From positions 4,785 to 68,784 of the forward strand of contig JANWZB010000001.1 of assembly GCA_025055035.1 (NCBI GenBank): a stretch of DNA of 64,000 nt, given 5' to 3'. Below the pieces are notes generated by a model. It saw nothing but the letters and a program-made list of their open reading frames with translations, searched no databases and was not told where the DNA came from. Below are positions 1-64,000 of the stretch, piece by piece. Position numbers and translations under genes: made by a program. Position 1 is the first letter of the stretch, and every line of letters starts with the position of its first letter. Source of the DNA: Candidatus Kapaibacterium sp. GTDB taxonomy: Bacteria; Bacteroidota; Ignavibacteria; Kapaibacteriales; UBA4661.

Positions 1-139
1 GCAGAATGGCAGATGCATGCTCCATATGCAGAAAGACAATACGTGATATGATGATGTTCTACCATGGATGATGCAATGAAAAGTCTTGAAACTCGTTTGT
101 TGTGTAAAGAACTGTCATATGTGATACTGGTTCTATCAT

Positions 140-571
140 ATGAGGCAGCTTGCAGGGTTGTGCGTATGGAGCGTAGCGCTTCTAGTGGAAACAAGTGCTC
201 AGGGATGTGCACAAACGTCTGGGACGATTGTTGTAGTGATGCATGGTATGAAGAGTGATGCAGGATACATGAGAGTTGCACTATTTTCTCCCCGCGATGT
301 GTTTCCTAGTGATAAGCCGTTTCGGGGACTATCTGTGCCGATTCGCAGTCGCGAAGCACAATGCGTATTTGAGAACGTACCATTTGGAGAGTATGCCGTT
401 TCTGCATTCCATGATGAAAATGCTAACCAAAAACTCGACATGAGCATTTTCGGACCGACAGAATCGTATGGTTTTTCCAACGGTGCACGTAGTTTCTTTC
501 CTCCACCATTTGAGCGAGCAAAGGTCTCATTTCATGAGAAAACACTAACTGTCGTGATCGAAGTACGATAG
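140..571 (+). CDS. DUF2141-family secreted protein
   Basis: N-terminal signal-peptide-like segment. Motif HDENANQKLD...FGPTESYGFSN matches the conserved core of DUF2141 proteins as I recall it. Confidence 0.55.
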   Translation: MRQLAGLCVWSVALLVETSAQGCAQTSGTIVVVMHGMKSDAGYMRVALFSPRDVFPSDKPFRGLSVPIRSREAQCVFENVPFGEYAVSAFHDENANQKLDMSIFGPTESYGFSNGARSFFPPPFERAKVSFHEKTLTVVIEVR

Positions 572-604
572 CCATAGTTATATTCGCTTCCCCGCTCTTA
601 CATC

Positions 605-1231
605 ATGAGTACCGCATTCCGATTTCATCATGCTGAGCAGCATATTGCATCGGTAGACCCCGTGATGCAAAGGTGGATACATCGCGTTGGACACTGCACG
701 CTCGAGCCAAAAGGTGATATATTCCTTGTGTTGTGCGATGCAATTATTTCACAACAAATCTCTGTGAAAGCAAGTGCTGCAATTCTTGAGCGCTTCTGTA
801 TGCTCTTTCCGAATAATGCACCTACACCCAATGCATTGCTGCGCATGGATAACGCATCGTTGTATACTGTGGGATTATCTCGAGCGAAGGTATCGTACCT
901 TTACGATGCAGCAGCGCGATGTATGGATGGAACGGTGGAGCTCAACACACTGCACATGCTCGATGATGAAACGCTGATGCAAACGCTTATGCGAATCAAG
1001 GGCGTCGGACGCTGGACAGCAGAAATGGTCATGATTTTTGCACTGAACCGTCTAGACGTCTTGTCTGTGGGGGATTTAGGATTACGCAAGGCAATGATGC
1101 AGTTGTATAGATTGACGGTATTGCCTACACCACTCGAAATGCTCAGCATTGCTGAACTGTGGAGACCGTATCGAACTATTGGATCGTGGTATCTCTGGAA
1201 GGTTGTTGATACAGAGCCAAATCGTTGGTAA
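605..1231 (+). CDS. alkA: DNA-3-methyladenine glycosylase II (HhH-GPD family, AlkA-like)
   Basis: HhH-GPD motif GVGRWTAEMV and catalytic-Asp region VGDLGLRKA. Length about 208 aa. Confidence 0.75.
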   Translation: MSTAFRFHHAEQHIASVDPVMQRWIHRVGHCTLEPKGDIFLVLCDAIISQQISVKASAAILERFCMLFPNNAPTPNALLRMDNASLYTVGLSRAKVSYLYDAAARCMDGTVELNTLHMLDDETLMQTLMRIKGVGRWTAEMVMIFALNRLDVLSVGDLGLRKAMMQLYRLTVLPTPLEMLSIAELWRPYRTIGSWYLWKVVDTEPNRW

Positions 1232-2794
1232 AGCCGTGATAGGTGATATCAATATTACGATGGCTTGCTCGTTCTGCAAATTCTGTAATTGCATCATAGA
1301 CATCTGCATCAATATGTCGTGCTTGCGTTGCGTCAATCACAACAGAAGCACCATGAGGTATTTTCTGAAGCTGTTGCTGTAGCTCTGGTTTGTGAATGAA
1401 GTTCATATCTTTAGTGAAGTGTAGCGTATACTGGTTCTCATAATGTGTGAGCATGACAGGATATTGATAGTTACGGCGAACAACGTAGAACATTTTCATG
1501 CATAGCCCAAGTGCTATGCCGGTCAGAAGCGTTGTAGAAATGCTGATAACAGTCGTAACAATAAACGGAACAAACTCTTCCGTTCCCGCTCTATACATAC
1601 GCAGGAAGAGCGTAACATGAGCAAGTTTATAGCCAATAAAGATGAGAACCATCGCTAGAGTTGCAAGAGGAATATGATTCAGCAAGGGTGCGGCAAAGAC
1701 AGTGAAGACAGTAAAGACAAGTAGTATCAGACCGTGTAGAGTTGTTGACAGGCGTGTACATGCTCCGGCATAAATATAGTATTTGCTGAGCTTCTCACAA
1801 CCACTGATGTTATGGGCAGGTCTCCAAGGATTCCAGACACAATGTTTCCGATACCTTGTGCTCGAAGCTCTTTATTTGCGTCGGAAGAGCGATGTAGTGG
1901 GTCGAGCTTATCTACTGCTTCAAGCGATAGTAGTGTCTCGATACTAGCAATTAGAGCTAACGTTGCTGCTGTCAAATAGACTGAAGCATCTGTTAATACA
2001 AGAACGTTGGGAACATGAAAGCTTGCCAAAAACTCTTGAGGATGGGCAAGAATGGGAAGCTGCACAAGATGTCCTTGCTCTGTACGAAGACACATACTTG
2101 GAAATATAAGCCCACACACTTCATTGCACACTGTTCCCAAAGTGACAGCAATGAGTGCTGCAGGAATAACGTTGAGCAAAGCACTGCGCTTTGTCCGCTG
2201 AATGTGTTCCCAGAGCAGTATCACCAATGCCGATATAGCACTAATACCTATTGCCGTGGGGTGTGCACTGACAAGAGAGCGTACAATCTCGCTTAGAGCA
2301 TTTAGCTGCCCGGTTGGTTCTATGATGTCAAACTCTCCTGCGGCATGTATATTGCCCCCTAGTACATAGGGGATTTGCCTGAGAATGATGAGAATTCCAA
2401 TTGCTGCAAGCATTCCTCGAACGATGCTACGCGGAACGAAATCTTTTAATATACCAGCTCGCAGATAACTCAGAGCTATCTGGAGAAAACCTGCCAACAC
2501 AACTGCAACAAGGAAATTAGTATATCCTCCAAGTGTTTGAATGGCCGCTACTACAACGGCGACTAACCCTGCTGCCGGACCGCTGACACTAAGCTCTGAG
2601 CCAGATAGCAGCCCAACAAGAACTCCACCTACAACGCCGGCAATGATCCCACTAAGCAACGGTGCTCCAGAGGCGAGAGCAATTTCCAAGCACAGCAGTA
2701 ATGCAACAAGAACAACAGCAATCGCAGAGGATATATCGCGTTGATAACTGTAGTATCTTGTCTTGTTGCTGTGAGGCAATGTATCTTGCTTCAT
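1176..2794 (-). pseudogene. SulP-family sulfate/anion permease with C-terminal STAS domain, apparently frameshifted
   Basis: ORF 1727..2794 encodes the N-terminal SulP membrane domain (LPITSVVVRSSAN region) and then runs into nonsense. ORF 1176..1685 continues the last membrane helices plus the STAS domain in another frame. Together 355+169 aa is close to a full-length SulP. Either a real frameshift or a sequencing error. Confidence 0.6.
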
Positions 2795-2817
2795 AATCGA
2801 GGCTTATGCCTTGTTCT

Positions 2818-5031
2818 CTAACAGGGATTTAGTGGGAAGGGTAGCTCGCGAACACGTTTTCTGATTAGTGCGAAGAGAGCATTACCAACAGCAGCTGCAA
2901 TCGGACCAATACCAACTTCACCCATACCATGAGGAGTTTCGGAGCCTTGAAGAATATCGATGTGAATGTTGGGAGCTTCGGGCAGGGTAAGAAGCGGATA
3001 AGTATCAAAATTTGATGACTCAGCAAGACCGTTACGAAATGTGATTGCCTCGTGAAAAACGCTACTCAAACCCATAATGATTGCTCCTTGTATTTGTGCC
3101 GCCGCGCCGTTAGGATTGATAACTGTTCCGGCGTCAACAACTGCCCAGACATTATGCACACGAAGACGTCCTTCTGCCACAGAAACTTCTGCAACTTCCA
3201 CAGCGATTGTGCGTGAGTGTACACACATTGCTATGCCTTTAGCTCTACCGGGAGCTAGTGGCTTCGACCACTCAGAGATAATGTGCATGCGTTCCAGTGC
3301 TGCTTTGTAACGCGCCCCAAGCTCAGTATTGGGGATATGCTCCAGGCGAAATATAAGCGGGTCTTTCCCGGCAGCATGAGCAAGCTCATCAATAAATGAT
3401 TCACGTGCAAAGGTGTTAGGAAGTAAGCCTAGTCCGCGCCACAATGCTGTAAAAAAAGGGAGTTTGATACGATGAAAGAAAACAGCATGGTGCGGAATGT
3501 CGTACTCGAAGAGCCCTCCTGTTGTTGCTCCGGGGTCGATAGCAAAAGTATCTGCGAATGCTTCTCCAAATGTACCTGCTAAGAGCGGTGCAATGCTCAA
3601 TAGGACATCACCACTTGCAATGTCGTGCTCCAAAGCAAGAATTCTACCGTTGTCGAGCTTCCCACGCAAGCGATGATGCGATGGTGGACGATAGTACCCA
3701 TACCGCATGTCTTCCTCACGTGTCCATGCAACATGAACAGGACGACCAACAGCACGAGAAAGCATGGCGGCTTCAAGCCCAACATCGTATCCGAGCTTTC
3801 GTCCAAATCCGCCACCAACATATGCCGGCTGAACACGGATAATGCTTTTATCCACACCAAGAGCACGGGCTATCATAATGCGCACTGCTTCAGGCATTTG
3901 TGTGGAGACTACGACGTCGATAGCATCGCTACGAACAAATGCTAACGCTGCTTGCGGCTCCAAATGAGCATGAGCTGCTGTAGCAGTGCGGTATTCCGAC
4001 GAAATGTCAGCAATACTGCAGTGCTCCTGAGGATTTCCACGCTCCTGAATAATGATAGCAGATGCTCTGTTATGAGGAACAGTGACTAAGCGGTCTATAG
4101 CATCTTGAGATTCTGACATTCCTCCTTCCCATACGCATTCTAATGATTTAGCGGCTTCGCGCGCGATAGAACGGCGCTCAGCAACAACGCCAGCAAATCC
4201 CTGCTCAATTACGATTTTAACGACTCCTTGCATCGAAGCTGCTTTTCCTGCTTGCGCACTTTTTAACACAGCACCGTAGCGCGGTGGCCGGGCAACTGCT
4301 CCATATAGCATATTAGGCATACGAGCATCGAAGCCATAGATAGCGCGTCCAGTCACCTTGTCGTATATATCAACACGTCCTACAGATTTACCAATCAGCG
4401 TAAAATCCCGTGCTGGTTTTAACGGGGCTTCGCGGGCAAGCTCCCATGTGCCCTGTTTTCCCGCAACAATATCGCCATAGCTTATGCTCTGCGATGAATC
4501 TGTACGTAGTGTAGCATATGATTCCTTCATCACAATATCAGCTGAACTAGCATGGAAGCGCTGTGCAGCTTCGATCCGCAACGTTTCGCGAATAGTTGCA
4601 GCAGCTTCGCGCAGGGGTAGGTATAAGGACGAAACAGACCAGCTACCGAATGTACTCAATGCTAGTCCGTGAAATCCACGTGTTGTATCAGCTTGCTTGA
4701 CAAAAAACTTTGACCAGTCTGCTTCTAGCTCATCAGCCGCTATCTGACCGAGTGCAGTGTGAATGCCCTGCCCAATTTCAATTTTTGGGACGTAGAGCTC
4801 GATCGTGTTATTGGCATGTATAGTAAACCACACAAACGGTTGGTCGGGGAGAATCTCAGGTGGTGCATATGCTTCGGTGAGCGCAGAGATGCTTCTTTGC
4901 AGATACTTCCATCCCAGTATGCTACCAATTCCTATTGTAAGTAATCCGCTGCTGCTAGCAATTAGGAAAGTGCGGCGTGAGAATGTCTTGCGCTCAGATT
5001 GTTCGCTAGAAGGAGATATGTGCGACGGCAT
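2818..5031 (-). CDS. molybdopterin-binding large subunit of an aldehyde oxidase / isoquinoline 1-oxidoreductase-type enzyme (IorB-like)
   Basis: Twin-arginine signal SRRTFLIASSSGLL at the trimmed start (the ORF track extends to 5229). Xanthine-dehydrogenase-family motif GGGFGRK...VHVAWTREEDMRYGYYRP. Confidence 0.8.
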   Translation of the reverse strand: MPSHISPSSEQSERKTFSRRTFLIASSSGLLTIGIGSILGWKYLQRSISALTEAYAPPEILPDQPFVWFTIHANNTIELYVPKIEIGQGIHTALGQIAADELEADWSKFFVKQADTTRGFHGLALSTFGSWSVSSLYLPLREAAATIRETLRIEAAQRFHASSADIVMKESYATLRTDSSQSISYGDIVAGKQGTWELAREAPLKPARDFTLIGKSVGRVDIYDKVTGRAIYGFDARMPNMLYGAVARPPRYGAVLKSAQAGKAASMQGVVKIVIEQGFAGVVAERRSIAREAAKSLECVWEGGMSESQDAIDRLVTVPHNRASAIIIQERGNPQEHCSIADISSEYRTATAAHAHLEPQAALAFVRSDAIDVVVSTQMPEAVRIMIARALGVDKSIIRVQPAYVGGGFGRKLGYDVGLEAAMLSRAVGRPVHVAWTREEDMRYGYYRPPSHHRLRGKLDNGRILALEHDIASGDVLLSIAPLLAGTFGEAFADTFAIDPGATTGGLFEYDIPHHAVFFHRIKLPFFTALWRGLGLLPNTFARESFIDELAHAAGKDPLIFRLEHIPNTELGARYKAALERMHIISEWSKPLAPGRAKGIAMCVHSRTIAVEVAEVSVAEGRLRVHNVWAVVDAGTVINPNGAAAQIQGAIIMGLSSVFHEAITFRNGLAESSNFDTYPLLTLPEAPNIHIDILQGSETPHGMGEVGIGPIAAAVGNALFALIRKRVRELPFPLNPC

Positions 5032-5161
5032 ACGATGTAGCGTGATAGTTCCTCTGGAGCTGCATAAGTTCATTTGAATGCGATATACATCAGAGTCTGA
5101 ATTCTGCTTTGATAGCTGCTGTGTGTAGTGCTGCTCTTCACGGAGAAAGGCTACGGTGAGA

Positions 5162-5641
5162 TTATACGTGTGCTCGCATGTACTCAGCAGCTCGTCGTAC
5201 AGCAGAGCGTATGCGCACGTAGCACCCACAGCGGCAATAGTTACTTGCTAGAGCATTATCAATCTCGTCGTCTGTTGGGCTAGGATTATCGCGGAGCAAA
5301 GCGGCAGCAGTCATGATTTGGCCGCTGATACACCACGCACACTGCGGAACTTGCTCATCAATAAATGCTTGCTGGACGGGATGTAAGATTTCTGTTCCGT
5401 CCTCACCGAGCTGCGCTAAGCCTTCTATGGTTGTGATTATTTGTCCAAGAGCAGCGCCAACTGGTGTTACGCACGAGCGTACTGGTACACCATTGATATG
5501 AATTGTGCATGAACCACATATTCCCGCCCCACAACCCATCTTTGTGCCTGTGAGTCCTAGATCGTCACGCAGTATCCATACGAGCATTTCACTCGAGTCG
5601 CAATGAACAGTGTATGTTCTGCCATTGATGTGCAAATCCAT
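5162..5641 (-). CDS. (2Fe-2S)-binding small subunit (IorA-like)
   Basis: Two Cys clusters CGAGICGSC and CAWC...CRCGCY. The in-frame upstream extension to 5773 is hydrophobic and could be a membrane anchor. The conservative start at MDLHINGRTY is used. Confidence 0.8.
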   Translation of the reverse strand: MDLHINGRTYTVHCDSSEMLVWILRDDLGLTGTKMGCGAGICGSCTIHINGVPVRSCVTPVGAALGQIITTIEGLAQLGEDGTEILHPVQQAFIDEQVPQCAWCISGQIMTAAALLRDNPSPTDDEIDNALASNYCRCGCYVRIRSAVRRAAEYMRAHV

Positions 5642-5808
5642 TGTGCAACTCCAAAACATTGCAAACAACAGCATTGCTAGAATAGCACTTGCGGCTGCAA
5701 CATACATTGGATTTTGGTAAGGAGCAAGGAAAATACAGGGCGTATTTACAAAAAAAATACCGCAAAGGCGCATAAAATCTTGATTTTCATATATGCGTAT
5801 CTGTATTC

Positions 5809-7866
5809 CTATTTTGGCAGTGCATACTCGACGACAAGACCCATAGCGTACATGCGGCCTTCTGGAGTTGCATCATCAAAAATGCGCTTCTGCGAGATTG
5901 TTGTGGAAGAGGATATGTCCTGAAAATTTATGAGCCTCTGTAATAAGCCATCGCGGTGAGTGTAGTATACATGTGGTCTGTCGATGTCCACATACTGCTG
6001 AGACTGCTGTATTATTAGTGCGATCTTGCGTAGTGTGTCGTTGGGTGTATTGTGCAAAAGGATAGAGCGTTCTTCGCGTATGTGCGGGGGCTCTTCGACG
6101 ACTTTCAATGTAACGAGCGGAGCTTCAAATCTATTGTTTGTAATATCATCAATCGTAAGCCTCATGCTGAGTTCATCGGCGCTTACAGGAGGATGAGTGC
6201 GGATATCCCATGTGTATGTTTGTGGAGCTGGTGCTTGCCCTTGAGCAGCGTGAATTGTCAATGCCTCGCGCTGAGTAAACTGAAAAATTTCTAAATCCCA
6301 TTGTTTTAAGCCTTGTCCAGCAACAATTTCTAGGTCGAGCTGCAGTCGCTCTGGAACAGTGAATCGGCGCTCAATATTGAGAATAACATCCTCTAAGAGC
6401 CCTTCTGAATTTGCTGATAGTTGAGCACTGCGTAACTCATCATGTCTTGTGATTGGGATATGATGAGGTGCTGAGAGAACTTTGTGGGAAATGATGATTT
6501 GCTCGCGGGGAATGCGCCAAACATTATACAGATAGCTTGCAACTGCTGTCGCACGTGCTTCAGCAAGGCGCTGCGGTTGCTGTTCGTAGTCAAGTGCTGT
6601 ACCAGTGATTGTGAGCATGCTTTTAGCAGCGTTGCGCAAGCGGTAGCCAATGATATTGATAATCTGATAATACACTGTAGCTATGAGCTTTTCAGAGCTC
6701 AAAGAACTTGCCGCAGAGCTTGTATTCAAAGCTTCTGGAGAAAACCTGCTGGCATCAGAGCTTGAGGTAAGCACTTTATAGCGCGAAGGTATAATACTAG
6801 AGTTCTCAGCAAAGAATATCATTGGTAGCAAAGCAATGCGCTGCGTTGTAGGTATTCTTTTCAGGCGAATGGCGAATGCAGCGGTCGGTCGAACATCTCT
6901 GTTCCCCGTAGCAGCAATAGTATACGAGATAGTATCGGAGGGTTGACTCTGACTATTGGCAATGGGTCGTATAGCAGTAATTCTTGCTTTTAGCTCTTTT
7001 TTGCGCGCTTCCTGTGCTTCCGCAAGTGCCTGCTGTGCAATTGCTTGTGCTTGCCGTAAACTGTCTTGGAAGCGTTGCTCAAGTTCTGCAGGGGTCAAAT
7101 CAGTTGTGCGGTAAGGAGAAAATTTAAGCGAGAAACCAAGACGGAGCGATGCGATTCTCCAATCAATATCGGGGATAACTGACCGCAGCGGAAGAGCATA
7201 GAATGCCTCGAGTGAGGGAAGTATTGTTCCTGCTTGATTGACTTGAAGCTCAAGTGCTGCTCCACCAACAAGCGCAATCTGAAGAGGCGATACTCCGGGT
7301 AGAATACCAGTGCTGCCGTTGAACGTTCGTTGGCCATTAGTGTAGGTGATATCGTCTGGTTCGATAATGCGCTCTCGATATTGATAGGCAGATTGCACAA
7401 ATGTGCCTACCTGTATGCCAAGCGATGCTGTTAAACGCCTAAGATATCGTGCTGTTACTGTTGGTTCAAACATAAAGGCAGATAACGATGTTTCAAGCTC
7501 ATGGCGGATTGTTGCCGTACCTCCTGCGATACGGACACGCTCAAGTGCTGTGAGATTCGCTCCCACGTTGTGGAAATATAATGCCCTGCCGGTAGCACTG
7601 ATAGTCAAGGCATTGTCGAGTTTTACAATAGGATATTCACCAAGAGCACCAATACTCCATCCCTGAGCAGAAGTGCCTCCATACTGTTGTTGACAGCAAG
7701 AAGGAATACCTGGTATGGTACTAAAGTTTGCGTAATGCTGGTGTATCATGTATGAGGCACTCAAACCAAAGCGTAGTGCTGTCGTGTCAGCGACTTGTGC
7801 ACAAAGAGCACAAAGAGAAAGAGATATTGCTACGTTTATTGTAGCTATAGTGAGAGCTGTGTTCAT
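5809..7866 (-). CDS. hypothetical secreted or outer-membrane protein with a possible OmpA-like segment and a coiled-coil stretch
   Basis: Signal-peptide-like N-terminus after trimming to MNTALTIATINVAISLSLCALCAQ. Alternating beta-strand-like region, a coiled coil (ELEQRFQDSLRQAQAIAQQALAEAQEARKKELKA), and a stretch RLAEARATAVASYL resembling OmpA C-terminal domains. Confidence 0.4.
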   Translation of the reverse strand: MNTALTIATINVAISLSLCALCAQVADTTALRFGLSASYMIHQHYANFSTIPGIPSCCQQQYGGTSAQGWSIGALGEYPIVKLDNALTISATGRALYFHNVGANLTALERVRIAGGTATIRHELETSLSAFMFEPTVTARYLRRLTASLGIQVGTFVQSAYQYRERIIEPDDITYTNGQRTFNGSTGILPGVSPLQIALVGGAALELQVNQAGTILPSLEAFYALPLRSVIPDIDWRIASLRLGFSLKFSPYRTTDLTPAELEQRFQDSLRQAQAIAQQALAEAQEARKKELKARITAIRPIANSQSQPSDTISYTIAATGNRDVRPTAAFAIRLKRIPTTQRIALLPMIFFAENSSIIPSRYKVLTSSSDASRFSPEALNTSSAASSLSSEKLIATVYYQIINIIGYRLRNAAKSMLTITGTALDYEQQPQRLAEARATAVASYLYNVWRIPREQIIISHKVLSAPHHIPITRHDELRSAQLSANSEGLLEDVILNIERRFTVPERLQLDLEIVAGQGLKQWDLEIFQFTQREALTIHAAQGQAPAPQTYTWDIRTHPPVSADELSMRLTIDDITNNRFEAPLVTLKVVEEPPHIREERSILLHNTPNDTLRKIALIIQQSQQYVDIDRPHVYYTHRDGLLQRLINFQDISSSTTISQKRIFDDATPEGRMYAMGLVVEYALPK

Positions 7867-7945
7867 ATTTCTGCCTTTTGGTGTTTGTGCATTTTGCAAT
7901 AACGGCATCATTGATCATCACCATCTGCACTCTTATCACAATAGC

Positions 7946-10132
7946 TTACGTATCTAGAGCCTTTCTTCCTATGAGGAAGTAGGTATTCATATATCCTTTA
8001 CTCTTTATTTCAATGCTACCACGTTCTTCAAAAGCAAATGTATCTCGGAGGGATCGATACACTGCCTCAGAGCAATGTATTCGCCTAGGTTCACCGTGAG
8101 ATTCCATACGACTTGCTGTGTTGACGGTATCACCCCACAAATCATACGTAAATCTATTTTGACCAATAACTCCTGCTGTTGCTTCGCCACAGTGAATACC
8201 AATGCGTAAGGATAAGTCCATATTAAGAAACTCAGCGCAGCGTTGGATTTCTTGCATCATTTCCAGAGCAAGGTCTGCCATAGCGACAAGATGGTCAGGA
8301 CGTGATGATGTAGAAAGCCCTCCGGCAACCATATATGCATCGCCAATAGTCTTAATTTTTTCTAGCCCGTAGTTTTGCGTGAGCGTGTCGAATGAAGAAA
8401 ACACGACATTCAGCATATCTACAAGCTCTCGTGGACTAATATGGGCAGATAGCTTAGTAAAACCAACAATATCAGCAAACATGACACCTACATTCGACAG
8501 ACCATCTGCAATACTCCCTTCCCCTTTCTTTAAGCGCTCGGCAATAGTTTCAGGTAAGATACTCTTCAGTAGATGATCGGATTTTTCACGCTCACGCTGA
8601 ATTTGAGCAATATACAGGTGTTGCTGACGGCGAATCTGATACAACTCGTGATGGAACTTCAAGCGCGCAAGGATTTCTGCTTTTTGGAATGGCTTAATGA
8701 TATAGTCGGAGCCACCAGCATCAAAGCCCTTTACAATTGCTTCGGTATCGTTTACACCACTCATGAAAATTATAGGAATATCACGTGTAGTAGCTGTATG
8801 CTTCAGCTGGTTACACACATGATATCCATCAATATCGGGCAAAACAACATCGAGAAGAACGATGTCTGGAGTGCGTGTTCTAACAGCCTGTAGGGCTTCT
8901 TGGCCACTTGTTACCAGCATAAGCTCAAACATTTCGTCGTGCAAAATATGCTTGAGCATCGAAAGATTAGTTATCGAATCATCAACTATCAGCAGAAGCG
9001 GCTTTGCCTGTGATTGCTCAAACTTTTCCTCGAAGGACTCACGTACAATCTGTGTCAGTACGGAGCGATGACTATCAGCGTGCGCTGTACTCACAGTAGC
9101 AGGAGCAGTGTTGTCGGAGTATTCATCATGGCTCTGGTCATGATTATATGTAAGAAGCTGCTGCTCAGTCTGTTCATTGCTGGTAATGCTTGCTTCCGCG
9201 CTATTGGTGATGTTTGTGTGTTCTGTCTGCTGGTGCATATCTGGCTGAAATGTGCGGATATCTGGATCTTGACTTTGAGGAAGATACTGCGCCACCCGCA
9301 ACGATTCCTGCACAATCTGGCGTATATCCTGCACATACTTTTTCATTGCGTGCTCTGCAAGGCGAGGAATATCCGTTACTTCTTGCATAAAGCTTTCGAC
9401 CGCGGCAAATCCTTGTACCATCTCGCGCACAGCAAAATGTAGTTCCGATTGACGATTCAGCACGTCAGCTTGTATTTTGCGTATTGCATCGAGATGCTCC
9501 TGTATTGCACTATATTGCTCATACAGTTCTGGCTCTTGCTCGCTCGCATCAGAAGACATCTGTAAAGTATTGGCAATATGCTCAAGAGTTGTTTCAACCT
9601 GCTTCTGTATGAGGTCAAGCTCTGTTCCAAAAATATTGGTGAAATCTTCTCGTAGTAAGTCTGGTAGCGCTAGTTGCAAGGATTCGAAGCTGTGTTGAAA
9701 CTGTTGCTCGAACTGTTGTCCTATGTGTTCCTGCACGACATAGTTAAGCTGCTGTATAAATTCATGTTCCAAGAACTCACGAATCTGCTGAAGCTGTGCT
9801 TGAGCCTGCATTTGCATCTCTCCACTCAACGAGGATTGGAGCACAACAAGCGTATCGTGTAACATTGCTGCAGATTGCTTTGTTTCACCTATCAATGCTT
9901 CGATAGTACCTTGTTCTTTGTGCGATGATTCAAGGATTGTAGTTGCTCGCTGTATATTGAGCATCATTTTCGAAAATGCGCCCTTTAATTCCCCTAGCAT
10001 ATGCGCTTGCTCCGTCAGCATCTGCGCTTGAGCACGTGATGATTGACGCGCTTGCCACACCAGCCACAGTAATACCGCGCTACATATTACAAGGATAGCA
10101 AGCGTACTAGACACTAGACTAAACTCAGACAT
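7946..10132 (-). CDS. membrane-anchored class III adenylate/guanylate cyclase with internal response-regulator receiver domain
   Basis: N-terminal TM helix and a long Q/E-rich coiled coil. Receiver domain LLLIVDDS...DIVLLDVVLPDIDG...DYIIKPF. Cyclase domain with FADIVGFT, KTIGDAYM and WGDTVNTASRMES. Start trimmed to MSEFSL. Confidence 0.8.
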   Translation of the reverse strand: MSEFSLVSSTLAILVICSAVLLWLVWQARQSSRAQAQMLTEQAHMLGELKGAFSKMMLNIQRATTILESSHKEQGTIEALIGETKQSAAMLHDTLVVLQSSLSGEMQMQAQAQLQQIREFLEHEFIQQLNYVVQEHIGQQFEQQFQHSFESLQLALPDLLREDFTNIFGTELDLIQKQVETTLEHIANTLQMSSDASEQEPELYEQYSAIQEHLDAIRKIQADVLNRQSELHFAVREMVQGFAAVESFMQEVTDIPRLAEHAMKKYVQDIRQIVQESLRVAQYLPQSQDPDIRTFQPDMHQQTEHTNITNSAEASITSNEQTEQQLLTYNHDQSHDEYSDNTAPATVSTAHADSHRSVLTQIVRESFEEKFEQSQAKPLLLIVDDSITNLSMLKHILHDEMFELMLVTSGQEALQAVRTRTPDIVLLDVVLPDIDGYHVCNQLKHTATTRDIPIIFMSGVNDTEAIVKGFDAGGSDYIIKPFQKAEILARLKFHHELYQIRRQQHLYIAQIQREREKSDHLLKSILPETIAERLKKGEGSIADGLSNVGVMFADIVGFTKLSAHISPRELVDMLNVVFSSFDTLTQNYGLEKIKTIGDAYMVAGGLSTSSRPDHLVAMADLALEMMQEIQRCAEFLNMDLSLRIGIHCGEATAGVIGQNRFTYDLWGDTVNTASRMESHGEPRRIHCSEAVYRSLRDTFAFEERGSIEIKSKGYMNTYFLIGRKALDT

Positions 10133-10336
10133 ACACCCTCGCACCGAGCAATGAGACAATACCACTGCATAGCAGAAATATACAAATTCATCTCTTCAAA
10201 ATTCTCTGAAAAGCGCCATGAGTACAGATTTTTGACGGAATGTCTACAGCAATAGCAATTTGCCAGATTATTCGATAAGGTGTATTTTTGTAGCCTACAG
10301 GTTGTGTCGTCTGCTATATGTTAAAGGGAGCAATCG

Positions 10337-10804
10337 TTGAAAGAACCAGTACGCCTACTCTTTACGCAGATATCCCGCCCTTTCGGACGCGAGTCTGTTA
10401 TCCTGCTTTTGCGTATGTGGCTAGGGCTCATGATGATTTATCATGGCTCGGACAAATTATTTCGTAGCCTTGAGCCGTTCACTCAGCATCTTACAACATT
10501 TGGTATTCCACTGTCCTCATTTGTATCAAGCTTTTTCACTATATCGCAATTTCTTGGTGGCGCGTTGCTATTTCTTGGCTTTCTTACCCGTCCGGCTCTT
10601 GTCTGCATAGCTATCACTGTATTTTCTGCTGTGATAGAAGCGCTATTTTTTGTGCATTATGATCCGTTTTCGCGTAAGGGCGAGCTTGCATTTACATACA
10701 CCATTCTCGCATTTGCACTATTAATCAGCGGTCCGGGTATGTACAGCATTGACTATGTTCTCGCGCGTGCTCGACAAACCGATGAGCATGATCACACTGT
10801 CTAA
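10337..10804 (+). CDS. DoxX-family membrane protein
   Basis: Four predicted TM segments and the DoxX-like motif MWLGLMMIYHGSDKLF. Confidence 0.65.
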   Translation: MKEPVRLLFTQISRPFGRESVILLLRMWLGLMMIYHGSDKLFRSLEPFTQHLTTFGIPLSSFVSSFFTISQFLGGALLFLGFLTRPALVCIAITVFSAVIEALFFVHYDPFSRKGELAFTYTILAFALLISGPGMYSIDYVLARARQTDEHDHTV

Positions 10805-10869
10805 ATGGTATAGTTTCAGCAGGATTCCGCCTGTGTGTTTTTGCTTCACCTCATTGTAGTTTCTGAGCT

Positions 10870-12186
10870 ATGATTCAACATCTGTACTTTCTTGTCGGCG
10901 CTGCTCTAGCAACAATGCTGAGCACTAGCCTTCTAGCACAGCGGCAACCACCAGCAGCAGGTTCTACAGCCGAAACCATTAAGATTGGAATAAGCATTGT
11001 TACATCGGATCCCACTGGCTCAACACAGCTTCAGGGCGCACGCATGGCTGTTGAGGAAATTAACGCAGCAGGCGGTGTTCTAGGCAGAAAACTTGAAATT
11101 ATACCCGTCTACAACGAAACTCGAAACTACACAAAAGCCCAAGCATTGATTAAAACTCTTATACAGGAAGGTGCACAGTACATTATCACTTCAGGTGGCT
11201 CAGGCATGACAATGAAAGCAGCAGAAATCACAATCCCAGCAAATGTCATGCTGATTACGGGCTCCTCATCATCACCGAAAATTAGCGAGCTTCAGGATAA
11301 TGACCTTGTCTGGAGAACTGTTCCATCCGATGCATTTCAGGGTCGCATTGCTGCAGTATATATGGATTCGCTCAAAGTACGGACTGTAGGCATTATTCAC
11401 CTAGACAACCCATATGGCAATGAACTTGCTCGTACTTTTCGTGAAGCATTCGAGCGTCGGCGTGGAAAGGTTGTTGCTACTGCCAAGATTCCTGATGTTA
11501 CAAACTACTCAAATGTCGATTTTAAGCCTATCGTTGACGCCGTATTTAGCGCAAAACCTCAACTTGTTTATATCATCGGATTTGGCGAAGAAAGTGCTAG
11601 AGTTGTCAACACAGCTAAACCGTACTTTACTAAGGAATACCGTCCGCAGCTCTTGGGGTGCGATGCCAATTACAATAACGACTTCCTGTACGGCGCAGAT
11701 CCCGAGCTTATTGAAGGCATGCAAGGCTTTGTGTACATTCACCCGCAAAACTCTGCAAACTATGAGAAATTCAACAAAGCATTTGAAGCTTTCCAGAGCA
11801 AATCAAGTCTTGATGTTGCTGGAATGACCGCTACTTCCCTTGCATCGCTGCTTGGTGCTGTATCCACTAATTCTTATGGAGCAACTGTTTATGATGCTGT
11901 GTACAGCATTGCATATGCTATGCTCAAGGCTCGCTCAGTGCATCCCACAGACGTTGCTAAGCAAATGCGTGAGATTGCTAACGACAACGAGGGCGCTGTT
12001 GTGATTAACGTTGGCGAGTTCTCCAAGGCAGCTTCTATTCTTGCTAAAGGAGGAAAAATCAACTACGAGGGTGCCAGCGGCACACTTGAGTTTAACGATA
12101 CAGGTGACGTTACCGCAGGAACATATATTATCTGGAAAATCAAAAACGGTCAATTTACTGAAGCAAGTACTATCTCGTTTCCATAA
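10870..12186 (+). CDS. periplasmic ligand-binding protein of the LivK / branched-chain amino acid SBP family (type I PBP)
   Basis: Signal peptide. IKIGISIVTSDPTGS...GARMAVEEINAAGGVLGRKLEI is characteristic of Leu/Ile/Val-binding proteins. Paralogous to 17586..18986. Confidence 0.75.
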   Translation: MIQHLYFLVGAALATMLSTSLLAQRQPPAAGSTAETIKIGISIVTSDPTGSTQLQGARMAVEEINAAGGVLGRKLEIIPVYNETRNYTKAQALIKTLIQEGAQYIITSGGSGMTMKAAEITIPANVMLITGSSSSPKISELQDNDLVWRTVPSDAFQGRIAAVYMDSLKVRTVGIIHLDNPYGNELARTFREAFERRRGKVVATAKIPDVTNYSNVDFKPIVDAVFSAKPQLVYIIGFGEESARVVNTAKPYFTKEYRPQLLGCDANYNNDFLYGADPELIEGMQGFVYIHPQNSANYEKFNKAFEAFQSKSSLDVAGMTATSLASLLGAVSTNSYGATVYDAVYSIAYAMLKARSVHPTDVAKQMREIANDNEGAVVINVGEFSKAASILAKGGKINYEGASGTLEFNDTGDVTAGTYIIWKIKNGQFTEASTISFP

Positions 12187-13324
12187 TCTCCGCTGTCAGC
12201 ACATAGCAGCCAGTGTGTTCTGTCAGTGCTAGCGTTCCAGAGTATAAGGGCGCTGCACTGTATAAACGCTTCAGTGGCTCATCAGGCTCCTCACTAGTTT
12301 GATAAAATGTTCCGAAGTGTATTGGTATAAAAACTTCTGCGTTCATCATCTCTGCCATAGCTAGCGCTTGCTCTGGGGTGCAATGCAACGACTCATAGCC
12401 TTGATATGCACCTATTGGCATCATTGCTACATCAACACCGTGCGAACGTAGTTCTACAAAACTTTCTGTCCACGCTGTGTCGCCGCCAAACACGATACGT
12501 TTTCCTGCTTTTTCGAGAAGATACGCGTTGTAGCTCCTTCCCGATACTGTATAGCCATTCGACCTGTCGCGCTCCCAAGGATATCGCCAGCCATTATGAG
12601 CAACTTCAAGTGCTCGTATCGTTATACTACCCTGATGTGCTGTATGTATCGAAATATCCTGTCCCCAATCTAGCTCGTATACAGCCTTCCATGGCAGATG
12701 CTCTATAACATCGGCAGTATTGCGTGCGCAGACCACATCTATTGCATATGGGTATGATGATGAGAACATTTGAAGCGTTGGTATATCTGTATGATCGAAA
12801 TGTGCATGCGATAGCACGATAAGATCAGGCTGTGGTATTTGCTGAAAAGTTAACGCCGGCGGCGTATATCGGTCTATTCCTATTATTCTTCCGAGCACGT
12901 TGATTCCTACGCGTTCTGAGAGAACAGGATCGGTCAGCACAGTTGTACCAAACATATTGATAAGCATGGATGCGTGACCAACTCTTGTAATGCATACCGT
13001 AGAGTACTTAGCTCTACATAATGCAGAGACAGAACATGTTAGAGAATGTTGTTCATCTTCAACCTCATGCCAACTCAATGATACTTCAGAGCATTTGTAT
13101 ACACTAGGTGAGATTTGACCGATATAGAGTGTAGTGGGAAGGAAACGCTGCGTAGAGGAGAAAGGAAGAGGGGAGACTGGAGGGGGTAATGATTGCTGTC
13201 GTCGTAATATTCGTCGTTTTGTTGGGAGGAGTGCGTCAGCAATTGCTGTTGCGGCAGTACGGACATGGTCGAGCGTTGTTGGCGGCTTTCGCTTTGTCGT
13301 AGCACACACGTTATTGTATACCAT
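12170..13324 (-). CDS. MBL-fold metallo-hydrolase with a proline-rich N-terminal extension
   Basis: GHAS...VLTDP and the HxHxDH-type motif LSHAHFDHTD. The true start is probably internal, roughly 13010-13100. Upstream ORF sequence is low-complexity (PPPVSPLPF). Confidence 0.6.
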   Translation of the reverse strand: MVYNNVCATTKRKPPTTLDHVRTAATAIADALLPTKRRILRRQQSLPPPVSPLPFSSTQRFLPTTLYIGQISPSVYKCSEVSLSWHEVEDEQHSLTCSVSALCRAKYSTVCITRVGHASMLINMFGTTVLTDPVLSERVGINVLGRIIGIDRYTPPALTFQQIPQPDLIVLSHAHFDHTDIPTLQMFSSSYPYAIDVVCARNTADVIEHLPWKAVYELDWGQDISIHTAHQGSITIRALEVAHNGWRYPWERDRSNGYTVSGRSYNAYLLEKAGKRIVFGGDTAWTESFVELRSHGVDVAMMPIGAYQGYESLHCTPEQALAMAEMMNAEVFIPIHFGTFYQTSEEPDEPLKRLYSAAPLYSGTLALTEHTGCYVLTAEIMETR

Positions 13325-13522
13325 GCTCTAAACCTGTGTGATATGGCACAATTTACACGTTCGCGCAAACATACTGCGTCTGTGCTAGAATTCTATGTTA
13401 TCAATTCACTATACCCGATGTGTTATGGAAGTTTTACATGCACTGTATGTCATCGAAACTTTTTAAGCAGCTACAGCATAAGTGTTAATGATACATCTTC
13501 GTGAATTTTTACAACATTTTTC

Positions 13523-13551
13523 TTGACTTTTTCCTTTCTTCTTTATATTTT
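13523..13551 (+). promoter_or_regulatory. sigma70-like promoter of groES (TTGACT, 15-17 nt spacer, TATATT/TATTTT)
   Basis: TTGACT at 13523-13528 and TATATT at 13544-13549, directly upstream of the CIRCE element. Confidence 0.4.
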
Positions 13552-13566
13552 TGCATCGCTTTTTTG

Positions 13567-13593
13567 TTAGCACTCTCAACAAGAGAGTGCTAA
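13567..13593 (+). promoter_or_regulatory. CIRCE operator (HrcA binding site), perfect consensus
   Basis: TTAGCACTC-tcaacaaga-GAGTGCTAA, an exact TTAGCACTC-N9-GAGTGCTAA inverted repeat 60 nt upstream of the groES start. Confidence 0.85.
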
Positions 13594-13653
13594 CAAAACA
13601 TATCACGCACATTCCATCTGTTTTTTAGATTTCACACTTAACGGAGGTTTACC

Positions 13654-13941
13654 ATGCCATTAACACCTTTGCATGACCGCGTCATTGTTCGCGCTGCACA
13701 GCCAGAAGAAGTTACCAAAGGCGGGATCATTCTTCCTGACACAGCAAAAGAGAAGCCACAGCAAGGCGAAGTTATTGCTGTAGGACCGGGTAAAATCGGC
13801 GACGATGGCAAAACTATCGCAATGCAAGTGAAAAAAGGCGACAAAGTTCTGTATGGCAAATATTCAGGTACTGAAGTAAACATTGATGGTGAAGATGTTC
13901 TGATTATGCGCGAAAGTGACATCTTTGCTATCATCAAGTAA
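13654..13941 (+). CDS. groS: co-chaperonin GroES
   Basis: 95 aa with typical GroES sequence (LHDRVIVRA...[24 protein letters not shown]). Confidence 0.95.
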
Positions 13942-13993
13942 AATGCTAGACTAGCTCTCATCCACTGCAGACTTTGTAGATAATCCATCTTAG

Positions 13994-15670
<1,677 letters not shown>

Positions 15671-15721
15671 ACCTCCGCAGCAGAAGGACAAGGAGAGAGC
15701 ATACTACGGGATGTTAGAGCA

Positions 15722-15761
15722 CATCCCACCGCACCCAAAGGTACGGTGGGATGTACTTTTT
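15722..15761 (+). terminator. Rho-independent terminator after groEL
   Basis: Stem CATCCCACCG / CGGTGGGATG with a 12-nt loop, followed by TACTTTTT. Confidence 0.6.
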
Positions 15762-15885
15762 AGAAATACACTGTAGCGGAAAAAAATTTATCCTAGAAAC
15801 GAAAAAAACGTAAATTCGCAGTATATGCGCTCGATAGCAGCTCGGAACAACGTACTTTAGTTTTCACTTTTTCGCACATACTCTT

Positions 15886-16254
15886 ATGGCAAAGGCCACT
15901 GTTCTGATTATAGAAGATGACAAAACTATCCGCACAGGGCTGACAAGGCTTATGGAAGCCGAAGGCTACACTCCACTTTTCGCAGAAAATGGGGTAGAAG
16001 GAGTGAAGCTTGCTTTAGAGCACAAGCCTGATTTAATTATCTGCGATATTGCAATGCCAGAGATGAATGGATATGAAGTCCTTGCAAAAATTAAGCAAAG
16101 CCCAAGTCTTGCAGCAAAACCATTTTTCTTCCTTTCAGCTAAAATCACAAAAGAAGACGAAGCAAAAGGCTTAGCTGCCGGAGCAACAGGATACCTTAAA
16201 AAGCCTATGTGGCCAGAAGATATTCTGAAAGTTGTTAAGCAGCATCTTCGATAG
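15886..16254 (+). CDS. single-domain response regulator (CheY-like receiver)
   Basis: VLIIEDD...DLIICDIAMPEMNG...LSAK...GATGYLKKP. Confidence 0.85.
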   Translation: MAKATVLIIEDDKTIRTGLTRLMEAEGYTPLFAENGVEGVKLALEHKPDLIICDIAMPEMNGYEVLAKIKQSPSLAAKPFFFLSAKITKEDEAKGLAAGATGYLKKPMWPEDILKVVKQHLR

Positions 16255-16304
16255 CCATTACGCTATATCCTATAAAACCCCTGACAATAGGTATATACGC
16301 ACTC

Positions 16305-17516
16305 ATGCAGCGCTGTAACACGGTACAAGGGCTATGCTGCTACGCGCACCTGTTAGCGCTACTTCGCTTTCACAATCACGCTCTTGCTTGTATTCTGAAT
16401 CTGAGTCTTACAATAGCTGTTAATGCCTGCCGCGCTCCTCATGACGAGTTTCCGGAGCTTGAATACACTCGTACGTATAGTAATTCTTCTGCTTTCCACA
16501 AGCAGTACCGCGATTCCATACGTGCACGTGCCGTACGAGCAATCCATGCAGCGATTCCTACGATACCATATCGTCGTATCGCTATCGATTCTCAATCACG
16601 CCTCGATTCCATTCGGCGAGCCTTTGCCAATAGGCCTATGACACGTGTAGGATACCGTGTTTTCACAACACTGAACCGCAAGGATATCCAGTTTTTTCGG
16701 CTTGGTGACACTGTCATTATACCAGCCGAGTTTCATGATGACCTTCGAATGTATTCGATATTCCCACACTATTATCCTGCTGCAGATACGATTGCGAAGC
16801 TGATTGTTCTTTCGAATGCTTATCAAGCATATGCATGCTACGATAGCGGGAAGCTTTCACGATTTGCCGCATGTAACACTGGCAGAGAAGATAAACCAAC
16901 ATTCCCCGGACGATATGCACTCAATTGGCGCGATAAAATTCGCCGTTCATCCCTTGATAGTAATTGGGTTCTCCCTTACACATGGAACTTCCATCTATAT
17001 GCAGGAAGTGCATTTCATCAGTTTGAGATGCCTGGCAGACCAGTCTCGCACTCATGTGTGCGCCAGTTCATGGCAGATGCAGAATGGCTATTCTACTGGG
17101 GAGTAGGTGCAAAAATTGACAGCTCGACAAAACGCTATATCCCAATGACTGGTACACCTGTTATTATTCTCGATGTTTTTGACTATCGCCGTGTGCATGG
17201 TGGACCATGGCTAGACCTAACAAGCAACAAGGATACCTTTCTTGTTCTTCCTCAACATCCCATGCATGTTGAAGAAGCACTTATACCTATGTCCCAAATA
17301 CCTCATGAAGTCCGATGGGAACTCCCAAATAAAGAACGCTATATATATGCAGAAGACACTCTACGCAAGCGTGGCTGGATTCGTTCCGAAGTAAAACTCG
17401 AAGAATCTATCAATTTCAACAAACTACGACGCTCGCGAGCAAAAATAATACACCGTCCGCACCAAACTTCTTCAGCAACTAAAGTGTCTTCTGCCGATAG
17501 CAATAGCGTTTACTAA
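16305..17516 (+). CDS. L,D-transpeptidase (YkuD) domain-containing protein
   Basis: YACYDSGKLSRFAACNTG...PGRY followed by H...G..SHSCVR, the YkuD catalytic His/Cys arrangement. N-terminal 150 aa unassigned, start uncertain. Confidence 0.5.
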   Translation: MQRCNTVQGLCCYAHLLALLRFHNHALACILNLSLTIAVNACRAPHDEFPELEYTRTYSNSSAFHKQYRDSIRARAVRAIHAAIPTIPYRRIAIDSQSRLDSIRRAFANRPMTRVGYRVFTTLNRKDIQFFRLGDTVIIPAEFHDDLRMYSIFPHYYPAADTIAKLIVLSNAYQAYACYDSGKLSRFAACNTGREDKPTFPGRYALNWRDKIRRSSLDSNWVLPYTWNFHLYAGSAFHQFEMPGRPVSHSCVRQFMADAEWLFYWGVGAKIDSSTKRYIPMTGTPVIILDVFDYRRVHGGPWLDLTSNKDTFLVLPQHPMHVEEALIPMSQIPHEVRWELPNKERYIYAEDTLRKRGWIRSEVKLEESINFNKLRRSRAKIIHRPHQTSSATKVSSADSNSVY

Positions 17517-17585
17517 TGGCGCGAGATTACACAACTTTCCGAAACATACATATTTTTTCTTCAGGACTGTTTTTCTTAACTGAAT

Positions 17586-18986
17586 ATGCGTACTTTCGCT
17601 GCTTACATACTACATACGTGCCTTGCTATTATCCTTAGCAGTAGCTCTGTCCTTCTCTGCCAGCAGAAAAAAGCAAAGCAACAGAAACAGAAACCTCAGC
17701 CATTACCATCAAAAACTTTGCCTGCTCAAGGCAGCATTAGCAATGCTATCATCATCAATAACACTCTTGAGACAATAAAGGTCGGTATGAACTTAGTTGA
17801 ATCCGACCCACTCGACTTGCCGCAGTGGAGAGCAGCACAACTTGCCATTGAAGAAATCAATGCTGCTGGTGGCGTTTTAGGAAAGCGCCTTGAGCTCGTT
17901 ACAGCTATTAGCCCAAATAGACAATACGACAGGGTCTATCCGAATGTTAAACGCTTACTAGACAGCGGCATCACATGTCTGATTGTTCCCGACGGTTCAG
18001 AGCTCACGCTGAAAATAGCCAAGCTTACCATAGTGCGCGATGCACTGATGATAGCAACATCATCAACTTCACCAGAAATTAGTAACTTACAGGATAATGA
18101 CCTTGTTTGGCGCACATCTCCTTCGGATGTCTTTCAAGGTCGTGTTGTTGCCGACATTCTCGATAGCATGGGTATGTCGGCAGCAGCAATAATTTATGTC
18201 GATAACAATTACGGTGCAGGATTGAGTACCTACTTTCAAGAGGCTTTTCAGAAAAAGGGTGGAACAATAACAGCTGTTGTCCACTACCCTTCTCTTCCTT
18301 CGTACAAAGACTATGATTTCAAAGAGCACCTAGAAACGCTCTACCGAGATAAGCCTAAAGCCGTGTACATTATCTCGGACATAGAAGATGGAATTAAAAT
18401 TGCCATGCAATCTCAGATATACGGCTTCTTCACAAAAGATTATAAACCTCAGCTTATCGGCTGTGATGCAAATTACGGTAACGACTTCTTGTTTGCTGTG
18501 AATCCAAGTGTTATTGAAGGTATGCTAAGCCTATCGTATGTACGACCGCATAATTACTCAAATCATGAGAAATTTATCGCTCGCCTCAAGCAGTTCTTAC
18601 GCGATAAACAGGACTCCAGTACATATGCCTTCAATGTCCTTGATGGTTTGGTCGATGCAGAAACGATAGATACCTACGCCTCCACAGCATATGATGCCGT
18701 GTATACTGTAGCGCTTGCCATAGCAAAATCACAATCTCTTGCTGCCCCTGATATTGCAAAAAACATTCGGCTTGTAACCAATGCAGCACCACAAGCCGAA
18801 ATCATCAATCCCAACGAATTTGGTAAAGCTCTCACTGCTCTTCAAAAAGGCAAACGCATCAACTACAATGGTGCTAGCGGTCCGATAGAGTTCGATGACA
18901 AAGGTGATGTTACAGGGGGCAGCTATACCCTCTGGCGTGTACATCAAGGACGATATACCGTTGTGCGAACAATCTCGTTTCCCTAA
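17586..18986 (+). CDS. LivK-family periplasmic ligand-binding protein, paralog 2
   Basis: Signal peptide plus a Q/K-rich linker. IKVGMNLVESDP...AQLAIEEINAAGGVLGKRLEL. C-terminus ...GSYTLWRVHQGRYTVVRTISFP parallels paralog 1 (...GTYIIWKIKNGQFTEASTISFP). Confidence 0.75.
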   Translation: MRTFAAYILHTCLAIILSSSSVLLCQQKKAKQQKQKPQPLPSKTLPAQGSISNAIIINNTLETIKVGMNLVESDPLDLPQWRAAQLAIEEINAAGGVLGKRLELVTAISPNRQYDRVYPNVKRLLDSGITCLIVPDGSELTLKIAKLTIVRDALMIATSSTSPEISNLQDNDLVWRTSPSDVFQGRVVADILDSMGMSAAAIIYVDNNYGAGLSTYFQEAFQKKGGTITAVVHYPSLPSYKDYDFKEHLETLYRDKPKAVYIISDIEDGIKIAMQSQIYGFFTKDYKPQLIGCDANYGNDFLFAVNPSVIEGMLSLSYVRPHNYSNHEKFIARLKQFLRDKQDSSTYAFNVLDGLVDAETIDTYASTAYDAVYTVALAIAKSQSLAAPDIAKNIRLVTNAAPQAEIINPNEFGKALTALQKGKRINYNGASGPIEFDDKGDVTGGSYTLWRVHQGRYTVVRTISFP

Positions 18987-18998
18987 CCCTAAGAACTC

Positions 18999-19793
18999 AT
19001 GTCTGCTCGGCTATATCTACGCTTCAAGCAGCTCTTACCACAACCCATAAAGAATACGCTGAGTGCTATAAATCAGCGGTTCTTTGCTCGCCGCACTATA
19101 CAGCGCCGTTATGGTTCATGGTTTGATATAGATTGGCGCAAGCATTTCCACTCCTTAACCGATGAACAGTGGATACACGCCTATGATACAGTGTGGAAGC
19201 ACTATCACAACGATTGCACCAGCGCAACAGACGTTCAGCTCATACTTCAAGCACTTTCTTCGCTGCAACAGCACATTCCTCACGCCTTGAGTATCATAGA
19301 AGTTGGCTGCGGATATGGTACGCTTGGCATCGCCATGAGCAAAGCAGGATACAACGTTACGTGCCTCGATGTTAGCAATGAAGCGCTTCGCAAGGCGCAA
19401 GCACATGCTGCTAGCGCAGATGTGGCAATATCATGGAAGCAAGGTTTTGCTGAACATCTCCCATTTGCTGATAACTCCTTCGATGTGCTCACATGCTGCC
19501 ATACTCTCGAACACGTCAAAGATCTGGCAACGGCAATCGCTGAAATGAAACGTGTTACTCGCCATGCTCTTATTATTCTTGTACCCAAGCAGCCGTTTCG
19601 CTTATACGCCGAAAACTACCACACACAATTTTTTCCAACACAACAAGTGCTCATCAATGCTATAGGACTACCGAAATACACCTGCCAAGAACTGAGCTGC
19701 CACAACCATACGGGAGAGTTTCATGATACTGCACTCTTCTACACTGGATACTTGGATGATTTACCATATTCATCAAGCCAAGCACAACAGTAA
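18999..19793 (+). CDS. class I SAM-dependent methyltransferase (Methyltransf_11-like)
   Basis: Motif I IIEVGCGYGTLG, acidic-loop LDVS, and motif LPFADNSFDVLTCCHTLEHV. Confidence 0.75.
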   Translation: MSARLYLRFKQLLPQPIKNTLSAINQRFFARRTIQRRYGSWFDIDWRKHFHSLTDEQWIHAYDTVWKHYHNDCTSATDVQLILQALSSLQQHIPHALSIIEVGCGYGTLGIAMSKAGYNVTCLDVSNEALRKAQAHAASADVAISWKQGFAEHLPFADNSFDVLTCCHTLEHVKDLATAIAEMKRVTRHALIILVPKQPFRLYAENYHTQFFPTQQVLINAIGLPKYTCQELSCHNHTGEFHDTALFYTGYLDDLPYSSSQAQQ

Positions 19794-19798
19794 GCAAC

Positions 19799-19830
19799 AA
19801 GCCCGAAGAACCTATTCTTCGGGCTTGCTT
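19799..19830. terminator. bidirectional Rho-independent terminator between the methyltransferase and susD
   Basis: AAGCCCGAAGAA-ccta-TTCTTCGGGCTT perfect 12-bp stem, T-rich on the plus side and A-rich upstream. Confidence 0.6.
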
Positions 19831-19858
19831 GTTCCTTCGCTTCTATTTCCGCATTGCA

Positions 19859-21253
19859 TTAATCAACATAGCCAGGGTTTTGACGCAAGTTTGGATTAGC
19901 AATAATCTCCCTATTCGGAACAGGAAATACCAGTCTGTCAGAGTTGAAAGGATATGTTGTACCACCCGAGACAATGCTGCTGCGTGTACGCTTCTTATCA
20001 TGTAGCCAGTGCCCCTCAAATGCTAGCTCATTTCGGCGTTCCCGCAGAATAGCGTCAATCGTTACAGCACTTGGAGCTAAATCTGCCAAACCAACACGGC
20101 GACGTATTCTATTAATATCGTCAGCTGGAGGAGCACCAACTGTTGTTCCCAAGCGGGCATTGCATTCAGCACGTGTCAAGAGCATTTCCGCAAAGCGAAT
20201 TGCTGGGATATCACCAAACTGATCAACCCACTTGCTCGTTAAGCGGCGACCAACAGTAAAGAAGAACGCACGGCGTGCATCGTTCATCTCATACTTTGTT
20301 AGGTGTCCAGCAAGAATCTCCATATCGCGGCGTCCGCCTGGCGTAGCAGAATAGAACACATTGAGCTGATTCACACCGTCTTGCTCCGACACTGGTACTC
20401 GAAAGATTGTTTCTGCAGCAAATCCAGGAAGGGATTCACGAAAAGCTTCTGTAAAGGTTGGTGCAAGAGAATAGCGATTTGTGCTAATAACGCGGTTCGC
20501 TGCATCGCGCGCTTCGGCATATCGTCCCTGCATCAAATATACACGCGAGAGGACAGCAGCAGCAGTAGCTTTGTTAGCACGTGTTGCCTCGCTGGTTGCA
20601 GGAAGTAGCGATTCAGCATCTGTCAAATCTTTAATAATTTGCTCATAGACTGCAGCAACACTTGCACGACTGGGTTTTTCACCCTCAGACAATACCCCTG
20701 TCTGGAAAATTTGCGATGGGGTCAGAACAAGTGGTACACCGGGATTCGAAGCGTTGTCGCCATCGCCCCATGTTTTGCCGTACAGACGAATCATTTCGAA
20801 ATAGCAAACAGCACGAATAAAGAGCGCTTGCCCTCGTACTGAGTTCCGCTCGGCAGCAGGTAGCGTATCGATCACTGCAAGGATACGATTGACGCGATTA
20901 ATAGTGCTATACCCTACAAGCCATACTTCCGCTGCACCGCTATTGAGTGTGTTGAGTGTACGACGCCAAATATCGCCCATATATTGAAATGTTCCGCGAA
21001 AACGAATATCGTTTTCTTCTCCCATAAGGTCAGCATAGCACCATACCTCGCCCCCCCAAATATAGCGATTGCTCAAGCCGTCATATGCGCCATTAAGGGC
21101 AACACGCACTGCTAGAGCGTCTTTAAGGTCAGTTGCGGCATCAATCTGTGTTACAGGCTTCACGTTCAGTAGGGGATCGCATGCGCTGAGCACTAGCGCG
21201 AATGTAACTCCTACGCTGAGGAGTGATGTACGAAGAAGTGTATTCATAGTCAT
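19859..21253 (-). CDS. RagB/SusD-family nutrient-binding outer-membrane lipoprotein
   Basis: Lipoprotein signal with lipobox LSAC. SusD-like TPR-rich sequence. Immediately downstream of the SusC gene. Confidence 0.85.
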   Translation of the reverse strand: MTMNTLLRTSLLSVGVTFALVLSACDPLLNVKPVTQIDAATDLKDALAVRVALNGAYDGLSNRYIWGGEVWCYADLMGEENDIRFRGTFQYMGDIWRRTLNTLNSGAAEVWLVGYSTINRVNRILAVIDTLPAAERNSVRGQALFIRAVCYFEMIRLYGKTWGDGDNASNPGVPLVLTPSQIFQTGVLSEGEKPSRASVAAVYEQIIKDLTDAESLLPATSEATRANKATAAAVLSRVYLMQGRYAEARDAANRVISTNRYSLAPTFTEAFRESLPGFAAETIFRVPVSEQDGVNQLNVFYSATPGGRRDMEILAGHLTKYEMNDARRAFFFTVGRRLTSKWVDQFGDIPAIRFAEMLLTRAECNARLGTTVGAPPADDINRIRRRVGLADLAPSAVTIDAILRERRNELAFEGHWLHDKKRTRSSIVSGGTTYPFNSDRLVFPVPNREIIANPNLRQNPGYVD

Positions 21254-21280
21254 GAGAAAACAGGGTTCAAGAAATCGTTG

Positions 21281-24200
21281 TTAGAATCCGACGCTCAGTC
21301 CAAACATAATAGTGCGAGGCTGAGGCGCTGTGTAGAAGTCTATACCTTGACCGATATTTCCTGTAAAGTCATCGGTATTAACTTCAGGGTCCCAACCGGC
21401 ATAATTGGTAAAGGTGAGCAGGTTAAAACCTGTTACGTACAAGCGTAGGCTATTGAGTGGTATTCCTGCATCAGCAAACATTTGGCGACTAAAGTTGTAG
21501 CCGAGCGTTGCTATACGCAGACGAACAAACGAACCATCGAGAAGGAAACGCGATGAGGCTTGTGAGCCATTTTCGATAAGATATCGTGTTTCAGGAAGTT
21601 TGGCAGTTTTGTTTGTTGGACTCCATGTGTTGAGCTGGTCAACTGTTACATTATCCTCAAACCGCGCACCTGCAAAGGAGTATTGCCCTACACCATAGAA
21701 GTTGATGCGGTTACCCATGACAGCATTGAACTGGAAGCTTAAATCAAAACCATAGATATTGAACGTATTGATCACACCTGCTGTCCATGCAGGCACAGGG
21801 CTTCCAGCGTGAATGCTCTGTGCATTCCCATACACATTTGTTCTAGTTTTATCCAGCGTTCCATCGGGCTTTTTCGTATTGACAAACCACTCAGCATCGC
21901 CCGTTTCGGGATTCACACCAGCATATTCGCGTGTGTAGAACACACCAAGCGGATGCCCTGCCTCAGCGCGGCTTGGAAGGTTTGCAATACCACCTGTCAG
22001 AACTTGACCCTGCAAATCAACAACCTGGTTTTGGTTAGAGGCAAAGTTAATTGTGGTTTTCCATGAAAAGTTGTCCGCATTGATGTTATCGCTATTGAAG
22101 ACAAACTCAATACCACGATTAAGCAACGTTCCCAAGTTCCGCACTTGTGTACGGAAGCCTGTCGTTCCCGGCACTTGTACCGTCAGCAGCAATCCTGTAG
22201 AAAGCTTATTATACACGTTAATTTCACCAGAAATACGATTGCTGAGCAAGCCGTAATCTATACCGATTTCTGCTTGTGCTGTGTTTTCCCATGTCAAATT
22301 CGGATTTGGAATTTGCAAAGGACGTGTTCCCGGCAAAAGACCGCTCAAGCTACCATAAATAGCATCACCCGCAACAAGTGCACGCGAACCGAAGTTGCCA
22401 ATTTCGGCATTCCCTGTTAAACCGTAACTTGCACGAAGTTTTAAGAAACTGAGAACTTCATTGTCTTTGAGAAAGTCTTCCTCTGAAATTACCCAGCCAG
22501 CCGATGCAGCAGGAAAGAAGCCATAGCGATTATTTGCACCAAATCGCGATGATCCATCGACACGAGCATTCAGCGTGAGAAGGTATTTCTCTGCAATTTT
22601 AACATTTGCACGGGCAAAGTAGCCTACGAACGAAAATGCCGTTTCACGCGCATCCACAGAGATAGGCTTTGCGGCTGCCGATGCTAGGCGGAAGCCATCG
22701 GATGGCAAGTCCTGAGCAGCCAATGACTGAGTTTTTGTCTGCGACTGCTGATACTCCAATCCCGCTGTTGCACCAAGCTCAACAACCTCAGCAAAGCGAC
22801 CGTTGTAATTAAGGAAAAGTGAGCTTGTAAAGTTCTCAACTGCCTCGTTGTAATTATACACACCTCCCAGTGGGAAACCACTATTGCGCACAGTTTTTGA
22901 GCCAAACCACTGTTCTTCTGACTGACTCGCAACATCGAAGCCAAATTGACCGCGCAGCGATAAACCTTCTGTAATGGTCAATTCGCCAAAAATGTTACCT
23001 AAATTGCGCAGCACAACGTAGCGACGGTATGAATGATTCACACCAATAATTGGATTGTAGTATACAGGTACATTGGGATTACCGGGCGGCGTACCAACAG
23101 GCAGATTTGTAGTGGGATCGAGAAATGGAACAAGAGGCGGTAATGCGACAGCCTGTAGTGGGCTTGAAAAAGCATTATCACCCGGTAAGCGATTATTATT
23201 TGTCCGTGCTATGCTTAGGTTAAATCCTGCTTTGAAAATATCGGAAACTTTGTGTTCAACATTCAAGCGTCCAGACAAGCGATTGAGACTATTTCCTATA
23301 ACAATTCCTTCCTGATCCATGTATTGTCCGGACAGGTGAAATAGGGTCTTGTCACTACCACCGCTAATACTCAGGTCGATCTGTGTCGAAGGCGCATCGC
23401 TACGCAGTACAGCACGACCCCAGTCGGTATCGGGCACACCGTTCAAGTTATCTGGATCAGAGGCTTTGAATAAACCAAGACTTTGCTCTTCGAAATATTC
23501 CAATAGTGCAGTTGTGTACGAATCAGGAGATTTAGGATCAATTCCCTCAATTCTGTCTGTTGCCCCAGCAGCACGGCGGAAGTACTCCAGCGCCTGACGG
23601 GTATTGGCAAACTGTAAGAACCGTGATGGTGCGCTGAATCCACGTTGCACGGAGAAGTTGATGTTTGTTTTGCCAGCTTTGCCCTTTTTCGTTGTGATGA
23701 GGACTACACCATTTGCTCCACGCGAGCCATAAATTGCGGCAGAGGCAGCATCCTTGAGAACATCGATAGATTCAATATCCTGAGGATTGATGTCTGCAAG
23801 CGGGTTTACCGAGCGTGCATTCGTAAATGCACCAGCGAAACCACCCAGTGATGTAGTAAGAGGCACTCCATCAAGGACATACAGCGGCTCTTGGCTTGCA
23901 GAAATCGAAGCAGCACCTCGAACTTGAACACGAATGCCTTGCCCAAGTTTACCCGAACCCTGAACAACATTCACCCCAGCAGCCTTTCCCTGAATAGCAA
24001 CATCGAATGAAGGAACAGGAACATCAGCAATTTCCGATGCTTTGACTTTGATCACACTCCCTGTGATATCTTTCTTAATTGCTGAACCATACCCCACAAC
24101 AACGACGTCTTCTAGGCGTTGAACATCAAGGCTCATAACAACATCAATTGTCGAACGACCATTGATATCAACTTCTTTCTTCGCATAGCCAATTAGCGTA

Positions 24201-24472
24201 AAAACTAGCGTTTTGTCTGTGCTCGTTGTTGCAATAGAGTATCTACCATCCTTATCAGAGACAGCACCTTTCGTTGTACCCTTGACCTTGACTGTTACAC
24301 CGCGTAACGGTAGTCCTGTATCATCTTTAATTGTACCCGAAACCTGCGCAAGCGCGTGTGTTCCAATGAGACTTATGCTCAGTATGGCAAGCACGACGCT
24401 GCATCGTATATAGCCAGAGCACGCATGTACCCACGATGCCAAACGATTAAATGGTGTATCAACAGTGTTCAT
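21281..24472 (-). CDS. SusC/RagA-family TonB-dependent outer-membrane receptor
   Basis: Signal peptide, CarboxypepD_reg-like domain (VSGTIKDDTGLPLRGVTVKVKGTTKGAVSDKDGRYSI), plug domain, C-terminal beta-barrel ending in F. Start trimmed to MNTVDT. Confidence 0.9.
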   Translation of the reverse strand: MNTVDTPFNRLASWVHACSGYIRCSVVLAILSISLIGTHALAQVSGTIKDDTGLPLRGVTVKVKGTTKGAVSDKDGRYSIATTSTDKTLVFTLIGYAKKEVDINGRSTIDVVMSLDVQRLEDVVVVGYGSAIKKDITGSVIKVKASEIADVPVPSFDVAIQGKAAGVNVVQGSGKLGQGIRVQVRGAASISASQEPLYVLDGVPLTTSLGGFAGAFTNARSVNPLADINPQDIESIDVLKDAASAAIYGSRGANGVVLITTKKGKAGKTNINFSVQRGFSAPSRFLQFANTRQALEYFRRAAGATDRIEGIDPKSPDSYTTALLEYFEEQSLGLFKASDPDNLNGVPDTDWGRAVLRSDAPSTQIDLSISGGSDKTLFHLSGQYMDQEGIVIGNSLNRLSGRLNVEHKVSDIFKAGFNLSIARTNNNRLPGDNAFSSPLQAVALPPLVPFLDPTTNLPVGTPPGNPNVPVYYNPIIGVNHSYRRYVVLRNLGNIFGELTITEGLSLRGQFGFDVASQSEEQWFGSKTVRNSGFPLGGVYNYNEAVENFTSSLFLNYNGRFAEVVELGATAGLEYQQSQTKTQSLAAQDLPSDGFRLASAAAKPISVDARETAFSFVGYFARANVKIAEKYLLTLNARVDGSSRFGANNRYGFFPAASAGWVISEEDFLKDNEVLSFLKLRASYGLTGNAEIGNFGSRALVAGDAIYGSLSGLLPGTRPLQIPNPNLTWENTAQAEIGIDYGLLSNRISGEINVYNKLSTGLLLTVQVPGTTGFRTQVRNLGTLLNRGIEFVFNSDNINADNFSWKTTINFASNQNQVVDLQGQVLTGGIANLPSRAEAGHPLGVFYTREYAGVNPETGDAEWFVNTKKPDGTLDKTRTNVYGNAQSIHAGSPVPAWTAGVINTFNIYGFDLSFQFNAVMGNRINFYGVGQYSFAGARFEDNVTVDQLNTWSPTNKTAKLPETRYLIENGSQASSRFLLDGSFVRLRIATLGYNFSRQMFADAGIPLNSLRLYVTGFNLLTFTNYAGWDPEVNTDDFTGNIGQGIDFYTAPQPRTIMFGLSVGF

Positions 24473-24907
24473 ACAAGAACTCCAAAATTGTGGTTTGTAA
24501 AATTGAAATGCAGCTCTGCTCTTTCCTGAGGAAGGAAGGGCATCACTCTCAATTACATTCATGCAAAAGTGTTATAAAGACAAGCAACCCACAGTGCTCC
24601 GCGTGACACGATTACGAAATGGTCTGATTTCTTAGCATATTTTCCACCCTGTACACTATGCTCATACTGTAGCTATATCGAGCGTTGACTATGTTGATTA
24701 TCGAGACTACCGTAATTTCCCTTCAACTGCTTACTTACGCTTTGGGGCTCTACAGCACACTAGCGAGGCGTAGTAATGCGTATGCTTCTACGCACACAGG
24801 CTTTATTATCTACGACAATATGGAGTTAAAACATTGTAAGTTACAAACTTTTTCTTTGCAGCACAAGTATTCTGTGCACCGGCACTATTTTGCGCATATA
24901 CTTAAAA

Positions 24908-25807
24908 TTATCGTAATCGTGGAATAGCAGCCCGTTGTAGTGTAGCAACTCCCGCAAACTCCCCTATACCGTTTCCCTGAACATTCCACTCAATGTTAGG
25001 ACCGCCAGGACTAAATATCCCTATTTGTCCGCTGCGATTGCGGGTTTGATAGTAGCGGTAGAACGCTCCGTCATATACCTGAATATTGACACGGCTTTGT
25101 ATACGGTTTGCTAGCACTGAGAATGCAACGGAAGGAGAACGCCACGTATTCGAGGTCACAACAATGCTCTCAGCACTGCGAGCGAGCACCGCTTCGCCAA
25201 ATCCACGGGCAGAGAGCAACCTTCCGCTTGCAGCATCATGGAGTGTTGTCCCAACGCGATACACTTCATGTGCTCGAGCGCGAATCCACGCAACAGACTC
25301 AAAGACTGTGTCTATGACGATTGTACCAAGCGTTGTACGCTGAGGAACAATTGATATGCGAACGTGTGCAGAGTCGACAAGAGGAGGCAAAGGAACGCGT
25401 GTCTCAGCAAATGCTATAAGATTCTTCCACTGTACATTAATTTTATACGTTTTTCCTGCTTCTACACGCACATGTGGAACATAATACAAGCTACGCTGTG
25501 GAACAGTAGCCACTGTCGAGCTCGAAGGCTGAAGCTGTAGAGCATACGAGATGCTGTCGACAACAGTAATCTGTGCTCGTGCATCACCAACAAACACTTT
25601 CTCATAGCTGAACTCTTCTAGAGGAGGAATAGTCTTAGAAATTTGAATATCCGACAGGGGCTGCCCAGCTTCGAGCAGTCCACGAATCACGAGCTTTTCT
25701 TCAAATGGCAATTCTGGCTGTGTTGTACAAGTGCTGAGCACTGCACCAAACAATACCACTGCCACAGTAACCATAAGATTTGTACGACGAAGTACGCCTT
25801 GACTCAT
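24908..25807 (-). CDS. DUF4249-family lipoprotein (family usually associated with TonB-dependent receptors)
   Basis: Lipobox LSTC and a C-terminal ...GGPNIEWNVQGNGIGEFAGVA motif that I recall as typical of DUF4249. Lies upstream of the SusC gene and divergent from a second TonB-dependent receptor gene. Confidence 0.5.
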   Translation of the reverse strand: MSQGVLRRTNLMVTVAVVLFGAVLSTCTTQPELPFEEKLVIRGLLEAGQPLSDIQISKTIPPLEEFSYEKVFVGDARAQITVVDSISYALQLQPSSSTVATVPQRSLYYVPHVRVEAGKTYKINVQWKNLIAFAETRVPLPPLVDSAHVRISIVPQRTTLGTIVIDTVFESVAWIRARAHEVYRVGTTLHDAASGRLLSARGFGEAVLARSAESIVVTSNTWRSPSVAFSVLANRIQSRVNIQVYDGAFYRYYQTRNRSGQIGIFSPGGPNIEWNVQGNGIGEFAGVATLQRAAIPRLR

Positions 25808-26187
25808 ACAACTTACACTTGATGTTCTAAATATCACAATATACGGGGACGCTGATGTCGTTGCTTACTTCTTTTTTTCTAGAAGTAGAGACTAGAAGAA
25901 GCACCGTGCGGGTCTACAGGACGTACTCATCGCACATGCGTACACGCTTTGCACAAACTACCTACAATGCACTACTTACAGACTATACGCGTTACTTTAA
26001 AGTATGCAAAAAATATCTAATAACAAAGTTTCGAAGACTGGGCGCCACCACTATCACTTTTCAGACCTCATAATCTGAAAATAATATTGTTTCCTCTGCC
26101 GTTTTTTTGTAGATTCGCGTACATACAATCAATGTATTTCCACATATTGTAACAACAGAAAACAATTAGTTCTCTTTTTTCTCGACC

Positions 26188-28449
26188 ATGACTATTGCAC
26201 ATTTGCACTATCTAGATGTGTTTTTACATCACCTTGAGCACGTAGCGCGCCTATCATGCTTAGCTCATCTTTTTATAGGATTCTTACTTTCTACTCTTAC
26301 CTCACCGTGCACCACTGTTTGCTCTCCCCACAACACTTATCAGGATTCCGCTGATAGCACCCCGCATCGTTTGAATAACCGTACACTAACACGCCATAAG
26401 ACCTATCATGCTGAGCGCATCGTTGTTACTGGGGCGCGCAACGAAGTTCTCTTGAAAAATTCGCCTACACGAGTTGAAGTTCTTGACCACACTGTTACCA
26501 AAACAACAGGTATGGTCAACGTTGGACATATGCTACAAGAGCAGACAGGAATCATCATTACAAGCAACGTTCGCAGCGGTATCCAAATGATGGGCTTAAA
26601 TCCTGACTATACACTTATTCTCATTGATGGTCAGCCGATGATAGGTCGCATTGCTGGTGTTATCGACATAACACGCATTTCTGTTGGGAACATAGAACGT
26701 GTTGAAATTGTCAAAGGTCCGATGTCGAGTTTGTACGGGAGCGAAGCTCTCGCCGGTGTTATTAATATTATCACACGCAAGCCAACACATGGGCTTAGCA
26801 TCCGTGCTTATACACAAGCTATCGAACGTGGTGCACTAGAAGTGCAGACAGAACTCACCTATGGCACTCAGACTATCGACTTTGCTTTGTTTGGCAACCT
26901 CAAATATGCCCAGCCTTTTCAGCGCACACAACTCGTCGCACACGAACTTGGAACGGACACCCTTACTGTACCATTTTCGGGGTTTCACGACCGCACTGCG
27001 CAAGCTCGGCTCAAGTGGTATATTGCACCACAACTTGTGCTGTCGGCTAATCTTCGATATTTTGGAACGTCGAGCAACGGTGTATTTATTGAATCGTTCT
27101 TTGGTCAGGTCGCTTCTAATGCTGGTGCCGTGGTACAGAATGATGTATCAGCAACCTTTGGCTTAGACTGGACTTTCGGGCAATCTCGGCTCAGCGCACA
27201 AACATATGTATCATTGTATGATGAAACCTACAACTTCGACGTATATCAAGGAAGATCTGGAAGAACCGACAATCTTGTGCGGAGAATTTCTCGCACTCTT
27301 GCACAGTACGACGTGATATGGAACGAGCGTAACAGATTCACGCTTGGTGCAGAATTTCAGTACGACGATGCTTATGGCTCTCGCTATCCTAGCCAACCGT
27401 ACTACCTTACAGGGGTATGCTTTACTCAGTGGGAGGGAAATCCTCTAGACTGGCTTTCCTACACAGTCAGCGCCCGATACGACGCGACAAGCGCTTTTGG
27501 ACATAGCTTTAACCCTCGCCTTTCGCTGCTCTATAAACCATCTGACGCCCTGCAAGTTCGCGCTTCTGCAGGCACAGGCTTCAAAGCCCCTGATTTCCGA
27601 CAACTCTTCGTAGAATTTTCTAATCGGCTTGCTGGGGCAGGCTACGACCTTATCGGAGCATACCGATTAGGGCAAACACTAGAGCCTGAACGCTCTCATG
27701 CGTTCGACATTGGAGCAGTATGGAATATTTCCAGCCTTGAGCATTTCGACCAATCACTTGGTTCATGGAATCTGGATGTACGCTTGTTTCATAATAGTCT
27801 CTATAATCTCATTGAGTTCTATCGCATTGGTCGAAGCGACAACCGCGATATCTACTCGTATCGCAATGTTGCACGTGCTTTTACGCAAGGAGTCGAAGCC
27901 ACTCTGCGCAACGTCGTGCAGTTGAGCGCTATCGAATCGCTTACAACTTCGTTAGGATATCAGTATCTCGAAGCCAAAGATATAGAAGTTCTCGAGGCTA
28001 TTCGGCAAGGCACTGCTGGAAGCATCAATCCTAGCACGGGAGAATTTTTGCCTCTCAGCTTCTCAAATTATCGAGGATTGTGGTTTCGCCCACCACATTC
28101 AGCAGCTATACGTATCCAGTATGATAATGAAGTGCTTGGAATATCTGCAAATATTCGCGCACAGTATGTTGGCGTTATGGGGGATGAAGGGCTTGACCGC
28201 AACGGCTATGTCATTGGCAATCCGCCACGCAGGGTTTGGGATAGCACTGTAGAATCTATTCCTGATTATTGGAACATCAACCTTGCTGCAAGCAAAACAC
28301 TGCGCTTCGACAATATTACTCGCCCACTTGGCATTTCTTTGCTTCGAATTACGTTGGGCGCTAATAACATTCTCGATGCTATCAACTTGCGCTCGTTACC
28401 TAGTATTGTCGGAAGACAACTCTTTGCAAATCTTTCTGTAGAATGGTAG
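26188..28449 (+). CDS. TonB-dependent receptor (plug plus 22-strand barrel)
   Basis: Plug motif IEVLD...IDGQPM...ERVEIVKGPMSSLYGSEALAGVINIITRK and a C-terminal aromatic residue (W). Start uncertain. Confidence 0.85.
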   Translation: MTIAHLHYLDVFLHHLEHVARLSCLAHLFIGFLLSTLTSPCTTVCSPHNTYQDSADSTPHRLNNRTLTRHKTYHAERIVVTGARNEVLLKNSPTRVEVLDHTVTKTTGMVNVGHMLQEQTGIIITSNVRSGIQMMGLNPDYTLILIDGQPMIGRIAGVIDITRISVGNIERVEIVKGPMSSLYGSEALAGVINIITRKPTHGLSIRAYTQAIERGALEVQTELTYGTQTIDFALFGNLKYAQPFQRTQLVAHELGTDTLTVPFSGFHDRTAQARLKWYIAPQLVLSANLRYFGTSSNGVFIESFFGQVASNAGAVVQNDVSATFGLDWTFGQSRLSAQTYVSLYDETYNFDVYQGRSGRTDNLVRRISRTLAQYDVIWNERNRFTLGAEFQYDDAYGSRYPSQPYYLTGVCFTQWEGNPLDWLSYTVSARYDATSAFGHSFNPRLSLLYKPSDALQVRASAGTGFKAPDFRQLFVEFSNRLAGAGYDLIGAYRLGQTLEPERSHAFDIGAVWNISSLEHFDQSLGSWNLDVRLFHNSLYNLIEFYRIGRSDNRDIYSYRNVARAFTQGVEATLRNVVQLSAIESLTTSLGYQYLEAKDIEVLEAIRQGTAGSINPSTGEFLPLSFSNYRGLWFRPPHSAAIRIQYDNEVLGISANIRAQYVGVMGDEGLDRNGYVIGNPPRRVWDSTVESIPDYWNINLAASKTLRFDNITRPLGISLLRITLGANNILDAINLRSLPSIVGRQLFANLSVEW

Positions 28450-28474
28450 ATATTCAAGCAAATGTACGTGCTGC

Positions 28475-28762
28475 TCAGCTTCGAACATCGCTCCACTCTA
28501 CTGCATGTGCATCGAAGAGTGCTGAAGCAAATGAGCACACGGGATGCACTTTTATATTGTGCTCCCGCGCATACTCAATAGCTGTTTCCACAAGTTTCTT
28601 TCCCACTCCCTTGCCGCGCAAGGAAACGTCGACCCAAACAGACTCAATAACAAGAATGGCGTCGGAAATGCTATACCGCAGTTCTGCCACTACTTTTCCT
28701 TGCTGTGCATCGAGGATAGACCACGCCCCCCCGCCAGACGAAAGATGATGATGAATATCCAT
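28475..28762 (-). CDS. small GNAT-family N-acetyltransferase
   Basis: About 95 aa. Acetyl-CoA-binding motif VWVDVSLRGKGVGKKLVE. Follows the sbcC stop codon after 30 nt. Confidence 0.65.
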   Translation of the reverse strand: MDIHHHLSSGGGAWSILDAQQGKVVAELRYSISDAILVIESVWVDVSLRGKGVGKKLVETAIEYAREHNIKVHPVCSFASALFDAHAVEWSDVRS

Positions 28763-28791
28763 ACGTTTCCAAGAATCGTTGTACATCCATA

Positions 28792-31700
28792 CTAGCTGCG
28801 GTGTAGTACACGACAGCCATCAATTGAATGCTCTTCTATAGATAACTCACTTACACCGCCGCCAAGCTTGCGAACATGTACTTGCAGTCTAATGCGCTCC
28901 TTCAATAGCTCTACATGGGAAATAATACCAATCATTTTCCCACGAATGCGTATTCTTTCTAACACCCTCACAACTTCCTCCAGCGTTGAAGCATCAAGCG
29001 TTCCAAACCCTTCATCGATAAAAAGTGAATCTATGCGGGTATTACGACTTGCTAGGTCAGCAAGACCAAGTGCAAGTGCTAAGCTCACAAGAAACATTTC
29101 TCCTCCAGACAAGCTTTCAATAGGTCGTTCGCTGTCTTGCTCTTTATCAAAAATGGACAAGCTCATGTCTTTTTCTGAGGACTTTCTCAGTTCGTAGCGC
29201 TCATGTAACTGAGCAAGGTGCACATTCGCAAGCTGAATAAGATGCAGCAATGTTACGCTCTGGGCAAATTTTCTAAATTTTCCACCATCTGCTGATCCAA
29301 TAAGCTCGTCGAGGCTCTTCCAGCGCTGTGTTATGGTCCTGTGTTGCTCATACTGTGTTGATAGCTCCTCATGCCTCGCACGTTGTCTGTCATCGTCTTC
29401 CAGTTGCTGTTGGTACATGCCCTCCTGCTTCTTCTGTTCGCCAATAGCTTCCTTGATATTCTCTATAGCACGCTCTATAGTTTGTTCCTCTGCGCCATGA
29501 ATAATATTGCTCTCACCGAAGACATCGTTAATTCCATATTTTGCATGTAAGCCTGCACCTTTATCATAGTGTTCCCGAAGTTTCGCACTAGTATCTGCTA
29601 TCTTCTCTTCTAGACAATTGATAGCCGTTTCTGTCTCACGTATTCGTCCTTCCAGTTGGTCTATTTTCTGACGTGCTTGATCACTCTGCTCACGAGCATC
29701 CCGCATTTTCTTCTCTTTATCTGTAATTAGCTTTTCCAAACGTTGACGCTCGTCGTCCACGTTATACGTATCAAACAATTCTTCTCGTTGTCGCTGTAAG
29801 CACTGCACTTTGTTCTGTATTTCTTGTAGCTGCATCTCCATTTCTGTTACTCTTTGTATCTGTACCTCTAAAAATTCTCGATCACGCTCGATATCAGCAC
29901 TGTAGCGATCTACAGCGTCGCAACATTCGTCTCGACGCCGCTGCGTATCTTGATATTCCTGATTTCTTTGCTCAAGAGTCCGAAGATGTTGTCTAGCAGC
30001 ATCAATATCGTTGATATCTACACTCTCACCTAATTGTTCGAGTTGCTTCATATAGGACACGCGGACGTTGTTGAGTTCGTCTTGACGTTTTGCACGCTTG
30101 CGCTCTGCACTCGACAAGATCTCACGTAAGCTTTCTACTTTCTGATTGAGACGCACCTGCTTACTTTGTACTTCCAAGATAGTGGGATTTATCTCATCGA
30201 GAGTTGCTCGACATTCCTCAATCCAGCTCTCAAGCTGCTCTATAGACGTTTGTATTTCTTCAAGCTTCTGGCACTCACGTTTATTTCTTTCTTGAAGTTC
30301 TTGTAGTATACTAGGAGAGTGTTCGAGTAGTTCCTCCATGCTGTAGAGGTGTGTATCATAATGCTTAGCTATATCACAATACTCGTGATACAGTTTTCGT
30401 AGCTGTTGTTGCATATCTTGAATACTTCCCTGCAGTCTTTGCCTCTCGCATTCCTCCGATCTTATTATGTCGCGTATATCGTAGTACTGCGCTGTGACGC
30501 GTTGTAATTGACTTTTGCATTGTTCTTGTTCGTCCCTATACGTATCTATCCAAAACTCCCTAGCTTTCGAGTAATTCTCAGCGAATGGATGATGCGTTGA
30601 GCCACACAACGGACAAGGCTCACCTGGGACAAGTTGCGCCCTATCCTCTTCATATTTTGCACGAAGGAGCGCTTGTTCCAGAGTGCGTTGCATATCCTCT
30701 TCGCTTTTCTCAAGCAGTACCTTCTGACGTTCACATTCGTCTTGCTTTTCGCGAAGCGTTTTTATGTTTTGTTCAATGTTAAGAAGACACTCCTCATCTT
30801 TGCATTTACGTGAGATACATTCATCTATAGATTTCAACGTATTGTCATACTTTCGCTGTGTCTCAAGACGCTGCTTCATTTCTTGCAAATCTCGCAAAGA
30901 CATATCGGATAGGATTGATTTCTTCTGTTCTTTGAGTTCGCCCAATCTTTTTTCGTAGCACTTGTGCAGTTGTTCATACTCACTCGCACAACTTTGCTGC
31001 TGTTCTTCTAACTGTTGTATCTCACTCTGATACCTTCGGAGCTCTACATCTGCTGCTTCAAAATCTTCCTGAGCTTTTTCCCACATACTGCACAGCACTT
31101 TTAGACCGGGGAGGATTGCATTTAAATCTTGCTCTGCTTGGTGCTGGCGAAGCCACGCTTCGCACTCTTCAAGAGTCTTGCGTTTCTCCTCAAGCTCACG
31201 CTCGCACTGATGAATTCCTGCCTCTAGTTCATTCTTCCTGATCTGTTCCTTGTCGCGTGAGCGCCCCTTTTCCTCTTCCTGATTTTTGGCTTCGCATATT
31301 TGAGTATCAAGCTTTTGAACTTTGTCAAACAGCTCCTGTCTGGTTCGATAATCCTGCAGAGCATCACTATGTTCTTTTTCGCAAAGAGAAAGCTTCTCGT
31401 GAGCACTTGTTGTTTGTTTTTCTGCTTCCCTGTACTCTTGGTGATAGTTTTCTAACCTTTGTTTTGATGCGTGTTTCTCCTCGTAGAGCTTTTTATACTC
31501 TTGCACTAGTTCTTTGGTTTGTTCAAGATATCTAAGCTCCTGCTCGTAGCACTGAATGATATGCTTACACTTGTCAAGAGCATTGTATCGGTCCTCACGT
31601 TCTTCAGCACTGAGCACTCTCACGGCTTCTAGGTGTGTTTTGATATGCTTTAGCTCTTCTTCATGCTCTTTTGCTTTAGTGTGTGCTCTACGAGAAATTT

Positions 31701-32241
31701 CAGCATATATTTCCGTTCCAGTAATCTTTTCAAGAAGTTCAGCACGGTCATTTTCTCTGCTTTTGAGAAATTCTGCAAACTTGCCCTGCGCAAGCATGAC
31801 TGAACGCAAAAATTGCTCACTTGTTAAGCCAGATATCTCTACGACCTTTTCAGAAACTTCTCGTTTTTTGTGCGTTAGAAGAGTTCCCTTTGTATGAGGA
31901 GCATCAAGTTCTGCAAGCTCCATCCTATCCTGAAGCTTCCCCTTTGAATTTTTACTCTGATACCACCCAGAACGATAGCGCTTTGCACCAGCTTCAAATT
32001 CTACTTCTGCATAGCATTCTTTTGTGTGTTCTGTCATAGTGCTGCTAGGGTTCTTATCATAGCGGGCAGCACAACCGTACAGCGCAAGCGTTATCGCATC
32101 AAGGATAGTTGTTTTCCCTGCACCGGTCTCACCTGTGATAAGAAACAAGCCATGATCGACGAAAACAGCTTCTTCGAAGTCTAGCTCCTTCTCACCTCGC
32201 AACGAGTTCAAATTAGCAAAGCGTACTGAGCAAATTTTCAT
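28792..32241 (-). CDS. sbcC: exonuclease SbcC (SMC-like ATPase with zinc hook)
   Basis: N-terminal Walker A GETGAGKTTILDAI. Very long coiled coil. Central zinc-hook CPLCGSTHHP. C-terminal signature LSGGE and D-loop FIDEGFGTLD. Confidence 0.9.
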   Translation of the reverse strand: MKICSVRFANLNSLRGEKELDFEEAVFVDHGLFLITGETGAGKTTILDAITLALYGCAARYDKNPSSTMTEHTKECYAEVEFEAGAKRYRSGWYQSKNSKGKLQDRMELAELDAPHTKGTLLTHKKREVSEKVVEISGLTSEQFLRSVMLAQGKFAEFLKSRENDRAELLEKITGTEIYAEISRRAHTKAKEHEEELKHIKTHLEAVRVLSAEEREDRYNALDKCKHIIQCYEQELRYLEQTKELVQEYKKLYEEKHASKQRLENYHQEYREAEKQTTSAHEKLSLCEKEHSDALQDYRTRQELFDKVQKLDTQICEAKNQEEEKGRSRDKEQIRKNELEAGIHQCERELEEKRKTLEECEAWLRQHQAEQDLNAILPGLKVLCSMWEKAQEDFEAADVELRRYQSEIQQLEEQQQSCASEYEQLHKCYEKRLGELKEQKKSILSDMSLRDLQEMKQRLETQRKYDNTLKSIDECISRKCKDEECLLNIEQNIKTLREKQDECERQKVLLEKSEEDMQRTLEQALLRAKYEEDRAQLVPGEPCPLCGSTHHPFAENYSKAREFWIDTYRDEQEQCKSQLQRVTAQYYDIRDIIRSEECERQRLQGSIQDMQQQLRKLYHEYCDIAKHYDTHLYSMEELLEHSPSILQELQERNKRECQKLEEIQTSIEQLESWIEECRATLDEINPTILEVQSKQVRLNQKVESLREILSSAERKRAKRQDELNNVRVSYMKQLEQLGESVDINDIDAARQHLRTLEQRNQEYQDTQRRRDECCDAVDRYSADIERDREFLEVQIQRVTEMEMQLQEIQNKVQCLQRQREELFDTYNVDDERQRLEKLITDKEKKMRDAREQSDQARQKIDQLEGRIRETETAINCLEEKIADTSAKLREHYDKGAGLHAKYGINDVFGESNIIHGAEEQTIERAIENIKEAIGEQKKQEGMYQQQLEDDDRQRARHEELSTQYEQHRTITQRWKSLDELIGSADGGKFRKFAQSVTLLHLIQLANVHLAQLHERYELRKSSEKDMSLSIFDKEQDSERPIESLSGGEMFLVSLALALGLADLASRNTRIDSLFIDEGFGTLDASTLEEVVRVLERIRIRGKMIGIISHVELLKERIRLQVHVRKLGGGVSELSIEEHSIDGCRVLHRS

Positions 32242-33503
32242 TGTATATCCTCGTACTGTTCATGCATGTCAGAAAGAAGTTCTACAAACGCTGCTCGTAT
32301 TTCTTGCATTGTTACATCGCTGAGAGACTCTCGATGCATAAGTCTTTCAAACACGGCCAATGGCTCAAGCTCCTGAAGATCGTGCGTAGTCATTGCATCT
32401 ATAGACACAGACGAGTCAGTTTTCCAGTCTATAGCAGTATGCACAACGTTAACTGCTCCACGGTGAACGTCTTTCGCTATTTCGCACATGCGCTCGTGTA
32501 TATCTATTATGCTCTTCCTGCCTCTACTTTCTGGCGAACAGCGCACCTCTACGAGCGTTTGCAACCTATAGGCTTTTGCATCATATGTACGCAGTGCGTG
32601 CTCAATTTCTTCGATTGTTCCCGATAAGCGTAGCAGACGGCGATGCGTTGTCAATGGGATAGAGGTAATCGTGGGTGATAGCCCATCATTCCATTCTGCA
32701 ATTATCACTTCCTTCGTATCATTGCGCTCGCTAAAATCTAGGGGCAGTGGTGAACCAGAGTATCGGATAGTATCGCGTCCAGCAACCTTTTGCGCTCGAT
32801 GCAAATGTCCAAGTGCAACGTAGGAAAAAGTGCTAGGAAAAGTATCTGCACCGACTCTACCAAGATTTCCAATATGAATCTGCTCCTTTTCTTCATTATC
32901 GCTCGCTATTCCCCCTTGCGCAAACAGATGACCTGTAGTACACAATGGAACATGCTGATTCCCATCGGCATGCATGCGGTGCTGTGCAGCGTCGGCACAG
33001 CGTTCATAATGCTGGCGAATACCCTCGATAATACGTCGAGAGCGCTCTTCTTCTGTTTCTCCGGGTAAAGAAAAGCGCAAATCTCTGTCACGCAGAAATG
33101 GTACAGCACAGCAGTATCCTACAATATTTCCCTGCGCAGAACGAATAGCGACAACCTCATGTTCGATAGCAGGCAGGGCACTGCCGATCACATACACGTT
33201 CATCCTTTCAAGAAGACACCTTGGCGCATTCAGTACAGCAGGAGAATCATGATTTCCCCCTGTGATGATAATTGTTGGGCATCCAGCATCAACAGCACGA
33301 CTAAGAAACGAGTAGTACTGACGCTGAGCATAGTGCGGTGGATTTGCTGAATCAAACACATCACCAGCATGAATCAGTGCATCAACTCTATGCGTGCTGA
33401 TGATAGCAATAATCTCGTCGAGCATGGCATCGTGGTCATCAGAAAGCTCATACCCGTATAAGCGACGCCCTAAATGCCAATCAGCAGTATGGAGAATTTT
33501 CAT
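32238..33503 (-). CDS. sbcD: exonuclease SbcD (Mre11-like calcineurin phosphoesterase)
   Basis: MKILHTADWHLG...GDVFD...GNHD motifs. The stop codon overlaps the sbcC start by 4 nt. Confidence 0.9.
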   Translation of the reverse strand: MKILHTADWHLGRRLYGYELSDDHDAMLDEIIAIISTHRVDALIHAGDVFDSANPPHYAQRQYYSFLSRAVDAGCPTIIITGGNHDSPAVLNAPRCLLERMNVYVIGSALPAIEHEVVAIRSAQGNIVGYCCAVPFLRDRDLRFSLPGETEEERSRRIIEGIRQHYERCADAAQHRMHADGNQHVPLCTTGHLFAQGGIASDNEEKEQIHIGNLGRVGADTFPSTFSYVALGHLHRAQKVAGRDTIRYSGSPLPLDFSERNDTKEVIIAEWNDGLSPTITSIPLTTHRRLLRLSGTIEEIEHALRTYDAKAYRLQTLVEVRCSPESRGRKSIIDIHERMCEIAKDVHRGAVNVVHTAIDWKTDSSVSIDAMTTHDLQELEPLAVFERLMHRESLSDVTMQEIRAAFVELLSDMHEQYEDIQ

Positions 33504-33550
33504 GGGTGTGAAGGGTACAATGCACAATGTCTATGATGCAGAGAATGTGC

Positions 33551-34804
33551 CTAGTTCGTTCGTATCTGCCCATTTCCACGAACAAGCCATTTGTAGCTTG
33601 TGATTTCGTGCAGCGCCATTGGTCCGCGTGCATGGAGCTTTTGTGTAGAAATACCAATTTCTGCACCCATACCAAACTGAGCGCCATCGGTAAATCCAGT
33701 CGAAGCATTAGCGTACACAACTGCTGCATCAACGCACTGCAAAAACTTCTCACAGGTGCTTTTATCTTCGGCAATAATTGCCTCGCTATGCCGAGAGCTA
33801 TAATGACGAATGTGTTCTAGCGCGCTGTCGAGTGAATCAACGGTTTTAATGCTCATTTTGTAATCTAGGAATTCTGTGCCATAGTGCTGTGGCTCTGCAC
33901 GGAATAAAAGATGTTCAGGGTATCTCCCAACGAGATAGGCATGTGCCTCTTCATCAGCATAAATCTCTACATTCTTTGTAGCAAGCATCTCTACGAGAAC
34001 CGCAAGATTCGGTAAGCACGCCCGATGAATGAGTACTGTGTCGAGAGCATTACACACACTCACACGACGAGTTTTTGCATTGAAGATAATCTGTTTTCCC
34101 TTTTCAACATCGCCGCTGATATCAAAGTACGTATGGACAATACCCGCTCCTGTTTCTATGACAGGAACACGGGCATGTGCTCGGACAAAATCAATCAGCC
34201 CTTGCGACCCACGAGGAATCAGCACATCAACAAGCCCGACAGCTGAGAGCAATTCAGCAGTTGCTTCCCTATCGGGCGGCATCAAATACACTGCTTCTTC
34301 TGGTATTGCATGTGCTTGCAGTACTGTGTGAATAACCTGAACAATTGCTTCATTAGAAGTTTGTGCATCACTTCCTCCCTTCAGGACACAGGCATTTCCT
34401 GCTTTGAAGCAGAGCGCAAACGCGTCGAGTGTTACATTCGGACGAGCTTCATAAATAATACCGATTACTCCAAGAGGAACAGAAACTTTTTGTAGGAACA
34501 ACCCATTTGCTAAGGTTCTTTCTTCGAGAACATATCCTAGGGGCGAAGGCAAGCTCGCTACTTGCCTCATATCGCGTGCTATTTGGGCAATACGCTTTTC
34601 TGTTAGCAATAAACGGTCATATTTTGGATCATCAGGATTCATGCGGCTAAGGTCATGCTTGTTTGCTGCCAAAATAACATCCTGTGAGCGCTCCAAAGCA
34701 TCAGCACTCTCTCGGAGAACCGCAGAACGCTGTTCATCGGAAAGAGCATTGAGAATACGCAAGGTATCCTGTGTTCGGCGAAGGGCATTGTGAATGCTTG
34801 TCAT
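33551..34804 (-). CDS. proA: glutamate-5-semialdehyde dehydrogenase (gamma-glutamyl phosphate reductase)
   Basis: 417 aa, ProA-like throughout (e.g. [36 protein letters not shown]). Confidence 0.9.
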
Positions 34805-34869
34805 ACGCAGTAAGGTTAACGGATAGTGTATAGCGAAAATCGCAGAGCAGTATACTCCAACAATGCACG

Positions 34870-35967
34870 CTATACCGCAATAAACAAATAGTCGTAGTGA
34901 ATCAGAGGCTTTTGGTGAGCTTTTCCAATAAGTTCCCGCGCACGAGCAGAGTTGTACTGTACCATACCGTACCCAAGAACGTGTTCATGCCCAGCATGCG
35001 CCGTGTCAGCACAAAGGCGAACGATATCACCTTTCTCAAATTCGCCTTCAATTCGTGTAATTCCCACAGGAAGAACACTTGCTGCTGTGTTTGATGCCGT
35101 CAGTACACGCACTGCACCTTCATTCACATATACTGTTCCCTTCTCATATCCTTCAGCATGGGCTACCCAGCGTTTAATACTCGAGGCATTCTTGCGTGGC
35201 AAGAACGTTGTACCAACAGGCTTTCCAGCAACTATATCGCGGAGAATATGTGGTTTTTTCCCATGCGCGATGCGTACTGTGATACCAACAAGTGTAAGCT
35301 TTCGGGCAATCGCTGCTTTCGTCAGCATACCACCACGACCAAACGATGACTTTTCAGGCGAAATAATCTTCTCAAGATCAACCTTCTTGGTATCGATGAC
35401 CGACAATAGCCTGGATGAAGGATCGCGGGGATTACCATCGAAAATTCCATCAACGTTCGTTAGGATAACAAGCGCTTCCGCCTGAATCATCGAAGATAGC
35501 AATCCAGACAGTTCGTCATTATCAGTAAACATCAATTCCGTTACAGATACGACATCATTCTCATTCACAATTGGTATGATACCATGAGCTAGCAATCCTT
35601 CTAAGCAGTTCTGCATATTTAGGTAGTGCCGCCTATCGCGGAAGTCCTCTTTAGTAACGAGAACTTGTGCACACTGAAGAGCATGTTTATCAAACAGCTG
35701 GGCATAGGTATTCATAAGCCGCACCTGCCCAACAGCGGCAAGAACCTGTCGGGCAGTTACTGCTGAAATCTTTTCATGCACATGGAGCACTGCTCGACCC
35801 GAACCCACAGCCCCTGAGGAAACAACTACTATCTGAACTCCTTGTTGGTACAGCGCAGCAATATCCGCAACAATGCACTCCATTACATGAATATCCAATA
35901 ATCCATTGTCTTGGGAAAGAACATTTGTACCAATTTTGACAACAAGCTTATGATACAAGGGCTTCAT
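34870..35967 (-). CDS. proB: glutamate 5-kinase with C-terminal PUA domain
   Basis: [10 protein letters not shown]...VVSSGAV...[11 protein letters not shown] plus a PUA-like C-terminus. The ORF track extends to 36057 and an earlier start is possible. Confidence 0.88.
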
Positions 35968-36108
35968 ACGGAGAGCTCGTACTGGGAGGACAACGTTCAC
36001 AAACTTACTACTCTTGGCAATTCCTCGCAAGATAGTGCAAGCAAACATCGGCTTCATTTTTCAGCTATCGAGTAGCGAAAAAATCGTAAATTACGTAAGC
36101 AGTATCCG

Positions 36109-36780
36109 ATGATTAGTACACCAATTTGCGTATCTTCTATGCAATCGATTTTCACTTCTGGTTGTACTGCATTTCTTCTATCCTTCGTCTACAACATGGC
36201 GGCATTGCTGCTACACGCTCAAGATATTCCTTCTTACAGCTATCCTACATTGCGTCCATTCTCCGATGAAGGAGCGTTGTATGAGATTCCTCAAACAAGC
36301 ACTAGTGAACTGGGCTTGCGGTATCTCAAGCTAGGAAATTCGTATAGGGAAGTAGGGAACATGGATATGGCGCAGTATTTTGTTCGGCGTGGCTTAGACC
36401 TCATACGCGGACGTGGCAGCCGCTACTGGGAAGCTGTTGGAAACGAGTATCTGGGCTTAATATATCGCGATATAGGCGACCGTATCATGGCATTAGAGTA
36501 TCTATACCGAGCAGAACGTCTCTACAAGAGCGTTCTTGGGCGTCCAAGTGTTCCCAATAGTATCGATGCTGTACAGCAGATTGTAAGAGACACAGAGTAT
36601 GGCTATCGCTCGTCTACGACTCGTTCCCCACTCGTTTCAGCAACATCAGGATATAGCATGGTTCTCTCAGAGCGTGAGCGCCTTGAGCGTACACAAACTG
36701 CTCTCCAGAGAAAGATTGTGGAGCTGGAAGATCGCATTCGACAGCTTGAAGCCAATCAAAATGTATCGTCAGGAAGATAA
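36109..36780 (+). CDS. hypothetical protein with TPR-like repeats and C-terminal coiled coil
   Basis: YLKLGNSYREVGNMDMAQYF and GLIYRDIGDRIMALEYLYRAERLY helix-turn-helix repeat pattern. C-terminal ELEDRIRQLE heptads. Confidence 0.4.
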   Translation: MISTPICVSSMQSIFTSGCTAFLLSFVYNMAALLLHAQDIPSYSYPTLRPFSDEGALYEIPQTSTSELGLRYLKLGNSYREVGNMDMAQYFVRRGLDLIRGRGSRYWEAVGNEYLGLIYRDIGDRIMALEYLYRAERLYKSVLGRPSVPNSIDAVQQIVRDTEYGYRSSTTRSPLVSATSGYSMVLSERERLERTQTALQRKIVELEDRIRQLEANQNVSSGR

Positions 36781-36832
36781 TTGCCCGATTATTCTCACCG
36801 TATCCCCATTTCACCACATTGTTCGTACAGCT

Positions 36833-37300
36833 ATGGACATAAACATTGGCATTCCCAACGACCAGCGCAAACGCATCGCTGATGGGCTATCACGCTTACT
36901 TGCTGATACTTACTCGCTTTTTCTTAAAACCCATAATTTCCACTGGAATGTCACCGGACCGTTATTCAATACCCTGCATACAATGTTTGAAACACAGTAC
37001 ACAGAACTGTTTGCAGCTGTTGATGAAATTGCAGAACGGATTCGTGCACTAGGTGAATTTGCTCCTGGGTCATTCGCATCGTTCGCATCGCTATCGTCGA
37101 TTACTGATGCAAAGGGCATTCCCTCAGCAACAGACATGATACGAACTCTTGTACAAGACAATGAAACTGTTGTGCGCACTGCACGCGAAGTGTTGCCAAT
37201 TGCAGAGGAAGCCAACGACGGACCATCAGTCGATTTACTCAACGAGCGCATGCAAATCCATGAAAAGACAGCATGGATGCTACGCTCTATGCTGGACTAG
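36833..37300 (+). CDS. dps: Dps-family DNA-binding ferritin-like protein
   Basis: LADTYSLFLKTHNFHWNVTGPLFNTLHTMFE...DEIAERIRALG, the ferroxidase-centre signature of Dps. An internal ATG at 36833 was chosen. Confidence 0.85.
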   Translation: MDINIGIPNDQRKRIADGLSRLLADTYSLFLKTHNFHWNVTGPLFNTLHTMFETQYTELFAAVDEIAERIRALGEFAPGSFASFASLSSITDAKGIPSATDMIRTLVQDNETVVRTAREVLPIAEEANDGPSVDLLNERMQIHEKTAWMLRSMLD

Positions 37301-37323
37301 TCTATGAGAGCAAGTCCTGTAGC

Positions 37324-38316
37324 TTATACCCTCCTTGCGGCACTTTTGTTCACCGTGAGAAGCATTTTCCACTGTATAGCAAGCAACATCATCGCAAGAA
37401 CAAGATGAATGGGCTGTGCAGTGCGAGGAATTGCACAGTAGTTCATTACTACGCCAGCTATAATTTCCGCAAATATTATCATTCCTATTGCTATCCCGTA
37501 CACGTGATATGTCGAGGCTTCCCGCTCTTGGCGTAAAGCATGCAATCGCAGCATAAGCCAAATAGCAGTGCCATTTGCTGCAAGAATAATCCACGACATA
37601 GAGCGGTGTACTAGAAATATTGCTCCTACGCCATCAATCCACTGCTCGCGCCAACGCCCCTCAAGCCTTTTATCTATAAGGTCTACCTGTTCTCGCACTT
37701 GTGTACCTAACAGTATTTGCGTTACTGTCAATATAACGCAGACTACAATAACAATACGAAGACGCCGCATGTACTTATCTCTTTTCTCTGCACACTCGCC
37801 CACTGTGTGATTGGGCATGGGCATCTTCAGTGCACGATGACGAATACTAACAGCAAGCGCTACAATAACAGCCGAACTGAGCATATGTATTGTAACTTTT
37901 GCAGGTTCTAGATCGCTTGCCACAACAACTGATCCTAGCCAGCCGACAAATCCTGTAACGATACATATCGCTAGTGATAGCAACGGCAGCCAGACGTCTT
38001 GCTTCCTAAAGCGCAGCGAATATACCAGCATGACAAGAATGACAAGACCCAAAAGTGCTCCAAGAAGACGATTAATGTATTCGACCCATGTCTTGAAAGC
38101 ATCAAAGTCTGCTATTTCTTTGCCCTGCACCTGAAAAATAGCCTTATAGTTTGGAGGAAGCTGGCGTACATCTGTTGGTGGAATATACTGCCCAAAGCAT
38201 GTAGGCCAGTCTGGACAGCCCATACCAGAACCAGTCGTACGGACGATACCTCCAGCAAGAATCACGGTAAACGTCAGTAAGAGAACTGCTAGTGAAACTC
38301 TAGAAAACATAATCAT
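37324..38316 (-). CDS. ctaA: heme A synthase (COX15/CtaA family)
   Basis: Eight predicted TM helices, motif GSGMGCPDWPTC, and conserved His residues in helix pairs. Confidence 0.8.
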   Translation of the reverse strand: MIMFSRVSLAVLLLTFTVILAGGIVRTTGSGMGCPDWPTCFGQYIPPTDVRQLPPNYKAIFQVQGKEIADFDAFKTWVEYINRLLGALLGLVILVMLVYSLRFRKQDVWLPLLSLAICIVTGFVGWLGSVVVASDLEPAKVTIHMLSSAVIVALAVSIRHRALKMPMPNHTVGECAEKRDKYMRRLRIVIVVCVILTVTQILLGTQVREQVDLIDKRLEGRWREQWIDGVGAIFLVHRSMSWIILAANGTAIWLMLRLHALRQEREASTYHVYGIAIGMIIFAEIIAGVVMNYCAIPRTAQPIHLVLAMMLLAIQWKMLLTVNKSAARRV

Positions 38317-38370
38317 ACATAATCATACGTTGGCAACTAAGTAATACTTCACGCTGTATTACAAGGTTTG

Positions 38371-39609
38371 TTAATGCATATTCTGCCCCTGCGTATCTGC
38401 GTACCCTGTCATTTCTACATATCCATATCCGCTCAGTACACGCCCATGTTCCCAGCCATGCACTCGCACAGCACCTTCCCAGTATCGAACAGTAGCATCA
38501 AGTTCTTGGTTAGCAACAAGAGGAGTTGTTGTTATCTGTATATCACTCTGCAATAGTACAAGCTTCCATTCCTTTGGATACAGTGCTCCTGTTACGGGGC
38601 TACGCCATTTACCATGAGGTATTAGTTGGGCATCTGCGTACCTAATCTGCTTTTGTGTTCCATCAGGATATACTATGACCCCACTGCTCATAGTATCTGG
38701 CTGGATAGTACCATCAGGGTAGCGCGCACGCAGTTGGTAGAACATAATGTCTCGTCCATCATCCAGATGCAAGGCAAACCAATCCCACCCTACTTGGTGG
38801 CGCTCTAAAGCGCTCGTGCTCCATTCTCTATCCATCCAACTAAGACCATGCACTTCGCAGCTCTCATTGCGTATAGTTAGAATGCCATGGGTTACCATGC
38901 GTGATTGAGAATAGTAGTACGAAGCGTTGCCTGGTGTTGCACTTTTTTGGCTAAGCCCAGAGTTTCCTTGTAATACTGTCGGCTTCACACTATCGAGAGT
39001 AAAGCTAAGCCGAACACTATCACCAATACTTGCTTCTAACCGAAGAGGGAAAATGCTTCCGCGACGAGCTGAGGAGTCTGTTTCGCCGTACCAGTTTTCT
39101 ACCCATACTCGAAACTTAGTCTTTCCTGCACGCTCTACTACCAAGCATCCAGCAAGCCCCTTCTGACTTCGTGAAAAGCGCTCGGCACAGTAGAATGCAT
39201 TGTTTTGCACATCAGTTACTGTGCAATGTGCCATATATATCTGACTTGATGTCCAGCTCTCGTAATAGCGAGCATGAACAGTATCATATATATTGCGAGG
39301 TTTTAGAGCACTCCGAAAGAACGTTAGTTGGTAGCCAAAGCGCCGACCGCTCTGCGTTACAAGATTGCCAGTAAAATACCACCACTCTGTCTTAAACTCT
39401 TCATGGCTAGCGTGATCATCAGGGAACACAAATTCTCGCACTTGTGTAGCACGAGCAAAGCCCTCTGTGGCATGCGCATCGTTTGCTAGTACTTTGTTTA
39501 CGCTAATGTACCCTTGAATGTGCGGTGCGCTCTGGCGTTCAATACTCATAAGCACAGCCACAATACATGTGGTTAGCAGAGTACCAACGATGACAGTGAT
39601 GCGAAGCAT
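38371..39609 (-). CDS. CrtC/AttH-like lipocalin-fold protein (carotenoid 1,2-hydratase-like or secreted hydrolase family)
   Basis: N-terminal TM or signal segment. Family motif FVFPDDHASHEEFKTEWWYFTGNL. Confidence 0.55.
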   Translation of the reverse strand: MLRITVIVGTLLTTCIVAVLMSIERQSAPHIQGYISVNKVLANDAHATEGFARATQVREFVFPDDHASHEEFKTEWWYFTGNLVTQSGRRFGYQLTFFRSALKPRNIYDTVHARYYESWTSSQIYMAHCTVTDVQNNAFYCAERFSRSQKGLAGCLVVERAGKTKFRVWVENWYGETDSSARRGSIFPLRLEASIGDSVRLSFTLDSVKPTVLQGNSGLSQKSATPGNASYYYSQSRMVTHGILTIRNESCEVHGLSWMDREWSTSALERHQVGWDWFALHLDDGRDIMFYQLRARYPDGTIQPDTMSSGVIVYPDGTQKQIRYADAQLIPHGKWRSPVTGALYPKEWKLVLLQSDIQITTTPLVANQELDATVRYWEGAVRVHGWEHGRVLSGYGYVEMTGYADTQGQNMH

Positions 39610-39672
39610 GCGTGTTGAGATAGTAGTACAGCAGGAGATTGCACAGAGAATGCCTCTAGTAGGGCTGGCATC

Positions 39673-40557
39673 TTAGGCTTGTTGTGTCAGAAGCCGTTCA
39701 ATCATCGTCTTTAGTCCTTCAACTTTCCTCAGAATAGGGCGCAATGTTTGAGGGTTTTGATGCTTGAGCATCGTTTGAAGCTCACTAATATATCGGTTTG
39801 CTTTTTCTATCACAGCAGTGTCTTTCTTTTTCGCTATTTGTATAGCGTTTTTTGAGGAAACATTTTTTAGTGCTGTTTTGTTCCCAAATCCCTCTTCCTG
39901 CTGCAGCTTTTGCTGTAGTTCTTTGCGATATTTTGCCAACTGCTTTTGCACTGCCGAGACGTTTTGTCCTGTGTCCTGAGCGATTTTTTGAGCAGTAAGG
40001 CGTTGCACAGAAGTGCTTTCAGAAAGTAAAACGGAAGATTCCGTTTTACTTAAACTGCTTGTATCGTGCGCTGATTTTTTCGACCATTTCAATCCTCCAC
40101 CACGCGTTTCTTGGCGAATCAAGACGTCGAAATCTGGGTAGAGTTTCTTGTACAAACTGATCCACTCTGCTGTAGAAAATTGTCGGCGGTATAGATTATC
40201 CTTGATGATAAATTCGCGTTCTGCTGCTTCTGTGAGCGTATCGAGGACATACTGCACAGGCACAGACTGCAATCCTAGCTCCAATGCAACCTGCAAGCGG
40301 TTGTGCCCAGCAAGCAACACATCATCTTTCTTTGCCAGCAATGGAACAATAATCCCACGCTCTCGTATATCGTCCCGCAGCTTACTAAAATAATCTTCGC
40401 TTTCCTCTCTGAAAAAATGCCTATTCAGAGGATTTATCTTCAGCTGCTGAGGAGCAATATACTGCACGTCCGACAGCCGCACACCTTGAAGGTCAGCTCG
40501 TTTTGCTTGCACCCACGCAAGAGGGTTATTGTGCAGCTTAGGCTTCTTGGGATTCAT
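39673..40557 (-). CDS. parB: ParB-like partition protein (ParB/Srx nuclease-fold N-domain, HTH, K/Q-rich C-terminus)
   Basis: ParB N-domain IIVPLLAKKDDVLLAGHNRLQVALELGL, with GHNRLQ in place of the canonical GERRxRA CTP-binding motif. Putative HTH LTAQKIAQDTGQNVSAVQ. Directly downstream of parA. Confidence 0.7.
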   Translation of the reverse strand: MNPKKPKLHNNPLAWVQAKRADLQGVRLSDVQYIAPQQLKINPLNRHFFREESEDYFSKLRDDIRERGIIVPLLAKKDDVLLAGHNRLQVALELGLQSVPVQYVLDTLTEAAEREFIIKDNLYRRQFSTAEWISLYKKLYPDFDVLIRQETRGGGLKWSKKSAHDTSSLSKTESSVLLSESTSVQRLTAQKIAQDTGQNVSAVQKQLAKYRKELQQKLQQEEGFGNKTALKNVSSKNAIQIAKKKDTAVIEKANRYISELQTMLKHQNPQTLRPILRKVEGLKTMIERLLTQQA

Positions 40558-40592
40558 AAGTATTGAAGAGCAATCTCTCGGAAAGAATTACG

Positions 40593-41348
40593 CTAGAGTA
40601 TCCGTTGGACAATTGTTTGTGCAATCTCGCTATATTGTTCAGCTGCTTTGCTTGTAGGCTTATACTCAAAAATGCTTCTTCCTGCAGAAGCAGCTTCGGC
40701 GAGAGCAATAACTTCGGAAATATGCGTCGGAAATAACTCATGAGGGAACTGAGTTTCGAGTGCTTGCAGCGCTTCGCAGTGCATACCCTTCCTACGGTCG
40801 AACATTGTAGCAATCACTCCAGAAACGGCAAGCTTTGGATTTGTGCGTTTTTGCACAATACCAATGATTTCATACAGCTTTGCGAGACCTTGTAATGCAA
40901 AAAACTCCGTTTGCACAACAATACACACATCGGTCGAAGCAGTAAATGCATTAACTGTTAATAAGCCTAGGCTTGGTGGTGTATCTATAAGAATAGCATC
41001 ATACCCTGATACATGCTCGAGCGCCTCTCTCAGGAGAAATTCTCTTCCTGTGACGCTTTGCAACTCTGCTTCACTATTTGTTACATCGAGCGACGACGGC
41101 ACCAAATGCAGCATTGGGGAAAGCTGTGTCGTGGCCTCAGCTATTGATGCCGTAGCCCGAAGCACTTCGTATATCGTATTTTCTGGTCGTTCATATACAC
41201 CAAAATGCGCAGTAAGATTCGTCTGTGGATCGGTGTCAACGAGCAGGGTGCGCTTATTATAATGATGAGCAAGAGCATATCCAACATTTGCGACAGTCGT
41301 TGTCTTGCCAACTCCTCCTTTGTGATTTGCAAAGGTGATAATTTTCAT
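40593..41348 (-). CDS. parA: ParA/Soj-family partition ATPase
   Basis: Deviant Walker A KGGVGKTTT and DTDPQ. Confidence 0.88.
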   Translation of the reverse strand: MKIITFANHKGGVGKTTTVANVGYALAHHYNKRTLLVDTDPQTNLTAHFGVYERPENTIYEVLRATASIAEATTQLSPMLHLVPSSLDVTNSEAELQSVTGREFLLREALEHVSGYDAILIDTPPSLGLLTVNAFTASTDVCIVVQTEFFALQGLAKLYEIIGIVQKRTNPKLAVSGVIATMFDRRKGMHCEALQALETQFPHELFPTHISEVIALAEAASAGRSIFEYKPTSKAAEQYSEIAQTIVQRIL

Positions 41349-41482
41349 GCACAAAACACTTTATGAAACAATTTTATGTAGTGCGCAAATTACAAAAAAT
41401 CTTGCGAAGCATTGGCATATCTTAGCTTCGCCATCATAGAAAATTTTGTTTGAACTAGTTTTTCCTCCTATCTTCGCTGTGC

Positions 41483-41502
41483 TTGTACTGTATTGTACTG
41501 TA
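41483..41502. repeat. tandem 10-bp direct repeat (TTGTACTGTA x2) in the parA / aminotransferase divergent promoter region
   Basis: Exact tandem duplication seen in the sequence. Candidate ParB/ParA operator or centromere-like half-sites. Confidence 0.3.
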
Positions 41503-41524
41503 GATATCCTTCACACATCTATAC

Positions 41525-42724
41525 TTGGTTACAAGTATGTTATCATGCCAGCGGCACTTATTTAGCTTACCCGACAGTGTTCACTATCTCAACTGTGCAT
41601 TTATGTCTCCTCTTTTGAAACGTGTTGAAGAGGCTGGATATCATGGAATTTCGAAGAAACGCCTACCCCATTGCATTAAACAAGAAGATTTTTTTGGACT
41701 CCCTGCTACAGCACGAGCACTCTTTGCTAAGCTTATCCACGCATCAAGTGCTGATACTGTTACACTGCTTCCGTCTGTCTCTTACGGCATGGCTATTGTT
41801 GCAAAGAATCTTCCGGTGCACAAAGGTCAGAATATTGTTGCCGTTGCGGAAGAATTTCCAAGCAACATTTACGCATGGCGTCATCATTGTGCACAAGGCA
41901 TGGAACTGCGTCTTATTACTCCGCCATCCATACAGGATTGTTATTCCAGCGCACATACACGCGCTGAGCTATGGAACACAAGAATACTCAACGCAATAGA
42001 CACTAGCACGGCTCTTGTTGTTGTGTGTCCGTTGCATTGGGCAGATGGCACGCTCTTCGACCTTGTGCGCATTGGTAGTGCAGCACGAAGCGCCGGAGCA
42101 CTGTTTGTTGTGGATGGCACTCAAGCACTTGGAGCAATGCCATTTGATGTTCAACAGGTTCAGCCCGACGCTCTCATTGCAGCGTCGTACAAGTGTATGA
42201 TGGGTGCGTATTCCATAGGCTGTGCATATTGGGGAGAGCGACTTGCACACGCAACTCCCCTTGAAGAAACATGGGTAGGTCGTCTGGGAAGTGAAGATTT
42301 TCGCAATCTTACTGCTTATGAGGAAGAGTATCAGCCAGGTATGAATAGGTTGAACATGGGAGAACAGAGTAACTTTGTTCTCATTCCTATGCTTATTGCT
42401 GCTCTTGAGCAAGTTCTTGAATGGACGCCTACGTCTGTTCAAGAGTACTGCTCAGTGCTCACTGAACCTCTTGTGGACTTTTGTACAGAGTACAAGCTAT
42501 GGATAGAACATCACAGCTGGCGGGCACATCATCTATTTGGTATTCGCTTACCTGAGCATATAGATATTGCTACTGTTCAATCATCTCTTGCCCGGCATAA
42601 CGTTTATATCTCATTGCGAGGTGATTCTTTGCGCATATCCCCCCACGTGTATAATACACCGGAAGATATTCAAGCGCTCATACAAGCATTATACGAAGCA
42701 CTGTCATCACACTCATACAAGTAA
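41525..42724 (+). CDS. class V aminotransferase-fold PLP-dependent enzyme (cysteine desulfurase / isopenicillin-N-epimerase-like)
   Basis: YLNCAFMSP N-terminal motif and a candidate PLP-lysine SYKCMMG. Confidence 0.7.
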   Translation: MVTSMLSCQRHLFSLPDSVHYLNCAFMSPLLKRVEEAGYHGISKKRLPHCIKQEDFFGLPATARALFAKLIHASSADTVTLLPSVSYGMAIVAKNLPVHKGQNIVAVAEEFPSNIYAWRHHCAQGMELRLITPPSIQDCYSSAHTRAELWNTRILNAIDTSTALVVVCPLHWADGTLFDLVRIGSAARSAGALFVVDGTQALGAMPFDVQQVQPDALIAASYKCMMGAYSIGCAYWGERLAHATPLEETWVGRLGSEDFRNLTAYEEEYQPGMNRLNMGEQSNFVLIPMLIAALEQVLEWTPTSVQEYCSVLTEPLVDFCTEYKLWIEHHSWRAHHLFGIRLPEHIDIATVQSSLARHNVYISLRGDSLRISPHVYNTPEDIQALIQALYEALSSHSYK

Positions 42725-42799
42725 AAAGGAACGTTCCGTTTTACTTGCCTTGATAGCACAAATTCGTGATTAGAACACTTCTTCTTGAACTTTTGTACT

Positions 42800-43594
42800 A
42801 TGATTGCTCTCGACTGCACAGGAAAAAGAGCCCTGGTGTGCGGTAGTACACAGGGAATTGGTAAAGCCATTGCTCTACGCTTAGCCGAAGCTGGGAGCTC
42901 CGTTACGCTTGCTGCTCGCAACGAGCATGCACTTCAAGAAGTCGCCGTTAGCCTTCCTATTTTTGACCGGACGCAACAGCATGACTATATCGTTGCAGAC
43001 TTTTCTGATGCCGCTGCTCTTAGAATGGCTGTAGCTCGATACCTTGAGCATCACTCACCATTTCACATTCTTATCAACAATACCGGCGGACCTCCTCCAG
43101 GTGCAATTAGTCAAGCAGATTCTTCTGCATTTCTTGCTGCGCTCTCTCAGCATTTATTGTGCAATCATCATCTTGTTCAGCTTCTTCTTCCTGGTATGAA
43201 AGAAGCGCAGTATGGCCGCATCATCAATATTATTTCCACCTCTGTAAAGCAGCCCATTCCCAATCTAGGTGTTTCAAATACTACACGTGGTGCTGTAGCA
43301 AGCTGGGCAAAAACTCTTTCATTCGAACTTGCAGAATTCGGCATTACAGTGAACAATATTTTACCTGGATATATCACCACAGCACGCCTCGATGCTGTAA
43401 TTCACAGCATGGCACAGGCTCAGTCCTTGTCAGCAGAGGAAGCTGCTCGACGTATGAAAGAAAGCATCCCTGCAGGACGATTCGGTACACCCGAAGAAGT
43501 TGCAAATCTTGCGGTATTTTTGGCATCACCACTTGCTTCGTACATCAACGGAACAAGCATTCCTGTCGACGGAGGCAGAACAACAGCGTTCTAG
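42800..43594 (+). CDS. SDR-family oxidoreductase
   Basis: Rossmann motif VCGSTQGIGKAIA, catalytic motif (S...YxxxK region), NNAG-like INNTGG. Confidence 0.8.
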   Translation: MIALDCTGKRALVCGSTQGIGKAIALRLAEAGSSVTLAARNEHALQEVAVSLPIFDRTQQHDYIVADFSDAAALRMAVARYLEHHSPFHILINNTGGPPPGAISQADSSAFLAALSQHLLCNHHLVQLLLPGMKEAQYGRIINIISTSVKQPIPNLGVSNTTRGAVASWAKTLSFELAEFGITVNNILPGYITTARLDAVIHSMAQAQSLSAEEAARRMKESIPAGRFGTPEEVANLAVFLASPLASYINGTSIPVDGGRTTAF

Positions 43595-43649
43595 CACACC
43601 CATAACATTCTGTACTGCTTTACCGTCTGCGCATCTTGGATCACTAGGT

Positions 43650-45515
43650 CTACCGCACAATGAGTACAGGGATATTCAGCTCGTAGCGTACGGGCGAAAT
43701 CGTCTTCCCCATGAGCATTCCCAGAAGTCCACGATGTCCATGACCACCCATGACTAGTAGTTCTATCTGGTGCTGCTGTGCAAGGCGAACAATTGCCTTC
43801 GGCACGTTGCCAAATCCAAGTTCACAATAGACTTCGATACCTTCTTTAGATAAAGCATCCGCAACACGCCGCAAATATATATCATCTTCTCGTGCCTCTG
43901 CATCAAATGTTGCCCCCCCATACACGACCCCACCAGCACCCTCTACAACATGAAAAAGATATAACTCAGCATGATGCTGCTTTGCAAGCATCACTGCTTC
44001 ACTGAGCACTTTTTTATCTTTGTCGGAGAATGCAATTGTAACACCAATTTTCTTGTATGATCGTGCTTCAAGCTCTAGACGAGCACCTTCTTCGGGAGTT
44101 GTAAAGACTTTAGGACGCTGTCTGCCACGTGCTGTTCTATCCAGAAAAGGTTTGATAGTAATGTATGCAAGAAGCCCTATCAACACGCTACTCCCAAGCA
44201 GGATAGTTGTTTTTACTAGCCACGATGACGACACTGTAAGCACTGCAGACACCTGCTCCACAACAAGCTGAATATTTAGCGTAATAATTATTGAAGCCAC
44301 AATCCACGCTAGCACTGCAACACACGACCTATTGACAAACTCCCCCATGAGCCGACGGTCTGAGGTAAAATGAATAAGTGGAACAATTGCAAAAGGTAGC
44401 TGCAAACTCAAAATAACTTGGCTAAGAATTAACAACTGGTATGTCCCTGATTCTCCAGCAGTGAGTAATACCCATACCGCTGGCACAATAGCAACCATGC
44501 GCGTTATAAGCCTGCGTAAAAACGGACGTATTCTAAAGTGCAAAAACCCTTCCATCACAATTTGCCCAGCTAGTGTTCCTGTGAGCGTTGAAGATTGACC
44601 CGCAGCCAACAATGCAATGGCAAACAACGTCCCCGCAAGCGTTGTTCCCAGCAAAGGAGAAATAAGCTCATGTGCTTGCTGCAGTTCAGTAACAACAATG
44701 TTGTTCTTGTGAAACGTTGCCGCTGCTAGCACAAGAATTGCAGCATTAACAAAAAATGCCGCGTTCAGCGCAACTACCGAGTCGATTAGGTTATACTTGG
44801 CTGCTGTACGCTTTCCCTGTACAGTAGGCTCAAAGGCTCTTGTTTGAACGAGCGCAGAATGCAGATACAGATTGTGTGGCATGACGGTTGCACCAATGAT
44901 GCCTATTGCTACAAATAATGCTCCTTCAGGCATGTTTGGAAGAAATCCTCGCATCACCTCGTGCGGTTGAGGCTTCGATAGTACAAGCTCTATCACAAAG
45001 CATCCCCCAATCATAGCAACAATAGCAACAATAAATGCCTCAAACTTCCGCACACCAAGGTTCTGAATGAGCAAGAGTAACAACGTATCAACCCCCGCAA
45101 TAATGACTCCCCAAAGTACCGGAATACCAAACAGCAAATTGATGCCTATGGCTGTTCCGAGAACCTCTGCTAGGTCGCAGGCAGCTATAGCTACTTCCGC
45201 TAGAACCCACAGCATATAGGCAATAGGGGTTGGGTAATTATCACGGCAAGCTTGTGCCAGATCACGTCCTGTAACAATCCCTAACCGAGCAGACAGCGTC
45301 TGAAGCAACACCGCCATCATATTCGACATCAATAGCACCCAGACAAGTGCATAACCGAAGCGTGCTCCACCTTCAATATCTGTTGCCCAGTTGCCGGGAT
45401 CCATGTACCCAACACTAACAAGATATGCCGGACCAAAAAATGCAAATATACGTTTCCATCCGCGCTGAGGAAGAGCTACCGTATGTGCTGGTTGTGGTAG
45501 TGATGATGCTTTCAT
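43650..45515 (-). CDS. mntH: NRAMP-family divalent metal (Mn2+/Fe2+) transporter fused to a C-terminal universal stress protein (UspA) domain
   Basis: NRAMP signature GPAYLVSVGYMDPGNWATDIEGG and 11-12 TM helices. C-terminal 150 aa with UspA motifs (LVMGGHGHRGL...NIPVLIVR). Confidence 0.85.
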   Translation of the reverse strand: MKASSLPQPAHTVALPQRGWKRIFAFFGPAYLVSVGYMDPGNWATDIEGGARFGYALVWVLLMSNMMAVLLQTLSARLGIVTGRDLAQACRDNYPTPIAYMLWVLAEVAIAACDLAEVLGTAIGINLLFGIPVLWGVIIAGVDTLLLLLIQNLGVRKFEAFIVAIVAMIGGCFVIELVLSKPQPHEVMRGFLPNMPEGALFVAIGIIGATVMPHNLYLHSALVQTRAFEPTVQGKRTAAKYNLIDSVVALNAAFFVNAAILVLAAATFHKNNIVVTELQQAHELISPLLGTTLAGTLFAIALLAAGQSSTLTGTLAGQIVMEGFLHFRIRPFLRRLITRMVAIVPAVWVLLTAGESGTYQLLILSQVILSLQLPFAIVPLIHFTSDRRLMGEFVNRSCVAVLAWIVASIIITLNIQLVVEQVSAVLTVSSSWLVKTTILLGSSVLIGLLAYITIKPFLDRTARGRQRPKVFTTPEEGARLELEARSYKKIGVTIAFSDKDKKVLSEAVMLAKQHHAELYLFHVVEGAGGVVYGGATFDAEAREDDIYLRRVADALSKEGIEVYCELGFGNVPKAIVRLAQQHQIELLVMGGHGHRGLLGMLMGKTISPVRYELNIPVLIVR

Positions 45516-45530
45516 GCGTACAGTATAAAT

Positions 45531-45544
45531 TTAGCTCAAGCTAA
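45531..45544. promoter_or_regulatory. 6-2-6 palindrome TTAGCTcaAGCTAA 16 nt upstream of the mntH start codon (candidate metalloregulator operator)
   Basis: Perfect dyad seen in sequence. Position relative to the start codon suggests an operator. No family assignment possible. Confidence 0.25.
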
Positions 45545-45799
45545 AAAAAATCCCTATGCTTGTCAAGCAAAAAGAATGAAGAACATAGCGTAGAAGATGG
45601 GGTATTATAGTAACAAAGCCGAAAGGTGAATAATTGAGCACCACAACAACAAATTTTTCTACAGAAATCCCCAAAAAGCGCATAAATTTACGAATCATTG
45701 CGTTTTCACTAGTTTTTAGACAGCTTATCCATCTCTCACGGTATTGTAGCTCTGTTACTAACTCAATGCTATAACCGTACTTATCGCTACGCCTAATCA

Positions 45800-46810
45800 A
45801 TGAGCTTTTGCGCATCTTCAAGAGTACACCTCTTTCAGCTTTTTATAACACACTGGTTATCCATATTGTTCGCATTCTCTGTGTACGCCTACAGAGTGCA
45901 TGCACAGCAGTTTATATCTTCAACAGAGTCCGATATTGTCTATGCTCATGTAAATGGCAAAGATATGCTACTAGACATCTACGTACCCGACAATCCTCAA
46001 AAGTCATCATTTCCTGTGATTGTATGGCTGCATGGCGGCACATGGTTTTCTGGGAGCAAGCGGGGCTTTGGGGTTAACTATGCAGCTTCGATGGTGAAGC
46101 ATGGATTTGTCGTTGTATGTGCAAATTATGTTACAAACGAGCGCTTTCCAGCACAGCTTCACAACTGCAAAGCCGTTATCCGATGGGTACGCGCAAATGC
46201 AGGAAAATTTAGAATGGACACAACAAAGATTGGCGTTTGGGGTGAAGGAGCAGGAGGGCACCTAGCAGCAATGCTTGGCTGCACAGGAGATGTAAAAGTT
46301 GCTACTGTTGGAACAACCACAATGGATATTGAAGGGAACGTCGGACCCCACCTCAACTTCTCAAGCCGCGTTCATGCCGTTGTCGCTTTATATGCACCAA
46401 CTGACTTTCTCAAGATGGACGAGCATGCCGTCGAAGACTGTGCATCACCTGTTATTCACAATCAGCCAACATCACCTGAAGCACTTCTACTGGGAGCAGC
46501 AATCACCACCATACCCGACAAAGTGCAGCTTGCTAATCCAATATTCTACGTTACACCTGACGACCCACCATTTCTTCTTCAGCATGGCACAGCAGACTGC
46601 AATGTACCACCAAATCAAAGCGAGCTTCTCGATGAAGCACTCACAAAAGCTGGTGTACCCTCAACTCTCGACCTGTACGATGGCTATAGGCACTGGGACA
46701 CAGGATTTTACTCATTTGGCAATTTACGGCGTATTCGCACATTCTTCGAGCAGGTTTTCGCACCAAAACCAGCTGCTTCGACTTCCCCCAGCGAAGAGCA
46801 GCCACGTTAA
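45800..46810 (+). CDS. alpha/beta-hydrolase fold esterase/lipase (abhydrolase_3 / BD-FAE-like)
   Basis: HGG oxyanion motif VIVWLHGGTW, nucleophile elbow GEGAGGH, distal HGTAD. Confidence 0.7.
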   Translation: MSFCASSRVHLFQLFITHWLSILFAFSVYAYRVHAQQFISSTESDIVYAHVNGKDMLLDIYVPDNPQKSSFPVIVWLHGGTWFSGSKRGFGVNYAASMVKHGFVVVCANYVTNERFPAQLHNCKAVIRWVRANAGKFRMDTTKIGVWGEGAGGHLAAMLGCTGDVKVATVGTTTMDIEGNVGPHLNFSSRVHAVVALYAPTDFLKMDEHAVEDCASPVIHNQPTSPEALLLGAAITTIPDKVQLANPIFYVTPDDPPFLLQHGTADCNVPPNQSELLDEALTKAGVPSTLDLYDGYRHWDTGFYSFGNLRRIRTFFEQVFAPKPAASTSPSEEQPR

Positions 46811-46838
46811 CCCCAAATTTATATTGCCTGTATACAGT

Positions 46839-47288
46839 ATGCTCACTATCCTTGCTCGGCGTGTAGCCCCAGAGTTTGATGATATTCCGCTGCCAGAATA
46901 TGCTACAAACGGTTCTGCCGGAGCAGATATTCGTGCAGCACTTTCTCACGACGTTCTCATTCCTCCATCTTCCATAGCAACAATACCGACAGGGATTGCT
47001 CTTGAAATACCACCGGGCTATGAGATACAAGTCCGCTCACGCAGTGGCTTGGCAGCACGATACGGAATTTTTTGTTTGAATTCTCCCGGAACAATAGACA
47101 GCGACTTCCGTGGGGAAGTACAGGTCATTCTTGCCAATTTTGGCAAAGAGCCATTTATAGTACGACGAGGCGACCGCATTGCTCAGCTTGTTGTTGCGCG
47201 TTATGAGCACGTACAGTGGCAGGAATCTTCGCATTTAAGCTGTACTGAACGAGGACAGAGCGGATTTGGTAGCACAGGAATACAGTAA
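46839..47288 (+). CDS. dut: dUTP diphosphatase
   Basis: 149 aa with dUTPase motifs AGADIRA, RSGLA, IDSDFRGE, GDRIAQLV and a C-terminal GFGSTG. Confidence 0.9.
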   Translation: MLTILARRVAPEFDDIPLPEYATNGSAGADIRAALSHDVLIPPSSIATIPTGIALEIPPGYEIQVRSRSGLAARYGIFCLNSPGTIDSDFRGEVQVILANFGKEPFIVRRGDRIAQLVVARYEHVQWQESSHLSCTERGQSGFGSTGIQ

Positions 47289-47305
47289 CGACAACACAAA
47301 ATCCT

Positions 47306-47803
47306 ATGAAAGCCCGAAGAGGCACAGCAATTGTTGAAACAGAGCAAGGCATTTTACTCAATGCTATTGCAGGAAATGTATTTCTGCTTCCGGGAGGACG
47401 CGCCACACTTGGCGAGAGCTACATGTGTGCTGCTATCCGTGAATTGCATGAGGAAACAGGGCTACAAGCATACTACGCAATGTACTTATTTTCTTTCCAA
47501 TCCAGAAAAAACAACCATCACGTCTTTTTGATGCAAGCAATTGGGCTTGCTCGCCCTATGAGCGAAATTGAGCGCATCGGATACTATCGTGATGGTCGTA
47601 TCACTAATATCTTCGACAGAAAGGGAATACAGTACCGCGACCTCGACCTTACCCATGTTTCGGATAGTACACGCGATATCCTACGCCTTTATGCACAGTA
47701 TAAACATAACCACGCAGAGTTTTTTCACTTCCTTGCTGATTACACCCATGCTGCTGAGCAGCAATATATGACGCAACCATTTCTTTTGGGCGAACACCTT
47801 TGA
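47306..47803 (+). CDS. Nudix hydrolase
   Basis: Nudix box GGRATLGESYMCAAIRELHEETGL (GX5EX7REUXEEXGU). Confidence 0.8.
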   Translation: MKARRGTAIVETEQGILLNAIAGNVFLLPGGRATLGESYMCAAIRELHEETGLQAYYAMYLFSFQSRKNNHHVFLMQAIGLARPMSEIERIGYYRDGRITNIFDRKGIQYRDLDLTHVSDSTRDILRLYAQYKHNHAEFFHFLADYTHAAEQQYMTQPFLLGEHL

Positions 47804-47823
47804 TACAATCCTCGAGGCTAGTA

Positions 47824-48114
47824 TTAGCATATCCGCATTATTGCGAGAACATAGCCCACAAATCCTACAAATGCACACGAAGGGTGCTTCCACGTCCACG
47901 GTCGACTACGGGGCATATACACCAGCGAGGCAGCTACAATGAGCAAAGAGCAACGAAACGATACAAAGATTGTGATAATGCACGACATGAACACAACAAA
48001 GTAGAGCATATGATGGGCTGAACCAAAATGCCAGAGCCTTGCTTGTGCGATAAGACCAACAAGCATGTTCACACAATACAATCCAAACGCTCCGTACAGA
48101 AGAATATCATTCAT
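47824..48114 (-). CDS. small hypothetical membrane protein (2-3 TM), last gene of the PKS cluster
   Basis: Hydrophobic segments LLYGAFGLYCVNMLVGLIA and YFVVFMSCIITIFVSF. The longer ORF-track version (to 48450) overlaps the methyltransferase gene out of frame and is Cys-rich junk. Confidence 0.3.
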   Translation of the reverse strand: MNDILLYGAFGLYCVNMLVGLIAQARLWHFGSAHHMLYFVVFMSCIITIFVSFRCSLLIVAASLVYMPRSRPWTWKHPSCAFVGFVGYVLAIMRIC

Positions 48115-48146
48115 GAGGATTGTTAGCTTTTCGCGCGCTACATACT

Positions 48147-48695
48147 CTATTTTAGTTCCTGCAACGCCCTTTCCTCGATAGGAATTCGTATAGCAAGCAA
48201 GAGCACAGCATTGACAAGACTCGCAACGATAGCTGTTTTCCATGCAAACACTATCATCGGTACAGCAGCAATCTCTATAGCAACTGCTAGGTAGTTTGGA
48301 TGTTTCCAATATCTGTATGGACCGGCACACACACGCTCTTCCCCCGGCACAACAATAACACGGGTATTCCATGCGTATCCTAGAGATACGATCGCCCAGT
48401 AGCGTAGTACTTGTGCAGCAAGAAAGAGCAGACCGCATATATACGAGCATATGGATTCTAGAGTGTAGCTATGCTTCCACAGCTCAGAGTCATGTACACT
48501 ATACCACCCTTCCACACACCACGCCACTATCCACGCACTATGTAGCAGTACGAATGCTCGATAGTGTTCTCTTCCAAACTCCTTGCCGCCACGTGATAGG
48601 GCATGTGCCCGGTTGCGTTCCGCTAGGTACAGCTCGGAAAGGCGCTGTATGACAATGACACTAGCAAGGCACAACAGTATAGTCAGCATTGTCAT
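48147..48695 (-). CDS. ICMT/PEMT-family membrane methyltransferase (BpsB-like)
   Basis: C-terminal motifs GPYRYWKHPNYL and RIPIEERAL typical of the isoprenylcysteine carboxyl methyltransferase family. Start trimmed to MTMLTIL so it begins 10 nt after the PKS stop. Confidence 0.75.
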   Translation of the reverse strand: MTMLTILLCLASVIVIQRLSELYLAERNRAHALSRGGKEFGREHYRAFVLLHSAWIVAWCVEGWYSVHDSELWKHSYTLESICSYICGLLFLAAQVLRYWAIVSLGYAWNTRVIVVPGEERVCAGPYRYWKHPNYLAVAIEIAAVPMIVFAWKTAIVASLVNAVLLLAIRIPIEERALQELK

Positions 48696-48705
48696 GATAT
48701 CAATA

Positions 48706-49767
48706 CTAGGTGCAAAAGAGCAGAAGTTCTGCACTAAAGCCCGGACCGAGAGCTATCATCATACCAAGCTCGTGAGGTGCAGGGGCAGACCGCATCAATT
48801 CCTGTAACGCAAAAAGCACAGAAACGCTCGACATATTGCCATAGTTCTGCAACACGTGGTATGCTGTGCAGAGATCTTGTTTAGTAAGTTTCAAGCTGTC
48901 TTGGTACGCTTGTAGTACTTTTGCCCCTCCAGCATGAAGAACAAAATGGCGGATTTCTTCTGTACAGATACCCCACGCTGCACAAGCTTCTGCAACTATA
49001 CCGGGAAGATGCTCCGTAATGAGTGTAGGAATATCACGCGCAAAGCGCACCTTGAGACCTGTCTCAATAATGTCCCAGCCCATGATATCCTCAGAGTCAT
49101 CAAATATGTAGCTGTACGATGCAAGGATACGCATTCCTAGTTCCTTGTCTTCTTGTGGCTTCTTTAACACAAGAGCAGCTGCACCGTCAGCAAACAAACT
49201 CGACGCAATAATGTTGGATTTCGAAATATCGTTGCGCTGAAACGTTAGGCTGCATAATTCAACAGCAGTACATAAGCCGTATGAGCCATCCGGCATTGCC
49301 GATAGAAGCTCTGCAGCTCTAGCTAATCCAGCTACTCCACCAGCACAGCCTAGACCCCACACCGGTACTCGCTTGACTGTTCGAGGCAAGCATAGTGCTT
49401 GTATCAGCTTAGCATCCAGACTCGGTGTGGCAATGCCTGTTGTTGATACTGCCACAACCATGCTAATATCCTCGCGTTGTATACCAGCATTCTGTATTGC
49501 GCTATTCGAAGCGTTAACAAGGAGCTTTATGGCAGTTTCCACAAAAAGATTGCTAGATTCTACAAAGCTTCGCTGCTGTTCAAACCAAGACAGCGGCTGC
49601 GAAAAGTACCGGCTTGTAATCTGTGTATTCTCAAATACAGGCATAAGCCGCTGCAAGCCTTGATACTCGCCTGAAAAGAGCCTGTATACAAGCTCCCTAA
49701 CATCGTGCTGCGAGACTTTATACGGAGGAAGAGCAGTGGCGATACTCTGTACAAGAATAGGAATCAT
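48706..49767 (-). CDS. type III polyketide synthase (chalcone/stilbene synthase superfamily, BpsA/RppA-like)
   Basis: Catalytic Cys in GLGCAGGVAGL, His in HAGGAKVL, Asn in GNMSSVSV, and a C-terminal GPGFS motif. Confidence 0.88.
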   Translation of the reverse strand: MIPILVQSIATALPPYKVSQHDVRELVYRLFSGEYQGLQRLMPVFENTQITSRYFSQPLSWFEQQRSFVESSNLFVETAIKLLVNASNSAIQNAGIQREDISMVVAVSTTGIATPSLDAKLIQALCLPRTVKRVPVWGLGCAGGVAGLARAAELLSAMPDGSYGLCTAVELCSLTFQRNDISKSNIIASSLFADGAAALVLKKPQEDKELGMRILASYSYIFDDSEDIMGWDIIETGLKVRFARDIPTLITEHLPGIVAEACAAWGICTEEIRHFVLHAGGAKVLQAYQDSLKLTKQDLCTAYHVLQNYGNMSSVSVLFALQELMRSAPAPHELGMMIALGPGFSAELLLFCT

Positions 49768-49799
49768 ATGCGCACGCTCACAACAGCCCTACGATAGCA

Positions 49800-50600
49800 C
49801 TATACATCATTTTCTGGAATTTGGCAAGTGTTACGAAAGGCAAGCTGCGAGACTGTTTTGCGTTGATTGCTCGTCCAATCAATGCGCGGGCGTTCGCGCT
49901 GCTCTGGGAGATAACCAAGACGATATATCGCCATAAGCTCTAAATCATCTGGAACGCAAAGCAACATTTTCAGTTCCTCCCATGCCTCAGGAATTTCCAT
50001 CGGTGTAGAAATAAATTGCATGCCCATACCCAGCTCACAGGTTGTTAGCCAGATATTTTCTATCGCCATTCCCAACGATAAAATACAGTACAACGCAGAG
50101 AGCTCTCCGGGGATGTATTCGTCCTTCTTCAGCAGTGCAGCCAACAGCAGAGGGCTAGCAGCTACAAGCTTTGTATTATCTGCCCCTAGTATCTTCGGTA
50201 CTCCCACACTCCGCATAATGCTCAATGCTGTGTCAGTAAACATATGCTTTATGAATGGACGCAGAGCAGGAGGAAGTTGGTCTATGAAAATGCCATCGCG
50301 CCGTTCTTCCATTTCTTGATGAGTAAATCGGAAGTACTTCTTGTAGCGAGCAAAGAACTTCCCTTCGTCGATAAGCTGTGTCATTGTGCGACCAGCAATA
50401 TCGGAGATACGGAAGCGAACTGCCTCGTCGTCAATCAGCACAAAACGCCACGGCTGAGAGTTAAAGTGACTTGGAGCACGGCTTGCTGCTTCAATAAGCA
50501 AGTGCTGATGCTCACGTGACACAGGGTCGGGCTTGAAGTACCCGTTTGTTGTGCGGCGTGTGCGAATAGCATCGAGAAGCTCCATACCATCCATTGGCAA
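49800..50600 (-). CDS. nitroreductase-superfamily flavoprotein
   Basis: [18 protein letters not shown] signature. 266 aa, larger than classical NfsB. First gene of the PKS cluster. Confidence 0.75.
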
Positions 50601-50716
50601 GGATTATCGTACAAATACTGGCTTTGTAATGGCTAAATATACGCAAATTTCGTAGAATCGCTGTGCAAGCTTGATACTGCCTTTCAAGGTATCACCGGAA
50701 TTTCCCACGAGCGCCC

Positions 50717-53272
50717 TTATGAGTACTGTGCTGCAACAACGGACTGCTTTGCTTTGCGTGCATCCGTAAACCGATTTGTTGTGTTAATAAGGCGCATTGC
50801 CAGAGTAAAGATGAGTTTTTTGGCAATGGTAGGATTATTGTGCACCAGTTCGTCGATAGTGCAGTCGTAGTGTGTAATAACAGAATCAGTTTTCGCGATA
50901 ATTGTCGCTGTGCGAGCTTCATTGGTAATTTCGCTCATTTCGCCGAAGATTGTCTCAGGGACACTAAATTCAGTAATTTTGACACCCTCCTTAAATACTT
51001 CCACAACGCCTGAATGCATGATAAAGAATCCCCGTCCCTTTTCTCCTTCCTTCATAATGATATCACCTTTCTTCGCATGGATGCGTTCTTCGCGGTACTG
51101 CCGTGCTGCCGAGGTAAGCAGCTCTGTCTTCTGCATCGAAGACGCTTGGCCTGAAAGCGTAGCTATACTCTTGTATTCATCGGGTACACGAGCAACATCT
51201 TCCAAAGCTGCAGAACGGTCTAACCGAAACCGTGCAACGAGCTTATTGAGTTGTTCTGTGATAGAAGCAAGGTGATTGATAGTTTGTGCAACGCGCTCAG
51301 TCTCTTGGGCAGATTGCGAGGCAGTCGAGGCAATATTTTCTACGCTTGTCAAGATATGAAGACTTGTCGCAGATTGCTCTTCTGTTGCCGAAGCGATTTG
51401 GCTAATGCGGTCAAGTACAGACTGCGAACTTTCGATAATCTCTCGGAGCGCTACCCCTGCCGAATCAGCAAGAGCAATGCCTTCTCTCACACGGTTGCTA
51501 CTAGCATACATTAGTGATGTCGCACTTTCAATATCCTTAAGGATTTGGTCAAGCATTGCGCTAATTTGCTTTGTTGCTGTTGATGTTTGCTCGGCAAGGC
51601 GTGCAATTTCATCAGCAACAACAGCAAACCCGCGCCCTTGTTCGCCAGCTCGTGCAGCTTCGATAGCAGCATTCAGTGCTAGAAGGTTCGTGCGTTTCGC
51701 AATAGCCTCGATAGTTTGAATAATCTTGCCTATATCTTTGCTCGATGTCCCAAGATTTTCGATGTTGATAGCAGAGCTTTTGACTACATCAGCGAGCGAG
51801 CGAATGTTTTCAACGGCTTGTGCCACTACAAAACCGCCTTCAGCAGCCACTTTGCTATTGTCAGCAGCAAATTTGGTTGTCTCGCTAGCATTGCGTGCAC
51901 TGTGTGTAATTGCCTTGTTCATTTCTTCGAGTGCAGTGTTCACCTCATCAGATTGTACCCATTGCTTCTGTGCCCAGAATACTAATGCTTCTTTCGACTC
52001 ATTAATTTGCTTTGCAACGCGGCGGGTAAGCTCCACTGCCTCGATAACTTCTATCATCATTCTGCGGATATTGCCCACAACTTCATTAAATCCAGCATAT
52101 AAGCGCCCAATGTCATCAGAGCTAGAAACCTGCAGTTGTACGGTCAAGTCGCCCTGAGCAAGAGCTTGCATCTCATGCAAAATCGTCGATACACTCGTAT
52201 TCAAATATGCGCTCTGCGATTCAAGCTGATGCAACGTCTTATTGAGTTCTTCCTGTTGACGAAGCAAATTATTCTGCTGCGCAATGATCTTGGTATTGGA
52301 TTCGCGCAGCGTTGTTGCCATGCTATTGAATGCATGGGCAAGTGCCCCAATTTCGTCGTTGGAGCGTACGTGAACAATCTGTGTTTGTCCGCTTGCTAGC
52401 GCTTCTGTAGCATGTTTCAGCTCGAGCACAGGCCGCACAAGACTTCGCGCAAGGAAAAATGCTATGGGTAGCCCTGTCAGAAAGGCAAGAGCAATAACGC
52501 TGTACATCAGGCGTTCTGATGTTGCTGCCACGACACTTTTTTCCTCAATCATGTGTTTGCTTGTGCCGAGAGCATCCGACTCAATAGTGTAAAGCCTCAG
52601 TGATAGGGTATCAAGCCTTTTGAACACTGCTGAGAGTTTTTTGAATGTTGTGCGGTAATGGTCTATGAGCGATGCGGCACTTGCTTTTGTTGCAATAGGC
52701 AAAGATGATGTAGCCACACCTGCTTCGAGCACTGCTATGTCTTCATCAAATTCTTTAATATGCTTTTCCAGCTTGCGCATAATAAAGTTTTTCTCATCAC
52801 GGCGCACCTGAAGCAGCATAAGATTCAACTCGGTAAGTCGAATCTCTTCAAACAAATCCTCCAAATCGTGTGCACTTTTGCGGAATGCTCCTTCAATACC
52901 ACTATTTTCCGTTAAGCCACGCTCTTGCATTGTTTCAGCAAACATGTGCCATAGCTTTTGATACTGTTCAAGCACAGATTGCAGTGCTATTCGCTCGTGT
53001 TCTACAATCATCTCGGACAGCACAGCATTTCCTTGCTGCAAAAGAGTGTTATTCTGGTGTATGTAGCTTTCTTTACGTGTCGTCGTAAAATCAACGCGAT
53101 TGGAGCGTAGGTTCAGAATAGTATTCGCTAGTGTTTGAATCCTATTCAGTTCGTCCATAAGCCGCGCCTGCCTATATGCAAAGAATGCTACAATCGCCGT
53201 GAATGCACCCATTATACCGGCAAGACCAAAAATCTTCACAAATAGCGACACAGAGCGTATCTTGTCCAGCAT
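50717..53272 (-). CDS. methyl-accepting chemotaxis protein with two HAMP-like segments and a C-terminal cyclic-nucleotide-binding (CAP effector) domain
   Basis: Two TM helices flanking a helical sensor region. HAMP ([14 protein letters not shown]). MCP signalling hairpin ([34 protein letters not shown]). C-terminal cNMP-binding domain ([24 protein letters not shown]...FGEMS...RTATIIA). Confidence 0.85.
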
Positions 53273-53393
53273 AGCACACGTATTTGATACTGTGAATATA
53301 ATCTCCGCATTGCAACACAGGTGCGTTATTGTGCTGCATTACGTGCAACGTACAAGGTAAGATACAAAACCTTTGTTTTTCTTTTTGCATTTT

Positions 53394-54107
53394 TTAGCGT
53401 TTGTGCTGCTCGATAACATCACCTTGATGAATACGCACAATGCGTTGTAGCATCTGTGCAGTGTCGCTGCTATGTGTTGCCATGATTAGCGTTACTCCCC
53501 GCTCTTTGGCAAGCTGTACAAGAAGGTGCAGCACCGTTGTTCCAGTCTCTTCATCAAGATTACCTGTTGGCTCATCAGCAAGCACTATCATAGGGCGATG
53601 TACTAATGCGCGAACAATCGCAATGCGCTGTTGCTCTCCACCGGATAAGCGGTCAGGGAACGATGTGCGCCGTTCATACAGACCAACATACTGCAACAGT
53701 TCAAGAGCCTCTTGCGTGTGCGCTGCATCGACGAGACCATTCAGCTCCAAAGGAAGGAAGATATTCTCCTCTACTGTAAGCGTCGGAATGAGATGAAAAA
53801 ACTGAAAGACAAATCCAATATTCCGACGACGAAACATTGTGCGATCGTGCTCAGAAAGGCGATAGATGCTAGTGTTGTTGAGTACAACCGTTCCCGTATC
53901 GGGTGTATCTATACCCGACAGCATATTCAAAAGTGTTGATTTCCCCGAACCACTTTTCCCTACTAGAGCAACCGTCTCACCCTTCTGCACCTGCAGCGAA
54001 ATATTGCGCAGAACCTCCCGCTGAGAGTCTCCTTCCCGATACGATTTGCTAAGATTCTCAACGAGAAGAAAAGGGCATGGAATTGTTTCATGTATGTTAT
54101 GCAGCAT
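53394..54107 (-). CDS. ABC transporter ATP-binding protein (LolD/MacB/FtsE-like), no adjacent permease gene
   Basis: Walker A GKSGSGKST, signature LSGGEQQR, Walker B MIVLADEPTGNLD, H-loop. Confidence 0.85.
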   Translation of the reverse strand: MLHNIHETIPCPFLLVENLSKSYREGDSQREVLRNISLQVQKGETVALVGKSGSGKSTLLNMLSGIDTPDTGTVVLNNTSIYRLSEHDRTMFRRRNIGFVFQFFHLIPTLTVEENIFLPLELNGLVDAAHTQEALELLQYVGLYERRTSFPDRLSGGEQQRIAIVRALVHRPMIVLADEPTGNLDEETGTTVLHLLVQLAKERGVTLIMATHSSDTAQMLQRIVRIHQGDVIEQHKR

Positions 54108-54220
54108 ACTAGAAGAGTTTTGGAAGATTACGGAAACGTGCTAACTTGTTACTAGTTGTATCAGATAAAAAATTCAACGTAGCTGGGCACAGTTGTGCAC
54201 TACTACTTGATGGATGACGT

Positions 54221-54562
54221 ATGTACAAGCTTGAAATTTCAACGCACGAACATGCCGGTATTGGGATTGTCAGCCTAGTTGGAGAGATTGACGCTGCGAC
54301 AGCACCAATTCTTGAGATGGAGCTTATCCCTCTGGCACAACAGTACAACCGTCTTATTCTCGACCTATCTGCAGTACGGTCTATTTCGAGTATTGGATTG
54401 CGCAAGATTCTTATGCTGTATCGCACAATTAAAATCCACAATGGGCAAATCCTTCTTGCTGGTATGTCTGAATCTCTGCGAAATATTATGTGGGCATCGG
54501 GCTTTCTAAATTATTTCATCGTTGCAGAATCACTTGAGATGGGCATTGCTGCTTTTGAATAA
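54221..54562 (+). CDS. STAS-domain anti-sigma-factor antagonist (SpoIIAA-like)
   Basis: 113 aa with the STAS pattern of RsbV/SpoIIAA proteins: ...GEIDAATAP...LILDLSAVRSISSIGLR. Confidence 0.8.
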   Translation: MYKLEISTHEHAGIGIVSLVGEIDAATAPILEMELIPLAQQYNRLILDLSAVRSISSIGLRKILMLYRTIKIHNGQILLAGMSESLRNIMWASGFLNYFIVAESLEMGIAAFE

Positions 54563-54568
54563 ACGTGA

Positions 54569-55807
54569 TTGCGTGTCATGTCTTCATTGCATATATACCC
54601 TGCCGAGCGCGTACCACGCATTCTTGTTGTAGACGATATGCTCGAGAACCTTCAAGTACTGCGCGGACGGCTGCGCGTCAAAGGATATGAGCTTTACGAA
54701 GCTTCAAGTGGAAACGCAGCACTAGAATTACTTTATCACGCAAAGCACGACAATTCAACGCTACCAGACGTCATTCTCCTTGATGTTCAGATGCCTGACA
54801 TAGACGGCTTTGAGGTATGCCGACGCATCAAAGCAGATACTGAGCTCCGAGACATTCCTATCATTTTTCTAACAGCACGCGGGGATATGGACGATATCAT
54901 ACAAGGATTCGAGCTTGGTGCTGTTGATTATATTGTGAAACCTTTCCATGCAGCAGAACTACTCACACGCATCAAAACGCACATAGATCTTAAATTTTCA
55001 CAAGATGCCCTACGCCAGAGCAATGCACTTCTTACGCACCTCAACCACGAAAAAAGCGAGCTTATGAGCATTGTAGCACACGACCTCAAAAACCCTCTAG
55101 CAACAGTGCGCTGGCTTGTGGATATACTAAAAACCTCCTCGCTTTCTTCCGAGCAATACAGACAAACACTCGAAGCTATTTCGGCATCTGTAGAGGGCAT
55201 GGCACAGCTTGTTAGCAACTTGCTTGATGCGAACGCACTGGATGAACCATATCATTTCTCCAACACTCTCGAGTATGGCTATAGACACATATCCCCAGAA
55301 AAAGTTAATCTTGTGTTTATCGCAGCTGAGGTGCTCGGACGCTATGAGCACCATGCTCGCAAAAAGCAGATTACAACAACATTCCATAATACAGCAACTT
55401 CGGCAACAGTCTTTGTTAACTCCGAGATTTTGAAGCAAATCTTGGATAATCTGATTTCCAACGCCATCAAGTACACACCTTACGGTGGCACAGTGTCTAT
55501 TCTTGTTTATAATCCTTCGGAAAATCCTTCAGCTGTGCAAGTGTCAGTGCAGGATAGTGGTATCGGCATTCCATCCCACGAACAACACAGACTCTTTACA
55601 AAATTTGGTGTAACTTCCTCGAAACCTACAGGAGGAGAGCATTCAACGGGGCTAGGGCTTTATATTGTTAAAAAACTGAGCGAGGCAGCAAAGGGACGCG
55701 TTTCCTATAAACCTGCCATGCCACAAGGCTCGATATTTTCTGTTGAGTTTCCCGTGTTTGCGCCACAATCGCAGTATTCTTCCGACAATGACGATGATAC
55801 CACATGA
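54569..55807 (+). CDS. receiver-domain plus histidine-kinase hybrid protein (cytoplasmic)
   Basis: Receiver ILVVDDM...DVILLDVQMPDIDG...DYIVKPF. HisKA H-box SIVAHDLKNPL. HATPase N and G boxes (NAIKYTP, GLGLYIVKK). Confidence 0.85.
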   Translation: MRVMSSLHIYPAERVPRILVVDDMLENLQVLRGRLRVKGYELYEASSGNAALELLYHAKHDNSTLPDVILLDVQMPDIDGFEVCRRIKADTELRDIPIIFLTARGDMDDIIQGFELGAVDYIVKPFHAAELLTRIKTHIDLKFSQDALRQSNALLTHLNHEKSELMSIVAHDLKNPLATVRWLVDILKTSSLSSEQYRQTLEAISASVEGMAQLVSNLLDANALDEPYHFSNTLEYGYRHISPEKVNLVFIAAEVLGRYEHHARKKQITTTFHNTATSATVFVNSEILKQILDNLISNAIKYTPYGGTVSILVYNPSENPSAVQVSVQDSGIGIPSHEQHRLFTKFGVTSSKPTGGEHSTGLGLYIVKKLSEAAKGRVSYKPAMPQGSIFSVEFPVFAPQSQYSSDNDDDTT

Positions 55808-58113
55808 AGCATCTTGAGTGTTCTTCGAAAGAGCAGGAAAGACCAAAACGTCGCTTTACAATAAAGATGACGGCAGCAATACTTCTTGCTGCTGTGGCGC
55901 CGTCTTCGGTCGTTGGATATATTTGCCTTCAAGCCGCTCTTGCTGCTCACAAGCATGCAGCACGTGAATACTACGTTGCGGTTGCAGAACGCGTACAAGA
56001 CCATCTAGATCATCGGATTGACAATGCCTCAGCACTTCTTGCACGAACACGCGATATATTTAGCAACACCAGCATTACAGAAAGTTCTGCTGTAGAAATT
56101 GTCCGCGCATTGCTTGCCGAAAGTGACGAGGTTTCCGCTCTAGGCATATACGATGCAGCAGGACAGAATATCGACATACTCAGCAAGGGTGCGTCCCACA
56201 CACTGCCTGAACAGCTTTCCGAGCAGTATCTTCGCCAGCTTCAGTCTTATGCTAACTCTCAGCGCGTTATTGTCAGACCACCGCAAGCCTTGCGTGAAGG
56301 CTCTTCTGTTGGCATACCGCTGTGTGCTATATGGAGAGCTACGGACTCACATCAAGGGAAACAGCATGCCGGTACTCAAATTGTTAGTTATTTGATTGCA
56401 GTCCTCGACTATGAATATTTGTCGCAAGTAGTAGAACACATCTCTTCGCAAATGTTTTATGGCGCACGCAACCGCATTTGGCTTTGCGACTCTACACTGC
56501 ATGTATTCGCATCATCCGAGCGCGACCATGCTCGTACAAACATAAATATGCAGTCCTACGGACTGTTCCAACACACAGACATATCGAGTAGTGCGAGCTA
56601 CTGTGCTAGTACTATTCGCGAATACATCGGCAGCAATGATGTTCCTATGCTTGGCATTGCTCTTTTTGTCCCCACACTTCAGAGTATCATTGTAGTTGAG
56701 GAGCCACAAGCAACCATATATCGCTCGCTCGATGCGCTGCGTTCTACAGCATTGTTGTGGATAGCATGTGCTACGCTTCTATCAGGTGTTGCTTGTATCA
56801 TACTGGCGCAGCAATTTTCCAAGCCTATCCGTGTTCTTAGCAATGCTGCACATATGATTGCTCACCACAATTTTACTGTCGTTCTTCCTCGCTCTCGCAA
56901 CGATGAGTTCGGCTTGTTATACACGACTTTTAATACGATGGCAGCCGAACTCCGTACATATCATGCGCTCAATATTGCCCGTGTCATTGCCGAACGCAAT
57001 AAGCTTGAGGCAGTCGTTCGCGAAGCATACGATGGTATCATACTCCTCGACCCTTCCGGTACCGTTACTCTCATCAATCGCACCATACGCACATGGCTAG
57101 CACTACCCGATACAAGCTCTGAAGCAATTCACATCGACACTCTTGCAGAATCATCTCCTATTCTTATGCAGATTGCCGAAGCTTTCCACCGTCTTACCAT
57201 AAGCCCTAATGTAGTAGAGCACTGCGAATTATCGTTCACACCAACTAATGAGCTCCGAGAGCGCACATTGCGCGGTACTTTACTGAAGGTTATTCCGCAT
57301 GTTTCAGCTTCTGCGCTAATATCACATGAGCTATATCGTTCAGAACCTCCTGCAGAATACTCTCAGCCGCCACTTGAACCAATTGCCTACGTCCTTGTTC
57401 TCCGCGATGTCTCGCGCGACGTCGAAGCCGACAAGCTCAAGACCGAACTTGTAGCAGTAGTTGCGCACGAGCTACGCTCACCGCTTAATAGCATTATTGG
57501 TCTTGCTGAACTCATAGCAGACGGTATAGCAACCGAGCAAGAAATGATAGAATATGGACGTACTATTACCTCTCAAGGACGCAAGCTTGCAGGCATTATC
57601 AACAGAGTGCTTGATATTAGCCGTTTAGAGCTTGGGAAAACTGACATTCGTCGTGTTCCAGTGAACCTGTGCAATGTTATCCGTGCAGCTCTTACAACCA
57701 ACGCTCCTCTTGCCGCTCAAAAGTCTATACGCATAGAATGGAACTGCCCTGAGCCAGATGTAGCCACTGTACACGGCGACCCCGATTTACTTGGACAAGT
57801 CATGGTTAATCTTCTGAGCAATGCTATAAAATACTCGCCGCACGGCACATCGGTGCACGTCCATGTGCATCGCGAAGGCTCATCCATACGTGTTTCCGTT
57901 CGCGATGAAGGCTATGGTATCTCAGATTCATCGCAGCAAAAGCTGTTCACTAAGTTCTTCCGAGCAACTGACGACCAACGCATCAAGCGTGAATCTGGAA
58001 CAGGTCTCGGGTTAGCTTTTGTTAAACAGGTTGTTGAGCAGCACGGTGGCGAAGTAGGTGTTGACAGTCGTTTGAATGAGGGTTCGACGTTTTGGTTTCG
58101 GTTGCCTGTTTAG
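55804..58113 (+). CDS. membrane sensor histidine kinase (2 TM, HAMP, PAS-like, HisKA, HATPase)
   Basis: Start overlaps the previous stop (ATGA). TM helices at both ends of a periplasmic sensor region. H-box VAHELRSPL. HATPase motifs NAIKYSP and GTGLGLAFVK. Confidence 0.85.
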   Translation: MKHLECSSKEQERPKRRFTIKMTAAILLAAVAPSSVVGYICLQAALAAHKHAAREYYVAVAERVQDHLDHRIDNASALLARTRDIFSNTSITESSAVEIVRALLAESDEVSALGIYDAAGQNIDILSKGASHTLPEQLSEQYLRQLQSYANSQRVIVRPPQALREGSSVGIPLCAIWRATDSHQGKQHAGTQIVSYLIAVLDYEYLSQVVEHISSQMFYGARNRIWLCDSTLHVFASSERDHARTNINMQSYGLFQHTDISSSASYCASTIREYIGSNDVPMLGIALFVPTLQSIIVVEEPQATIYRSLDALRSTALLWIACATLLSGVACIILAQQFSKPIRVLSNAAHMIAHHNFTVVLPRSRNDEFGLLYTTFNTMAAELRTYHALNIARVIAERNKLEAVVREAYDGIILLDPSGTVTLINRTIRTWLALPDTSSEAIHIDTLAESSPILMQIAEAFHRLTISPNVVEHCELSFTPTNELRERTLRGTLLKVIPHVSASALISHELYRSEPPAEYSQPPLEPIAYVLVLRDVSRDVEADKLKTELVAVVAHELRSPLNSIIGLAELIADGIATEQEMIEYGRTITSQGRKLAGIINRVLDISRLELGKTDIRRVPVNLCNVIRAALTTNAPLAAQKSIRIEWNCPEPDVATVHGDPDLLGQVMVNLLSNAIKYSPHGTSVHVHVHREGSSIRVSVRDEGYGISDSSQQKLFTKFFRATDDQRIKRESGTGLGLAFVKQVVEQHGGEVGVDSRLNEGSTFWFRLPV

Positions 58114-58157
58114 GATGCGCGTATCTCATTGTTTCCTTCGTGCATATTCTTGCGCTT

Positions 58158-59669
58158 ATGATGAATAAGGAATACTGCTATTCTCGCATATATTACCACT
58201 TGTTGTCGATGCTTGCTGCACTTATCACAAGTATGCACCTGTCACTTTGGGCACAAGAAGAGTACAGCCTCGCACCCGGCAAGAAAATCATCATTACAGA
58301 CGCGACTTTTAAGAAGGGAAGCGCTGTTATAGAAGAGTCTCAGCGTCCTGCTTTTGCACGACTAGCGGAGTATCTTAAACAACGCGATCATTTAAATATC
58401 GAAATAGGAGGACACGCTGATAACACAGGCACAGAAGAACAAAACGTCAAGTTATCGCTCGAACGGGCTGAAGCTGTGCGAGAATATCTCATCCATAGCG
58501 GTATTGCCGCAAGCCGCATTCGTACTCGTGGTTATGGATCAACGTATCCTATCGCCGACAATGCTACTGAGGAAGGACGCACACGCAATAGAAGAGTTGA
58601 GATTATTGGTCTAACAGCATTCTCAGGAAAGCTCCTTGCTGGAGTTGACGGCACGGCGCTTGCTCCTGATGCACGTATTACTATGCTGAAGCCTGTGGTT
58701 CGTGTTATGCCTGCATGGGAGAACACATGGCACGAAGCTACCATCAATCAACCGCTCTACGAAGCTTTCAAAATCTCGACCGATGAAGGAGCAAGAGCAG
58801 ATATCACGTTTCGCAACAACAGCGTCCTGCACATACGCGATAATACTCTGGTTATGATATATGGCTTTTCCCCTCAGCAGCGCGGCTTGGTAAGTGATGA
58901 TATTGCCACAGTCCACGGACAAGGAACAAACGTTGAACTTACAAAAGGCGTCCTTACATTCAAACTTCGGGACATGCGCCAGTCCGACACATTCTCTGTA
59001 AAAACCCGTGTTTCCCAAATCGGCTTTAATACACATTCTAGTGACGCAGCAGCGAAAATCTACGTTGATAACCGCCAGCGCTCAATTATTTCCGTGCTCG
59101 AGGGTCAAGCATACGTCAAAGTTACAAACAACGACCCCAGAATAGGTCAAGTGTTACGTGTCTCCGAAGACTTTGGAATTATTGTTGGCGATAGCTTGTA
59201 CGCTCAAGAGAATGCATATCGGCTTCCTCCTATGCCCGTATTGCACGAGCCAATCGACCGCGTCGAGCTTACAGAAGGCTCTCAAAGTATTCGATTTGCA
59301 TGGGAGAGTAATGGGTATCCTGCTCGTCTCGAGGTAGCTACGAATGCTGACTTTAGCGAGATAGTGTACAATCAGGTTCGCCGCTCCCCGCAAGCGCATG
59401 TTATTCTTCCTGCAGGCAAGTACTTTGTGCGGCTTACCAGCATAGACAGCATTGGATTCGAGAGCAAGAGCCTGATTCGCGCTCTAGTTGTTGAGTATCC
59501 TCAGAGTGCTCGCATCACATCTCACCGCTTTCGATACCTCGAGCTCGGACTGTTTATTATCGGCACAGCAGCAGTGTGGGCTGGGATACTTATCAGTAAG
59601 ATAGTCCTTGTACGCATCGGCGTAGGGATGATACTTGCAGCTATCTTAATGCTTGCTTTTGCGTCGTAA
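58158..59669 (+). CDS. OmpA-domain plus FecR-like domain protein with C-terminal TM anchor
   Basis: Signal peptide. OmpA C-like domain (NIEIGGHADNTGTEEQNVKLSLERAEAVREYL...RNRRVEI). FecR-like segment (ITFRNNSVLHIRDNTLVMI...GVLTFKL). Two C-terminal hydrophobic helices. The ORF track starts at 58092, overlapping the kinase gene. Confidence 0.6.
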   Translation: MMNKEYCYSRIYYHLLSMLAALITSMHLSLWAQEEYSLAPGKKIIITDATFKKGSAVIEESQRPAFARLAEYLKQRDHLNIEIGGHADNTGTEEQNVKLSLERAEAVREYLIHSGIAASRIRTRGYGSTYPIADNATEEGRTRNRRVEIIGLTAFSGKLLAGVDGTALAPDARITMLKPVVRVMPAWENTWHEATINQPLYEAFKISTDEGARADITFRNNSVLHIRDNTLVMIYGFSPQQRGLVSDDIATVHGQGTNVELTKGVLTFKLRDMRQSDTFSVKTRVSQIGFNTHSSDAAAKIYVDNRQRSIISVLEGQAYVKVTNNDPRIGQVLRVSEDFGIIVGDSLYAQENAYRLPPMPVLHEPIDRVELTEGSQSIRFAWESNGYPARLEVATNADFSEIVYNQVRRSPQAHVILPAGKYFVRLTSIDSIGFESKSLIRALVVEYPQSARITSHRFRYLELGLFIIGTAAVWAGILISKIVLVRIGVGMILAAILMLAFAS

Positions 59670-59759
59670 GTGTAGCACTCCTGCACCTAATATCCTACAA
59701 GACTGCGTTTGCAAAAGGCTGCACACACCATTCGGACTACTCGCAAGCAGCAAGATGTG

Positions 59760-60749
59760 TCAGCTTAAAGGCGCTACATGTCGTGCTTGCGGCTTCATAA
59801 GAGCAGCACGTACCCATTTGCCCTTCTCATGTGCCATATTTCGCACCGCAAGGCGTTCTTTGTTGCAAGGACCGTCGCCATTAATAACTCGCATGAACTC
59901 TGCCCAGTCAGGCTCAGTATACTCCCAAGTATTTGTTTCGGGGTTCTTCCGTAAGGCTGGGTCAGGAATTGTTAGACCAAGCTCCCAGATCTTTGGCACG
60001 TACATGTTGAGAAACTGCTGGCGCATTTCATCATTGCTTGCAAGTTTAATTTTCCATTTCATCAGCTTCTCTGTGTGCACGGATATTTTGTCTGGGGGTC
60101 CGAAGAAATGCATCACAGGTGTCCACCAGCGATTCAGAGCATCTTGGAGCATTTGGCGCTGTTTTTTTGTACCTGTGGCAAGCGTTACGGCATTTTCGTA
60201 TCCATACTTCAGGTGAAATGATTCTTCTTGGCAAATTCGCTCGAGTGCTCGACAATACGGACCATAGCTGCCCTTCGAGTTTGTTACTTGGTTGATAATC
60301 GCACCAGCATCAATCAGCCATGCAATAACGGCAGAGTCTGCCCACGTAGGAGCAGGGTAGTTGAATACGTTTGAGTATTTGGATTTTCCAGAAATAAGAT
60401 CGTTCAGCATTGCTTCGCGTGATTTACCAAGCGTTTCAGCGGCATTGTACAGAAGTTGAGCATGTCCGACTTCGTCCTGAACCTTCGCGAGCAATGCAAG
60501 CTTGCGTTTGAATCCTGGAGCACGCGTAATCCACGTTCCTTCAGGTAGAGCTCCAATGATTTCTGAGTGTGCGTGTTGCTCTATCATCCGAATGAGCTGG
60601 CGTCGGTACTCACGTGGCATCCAGTCGTGGGGTTCTATCTTTTCGCCACGCTCAATCTTTGCCTCAAACTCAGCAAGCTTTTCAGGATCTTCACACATTA
60701 CTTCTGGCACTGCATTGGGCATGTCGCCTACATAAGCATTTCCGTACAT
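59760..60749 (-). CDS. paaA: ring-1,2-phenylacetyl-CoA epoxidase subunit A (PaaA-like ferritin-fold di-iron oxygenase)
   Basis: Strong similarity to PaaA throughout ([59 protein letters not shown]). No paaBCDE genes in the window. Confidence 0.75.
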
Positions 60750-60870
60750 ATTCGTGTTTGGATTGTTGTGGTGAACAATACGCTATTGCAAGAACACACG
60801 TGCTTGATGGCATATATGCATACTATTGTAATACAAAATTAACAAAAAAAAGTTCACCTGCCAGTAGTGC

Positions 60871-60896
60871 TTTTCGCCATGAGCGAAAATTTTTGT
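60871..60896. terminator. terminator-like hairpin TTTTCGC-catga-GCGAAAA followed by TTTTTG (plus-strand sense) between two minus-strand genes
   Basis: Perfect 7-bp stem with a 5-nt loop and a U-tract on the plus strand. An A8 run 22 nt upstream could serve the minus strand. Confidence 0.35.
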
Positions 60897-60934
60897 GGTA
60901 CTATAATTCATGTAGCAAATGTTCAACAACAGCT

Positions 60935-61552
60935 CTATTTCAGTCTTCGCGTTGGGCTTTTTACATAGCGCAAGCGGTAGTATCCTAGCGGTGTAAACAT
61001 TGTTGGGTTCGCAACGGCGTCTTTATAAAGATTGACAAATTGCACCTTGACGTAATTTCCAGAGCGTGTCCTTAGAACAAGTGTTTTCTGCGGATTTGGG
61101 AGAATTGTGCGCTGCGAAGAGTTGTAGGTAAACATTCCTCGCCCTGATAAGTCTGTCGAAACAACGCGTCGCGTTACTGCTGTATCATCAGTTCGCAGTT
61201 GATCATCAGGTGGGGCGGTTGTTACAAGGTCAAACGTAGAATCAACAACAAGTCCAATAGTCTTACCACGAGGATTCACTGTGCCTGAGTTCAGCAAAAT
61301 ATCAACAGAACGTGAGCTTGCACTCAGAAACGGCAGTGAAATGTCCCATTCATCGGTACTAGCACGACTGACAGCCACAACCGTATCACGGTCGAAAGAA
61401 AAATATAAGACGGATAGACTATCTGGACGAAGATTTGACACGATACGAGACGTTAGTGTATCCGCAGCGCGGGGCGACGTGGTATCTGAATTGCAGGATG
61501 ACATACTCAGCATCACACAACATAACAACACGGCAATACTGTAGGTATTCAT
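60935..61552 (-). CDS. hypothetical lipoprotein
   Basis: Lipoprotein signal MNTYSIAVLLCCVMLSMSSC. Beta-rich mature part. No family assignable. Confidence 0.4.
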   Translation of the reverse strand: MNTYSIAVLLCCVMLSMSSCNSDTTSPRAADTLTSRIVSNLRPDSLSVLYFSFDRDTVVAVSRASTDEWDISLPFLSASSRSVDILLNSGTVNPRGKTIGLVVDSTFDLVTTAPPDDQLRTDDTAVTRRVVSTDLSGRGMFTYNSSQRTILPNPQKTLVLRTRSGNYVKVQFVNLYKDAVANPTMFTPLGYYRLRYVKSPTRRLK

Positions 61553-61707
61553 AAACGGCACCGAATGAGTACGACAACATTTACTTACTTGTAAAAACAC
61601 ACAAAATTACAAAGGCTTTATCTAATACGCAATCCTTTTTTACGGTATAATGCAGAATACGTGGAGTAGCAAAGTGCAGCTTTTTATAACAGAGTGACGA
61701 ACAGAAT

Positions 61708-62178
61708 TTATAGAGCGTGCAGGCGAAATTCCCTGCCGAAGCTTTTCAGTACAAATGTTGTATCGGTAATGCACTCGAAAAATTCTGCTAGAGCGAGATA
61801 TGATGCCAGCGTAAATCGTGCTTCAAAGGCGTGTCCTCCGCGCTCAAAAACCTTGACGTAAAGAATATTATTTTCACTCTGCCGAAGAGGATGCTCATTA
61901 TCAAGAGGAAGAAGAGTTCCATCATTGAGTGTCAAGGTGATGTTGGTATTCTCATCAGAATGAACAGCAATAACAGCAAAAGGAGCATCATCAACAACAA
62001 TGGGTACAGACTCAGCAGGTGTAATAAGAGCATATCCCTCATCGCACTTTTGTAGCGCGGTATAAAATAAGCGTACTAAGCCTGCACGTTGAATCGGCGT
62101 ATCGCCGTAGTACCATATTCCCTCAGTATCAATCCGCAAGACAGGATTATTGATATCTGATACCATGAGTATGTTCAA
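61708..62178 (-). CDS. DUF1285-family protein
   Basis: IWYYGDTPIQRAGLVRLFYTALQ...GYALITPAESVPIVVDDAPF resembles the conserved DUF1285 core as I recall it. Confidence 0.5.
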   Translation of the reverse strand: MNILMVSDINNPVLRIDTEGIWYYGDTPIQRAGLVRLFYTALQKCDEGYALITPAESVPIVVDDAPFAVIAVHSDENTNITLTLNDGTLLPLDNEHPLRQSENNILYVKVFERGGHAFEARFTLASYLALAEFFECITDTTFVLKSFGREFRLHAL

Positions 62179-62235
62179 TAGTCATAGCATAGTATGCGCA
62201 TATTTGTATTTATTTAGTGCGGTCATCTAATCTTG

Positions 62236-63231
62236 CTAAGGTTTATTTGCTTGAATAAGCTTATCAAGCAGAATATTACGGTTCTGACACAGGAGCATGT
62301 AAATTGTATTATTGTATTCTCCTGCTTGCTCATACGTGTTGTGCTGACGAATAAAGTCTGGCAGCATATCGTAAGCTTCTTTCATAATTGCCTGCTGCTG
62401 CTCTAGCCCTAACTGTGAGAAGACAGTGTCGTAATCTTCAGGTGTGGTGGGTGTTGTACTCAAGTCTATTGGCTCCACTGCATTTCTAAACGGAAGAGAA
62501 AGTTCCGTTTTTCGGTAAATACAAAACTTTATTCCATCGATCTTGCGTTGCACACGATGATAGCGCACTGCTACAAATAAGTCGGAGAGCTCGTTAATTT
62601 CATTCACTGCTTTTTTGATAACTTTTTCGTTGAAGCGAGAGAAGACAAGGTACTCATCCTCATCAACACCCATAAGCTCGCGAAATTCGCTAATGGAGAT
62701 TTGTGGGGTCTCGCCGTAGGAGCGCTCAAAATCAAAATAGTCAAGACATAGCTCGTACAGAGCAAGGGCGTGCTTCGACTGGAACTTGTTTTGTAGCGAC
62801 AGACTAATCCGAGCATACATGCGAGGGTTGCGCAAGCGCTCGCGCAGAAAGGGACTAAAAGCATATGTTAAAATGCCTTGCTTAATTACAGCACCTGCAA
62901 GTAATGGGAAAACACCCCACTCACTTTTGTCTTTCCGCAAAATATTCCACCGTACAGCTGTAGTAGAAAGCTTTTCCAGCGCTTCCTTGAGATACGCATC
63001 ATCGTTGCTTTGGTAGTCAAGCATTTCAACGAGATCGCGAACACGAATTTGGAAGCGGTCAGTATGAGCAAGGTCATCATACGCACGAGCAAGCAGAATA
63101 TTCCACGCTCGGCGCTGAAGTAAGGAGATGGTATTTGTAATCTGTACAGCAGAACTATGCTTAATGACTTCTTTCTTACGTTTAGAAAGCCGAATTGGTG
63201 CACTAGATAAGATCGGTGTTACCGCTTCCAT
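62236..63231 (-). CDS. plasmid-type replication initiator, Rep_3 (RepA/RepB) family
   Basis: Winged-helix pattern typical of iteron-binding Rep_3 proteins (NTISLLQRRAWNILLARAYD...MYARISLSLQNKFQSKHALALYELCLDYF...ISISEFRELMGVDEDEY...NEKVIKKAVNEINELSDL). Start trimmed to MEAVTP; the ORF track extends to 63378. The iteron array lies immediately 5' of the gene. Confidence 0.75.
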   Translation of the reverse strand: MEAVTPILSSAPIRLSKRKKEVIKHSSAVQITNTISLLQRRAWNILLARAYDDLAHTDRFQIRVRDLVEMLDYQSNDDAYLKEALEKLSTTAVRWNILRKDKSEWGVFPLLAGAVIKQGILTYAFSPFLRERLRNPRMYARISLSLQNKFQSKHALALYELCLDYFDFERSYGETPQISISEFRELMGVDEDEYLVFSRFNEKVIKKAVNEINELSDLFVAVRYHRVQRKIDGIKFCIYRKTELSLPFRNAVEPIDLSTTPTTPEDYDTVFSQLGLEQQQAIMKEAYDMLPDFIRQHNTYEQAGEYNNTIYMLLCQNRNILLDKLIQANKP

Positions 63232-63350
63232 AATACCATTAGCTTCTGAAAGATTACAACACACCACACAACTTGATCTACTGATAGCGTTGAAATCTAC
63301 ACAATCCCTTTGCGAGAGCAAAGCAAAATGATACAACACTTTCATAAAGT

Positions 63351-63535
63351 TTCCTGTAAACGGGGAGCTTACCAGCATGCTGGATGATGTCTGATGTTAT
63401 TTCGGAGACTGTTCACGCATCCTGTAAATGGGGATGCTCATCCAGAAAATATCCTGTAAATGGGGAGGTTTCAAACACTTCTTCTCGGCTATCCTGTAAA
63501 TGGGGAGGTTTCTATCCTGTAAATGGGGAGAGTTG
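63351..63535. repeat. iteron cluster A: one degenerate plus four spaced copies of the 22-bp iteron ATCCTGTAAATGGGGAG(A/G)(G/T)TTC
   Basis: Copies at 63351-63370 (degenerate, TTCCTGTAAACGGGGAGCTT), 63419-63440, 63451-63472, 63491-63512 and 63514-63535. Confidence 0.85.
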
Positions 63536-63541
63536 CAAAAG

Positions 63542-63566
63542 TTTTCCACAAATAGAGTGTGGATTA
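63542..63566. promoter_or_regulatory. two inverted DnaA-box-like sequences (TTTTCCACA and TGTGGATTA) followed by an AT-rich stretch
   Basis: Each matches the TTATNCACA consensus at 8 of 9 positions. They sit between the two iteron clusters, as in many iteron-plasmid origins. Confidence 0.45.
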
Positions 63567-63618
63567 TATCATACTGAGACGCTATGTGGGAGTATATATA
63601 CAAAATTTTCGCACAGTA

Positions 63619-63760
63619 CTCCTATAAATGGGGAGGTTTCTATCCTGTAAATGGGGAGAGTTCATCCTGTAAATGGGGAGAGTTCATCCTGTAAATGGGG
63701 AGAGTTCATCCTGTAAATGGGGAGAGTTCATCCTGTAAATGGGGAGAGTTCATCCTGTAA
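63619..63760. repeat. iteron cluster B: one variant copy plus five perfect head-to-tail 22-bp iterons (ATCCTGTAAATGGGGAGAGTTC) and a truncated sixth
   Basis: Copies at 63619-63640, 63642-63663, 63664-63685, 63686-63707, 63708-63729, 63730-63751, and a partial one at 63752-63760. Exact 22-bp periodicity (two helical turns). Confidence 0.9.
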
Positions 63761-63791
63761 TCTCAATATTTTCAATAACTTACAGGAATAT

Positions 63792-63827
63792 AAAACTCTT
63801 AAAACTTCTAAAACTTTTAAAACTCTT
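63792..63827. repeat. four tandem AT-rich 9-mers (AAAACTYYT), candidate DNA-unwinding element
   Basis: aaaactctt, aaaacttct, aaaactttt, aaaactctt, directly flanking the iteron array. Confidence 0.55.
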
Positions 63828-63830
63828 AAA

Positions 63831-63862
63831 ATAGAGCTAGTAATAAATAGAGCTAGTAATAA
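63831..63862. repeat. 2 x 16-bp direct repeat ATAGAGCTAGTAATAA
   Basis: Exact tandem duplication seen in the sequence. Confidence 0.6.
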
Positions 63863-63869
63863 ATTAAGA

Positions 63870-63899
63870 GAGCACAGTAATCTTTTAACTACTGTGCTC
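63870..63899. promoter_or_regulatory. perfect 10-bp inverted repeat GAGCACAGTA-(10 nt)-TACTGTGCTC, hairpin or dimeric-protein binding site at the origin edge
   Basis: Exact dyad symmetry. No U-tract follows, so a classic intrinsic terminator is unlikely. Confidence 0.5.
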
Positions 63900-64000
63900 C
63901 ATTTCTCGCACCCTCTGCCAGGTACACTCATTCTAACAAACAATCATCGCATAACGTATACACGGCGAGCGCAAGTCAGAGAAGGGGTACACAGTAACAA

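Follow-up and report, generated by a model that had tools for sequence, protein, structure and literature searches.

Comparison of gene neighbourhoods pointed to a composite origin of the segment 54221-59669 of the window, the 64,000-nt stretch of Candidatus Kapabacteria DNA that we analysed. Its four co-oriented genes had been taken in a first-pass annotation for one operon, either partner-switching-like or envelope-sensing, next to an orphan ABC ATPase gene. We consider it somewhat better than an even bet that they come from two units joined by rearrangement, and that the second unit would be an envelope-sensing phosphorelay. Unit A (50717-54562), with the genes for an MCP, an ABC ATPase and a STAS protein, is an independent conserved neighbourhood. 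Unit B (54569-59669) encodes a hybrid kinase, a membrane kinase and a protein with OmpA-like and FecR domains. The two units have separate histories, the last two genes of Unit B form a conserved pair, and the domain content of its proteins includes a FecR-containing region homologous to that of LysM-FecR proteins.

Unit A starts on the minus strand with an MCP that has two HAMP domains and, at its C-terminus, a cNMP-binding domain (50717..53272; Pfam MCPsignal 2e-41, HAMP, cNMP_binding 3e-14). This is followed by a LolD/MacB-type ABC ATPase, also on the minus strand and lacking a permease gene nearby (53394..54107; ABC_tran 4e-38), which is divergent from the plus-strand gene of a single-domain STAS protein, an anti-sigma-factor antagonist of the SpoIIAA/RsbV type (54221..54562; STAS 5e-17). 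The three genes of Unit B, all on the plus strand, encode a cytoplasmic REC-HisKA-HATPase hybrid kinase (54569..55807, with a probable start at ATG 54578; Response_reg 2e-28, HisKA 1e-12, HATPase_c 7e-24), a membrane sensor histidine kinase (55804..58113; HAMP 7e-12, HisKA 5e-15, HATPase_c 3e-29), and a protein composed of OmpA-like, FecR-fold and FN3-like domains with a C-terminal hydrophobic hairpin (58158..59669; OmpA 9e-26, FecR 7e-9), hereafter the OmpA-FecR protein. The five ORFs originally listed (the ATPase gene and the four plus-strand genes, the last as 58092-59669, its longest ORF) are real, and a Pfam scan of the five proteins backed all the domain calls made for them. The ATGA overlap between the two kinase genes was confirmed at 55804-55807. 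The reported spacing of 6 nt between the STAS and hybrid-kinase genes holds with the TTG start at 54569 but becomes 15 nt with the ATG at 54578. The reported overlap between the membrane-kinase and OmpA-FecR genes turned out to be a longest-ORF artefact: the kinase gene stops at TAG 58111-58113, and the family alignment places the start of the OmpA-FecR protein at ATG 58158, leaving a gap of 44 nt. NCBI annotates a still later start for this protein (478 aa). Scans for sigma-70 promoters (9 found versus 9.1 expected) and terminators (9 found versus 6.2 expected) were at shuffle background and uninformative on operon structure.

The STAS protein passed the NCBIfam model TIGR00377 (70.6 bits versus a cutoff of 53.45) and matched 4hyl (1e-15) and RsbV (6m36, 2e-7) in the PDB. 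It keeps the phospho-serine position (SISSIGL aligned with YMDSTGL), the serine matching the RsbV/SpoIIAA site. We found 12 orthologs (63-84% identity). In four other lineages the orthologs (63-81% identical) have an ABC ATPase or MCP gene on one side and GlgX on the other, GlgX following the STAS gene in L094-L103, and no kinase gene was found near them. MCP orthologs are present 5' of the STAS gene in L088, L090, L094-096, and L102, while in L097-099 the upstream MCP is reduced to a 75-aa remnant. The ATPase gave LolD as its best NCBIfam match (236 bits, under the cutoff of 307.75), its nearest families being LolD/YbbA/FtsE/MacB. Its orthologs (phmmer 2e-85 to 7e-93) are arranged head-to-head with the STAS gene in L097-L102, and the two genes adjoin in 4 of 7 STAS contexts. 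Among conserved divergent partners of the STAS gene, the ATPase is the commonest. It was rightly described as divergent and without a permease gene, but it is a conserved partner of the STAS gene rather than an unrelated neighbour.

Such a partnership recalls the complex of the STAS protein MlaB with MlaF, an established precedent in which a small STAS protein is conserved beside an ABC ATPase (PMC7367683). It is unlikely, though not negligibly so, that the STAS protein of Unit A likewise binds the divergent ATPase and tunes its activity, the ATPase working with a permease encoded elsewhere. The head-to-head arrangement with orthologous ATPases (the window, L097-099, L100/101, and L102) would fit, as would the fact that this ATPase is never found beside a permease gene, while a paralogous ATPase adjoins a MacB/FtsX permease in L100 and L104; the STAS protein is also weakly similar to MlaB (7ch8_K, E=0.003). 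Its scores against antagonists of the SpoIIAA/RsbV type are, however, far above its score against MlaB, and the protein persists in L088, L090, and L094-096, from which the ATPase gene is absent. The ATPase is of the LolD/MacB type, not the MlaF type, and the two genes are divergent, not co-operonic. MlaE and MlaD/MCE genes were not found in the window by Pfam, nor is there an MlaC gene as in the Mla system, and no FtsX/MacB permease was found among the 49 large ORFs of the window.

The kinase unit exists without the STAS gene in nine other loci (L001, L003, L004, L092, L093, L104, L106/107, and L109), and the STAS gene lies upstream of the kinases only in the window, L088, and L090. In two sister lineages (L001 and L107) the first gene of the unit encodes a REC-GerE regulator instead, and the order is GerE/RR-HK/HK/OmpA-FecR. 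The HK and STAS trees both gave the grouping (window,(L088,L090)), sister to lineages in which the arrangement is separate. The OmpA-FecR tree differs, placing the window outside a group formed by (L088,L090) and (L001,L089), so that the clade of the window, L088, and L090 is drawn from the HK and STAS trees only. The STAS protein of the window is 80% identical to that of L102, which has the GlgX context, and 80% identical to that of L090, which has the kinase context; since these two are equally similar to it, the STAS sequence is not altered by its context. The first-pass annotation would have been undermined by failing domain predictions or by a gene order found in no relative; the domains held, and L088 and L090 share the order STAS/RR-HK/HK/OmpA-FecR with the window, but from wider sampling it is clear that the four genes are not a single ancestral unit. 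A search for remnants of the GerE regulator or of GlgX in the window by tblastn gave receiver-domain similarity only, and no response regulator with an output domain was found beside the window kinases (tblastn in the window).

This distribution would follow from one rearrangement, in the common ancestor of the window, L088, and L090, that put the kinase unit directly behind the STAS gene. GlgX would have been lost at one edge of the new junction and the GerE regulator at the other. As a consequence of such a placement, the kinase genes probably share a transcript with the STAS gene today without being functionally wired to its product.

The alternative that the whole cluster forms one partner-switching-like circuit, in which the STAS protein controls or is controlled by the histidine kinases and these replace RsbW, PP2C, and the sigma factor, appears improbable to us. 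Partner-switching modules linked to two-component systems exist, HsbR-HsbA being an example, and the window shares with SpoIIAA/RsbV modules a single-domain STAS protein, with the conserved serine of an antagonist, encoded 6-15 nt upstream of a receiver-containing, kinase-type protein. The genomes of the window, L088, and L090 have diverged, yet in all three the STAS gene still adjoins the kinases, which may indicate a lineage-specific functional link, and in L088 and L090 it holds the place that the response regulator has in L001 and L107. This adjacency is, however, confined to one clade: elsewhere the STAS gene goes with GlgX in kinase-free surroundings and the kinase unit occurs without the STAS gene, starting with REC-GerE in two lineages, and the similarity of the STAS proteins to that of the window is, as indicated above, independent of context. 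About 65-140 nt separate the STAS gene from the next gene in L088 and L090. Both kinases carry ordinary HisKA H-boxes and do not have the RsbW-type architecture. As already stated in the first-pass annotation, no sigma factor, PP2C phosphatase, or RsbW-type serine kinase was found when all 49 large ORFs of the window were scanned with Pfam, the domains looked for including PP2C/SpoIIE and Sigma70; a sigma/anti-sigma target, as found in SpoIIAA/RsbV modules, is also missing.

The composite reading leaves Unit B to be considered by itself. Both kinases are catalytically canonical, with H, N, and G1 (and G2) boxes. The hybrid kinase, in which the H-, N-, and G1-boxes are present, has no TM segment, and its receiver was seen, on reading the sequence, to have the expected DD/D/T/K residues (VVDD...LLDVQMP...FLTA...VKP). 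Its orthologs lie within the module in L001, L088, L090, L092, L104, L106/107, and L109. Hydropathy of the membrane kinase indicated a first TM segment (22-46), a periplasmic region of ~265 aa, and a second TM segment (314-338), followed by HAMP, PAS-like, HisKA, and HATPase domains. Over its whole length, the sensor region can be aligned with that of the partner kinases of other loci. Its profile gave as best PDB match the dCache domain of Tlp3 (4xmq), a weak one (E=0.0017), and dCache_1 was also weakly matched in orthologs (L093 at 2.6e-6, under the gathering score, and L106). The periplasmic sensor may thus be dCache-like. A homolog search with the kinase sensor region returned one protein only, and an AF2 model of the sensor, made with two sequences only, was unusable (pLDDT 48). 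CHASE2 was rejected as the sensor type, as there was no Pfam CHASE2 match and the topology is that of two TM segments plus HAMP.

The OmpA-FecR protein matched Pfam FecR with 36.4 bits (cutoff 24). From ATG 58158 it is predicted, on the basis of the family alignment, to start with a signal peptide cleaved between WAQ and EE. The signal peptides of the family end with AQ before an E in the alignment, which fits the Q-rule of Bacteroidetes (PMC5837995). In the AF2 model of the protein (pLDDT 87.5), the OmpA-like domain has the peptidoglycan-binding fold, and the Asp and Arg residues that contact peptidoglycan are conserved (D88 in at least 90% of the sequences, R103 invariant). The FecR domain matches the fold of PupR and BDI_1681, and fold comparison also recognised an FN3 fold. 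The C-terminal membrane anchor proposed earlier was found as a hydrophobic hairpin of two helices (residues 460-503). The architecture had been called unusual, but the combination of OmpA and FecR domains is not rare: a search with the FecR-FN3 profile gave 5,775 representative proteins at E<=1e-3, including many with OmpA+FecR or LysM+FecR, and the FecR-FN3 module is homologous to that of the LysM+FecR proteins (E ~1e-30 to 1e-40). The same profile found nothing significant in a sequence search of the PDB. Scanning contigs with the full-length OmpA-FecR alignment picked up 80 unrelated OmpA loci (L008-L087) through the generic OmpA motif, and these were ignored.

We also considered that the OmpA-FecR protein might behave as FecR does, being signalled to by a TonB-dependent receptor in the outer membrane and relaying this to the kinase instead of an ECF sigma factor. 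This is improbable. The FecR fold is all that the protein has in common with FecA-FecR-FecI and PupB-PupR-PupI: it lacks an N-terminal cytoplasmic anti-sigma domain and is anchored at its C-terminus, there is no ECF sigma gene nearby, and the output of the window locus is a two-component phosphorelay. No TonB-dependent receptor gene, and no STN-bearing transducer, is adjacent in the window, L001, L088, L090, L104, L106, or L109; the adjacent receptors of L003 and L006 showed CarboxypepD_reg/Plug and no STN in the recorded Pfam matches.

What characterises Unit B across loci is the pairing of the kinase sensor with the OmpA-FecR protein. In 11 of 13 distinct contexts, a protein with the N-terminal sensor region of the window kinase is encoded next to an OmpA-FecR gene. 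Both gene orders occur, identity between the OmpA-FecR proteins ranges from 31 to 79%, and a REC-kinase hybrid usually accompanies the pair. The pairing recurs in two distant loci with another peptidoglycan-binding domain or another output: in L108, the gene of a LysM-FecR protein ends 2 nt before that of a HAMP-cyclase in which this sensor domain is found again (E=8e-51), and in L109, an OmpA-FecR-Ig protein of 698 aa precedes a HAMP-PAS-HK (E=2e-80 with the sensor profile), after which comes a REC-HK hybrid. Two family members (L006 and L091) have no kinase gene nearby, as chance adjacency of the kinase and OmpA-FecR genes would predict, but the neighbourhood data, with the sensor retained in both orders down to about 31% identity, effectively refute this explanation. 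Because the membrane kinase and the OmpA-FecR protein form a conserved pair, the envelope-sensing half of the original proposal is supported, and the data support reading Unit B as a conserved kinase module for envelope sensing, one that varies on a kind already known but uncharacterised.

The core of this module would be the membrane kinase, with its dCache-like, HAMP, and PAS domains, together with a dedicated periplasmic co-sensor. The latter, the OmpA-FecR-FN3 protein, would be exported via its cleavable signal peptide, would bind peptidoglycan through the OmpA-like domain, and would be held in the inner membrane by its C-terminal helical hairpin. Its FecR/FN3 part, residues ~172-446 counted from ATG 58158, would contact the periplasmic domain of the kinase, residues ~47-313, and thereby pass on the state of the cell wall or envelope, or the presence of a ligand. 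From the membrane kinase, a phosphoryl group would then pass to the receiver of the REC-HisKA-HATPase hybrid, which would serve as a second-tier kinase. The ancestral output was presumably the REC-GerE (LuxR-type) transcription regulator, lost from the locus in the lineage of the window.

Judged by sequence, the module is homologous to the LysM-FecR (COG4254) plus sensor-kinase operons of Burkholderia. Operons of a response regulator, a LysM-FecR protein, and a CHASE2-HK are known in Burkholderiales and P. aeruginosa, and disruption of the regulator abolishes biofilm formation; the 'BiofilmReg' operon of Burkholderia contaminans contains LysM-FecR (COG4254) and a CHASE2 sensor kinase (PMC5192318). 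Clusters of a CHASE2 cyclase and a FecR-domain protein occur in Campylobacterota (PMC9239204). The COG4254 operon and the window module both associate a secreted protein with peptidoglycan-binding and FecR domains with a membrane PAS-HisKA-HATPase kinase, the former having a response regulator beside them. They differ in the peptidoglycan-binding domain (LysM versus OmpA-like), in the sensor (CHASE2 versus a two-TM, dCache-like domain with HAMP), and in the regulator (CreB/OmpR-type versus ancestrally GerE/LuxR-type). The window module has an extra REC-HisKA-HATPase hybrid, its FecR protein, unlike that of the COG4254 operon, has a C-terminal membrane hairpin, and the module lacks the DUF4136 gene. 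There is also a likeness to YfiB-YfiR-YfiN (TpbB) of Pseudomonas, in which an OmpA/Pal-like peptidoglycan-binding protein takes part in the periplasmic control of an inner-membrane signalling enzyme that has HAMP and a sensor domain in the periplasm; YfiB (4zhv) was one of the structures that best matched the OmpA-like domain. Unlike the window protein, YfiB is an outer-membrane lipoprotein that sequesters a soluble repressor (YfiR) and has no FecR or FN3 domain, and the output of that system is a diguanylate cyclase.

For annotation, the locus is a caution that a compact cluster of four genes whose stops and starts overlap can result from a recent rearrangement; reading the STAS protein as part of the circuit would be wrong for most relatives. 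To our knowledge, the mechanism of the FecR fold is known only from TonB-dependent cell-surface signalling with ECF sigma factors. Here and in the LysM-FecR homologs, the fold is joined to a domain that binds peptidoglycan, and it is found together with a single family of sensor domains on kinases or cyclases. We tentatively propose that peptidoglycan-tethered FecR-FN3 proteins, whether OmpA- or LysM-headed, might be obligate co-receptors of one periplasmic sensor domain on kinases and cyclases; a smaller possibility, for the window clade, is that the STAS protein was recruited as an output after loss of GerE. Since the FecR-FN3 module, with its thousands of representatives, has been the subject of no mechanistic study that we found by searching the literature, a pairing that is defined and can be tested offers a useful way in. 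If true, the co-receptor reading would mean a widespread, uncharacterised way of reporting the state of the cell wall or envelope, in which the FecR fold operates without an ECF sigma factor.

ORF calling reproduced the five gene positions of the first-pass annotation, and a Pfam scan backed its domain calls for each protein. On the minus strand lies an ABC ATPase (53394-54107; ABC_tran, 4e-38), and on the plus strand a STAS protein (54221-54562; STAS, 5e-17), a hybrid kinase (54569-55807; Response_reg, HisKA and HATPase_c), a membrane kinase (55804-58113; HAMP, HisKA and HATPase_c) and an OmpA-FecR protein (58092-59669; OmpA, 9e-26; FecR, 7e-9, 36.4 bits for a cutoff of 24). The STAS protein exceeded the curated NCBIfam cutoff for anti-sigma-factor antagonists, and the NCBIfam families nearest to the ATPase were LolD, YbbA, FtsE and MacB. 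The ATGA overlap of the two kinase genes at 55804 was borne out. The reported 6-nt gap between the STAS and hybrid kinase genes requires a TTG start and becomes 15 nt with the ATG at 54578, while the supposed overlap of the membrane kinase and OmpA-FecR genes was a longest-ORF artefact: an alignment of 28 family sequences placed the OmpA-FecR start at ATG 58158, leaving a 44-nt gap and a signal peptide that ends in WAQ, before EE. In the public annotation this protein is 478 aa long, begins with the Met codon at 58233 and lacks its signal peptide; within 58092-58235, the alignment favoured 58158. Pfam detected no sigma factor, PP2C phosphatase, RsbW-type kinase or ABC permease among all 49 large ORFs of the window, in agreement with the claims that the anti-sigma kinase, phosphatase and sigma factor are absent and that the ATPase is an orphan. 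The initial observation was largely confirmed.

The proposal drawn from it was a partner-switching-like or envelope-sensing module wired through histidine kinases. We found 12 STAS orthologs (63-84% identity). In four other lineages, STAS was followed by a genuine GlgX (above the TIGR02100 cutoff). Before it, on the other strand, came an orthologous ABC ATPase (phmmer 2e-85 to 7e-93 against that of the window), the MCP-cNMP receptor, or both, and no kinase was nearby. The kinase unit occurred in two related loci, L001 (61% identity) and L107 (47%), in the order REC-GerE, REC-HK, HK and OmpA-FecR, with the same genes downstream as in the window (PaaA-like, HmuY, DUF1285 and Rep3). The order of kinases and OmpA-FecR was kept in these relatives; STAS stood directly 5' of the hybrid kinase only in the window, L088 and L090. 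Neither the GerE regulator nor GlgX was found in the window by tblastn. By neighbour joining, the kinase and STAS trees both grouped the window, L088 and L090 as sister to the lineages with separate units; in the OmpA-FecR tree, the window branched one node further out. The region has a two-unit history, most simply explained by one rearrangement in the ancestor of the window, L088 and L090, which joined MCP/ABC ATPase/STAS to hybrid kinase/membrane kinase/OmpA-FecR. The STAS proteins of L102 (GlgX context) and L090 (kinase context) were both 80% identical to that of the window, so no protein feature tracks the new neighbourhood. To judge from this comparison, the STAS gene is a passenger beside the kinase unit; its product retains the serine aligned with the RsbV/SpoIIAA phospho-acceptor and is probably a working antagonist with partners elsewhere. 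A partner-switching circuit is contradicted by the kinase-free STAS neighbourhoods of the four lineages and by the REC-GerE gene that opens the kinase unit in L001 and L107. The earlier interpretation was half right: this is an envelope-sensing kinase module.

The MCP-cNMP chemoreceptor (50717-53272, minus strand; two HAMP, an MCP signalling and a C-terminal cyclic-nucleotide-binding domain) is kept beside the STAS/ABC unit in several relatives, with only a 75-aa remnant in L097-099. A paralogous LolD/MacB-type ATPase (phmmer 4e-54 to that of the window) lies one small gene away from a MacB_PCD/FtsX permease in L100 (8325-12033) and L104 (1-1643); the STAS-linked ortholog never had a permease nearby. 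A pair of genes for a type III polyketide synthase and a nitroreductase (48706-50600, minus strand) is found again close to the kinase module of L104, and the nitroreductase gene near the STAS unit in L094/095, which indicates much reshuffling of the neighbourhood.

Further downstream is a Rep3-type replication initiator gene (62236-63378, minus strand; Rep3_N and Rep3_C), with an iteron origin of textbook form directly upstream (region 62236-63860). The core CATCCTGTAAATGGGGA is present in about 11 copies (63350-63745), with five perfect 22-bp tandem units at 63642-63760, followed by an AT-rich block with four 9-bp repeats (63791-63831) and a 16-nt repeat in two copies. Because the Rep3/DUF1285/HmuY/PaaA-like synteny is kept in L001, L088-L090 and L106, on contigs of up to 76 kb, the region appears to be a stable plasmid-type origin, belonging to a large replicon of the lineage. 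A ParA/MinD-type ATPase gene (40593-41354, minus strand) and an adjoining 294-aa ORF without Pfam match (39673-40557, minus strand) may be its partition pair. The cyclase receiver and the stand-alone receiver of the first-pass annotation are both present (7946-10165, minus strand; 15886-16254, plus strand). The receiver-adenylate/guanylate cyclase has 739 aa, including an N-terminal region of about 390 aa without assigned domain. Together with the cNMP-binding MCP, these genes hint at cyclic-nucleotide signalling; Pfam annotation of the window revealed no link between them and the kinase module.

An AlphaFold2 model of the OmpA-FecR protein, with the family alignment as input, was confident (mean pLDDT 87.5). 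It comprised an N-terminal signal helix, an OmpA-like domain (residues 44-152), a beta-rich domain (172-343), a beta-sandwich (361-446) and a C-terminal helical hairpin (460-502). Signal peptides across the family end in AQ before E, consistent with the Bacteroidetes Q-rule for signal peptidase I substrates (PMC5837995). By these features, the protein is periplasmic, with one end attached to the cell wall and the other anchored in the inner membrane.

Sequence reading found canonical H-, N- and G-boxes in both kinases and a complete receiver in the hybrid (acidic pocket, phospho-Asp, Thr and Lys); by these residues, kinases and receiver are all catalytically competent. The membrane kinase consists of TM1 (22-46), a periplasmic domain of about 265 aa, TM2 (314-338), HAMP, a PAS-like region and the kinase core. 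Its periplasmic domain had no match in the Pfam scan. Against the PDB, a profile built from eleven orthologous sensor regions matched the dCache domain of Campylobacter Tlp3 best (4xmq, E=0.0017), two orthologs gave sub-threshold dCache_1 matches, and a structure prediction from just two sequences was unusable (pLDDT 48). Given this limited evidence, we consider a dCache fold probable.

The envelope-sensing reading was borne out by the conserved pairing of sensor and OmpA-FecR. Through exact-protein look-ups and a metagenome scan, annotated with phmmer and Pfam, we gathered 13 distinct genomic contexts of the OmpA-FecR family (mutual identity 31-79%). A window-type N-terminal sensor region adjoined OmpA-FecR, up- or downstream, in 11 of them, the exceptions being L006 and L091, and a REC-HisKA-HATPase hybrid joined the pair in seven. 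An exhaustive search with a FecR-FN3-hairpin profile retrieved 5,775 representative proteins at E<=1e-3 (93 at E<=1e-30), the nearest classes outside the family being longer OmpA+FecR proteins and many LysM+FecR proteins. We inspected two such neighbourhoods. In L109, OmpA-FecR-Ig is followed by a HAMP-PAS-HK (E=2e-80 against the sensor profile) and then a REC-HK hybrid; in L108, LysM-FecR lies 2 nt upstream of a HAMP-adenylate/guanylate cyclase whose N-terminal region matched the profile at E=8e-51. The conserved association is therefore that of the FecR-FN3 module with one periplasmic sensor domain, whatever the peptidoglycan-binding head or cytoplasmic output. The distant relative L092 (935-5315), included in the 11, encodes between the REC-HK hybrid and OmpA-FecR a 534-aa protein with sensor, HAMP and PAS and no kinase core. 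Its truncation looks genuine, because the next gene is just 75 nt away; this suggests that signalling by the sensor may pass through the hybrid kinase.

Among described systems, the Burkholderia 'BiofilmReg' operon (response regulator, LysM-FecR periplasmic protein (COG4254), CHASE2-PAS-HK and DUF4136) comes closest; disruption of its regulator abolishes biofilm, and it is also found as a pair in P. aeruginosa (PMC5192318). In Campylobacterota, CHASE2 cyclases cluster with a FecR-domain envelope protein (PMC9239204). The window module follows this theme, with a FecR region homologous to the one in LysM-FecR proteins, but it has an OmpA-like head, a C-terminal hairpin, a non-CHASE2 (dCache-like) sensor with HAMP and an extra hybrid kinase, and the regulator of window-type modules is GerE-type. 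Our literature search found no mechanistic study of any member, and we rate the module as belonging to a known but uncharacterised kind.

In cell-surface signalling, FecR-type domains contact partner domains. By analogy, the FecR-FN3 region would contact the periplasmic domain of the membrane kinase. Being tied to both peptidoglycan and inner membrane, OmpA-FecR could signal the state of the cell wall to this kinase, or offer it a ligand, and the kinase would phosphorylate the hybrid's receiver; the phosphorylated receiver would then gate the second kinase, whose ancestral target may have been the GerE-type regulator. As a lead, the specific pairing of the FecR module with the sensor domain is the most useful.

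Follow-up and report, generated by a model that had tools for sequence, protein, structure and literature searches.

A complete iteron-type replication origin of the theta class was found in the 64-kb stretch of DNA from Candidatus Kapaibacterium sp. analysed here (the window). It comprises a gene, rep, for a Rep_3-family initiator and, upstream of it, direct iterons, a pair of DnaA-box-like sequences and an AT-rich block, and it is accompanied by parA and parB genes and a putative centromere. The mechanism to which this layout points is a textbook one; the host lineage is new. We see an even chance that rep, oriV and ParA-ParB-parS together form the backbone of a large, vertically inherited replicon of the Kapabacteria/Ignavibacteria, either a chromid or a second chromosome. 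A complete Rep_3/iteron origin had been proposed in a preliminary description of this DNA, and the protein domains, the predicted fold, the iteron statistics, the location of the least stable DNA in a candidate unwinding element and a layout conserved in relatives all bear this out.

The Rep initiator

The open reading frame at 62236..63378 on the minus strand, which had been claimed to encode a Rep_3 initiator, matched both domains of that family, namely Rep3_N (PF01051, E 3.4e-20, residues 71–211, 73.3 bits against a Pfam cut-off of 22.4 bits) and Rep3_C (PF21205, E 4.9e-16, 59.1 bits against a cut-off of 21.1 bits), corresponding to WH1 and WH2. The N-terminal sequence MEAVTP is common to six orthologues, and the ATG at 63231 is the likely start of rep, which would give a protein of 331 aa (62236..63231). 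Alternative starts are found upstream at GTG 63267, which is the start of the 343 aa protein annotated at NCBI, and at ATG 63378. Beyond WH1 and WH2, the C-terminus of Rep carries a conserved, clade-specific helical extension of roughly 65 aa.

When the predicted model of Rep was compared with known structures using Foldseek, the top matches were all to RepE of mini-F (PDB 1rep, 2z9o, 8ac8), with E about 1e-5 and a probability of 1.0. The alignment covered about 220 columns at 15–18% identity and, as confidence in the model is modest (pLDDT 62, TM about 0.42), it supports the fold class only. Searches of the PDB with the Rep sequence and with a profile of 23 Rep sequences gave no match, and only the fold comparison succeeded.

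A DUF1285 gene (61708..62178, minus strand, Pfam DUF1285_N) is found directly downstream of rep and is possibly co-transcribed with it. The same gene adjoins rep in six of the relatives' loci that were examined, and it is the partner of rep in most relatives.

Iterons and regulatory sites upstream of rep

The iteron core CCTGTAAAYGGGGA was counted allowing up to two mismatches, with 100 shuffles of the window as the background. Eleven copies were found, all in the same orientation and all within 63353–63745, against 0.31 copies expected per shuffled window; a count of 11 was reached in none of the 100 shuffles. The earlier claim of at least ten iterons with a 22-bp period is thus upheld, and the four spaced and five perfect tandem copies that it listed had been placed correctly. 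The tandem array, furthest from rep, is at 63620..63760 on the plus strand (Tandem Repeats Finder: 6.4 copies, 96% matches, score 252) and includes the five perfect copies of the 22-bp unit at 63642–63760. Rep-distal tandem sets with a 22-bp unit were also found in seven relatives' loci. The four spaced iterons (63421..63529, plus strand) have cores at 63421, 63453, 63493 and 63516, separated by 32, 40 and 23 bp, and are embedded in unique sequence. Iterons of the same class, spaced 33/40 bp, are present in relatives. On the minus strand, the spaced iterons are overlapped by a match to a sigma-70-like promoter (63474–63446), such matches being at chance level.

The remaining iteron, CCTGTAAACGGGGA (63353..63366, plus strand), precedes the start of rep by about 120 nt and is a candidate autoregulatory site. 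It had been described as degenerate; an iteron is indeed found at 63353, but its core is perfect, with C in place of T at the Y position, a variant that is common in relatives. All of the relatives have one or two iterons about as far from the start of rep. The operator part of the textbook model was not confirmed, as no inverted half-iteron of the type known from pPS10 or F was found upstream of rep. Only direct iterons are present there, with one such copy next to rep. A perfect 12-bp palindrome, CCAGCATGCTGG (63372..63383), lies between the proximal and the spaced iterons. It is unrelated to the iteron and is a possible site for a dimer or for another regulator.

In this organism, two short-read assemblies break within the array, at window positions 63740 and 63534; the NCBI contig JAVQWN010000003.1 begins inside the iterons and a Logan contig ends there. 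The exact number of tandem copies is therefore uncertain, and the number of perfect 22-mers may be wrong. That the array as such is an assembly artefact, a tandem repeat that was collapsed or expanded, is nonetheless hardly credible, as 11 independent assemblies of relatives carry 11–18 iterons, with the layout kept and the flanks diverged, and the spaced iterons are in unique sequence. Breakage of short-read assemblies at tandem iterons will also bias the binning and the completeness estimates of these genomes.

DnaA boxes, AT-rich block and outer repeats

An inverted pair of DnaA-box-like 9-mers was found at 63542..63566, between the spaced and the tandem iterons. These putative boxes, TTTTCCACA (63542–63550) and TGTGGATTA (63558–63566), are each one mismatch from TTATCCACA, and the count of such sequences within the window alone is not above chance. 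The sequence TGTGGAAAA/TTTTCCACA recurs between both iteron groups in nearly all relatives, and inverted pairs 15–16 bp apart are found in three of their loci, one of which (L010) has a perfect pair (TTATCCACA/TGTGGATAA). The region was also considered as the chromosomal oriC, an identity that was rejected because there are only two DnaA-like boxes, the Rep iterons dominate and neither dnaA nor dnaN is among the open reading frames of the window.

The AT-rich block on the far side of the tandem iterons (63761..63866, 79% A+T) contains four TAAAACTYT 9-mers (63791–63831) and two copies of a 16-bp repeat (63829–63860). The ten least stable 60-mers of the 64-kb window all begin at 63774–63809, within this block, which is a candidate DNA-unwinding element. 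Of 12 orthologous origins, 10 have AGAGTTTTA 9-mers in this same distal location. A perfect 10-bp dyad (63870..63899) with arms GAGCACAGTA and TACTGTGCTC (63870–63879 and 63890–63899) and a 10-nt loop marks the outer limit of the origin. It gives a terminator-like match on the minus strand that is poor in its T-tract, and it is a candidate for a terminator-like hairpin, an insulator or an operator of the next gene. The DnaA-box pair, the four 9-mers, the 16-bp repeat and the dyad were all recovered where the preliminary description had reported them.

If the origin works as those of RK2, pPS10, F and P1 do, the tandem array (63620–63760) probably provides the origin-core iterons, and Rep monomers would bind to its phased 22-bp units on one face of the helix. 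Host DnaA would bind the adjacent inverted boxes (63542–63566), and Rep and DnaA together would open the AT-rich 9-mer block (63761–63866) and recruit the host helicase. The spaced iterons are by the same analogy a probable control set, acting in handcuffing and in occlusion of the promoter. Together with the rep-proximal iteron (63353–63529), they occupy the stretch that separates the origin core from rep and covers the likely promoter, and would bring about autorepression and control of copy number by handcuffing.

Conservation in relatives

The distal 9-mers, tandem iterons, DnaA box or boxes, spaced iterons and rep are found in the same order in 11 orthologous loci, on metagenomic contigs from the Ignavibacteria/Kapabacteria, that encode Rep proteins with 61–81% identity. 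Over the full set of 23 clusters of Rep orthologues the identity is 58–81%, and the dN values relative to the orthologues are 0.10–0.32 with dS saturated. Close relatives are syntenic over 10 kb or more on the side of rep, and they share paaB-paaC-paaD on the other side of the origin. When syntenic neighbours were compared across all four loci, five of the six were less conserved (45–73% identity) than Rep (74–81%). Saturation of synonymous sites together with a Rep protein that is better conserved than most of its neighbours indicates vertical inheritance under purifying selection. The genes that flank the origin and rep vary between lineages while the origin, rep and parABS persist, which is the behaviour of an essential backbone.

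On these sequence comparisons, the rep-oriV module is very probably functional. That it is instead an inactive relic, or that Rep is now a domesticated transcription factor, with the repeats as its operator array and no role in replication, is improbable. Rep_3 proteins do also serve as autorepressors, but the phased tandem iterons, the DnaA boxes and the AT-rich block of minimal stability are kept in every lineage and would be useless to a repressor, and Rep is under strong purifying selection.

To our knowledge, no plasmid vectors are available and no secondary replicons have been described for the Ignavibacteria/Kapabacteria. As the replicon is native, conserved and of the Rep_3 type, the 1.7-kb rep-oriV fragment is a candidate for the development of genetic tools in this group.

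The partition system

All of the components of a Type I ParABS system were found, namely a Walker-type ParA, a ParB-domain protein and a palindromic putative centromere. The parA gene (40593..41354, minus strand) encodes a partition ATPase (Pfam AAA_31, E 1e-51) that is 42–47% identical to plasmid ParAs and 74–76% identical to orthologues that adjoin ParB on Rep-bearing contigs. The product of parB (39673..40557, minus strand) is a divergent member of the ParB/Spo0J family. It scored 21 bits with ParB_N, below the Pfam cut-off, but matched Spo0J (1vz0) with E 1.5e-7, is 27–37% identical to plasmid ParBs and is identical to a protein named as ParB/RepB/Spo0J family at NCBI.

A perfect parS-like palindrome, GTAAAACGGAA-GA-TTCCGTTTTAC, was found within parB (40026..40049), where none is expected by chance, and is a candidate centromere. 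The same palindrome is at the same place in parB in four relatives' loci. A second copy with one mismatch (42721..42744) is 2.7 kb from the first, at the 3' end of an aminotransferase gene adjoining parA. A search for canonical parS gave no match. On the same analogy with RK2, pPS10, F and P1, ParB would load at the palindromes at 40026 and 42721 and, with ParA, segregate the copies of the replicon.

Rep and this type of ParAB are always found on the same contig, 3.3 kb apart in L101, 6 kb apart in L103, 21 kb apart on a 227-kb contig and 22 kb apart here. With a Rep_3 initiator and iterons, and with ParA and a divergent ParB that have a palindrome of their own, traits of the chromid type are present at this locus.

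Gene content and size of the replicon

Genes resembling housekeeping genes had been noted beside the origin, and the window does include groES-groEL, proB-proA, dut, ctaA, sbcCD and paa genes. In L103, a cbb3 oxidase operon (cco) adjoins rep. The GC content is even across the window (42–49%). Neither tRNA, rRNA nor any other Rfam family was found in the 64-kb window, no tRNA genes were found in 15 relatives' loci, and ORF and Rfam scans of roughly 69 kb from this organism found no dnaA, rRNA or tRNA genes.

The Rep-bearing contigs of relatives are about 140, 228, 240 and 1,579 kb long, with Rep mid-contig in those of 140–240 kb. Two of them are Ga0484956_0000235 (227,715 bp) and JAAFIV010000002.1 (239,872 bp). 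One relative has both Rep (P0373) and ParB (P0158) on a 1,579,175-bp contig, the longest of those that carry P0373/P0158 in JGI 3300045136 and its sister samples. In this organism the contigs are 68.5 and 92 kb, the same Rep being found on a 92,069-bp contig that encodes MCS6807226.1. An 11,993-bp contig with Rep and ParAB (L101) showed no terminal overlap when examined for circularity. Contigs of up to 240 kb and 1.58 Mb indicate that this is not an ordinary small plasmid.

The preliminary description had offered a plasmid or chromid, an integrated replicon or a secondary origin, and this choice can now be narrowed. A small mobilisable or conjugative plasmid was rejected as no transfer genes were found in 64 kb and Rep is mid-contig on contigs of 140–240 kb. 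A decaying integrated remnant was also rejected, as the protein has stayed conserved despite a saturated dS and the iterons have not been lost. A conserved origin on a large molecule that bears housekeeping genes suggests, short of proof, a replicon resembling a second chromosome, which may be separate from the main chromosome.

The main competing explanation, to which we assign considerable weight though less than an even chance, is that the module resides in the main chromosome, through integration of an ancestral Rep_3/ParABS plasmid or fusion of a chromid. The clade would have retained rep-oriV for another selected role or as a regulated origin, either secondary or held in reserve, while forks from oriC replicate most of the region passively. 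The 1.58-Mb contig with Rep and ParB belongs to a near relative, which shares 87% PaaA identity with the window. The origin and rep are found between paaA and paaB, as if inserted into an operon, and the chromosome-like gene content (groESL, proBA, dut, ctaA, sbcCD, cco) counts against a separate chromid. Single-contig genomes of 2.84 Mb (Kapabacteriaceae) and 4.21 Mb (Ignavibacteriales, circular) exist (PMC7648391), and as 1,579,175 bp is more than half of a typical 2.8–4.2-Mb genome (PMC7648391), a main chromosome would account for this contig no less well than a giant second one.

Against a location in the main chromosome, the module stays linked to a non-canonical ParABS through many rearrangements, as is expected of a replicon backbone and not of cargo, and no dnaA, rRNA or tRNA gene was found in the roughly 69 kb, nor any tRNA gene in the 15 relatives' loci. 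An origin for which there was no need would decay, and control of initiation would be disturbed by an active one. We know of no precedent for a complete iteron origin and its initiator being kept in a main chromosome by strong purifying selection among species that have saturated dS. If the module is in the main chromosome, it would be unusual in that selection has preserved a plasmid origin there for a long time.

GC skew

Skew was examined in bulk and at third codon positions with a term for gene strand, in the window and in the ±10-kb loci of nine relatives. Over the 54 kb adjoining the origin, the third-position GC skew is strong and of the replication type, and has the polarity expected for forks leaving the origin, independent of gene strand. 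The skew is positive in ten genes from −4.8 kb to 7.9 kb and negative in nearly all genes from 7.9 to 61.6 kb, and hence switches at about 7.9 kb, 55.7 kb from the origin. A search near the switch for a dif-like site, using the proteobacterial consensus, gave no match. The opposite sign expected of a bidirectional origin was not seen in the 10 kb beyond the origin in six relatives, and in three loci (L003, L010 and L012) the sign was the same on either side. Skews in the relatives are weak and without a clear switch, which gives the test little power there.

A switch only 56 kb from the origin would suit a replicon of ~110 kb or the terminus region of a chromosome, and not a symmetric replicon on the Mb scale. 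The first of these, a bidirectionally replicated megaplasmid of roughly 100–120 kb with its terminus near 7.9 kb, is a size variant of the preferred reading that applies to this organism, and it is rather unlikely. The clean switch and the contigs of only 68.5 and 92 kb in this organism agree with it, but the orthologous replicons are at least 140–240 kb and at least 1.58 Mb and the dif search, made with the proteobacterial consensus, gave no support. The second would apply if the module is in the main chromosome, where the terminus-like switch and the same-sign skew in the three relatives fit forks passing through the region.

The rep locus is constantly linked to a ParABS of its own and to housekeeping genes, on contigs that reach 1.58 Mb, so that the presence of a multipartite genome in this lineage can be tested directly. 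A literature search for plasmids, chromids and secondary chromosomes in the Ignavibacteria/Kapabacteria found nothing specific and no description of a multipartite genome. It is plausible, though less likely than not, that in a clade of Kapabacteria/Ignavibacteria a Rep_3/iteron origin fires a replicon on the chromosome scale (at least 1.58 Mb in one relative) that bears housekeeping genes. This would be a multipartite genome, with a second chromosome, not yet described for the group or, at the extreme, a main chromosome at which a plasmid initiator, working with DnaA, has taken over initiation.

Comparison with known systems

The oriV-TrfA system of RK2/RP4 and the oriV-RepA system of pPS10 have their elements in the same order as this locus, with one or more DnaA boxes followed by phased direct iterons and an unwinding element of short AT-rich repeats. 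They also resemble it in having control iterons towards the initiator gene and an initiator with two winged-helix domains. They differ in that Rep has no detectable sequence similarity to solved initiators, the CCTGTAAAYGGGGA core is unrelated to theirs, an inverted half-iteron operator was not found here and Rep has an extra C-terminal helical segment of ~65 aa. The host, from the Kapabacteria/Ignavibacteria, and the size of the replicon, hundreds of kb to Mb, also set it apart.

Among deposited plasmids, the closest initiator (44.5% identity over residues 22–246) is that of the pND6-2-type plasmids of Pseudomonas (rep_cluster_1964, 113–190 kb), in which rep adjoins parB/parA. The pND6-2 Rep is 439 aa long and has only the WH1-WH2 core in common with the Rep found here, and plasmids of this type carry Dot/Icm-type transfer genes, whereas no conjugation genes were seen in this case.

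The chromids and second chromosomes of Vibrio (Chr2, RctB), Burkholderia (c2/c3) and Prevotella likewise have a plasmid-type initiator, iterons and one or more DnaA boxes. They also share a ParABS of their own with a distinct centromere, cargo of the housekeeping type and vertical inheritance throughout a clade, features that are read here from contig sequence. Unlike that of Vibrio Chr2, the initiator is an ordinary Rep_3 protein and not RctB. F, the source of the best structural match to Rep, resembles this locus in that DnaA boxes and a Par (Sop) system accompany its Rep protein.

Rep_3 initiator gene and origin

The preliminary description had proposed a complete iteron-type plasmid origin at 62236–63899, on a plasmid or chromid or as an integrated replicon. 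A Pfam search bore out the proposed Rep_3 initiator, with both domains, Rep3_N/WH1 (E 3.4e-20) and Rep3_C/WH2 (E 4.9e-16), detected in the minus-strand ORF (rep) that ends at 62236. Because the orthologues of its product (Rep) share the N-terminus MEAVTP, the start is most likely the ATG at 63231, giving 331 aa; the NCBI annotation is of a 343-aa form beginning at GTG 63267. Searches of the PDB with the single Rep sequence or a 23-sequence profile detected no relative. When the orthologue alignment was used to build an AlphaFold model (pLDDT 62) and the model was examined with Foldseek, RepE of mini-F was the sole match at E ~1e-5, with RctB following weakly. The model supports assignment to the WH1–WH2 fold class and nothing beyond that. 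RepE chains (~215 residues) cover just ~220 columns of the 331-residue model.

The nearest initiators on deposited plasmids were those of 113–190-kb Pseudomonas plasmids such as pND6-2, at 44.5% identity limited to the WH core, and in these plasmids rep adjoins parB/parA. The part of Rep that can be aligned to them (residues 1–246) excludes a clade-specific C-terminal helical extension (residues ~265–331, window ~62236–62440; model pLDDT ~80), which is conserved within the clade and includes the motif EYD..F..L..QQ...A...LPDF. A DUF1285 gene (61708–62178, minus strand) lies 57 nt downstream of rep. Most relatives also have it beside rep, including some in which the other neighbours have changed (loci L004 and L103), but it is apart from rep in the organism represented by L010 and L100. 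It possibly encodes an accessory factor of the replicon.

All of the elements previously listed for the origin were found in the final 1.8 kb of sequence. The iteron core CCTGTAAAYGGGGA, allowing up to two mismatches, occurs 11 times (at least 10 had been claimed), on one strand only and always within 63353–63745, against 0.31 expected; 100 shuffles never gave as many. Six of the 11 copies belong to a tandem array with a 22-bp unit at 63620–63760 (Tandem Repeats Finder, 6.4 copies, 96% matches; five perfect), four are spaced over 63421–63529 and a single rep-proximal copy is at 63353, ~120 nt ahead of the start codon. An inverted half-iteron operator was searched for at the rep locus but not found. 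The proposed DnaA-box-like pair, two inverted 9-mers (TTTTCCACA at 63542 and TGTGGATTA at 63558), separates the spaced from the tandem iterons. Beyond the tandem array are the AT-rich 9-mers, four copies of TAAAACTYT (63791–63831), followed by a 2×16-bp repeat (63829–63860) and a perfect 10-bp dyad (63870–63899). By nearest-neighbour energy, the ten 60-mers of lowest stability in the whole 64-kb window all lie in the 106-bp block at 63761–63866, which is 79% A+T. Between the rep-proximal and spaced iterons, a perfect 12-bp palindrome unrelated to the iteron (CCAGCATGCTGG, 63372–63383) is a possible site for a dimeric regulator.

Judged by the sequence features that define it, the locus is a theta replicon of the Rep_3/iteron class. 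The order of elements is that of RK2 oriV and pPS10, which likewise have DnaA boxes, phased iterons, AT-rich repeats and extra iterons towards rep. By analogy with these two origins, Rep monomers would bind the iterons and DnaA its boxes, the AT-rich 9-mers would open for helicase loading, and the proximal iterons may serve autorepression and handcuffing. A functional Rep_3/iteron origin assisted by DnaA is well supported here and, in our view, very probable. Identity with oriC was rejected, as there are just two DnaA-like boxes, dnaA and dnaN are absent nearby, and Rep iterons dominate the origin.

Conservation of the origin in relatives

The Rep orthologues (58–81% identity) fall into 23 tightly grouped clusters, and their sources are metagenomes and MAGs with the labels Ignavibacteria, Kapabacteria or Bacteroidota. 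The 0.9–1.3 kb upstream of rep has a common order in all orthologous loci, starting with distal AGAGTTTTA 9-mers (absent only in the two most distant loci, L010 and L011, from one organism) and a set of 22-bp tandem iterons. Next comes a DnaA box, in most cases TGTGGAAAA; L010, L017 and L103 have two in inverted orientation, those of L010 matching the consensus perfectly. Spaced iterons ~33 and ~40 bp apart follow, and one or two iterons close to the rep start codon come last. The iterons number 11–18 per locus.

NCBI contig JAVQWN010000003.1 (GCA_033578975.1) matches the window at 100% identity, and NCBI lists the Rep protein under Candidatus Kapabacteria bacterium. This contig begins inside the tandem iterons (63740), and Logan assembly SRR15826902, from the same organism, ends in the iteron region at 63534. 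The array therefore breaks two independent short-read assemblies and its copy number is uncertain, but the array itself is real and an assembly artefact is unlikely to account for it. On the left, too, the two assemblies end together, 4.8 kb outside the window and within an FtsX gene, which suggests another repeat or a strain-variable junction.

In pairs of Rep orthologues dN is 0.10–0.32 and synonymous sites are saturated. Over the syntenic 10 kb, Rep is 74–81% identical, above the DUF1285 and HmuY-like proteins, an OmpA/FecR protein and both histidine kinases (45–73%), and PaaA (90%) alone is clearly more conserved. The saturation, the low dN and the greater conservation of Rep than of its neighbours indicate that the module is old, vertically inherited and under purifying selection. 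It is unlikely that the locus is a dead relic or has a pure repressor role; features needed by an origin alone are retained.

Associated partition system

A parA gene and a divergent parB occupy 39673–41354. ParA (AAA_31, E 1e-51) is 42–47% identical to plasmid ParAs; ParB matches Spo0J (1vz0, E 1.5e-7) and is 27–37% identical to plasmid ParBs, though its ParB_N score of 21 bits is under the Pfam cut-off. No canonical parS was present. Within parB lies a candidate for a non-canonical centromere, a perfect 11+11 palindrome, GTAAAACGGAA-NN-TTCCGTTTTAC (40026–40049), of which none is expected by chance. Another copy, 2.7 kb away (42721–42744), has one mismatch. The palindrome is found at the identical place in four other lineages (L094, L100, L101 and L103), with ParB identities of only 54–64%.

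This type of ParAB travels with Rep. The two genes are 22 kb apart (Rep to ParB) in the window and 21 kb apart on a 227,715-bp contig. L101 has the order ParB-ParA-aminotransferase-orf259-ori-Rep, with ParA 3.3 kb from the origin, and L103 the order ParA-ParB-PBP-PBP-adh-adh-ori-Rep-DUF1285-cbb3 oxidase operon. The direct flanks of the origin and rep vary in deeper lineages, being paaB/paaA in the window, adh/DUF1285 in L103 and ADH genes/TonB-SusD in L010. The persistence of origin, rep and parABS (parA, parB and the palindrome) despite changing flanks is the behaviour of an essential maintenance backbone.

In L094, L100 and L103, DUF2141 and 4HBT thioesterase genes are directly and divergently upstream of parA, joined by HhH-GPD in the first two; the L103 contig ends just beyond 4HBT. 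In the window, DUF2141/HhH-GPD (140–1231) is 40 kb off on the other side of parAB with its relative orientation unchanged, which indicates a translocation within the replicon.

Nature of the replicon

Our favoured reading, held with about even confidence, is that the origin and rep drive a chromid or second chromosome. Replication and partition are of the kind that marks a chromid, and a secondary replicon would be expected both to keep a complete plasmid origin under purifying selection over long periods and to stay linked to its own ParABS, here with a putative non-canonical centromere. To our knowledge, no main chromosome has been found to conserve such features. The chief alternative, that the module is embedded in the main chromosome, where its replication would be largely passive, is plausible but short of probable. 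It accounts for the chromosome-like cargo and for the largest contig found. The window includes groES-groEL, proB-proA, dut, ctaA, sbcCD and a Dps-like ferritin gene alongside paa genes, many sensors, TonB/SusD pairs and transporters. No conjugation genes were found in it, and an Rfam scan of the 64 kb found no tRNA, rRNA or other family. The groES-groEL operon is at 13690–15670 (GroEL, 914 bits to NCBIfam).

Rep is interior to contigs of 140,600, 239,872 and 227,715 bp. Rep P0373 (in the cluster of P0020; 67% identity) and ParB P0158 are each on 12 JGI contigs, the longest 1,579,175 bp. Compared with single-contig genomes of 2.84 Mb in Kapabacteriaceae and 4.21 Mb in Ignavibacteriales (PMC7648391), this length means that the relative's replicon, if not its main chromosome, is a second chromosome of very large size. 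A literature search found no plasmids, chromids or multipartite genomes described in Ignavibacteria or Kapabacteria, and the significance of the locus would rise if closed genomes reveal a second chromosome or a plasmid-type chromosomal origin.

Third-codon-position GC skew in the window has a strand term of 0.127, independent of gene orientation. Skew is negative in almost every gene between 7.9 and 61.6 kb, the sign expected for forks leaving the iterons, while ten consecutive genes left of 7.9 kb, including 4.8 kb of the NCBI contig beyond the window, have positive skew. The switch is sharp, falling between the ORFs at 5809–7911 and 7946–10165, and resembles a replication terminus at 56 kb from the iterons. 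A search near it with the proteobacterial consensus gave no dif-like site. DUF2141/HhH-GPD, in the left segment, is oriented to parA as in relatives but has opposite skew, which, though few genes are involved, suggests that replication does change direction here and that the flip is not due to a recent inversion. A replicon of just ~110 kb in this organism would fit the flip and is compatible with the chromid reading; the embedded module also accounts for a terminus-like flip nearby. A bidirectional origin predicts differing skew on its two sides. Contrary to this, skew over the 10 kb past the origin was weak in six relatives and either shared the sign of the rep side or did not differ from it, but there is little skew near the locus on either side in these organisms, which leaves the comparison little power. 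The embedded module would account for the lack of a switch.

Genes flanking the origin

The paa epoxidase (phenylacetyl-CoA) operon is split, with paaA (59760–60749) on the rep side of the origin and, in close relatives (L003, L006 and L012), paaB, paaC and paaD across from it. Between the halves are an HmuY-like gene, DUF1285, rep, the origin and a conserved ORF of 254–262 aa with no Pfam hits. In L094, paaA and paaB are instead separated by parAB and other genes. Third-position GC in L003, L006, L012 and L103 is 0.25–0.40 on the far side of the origin and 0.43–0.59 on the rep side, a contrast that hints at flanks differing in history or expression level.
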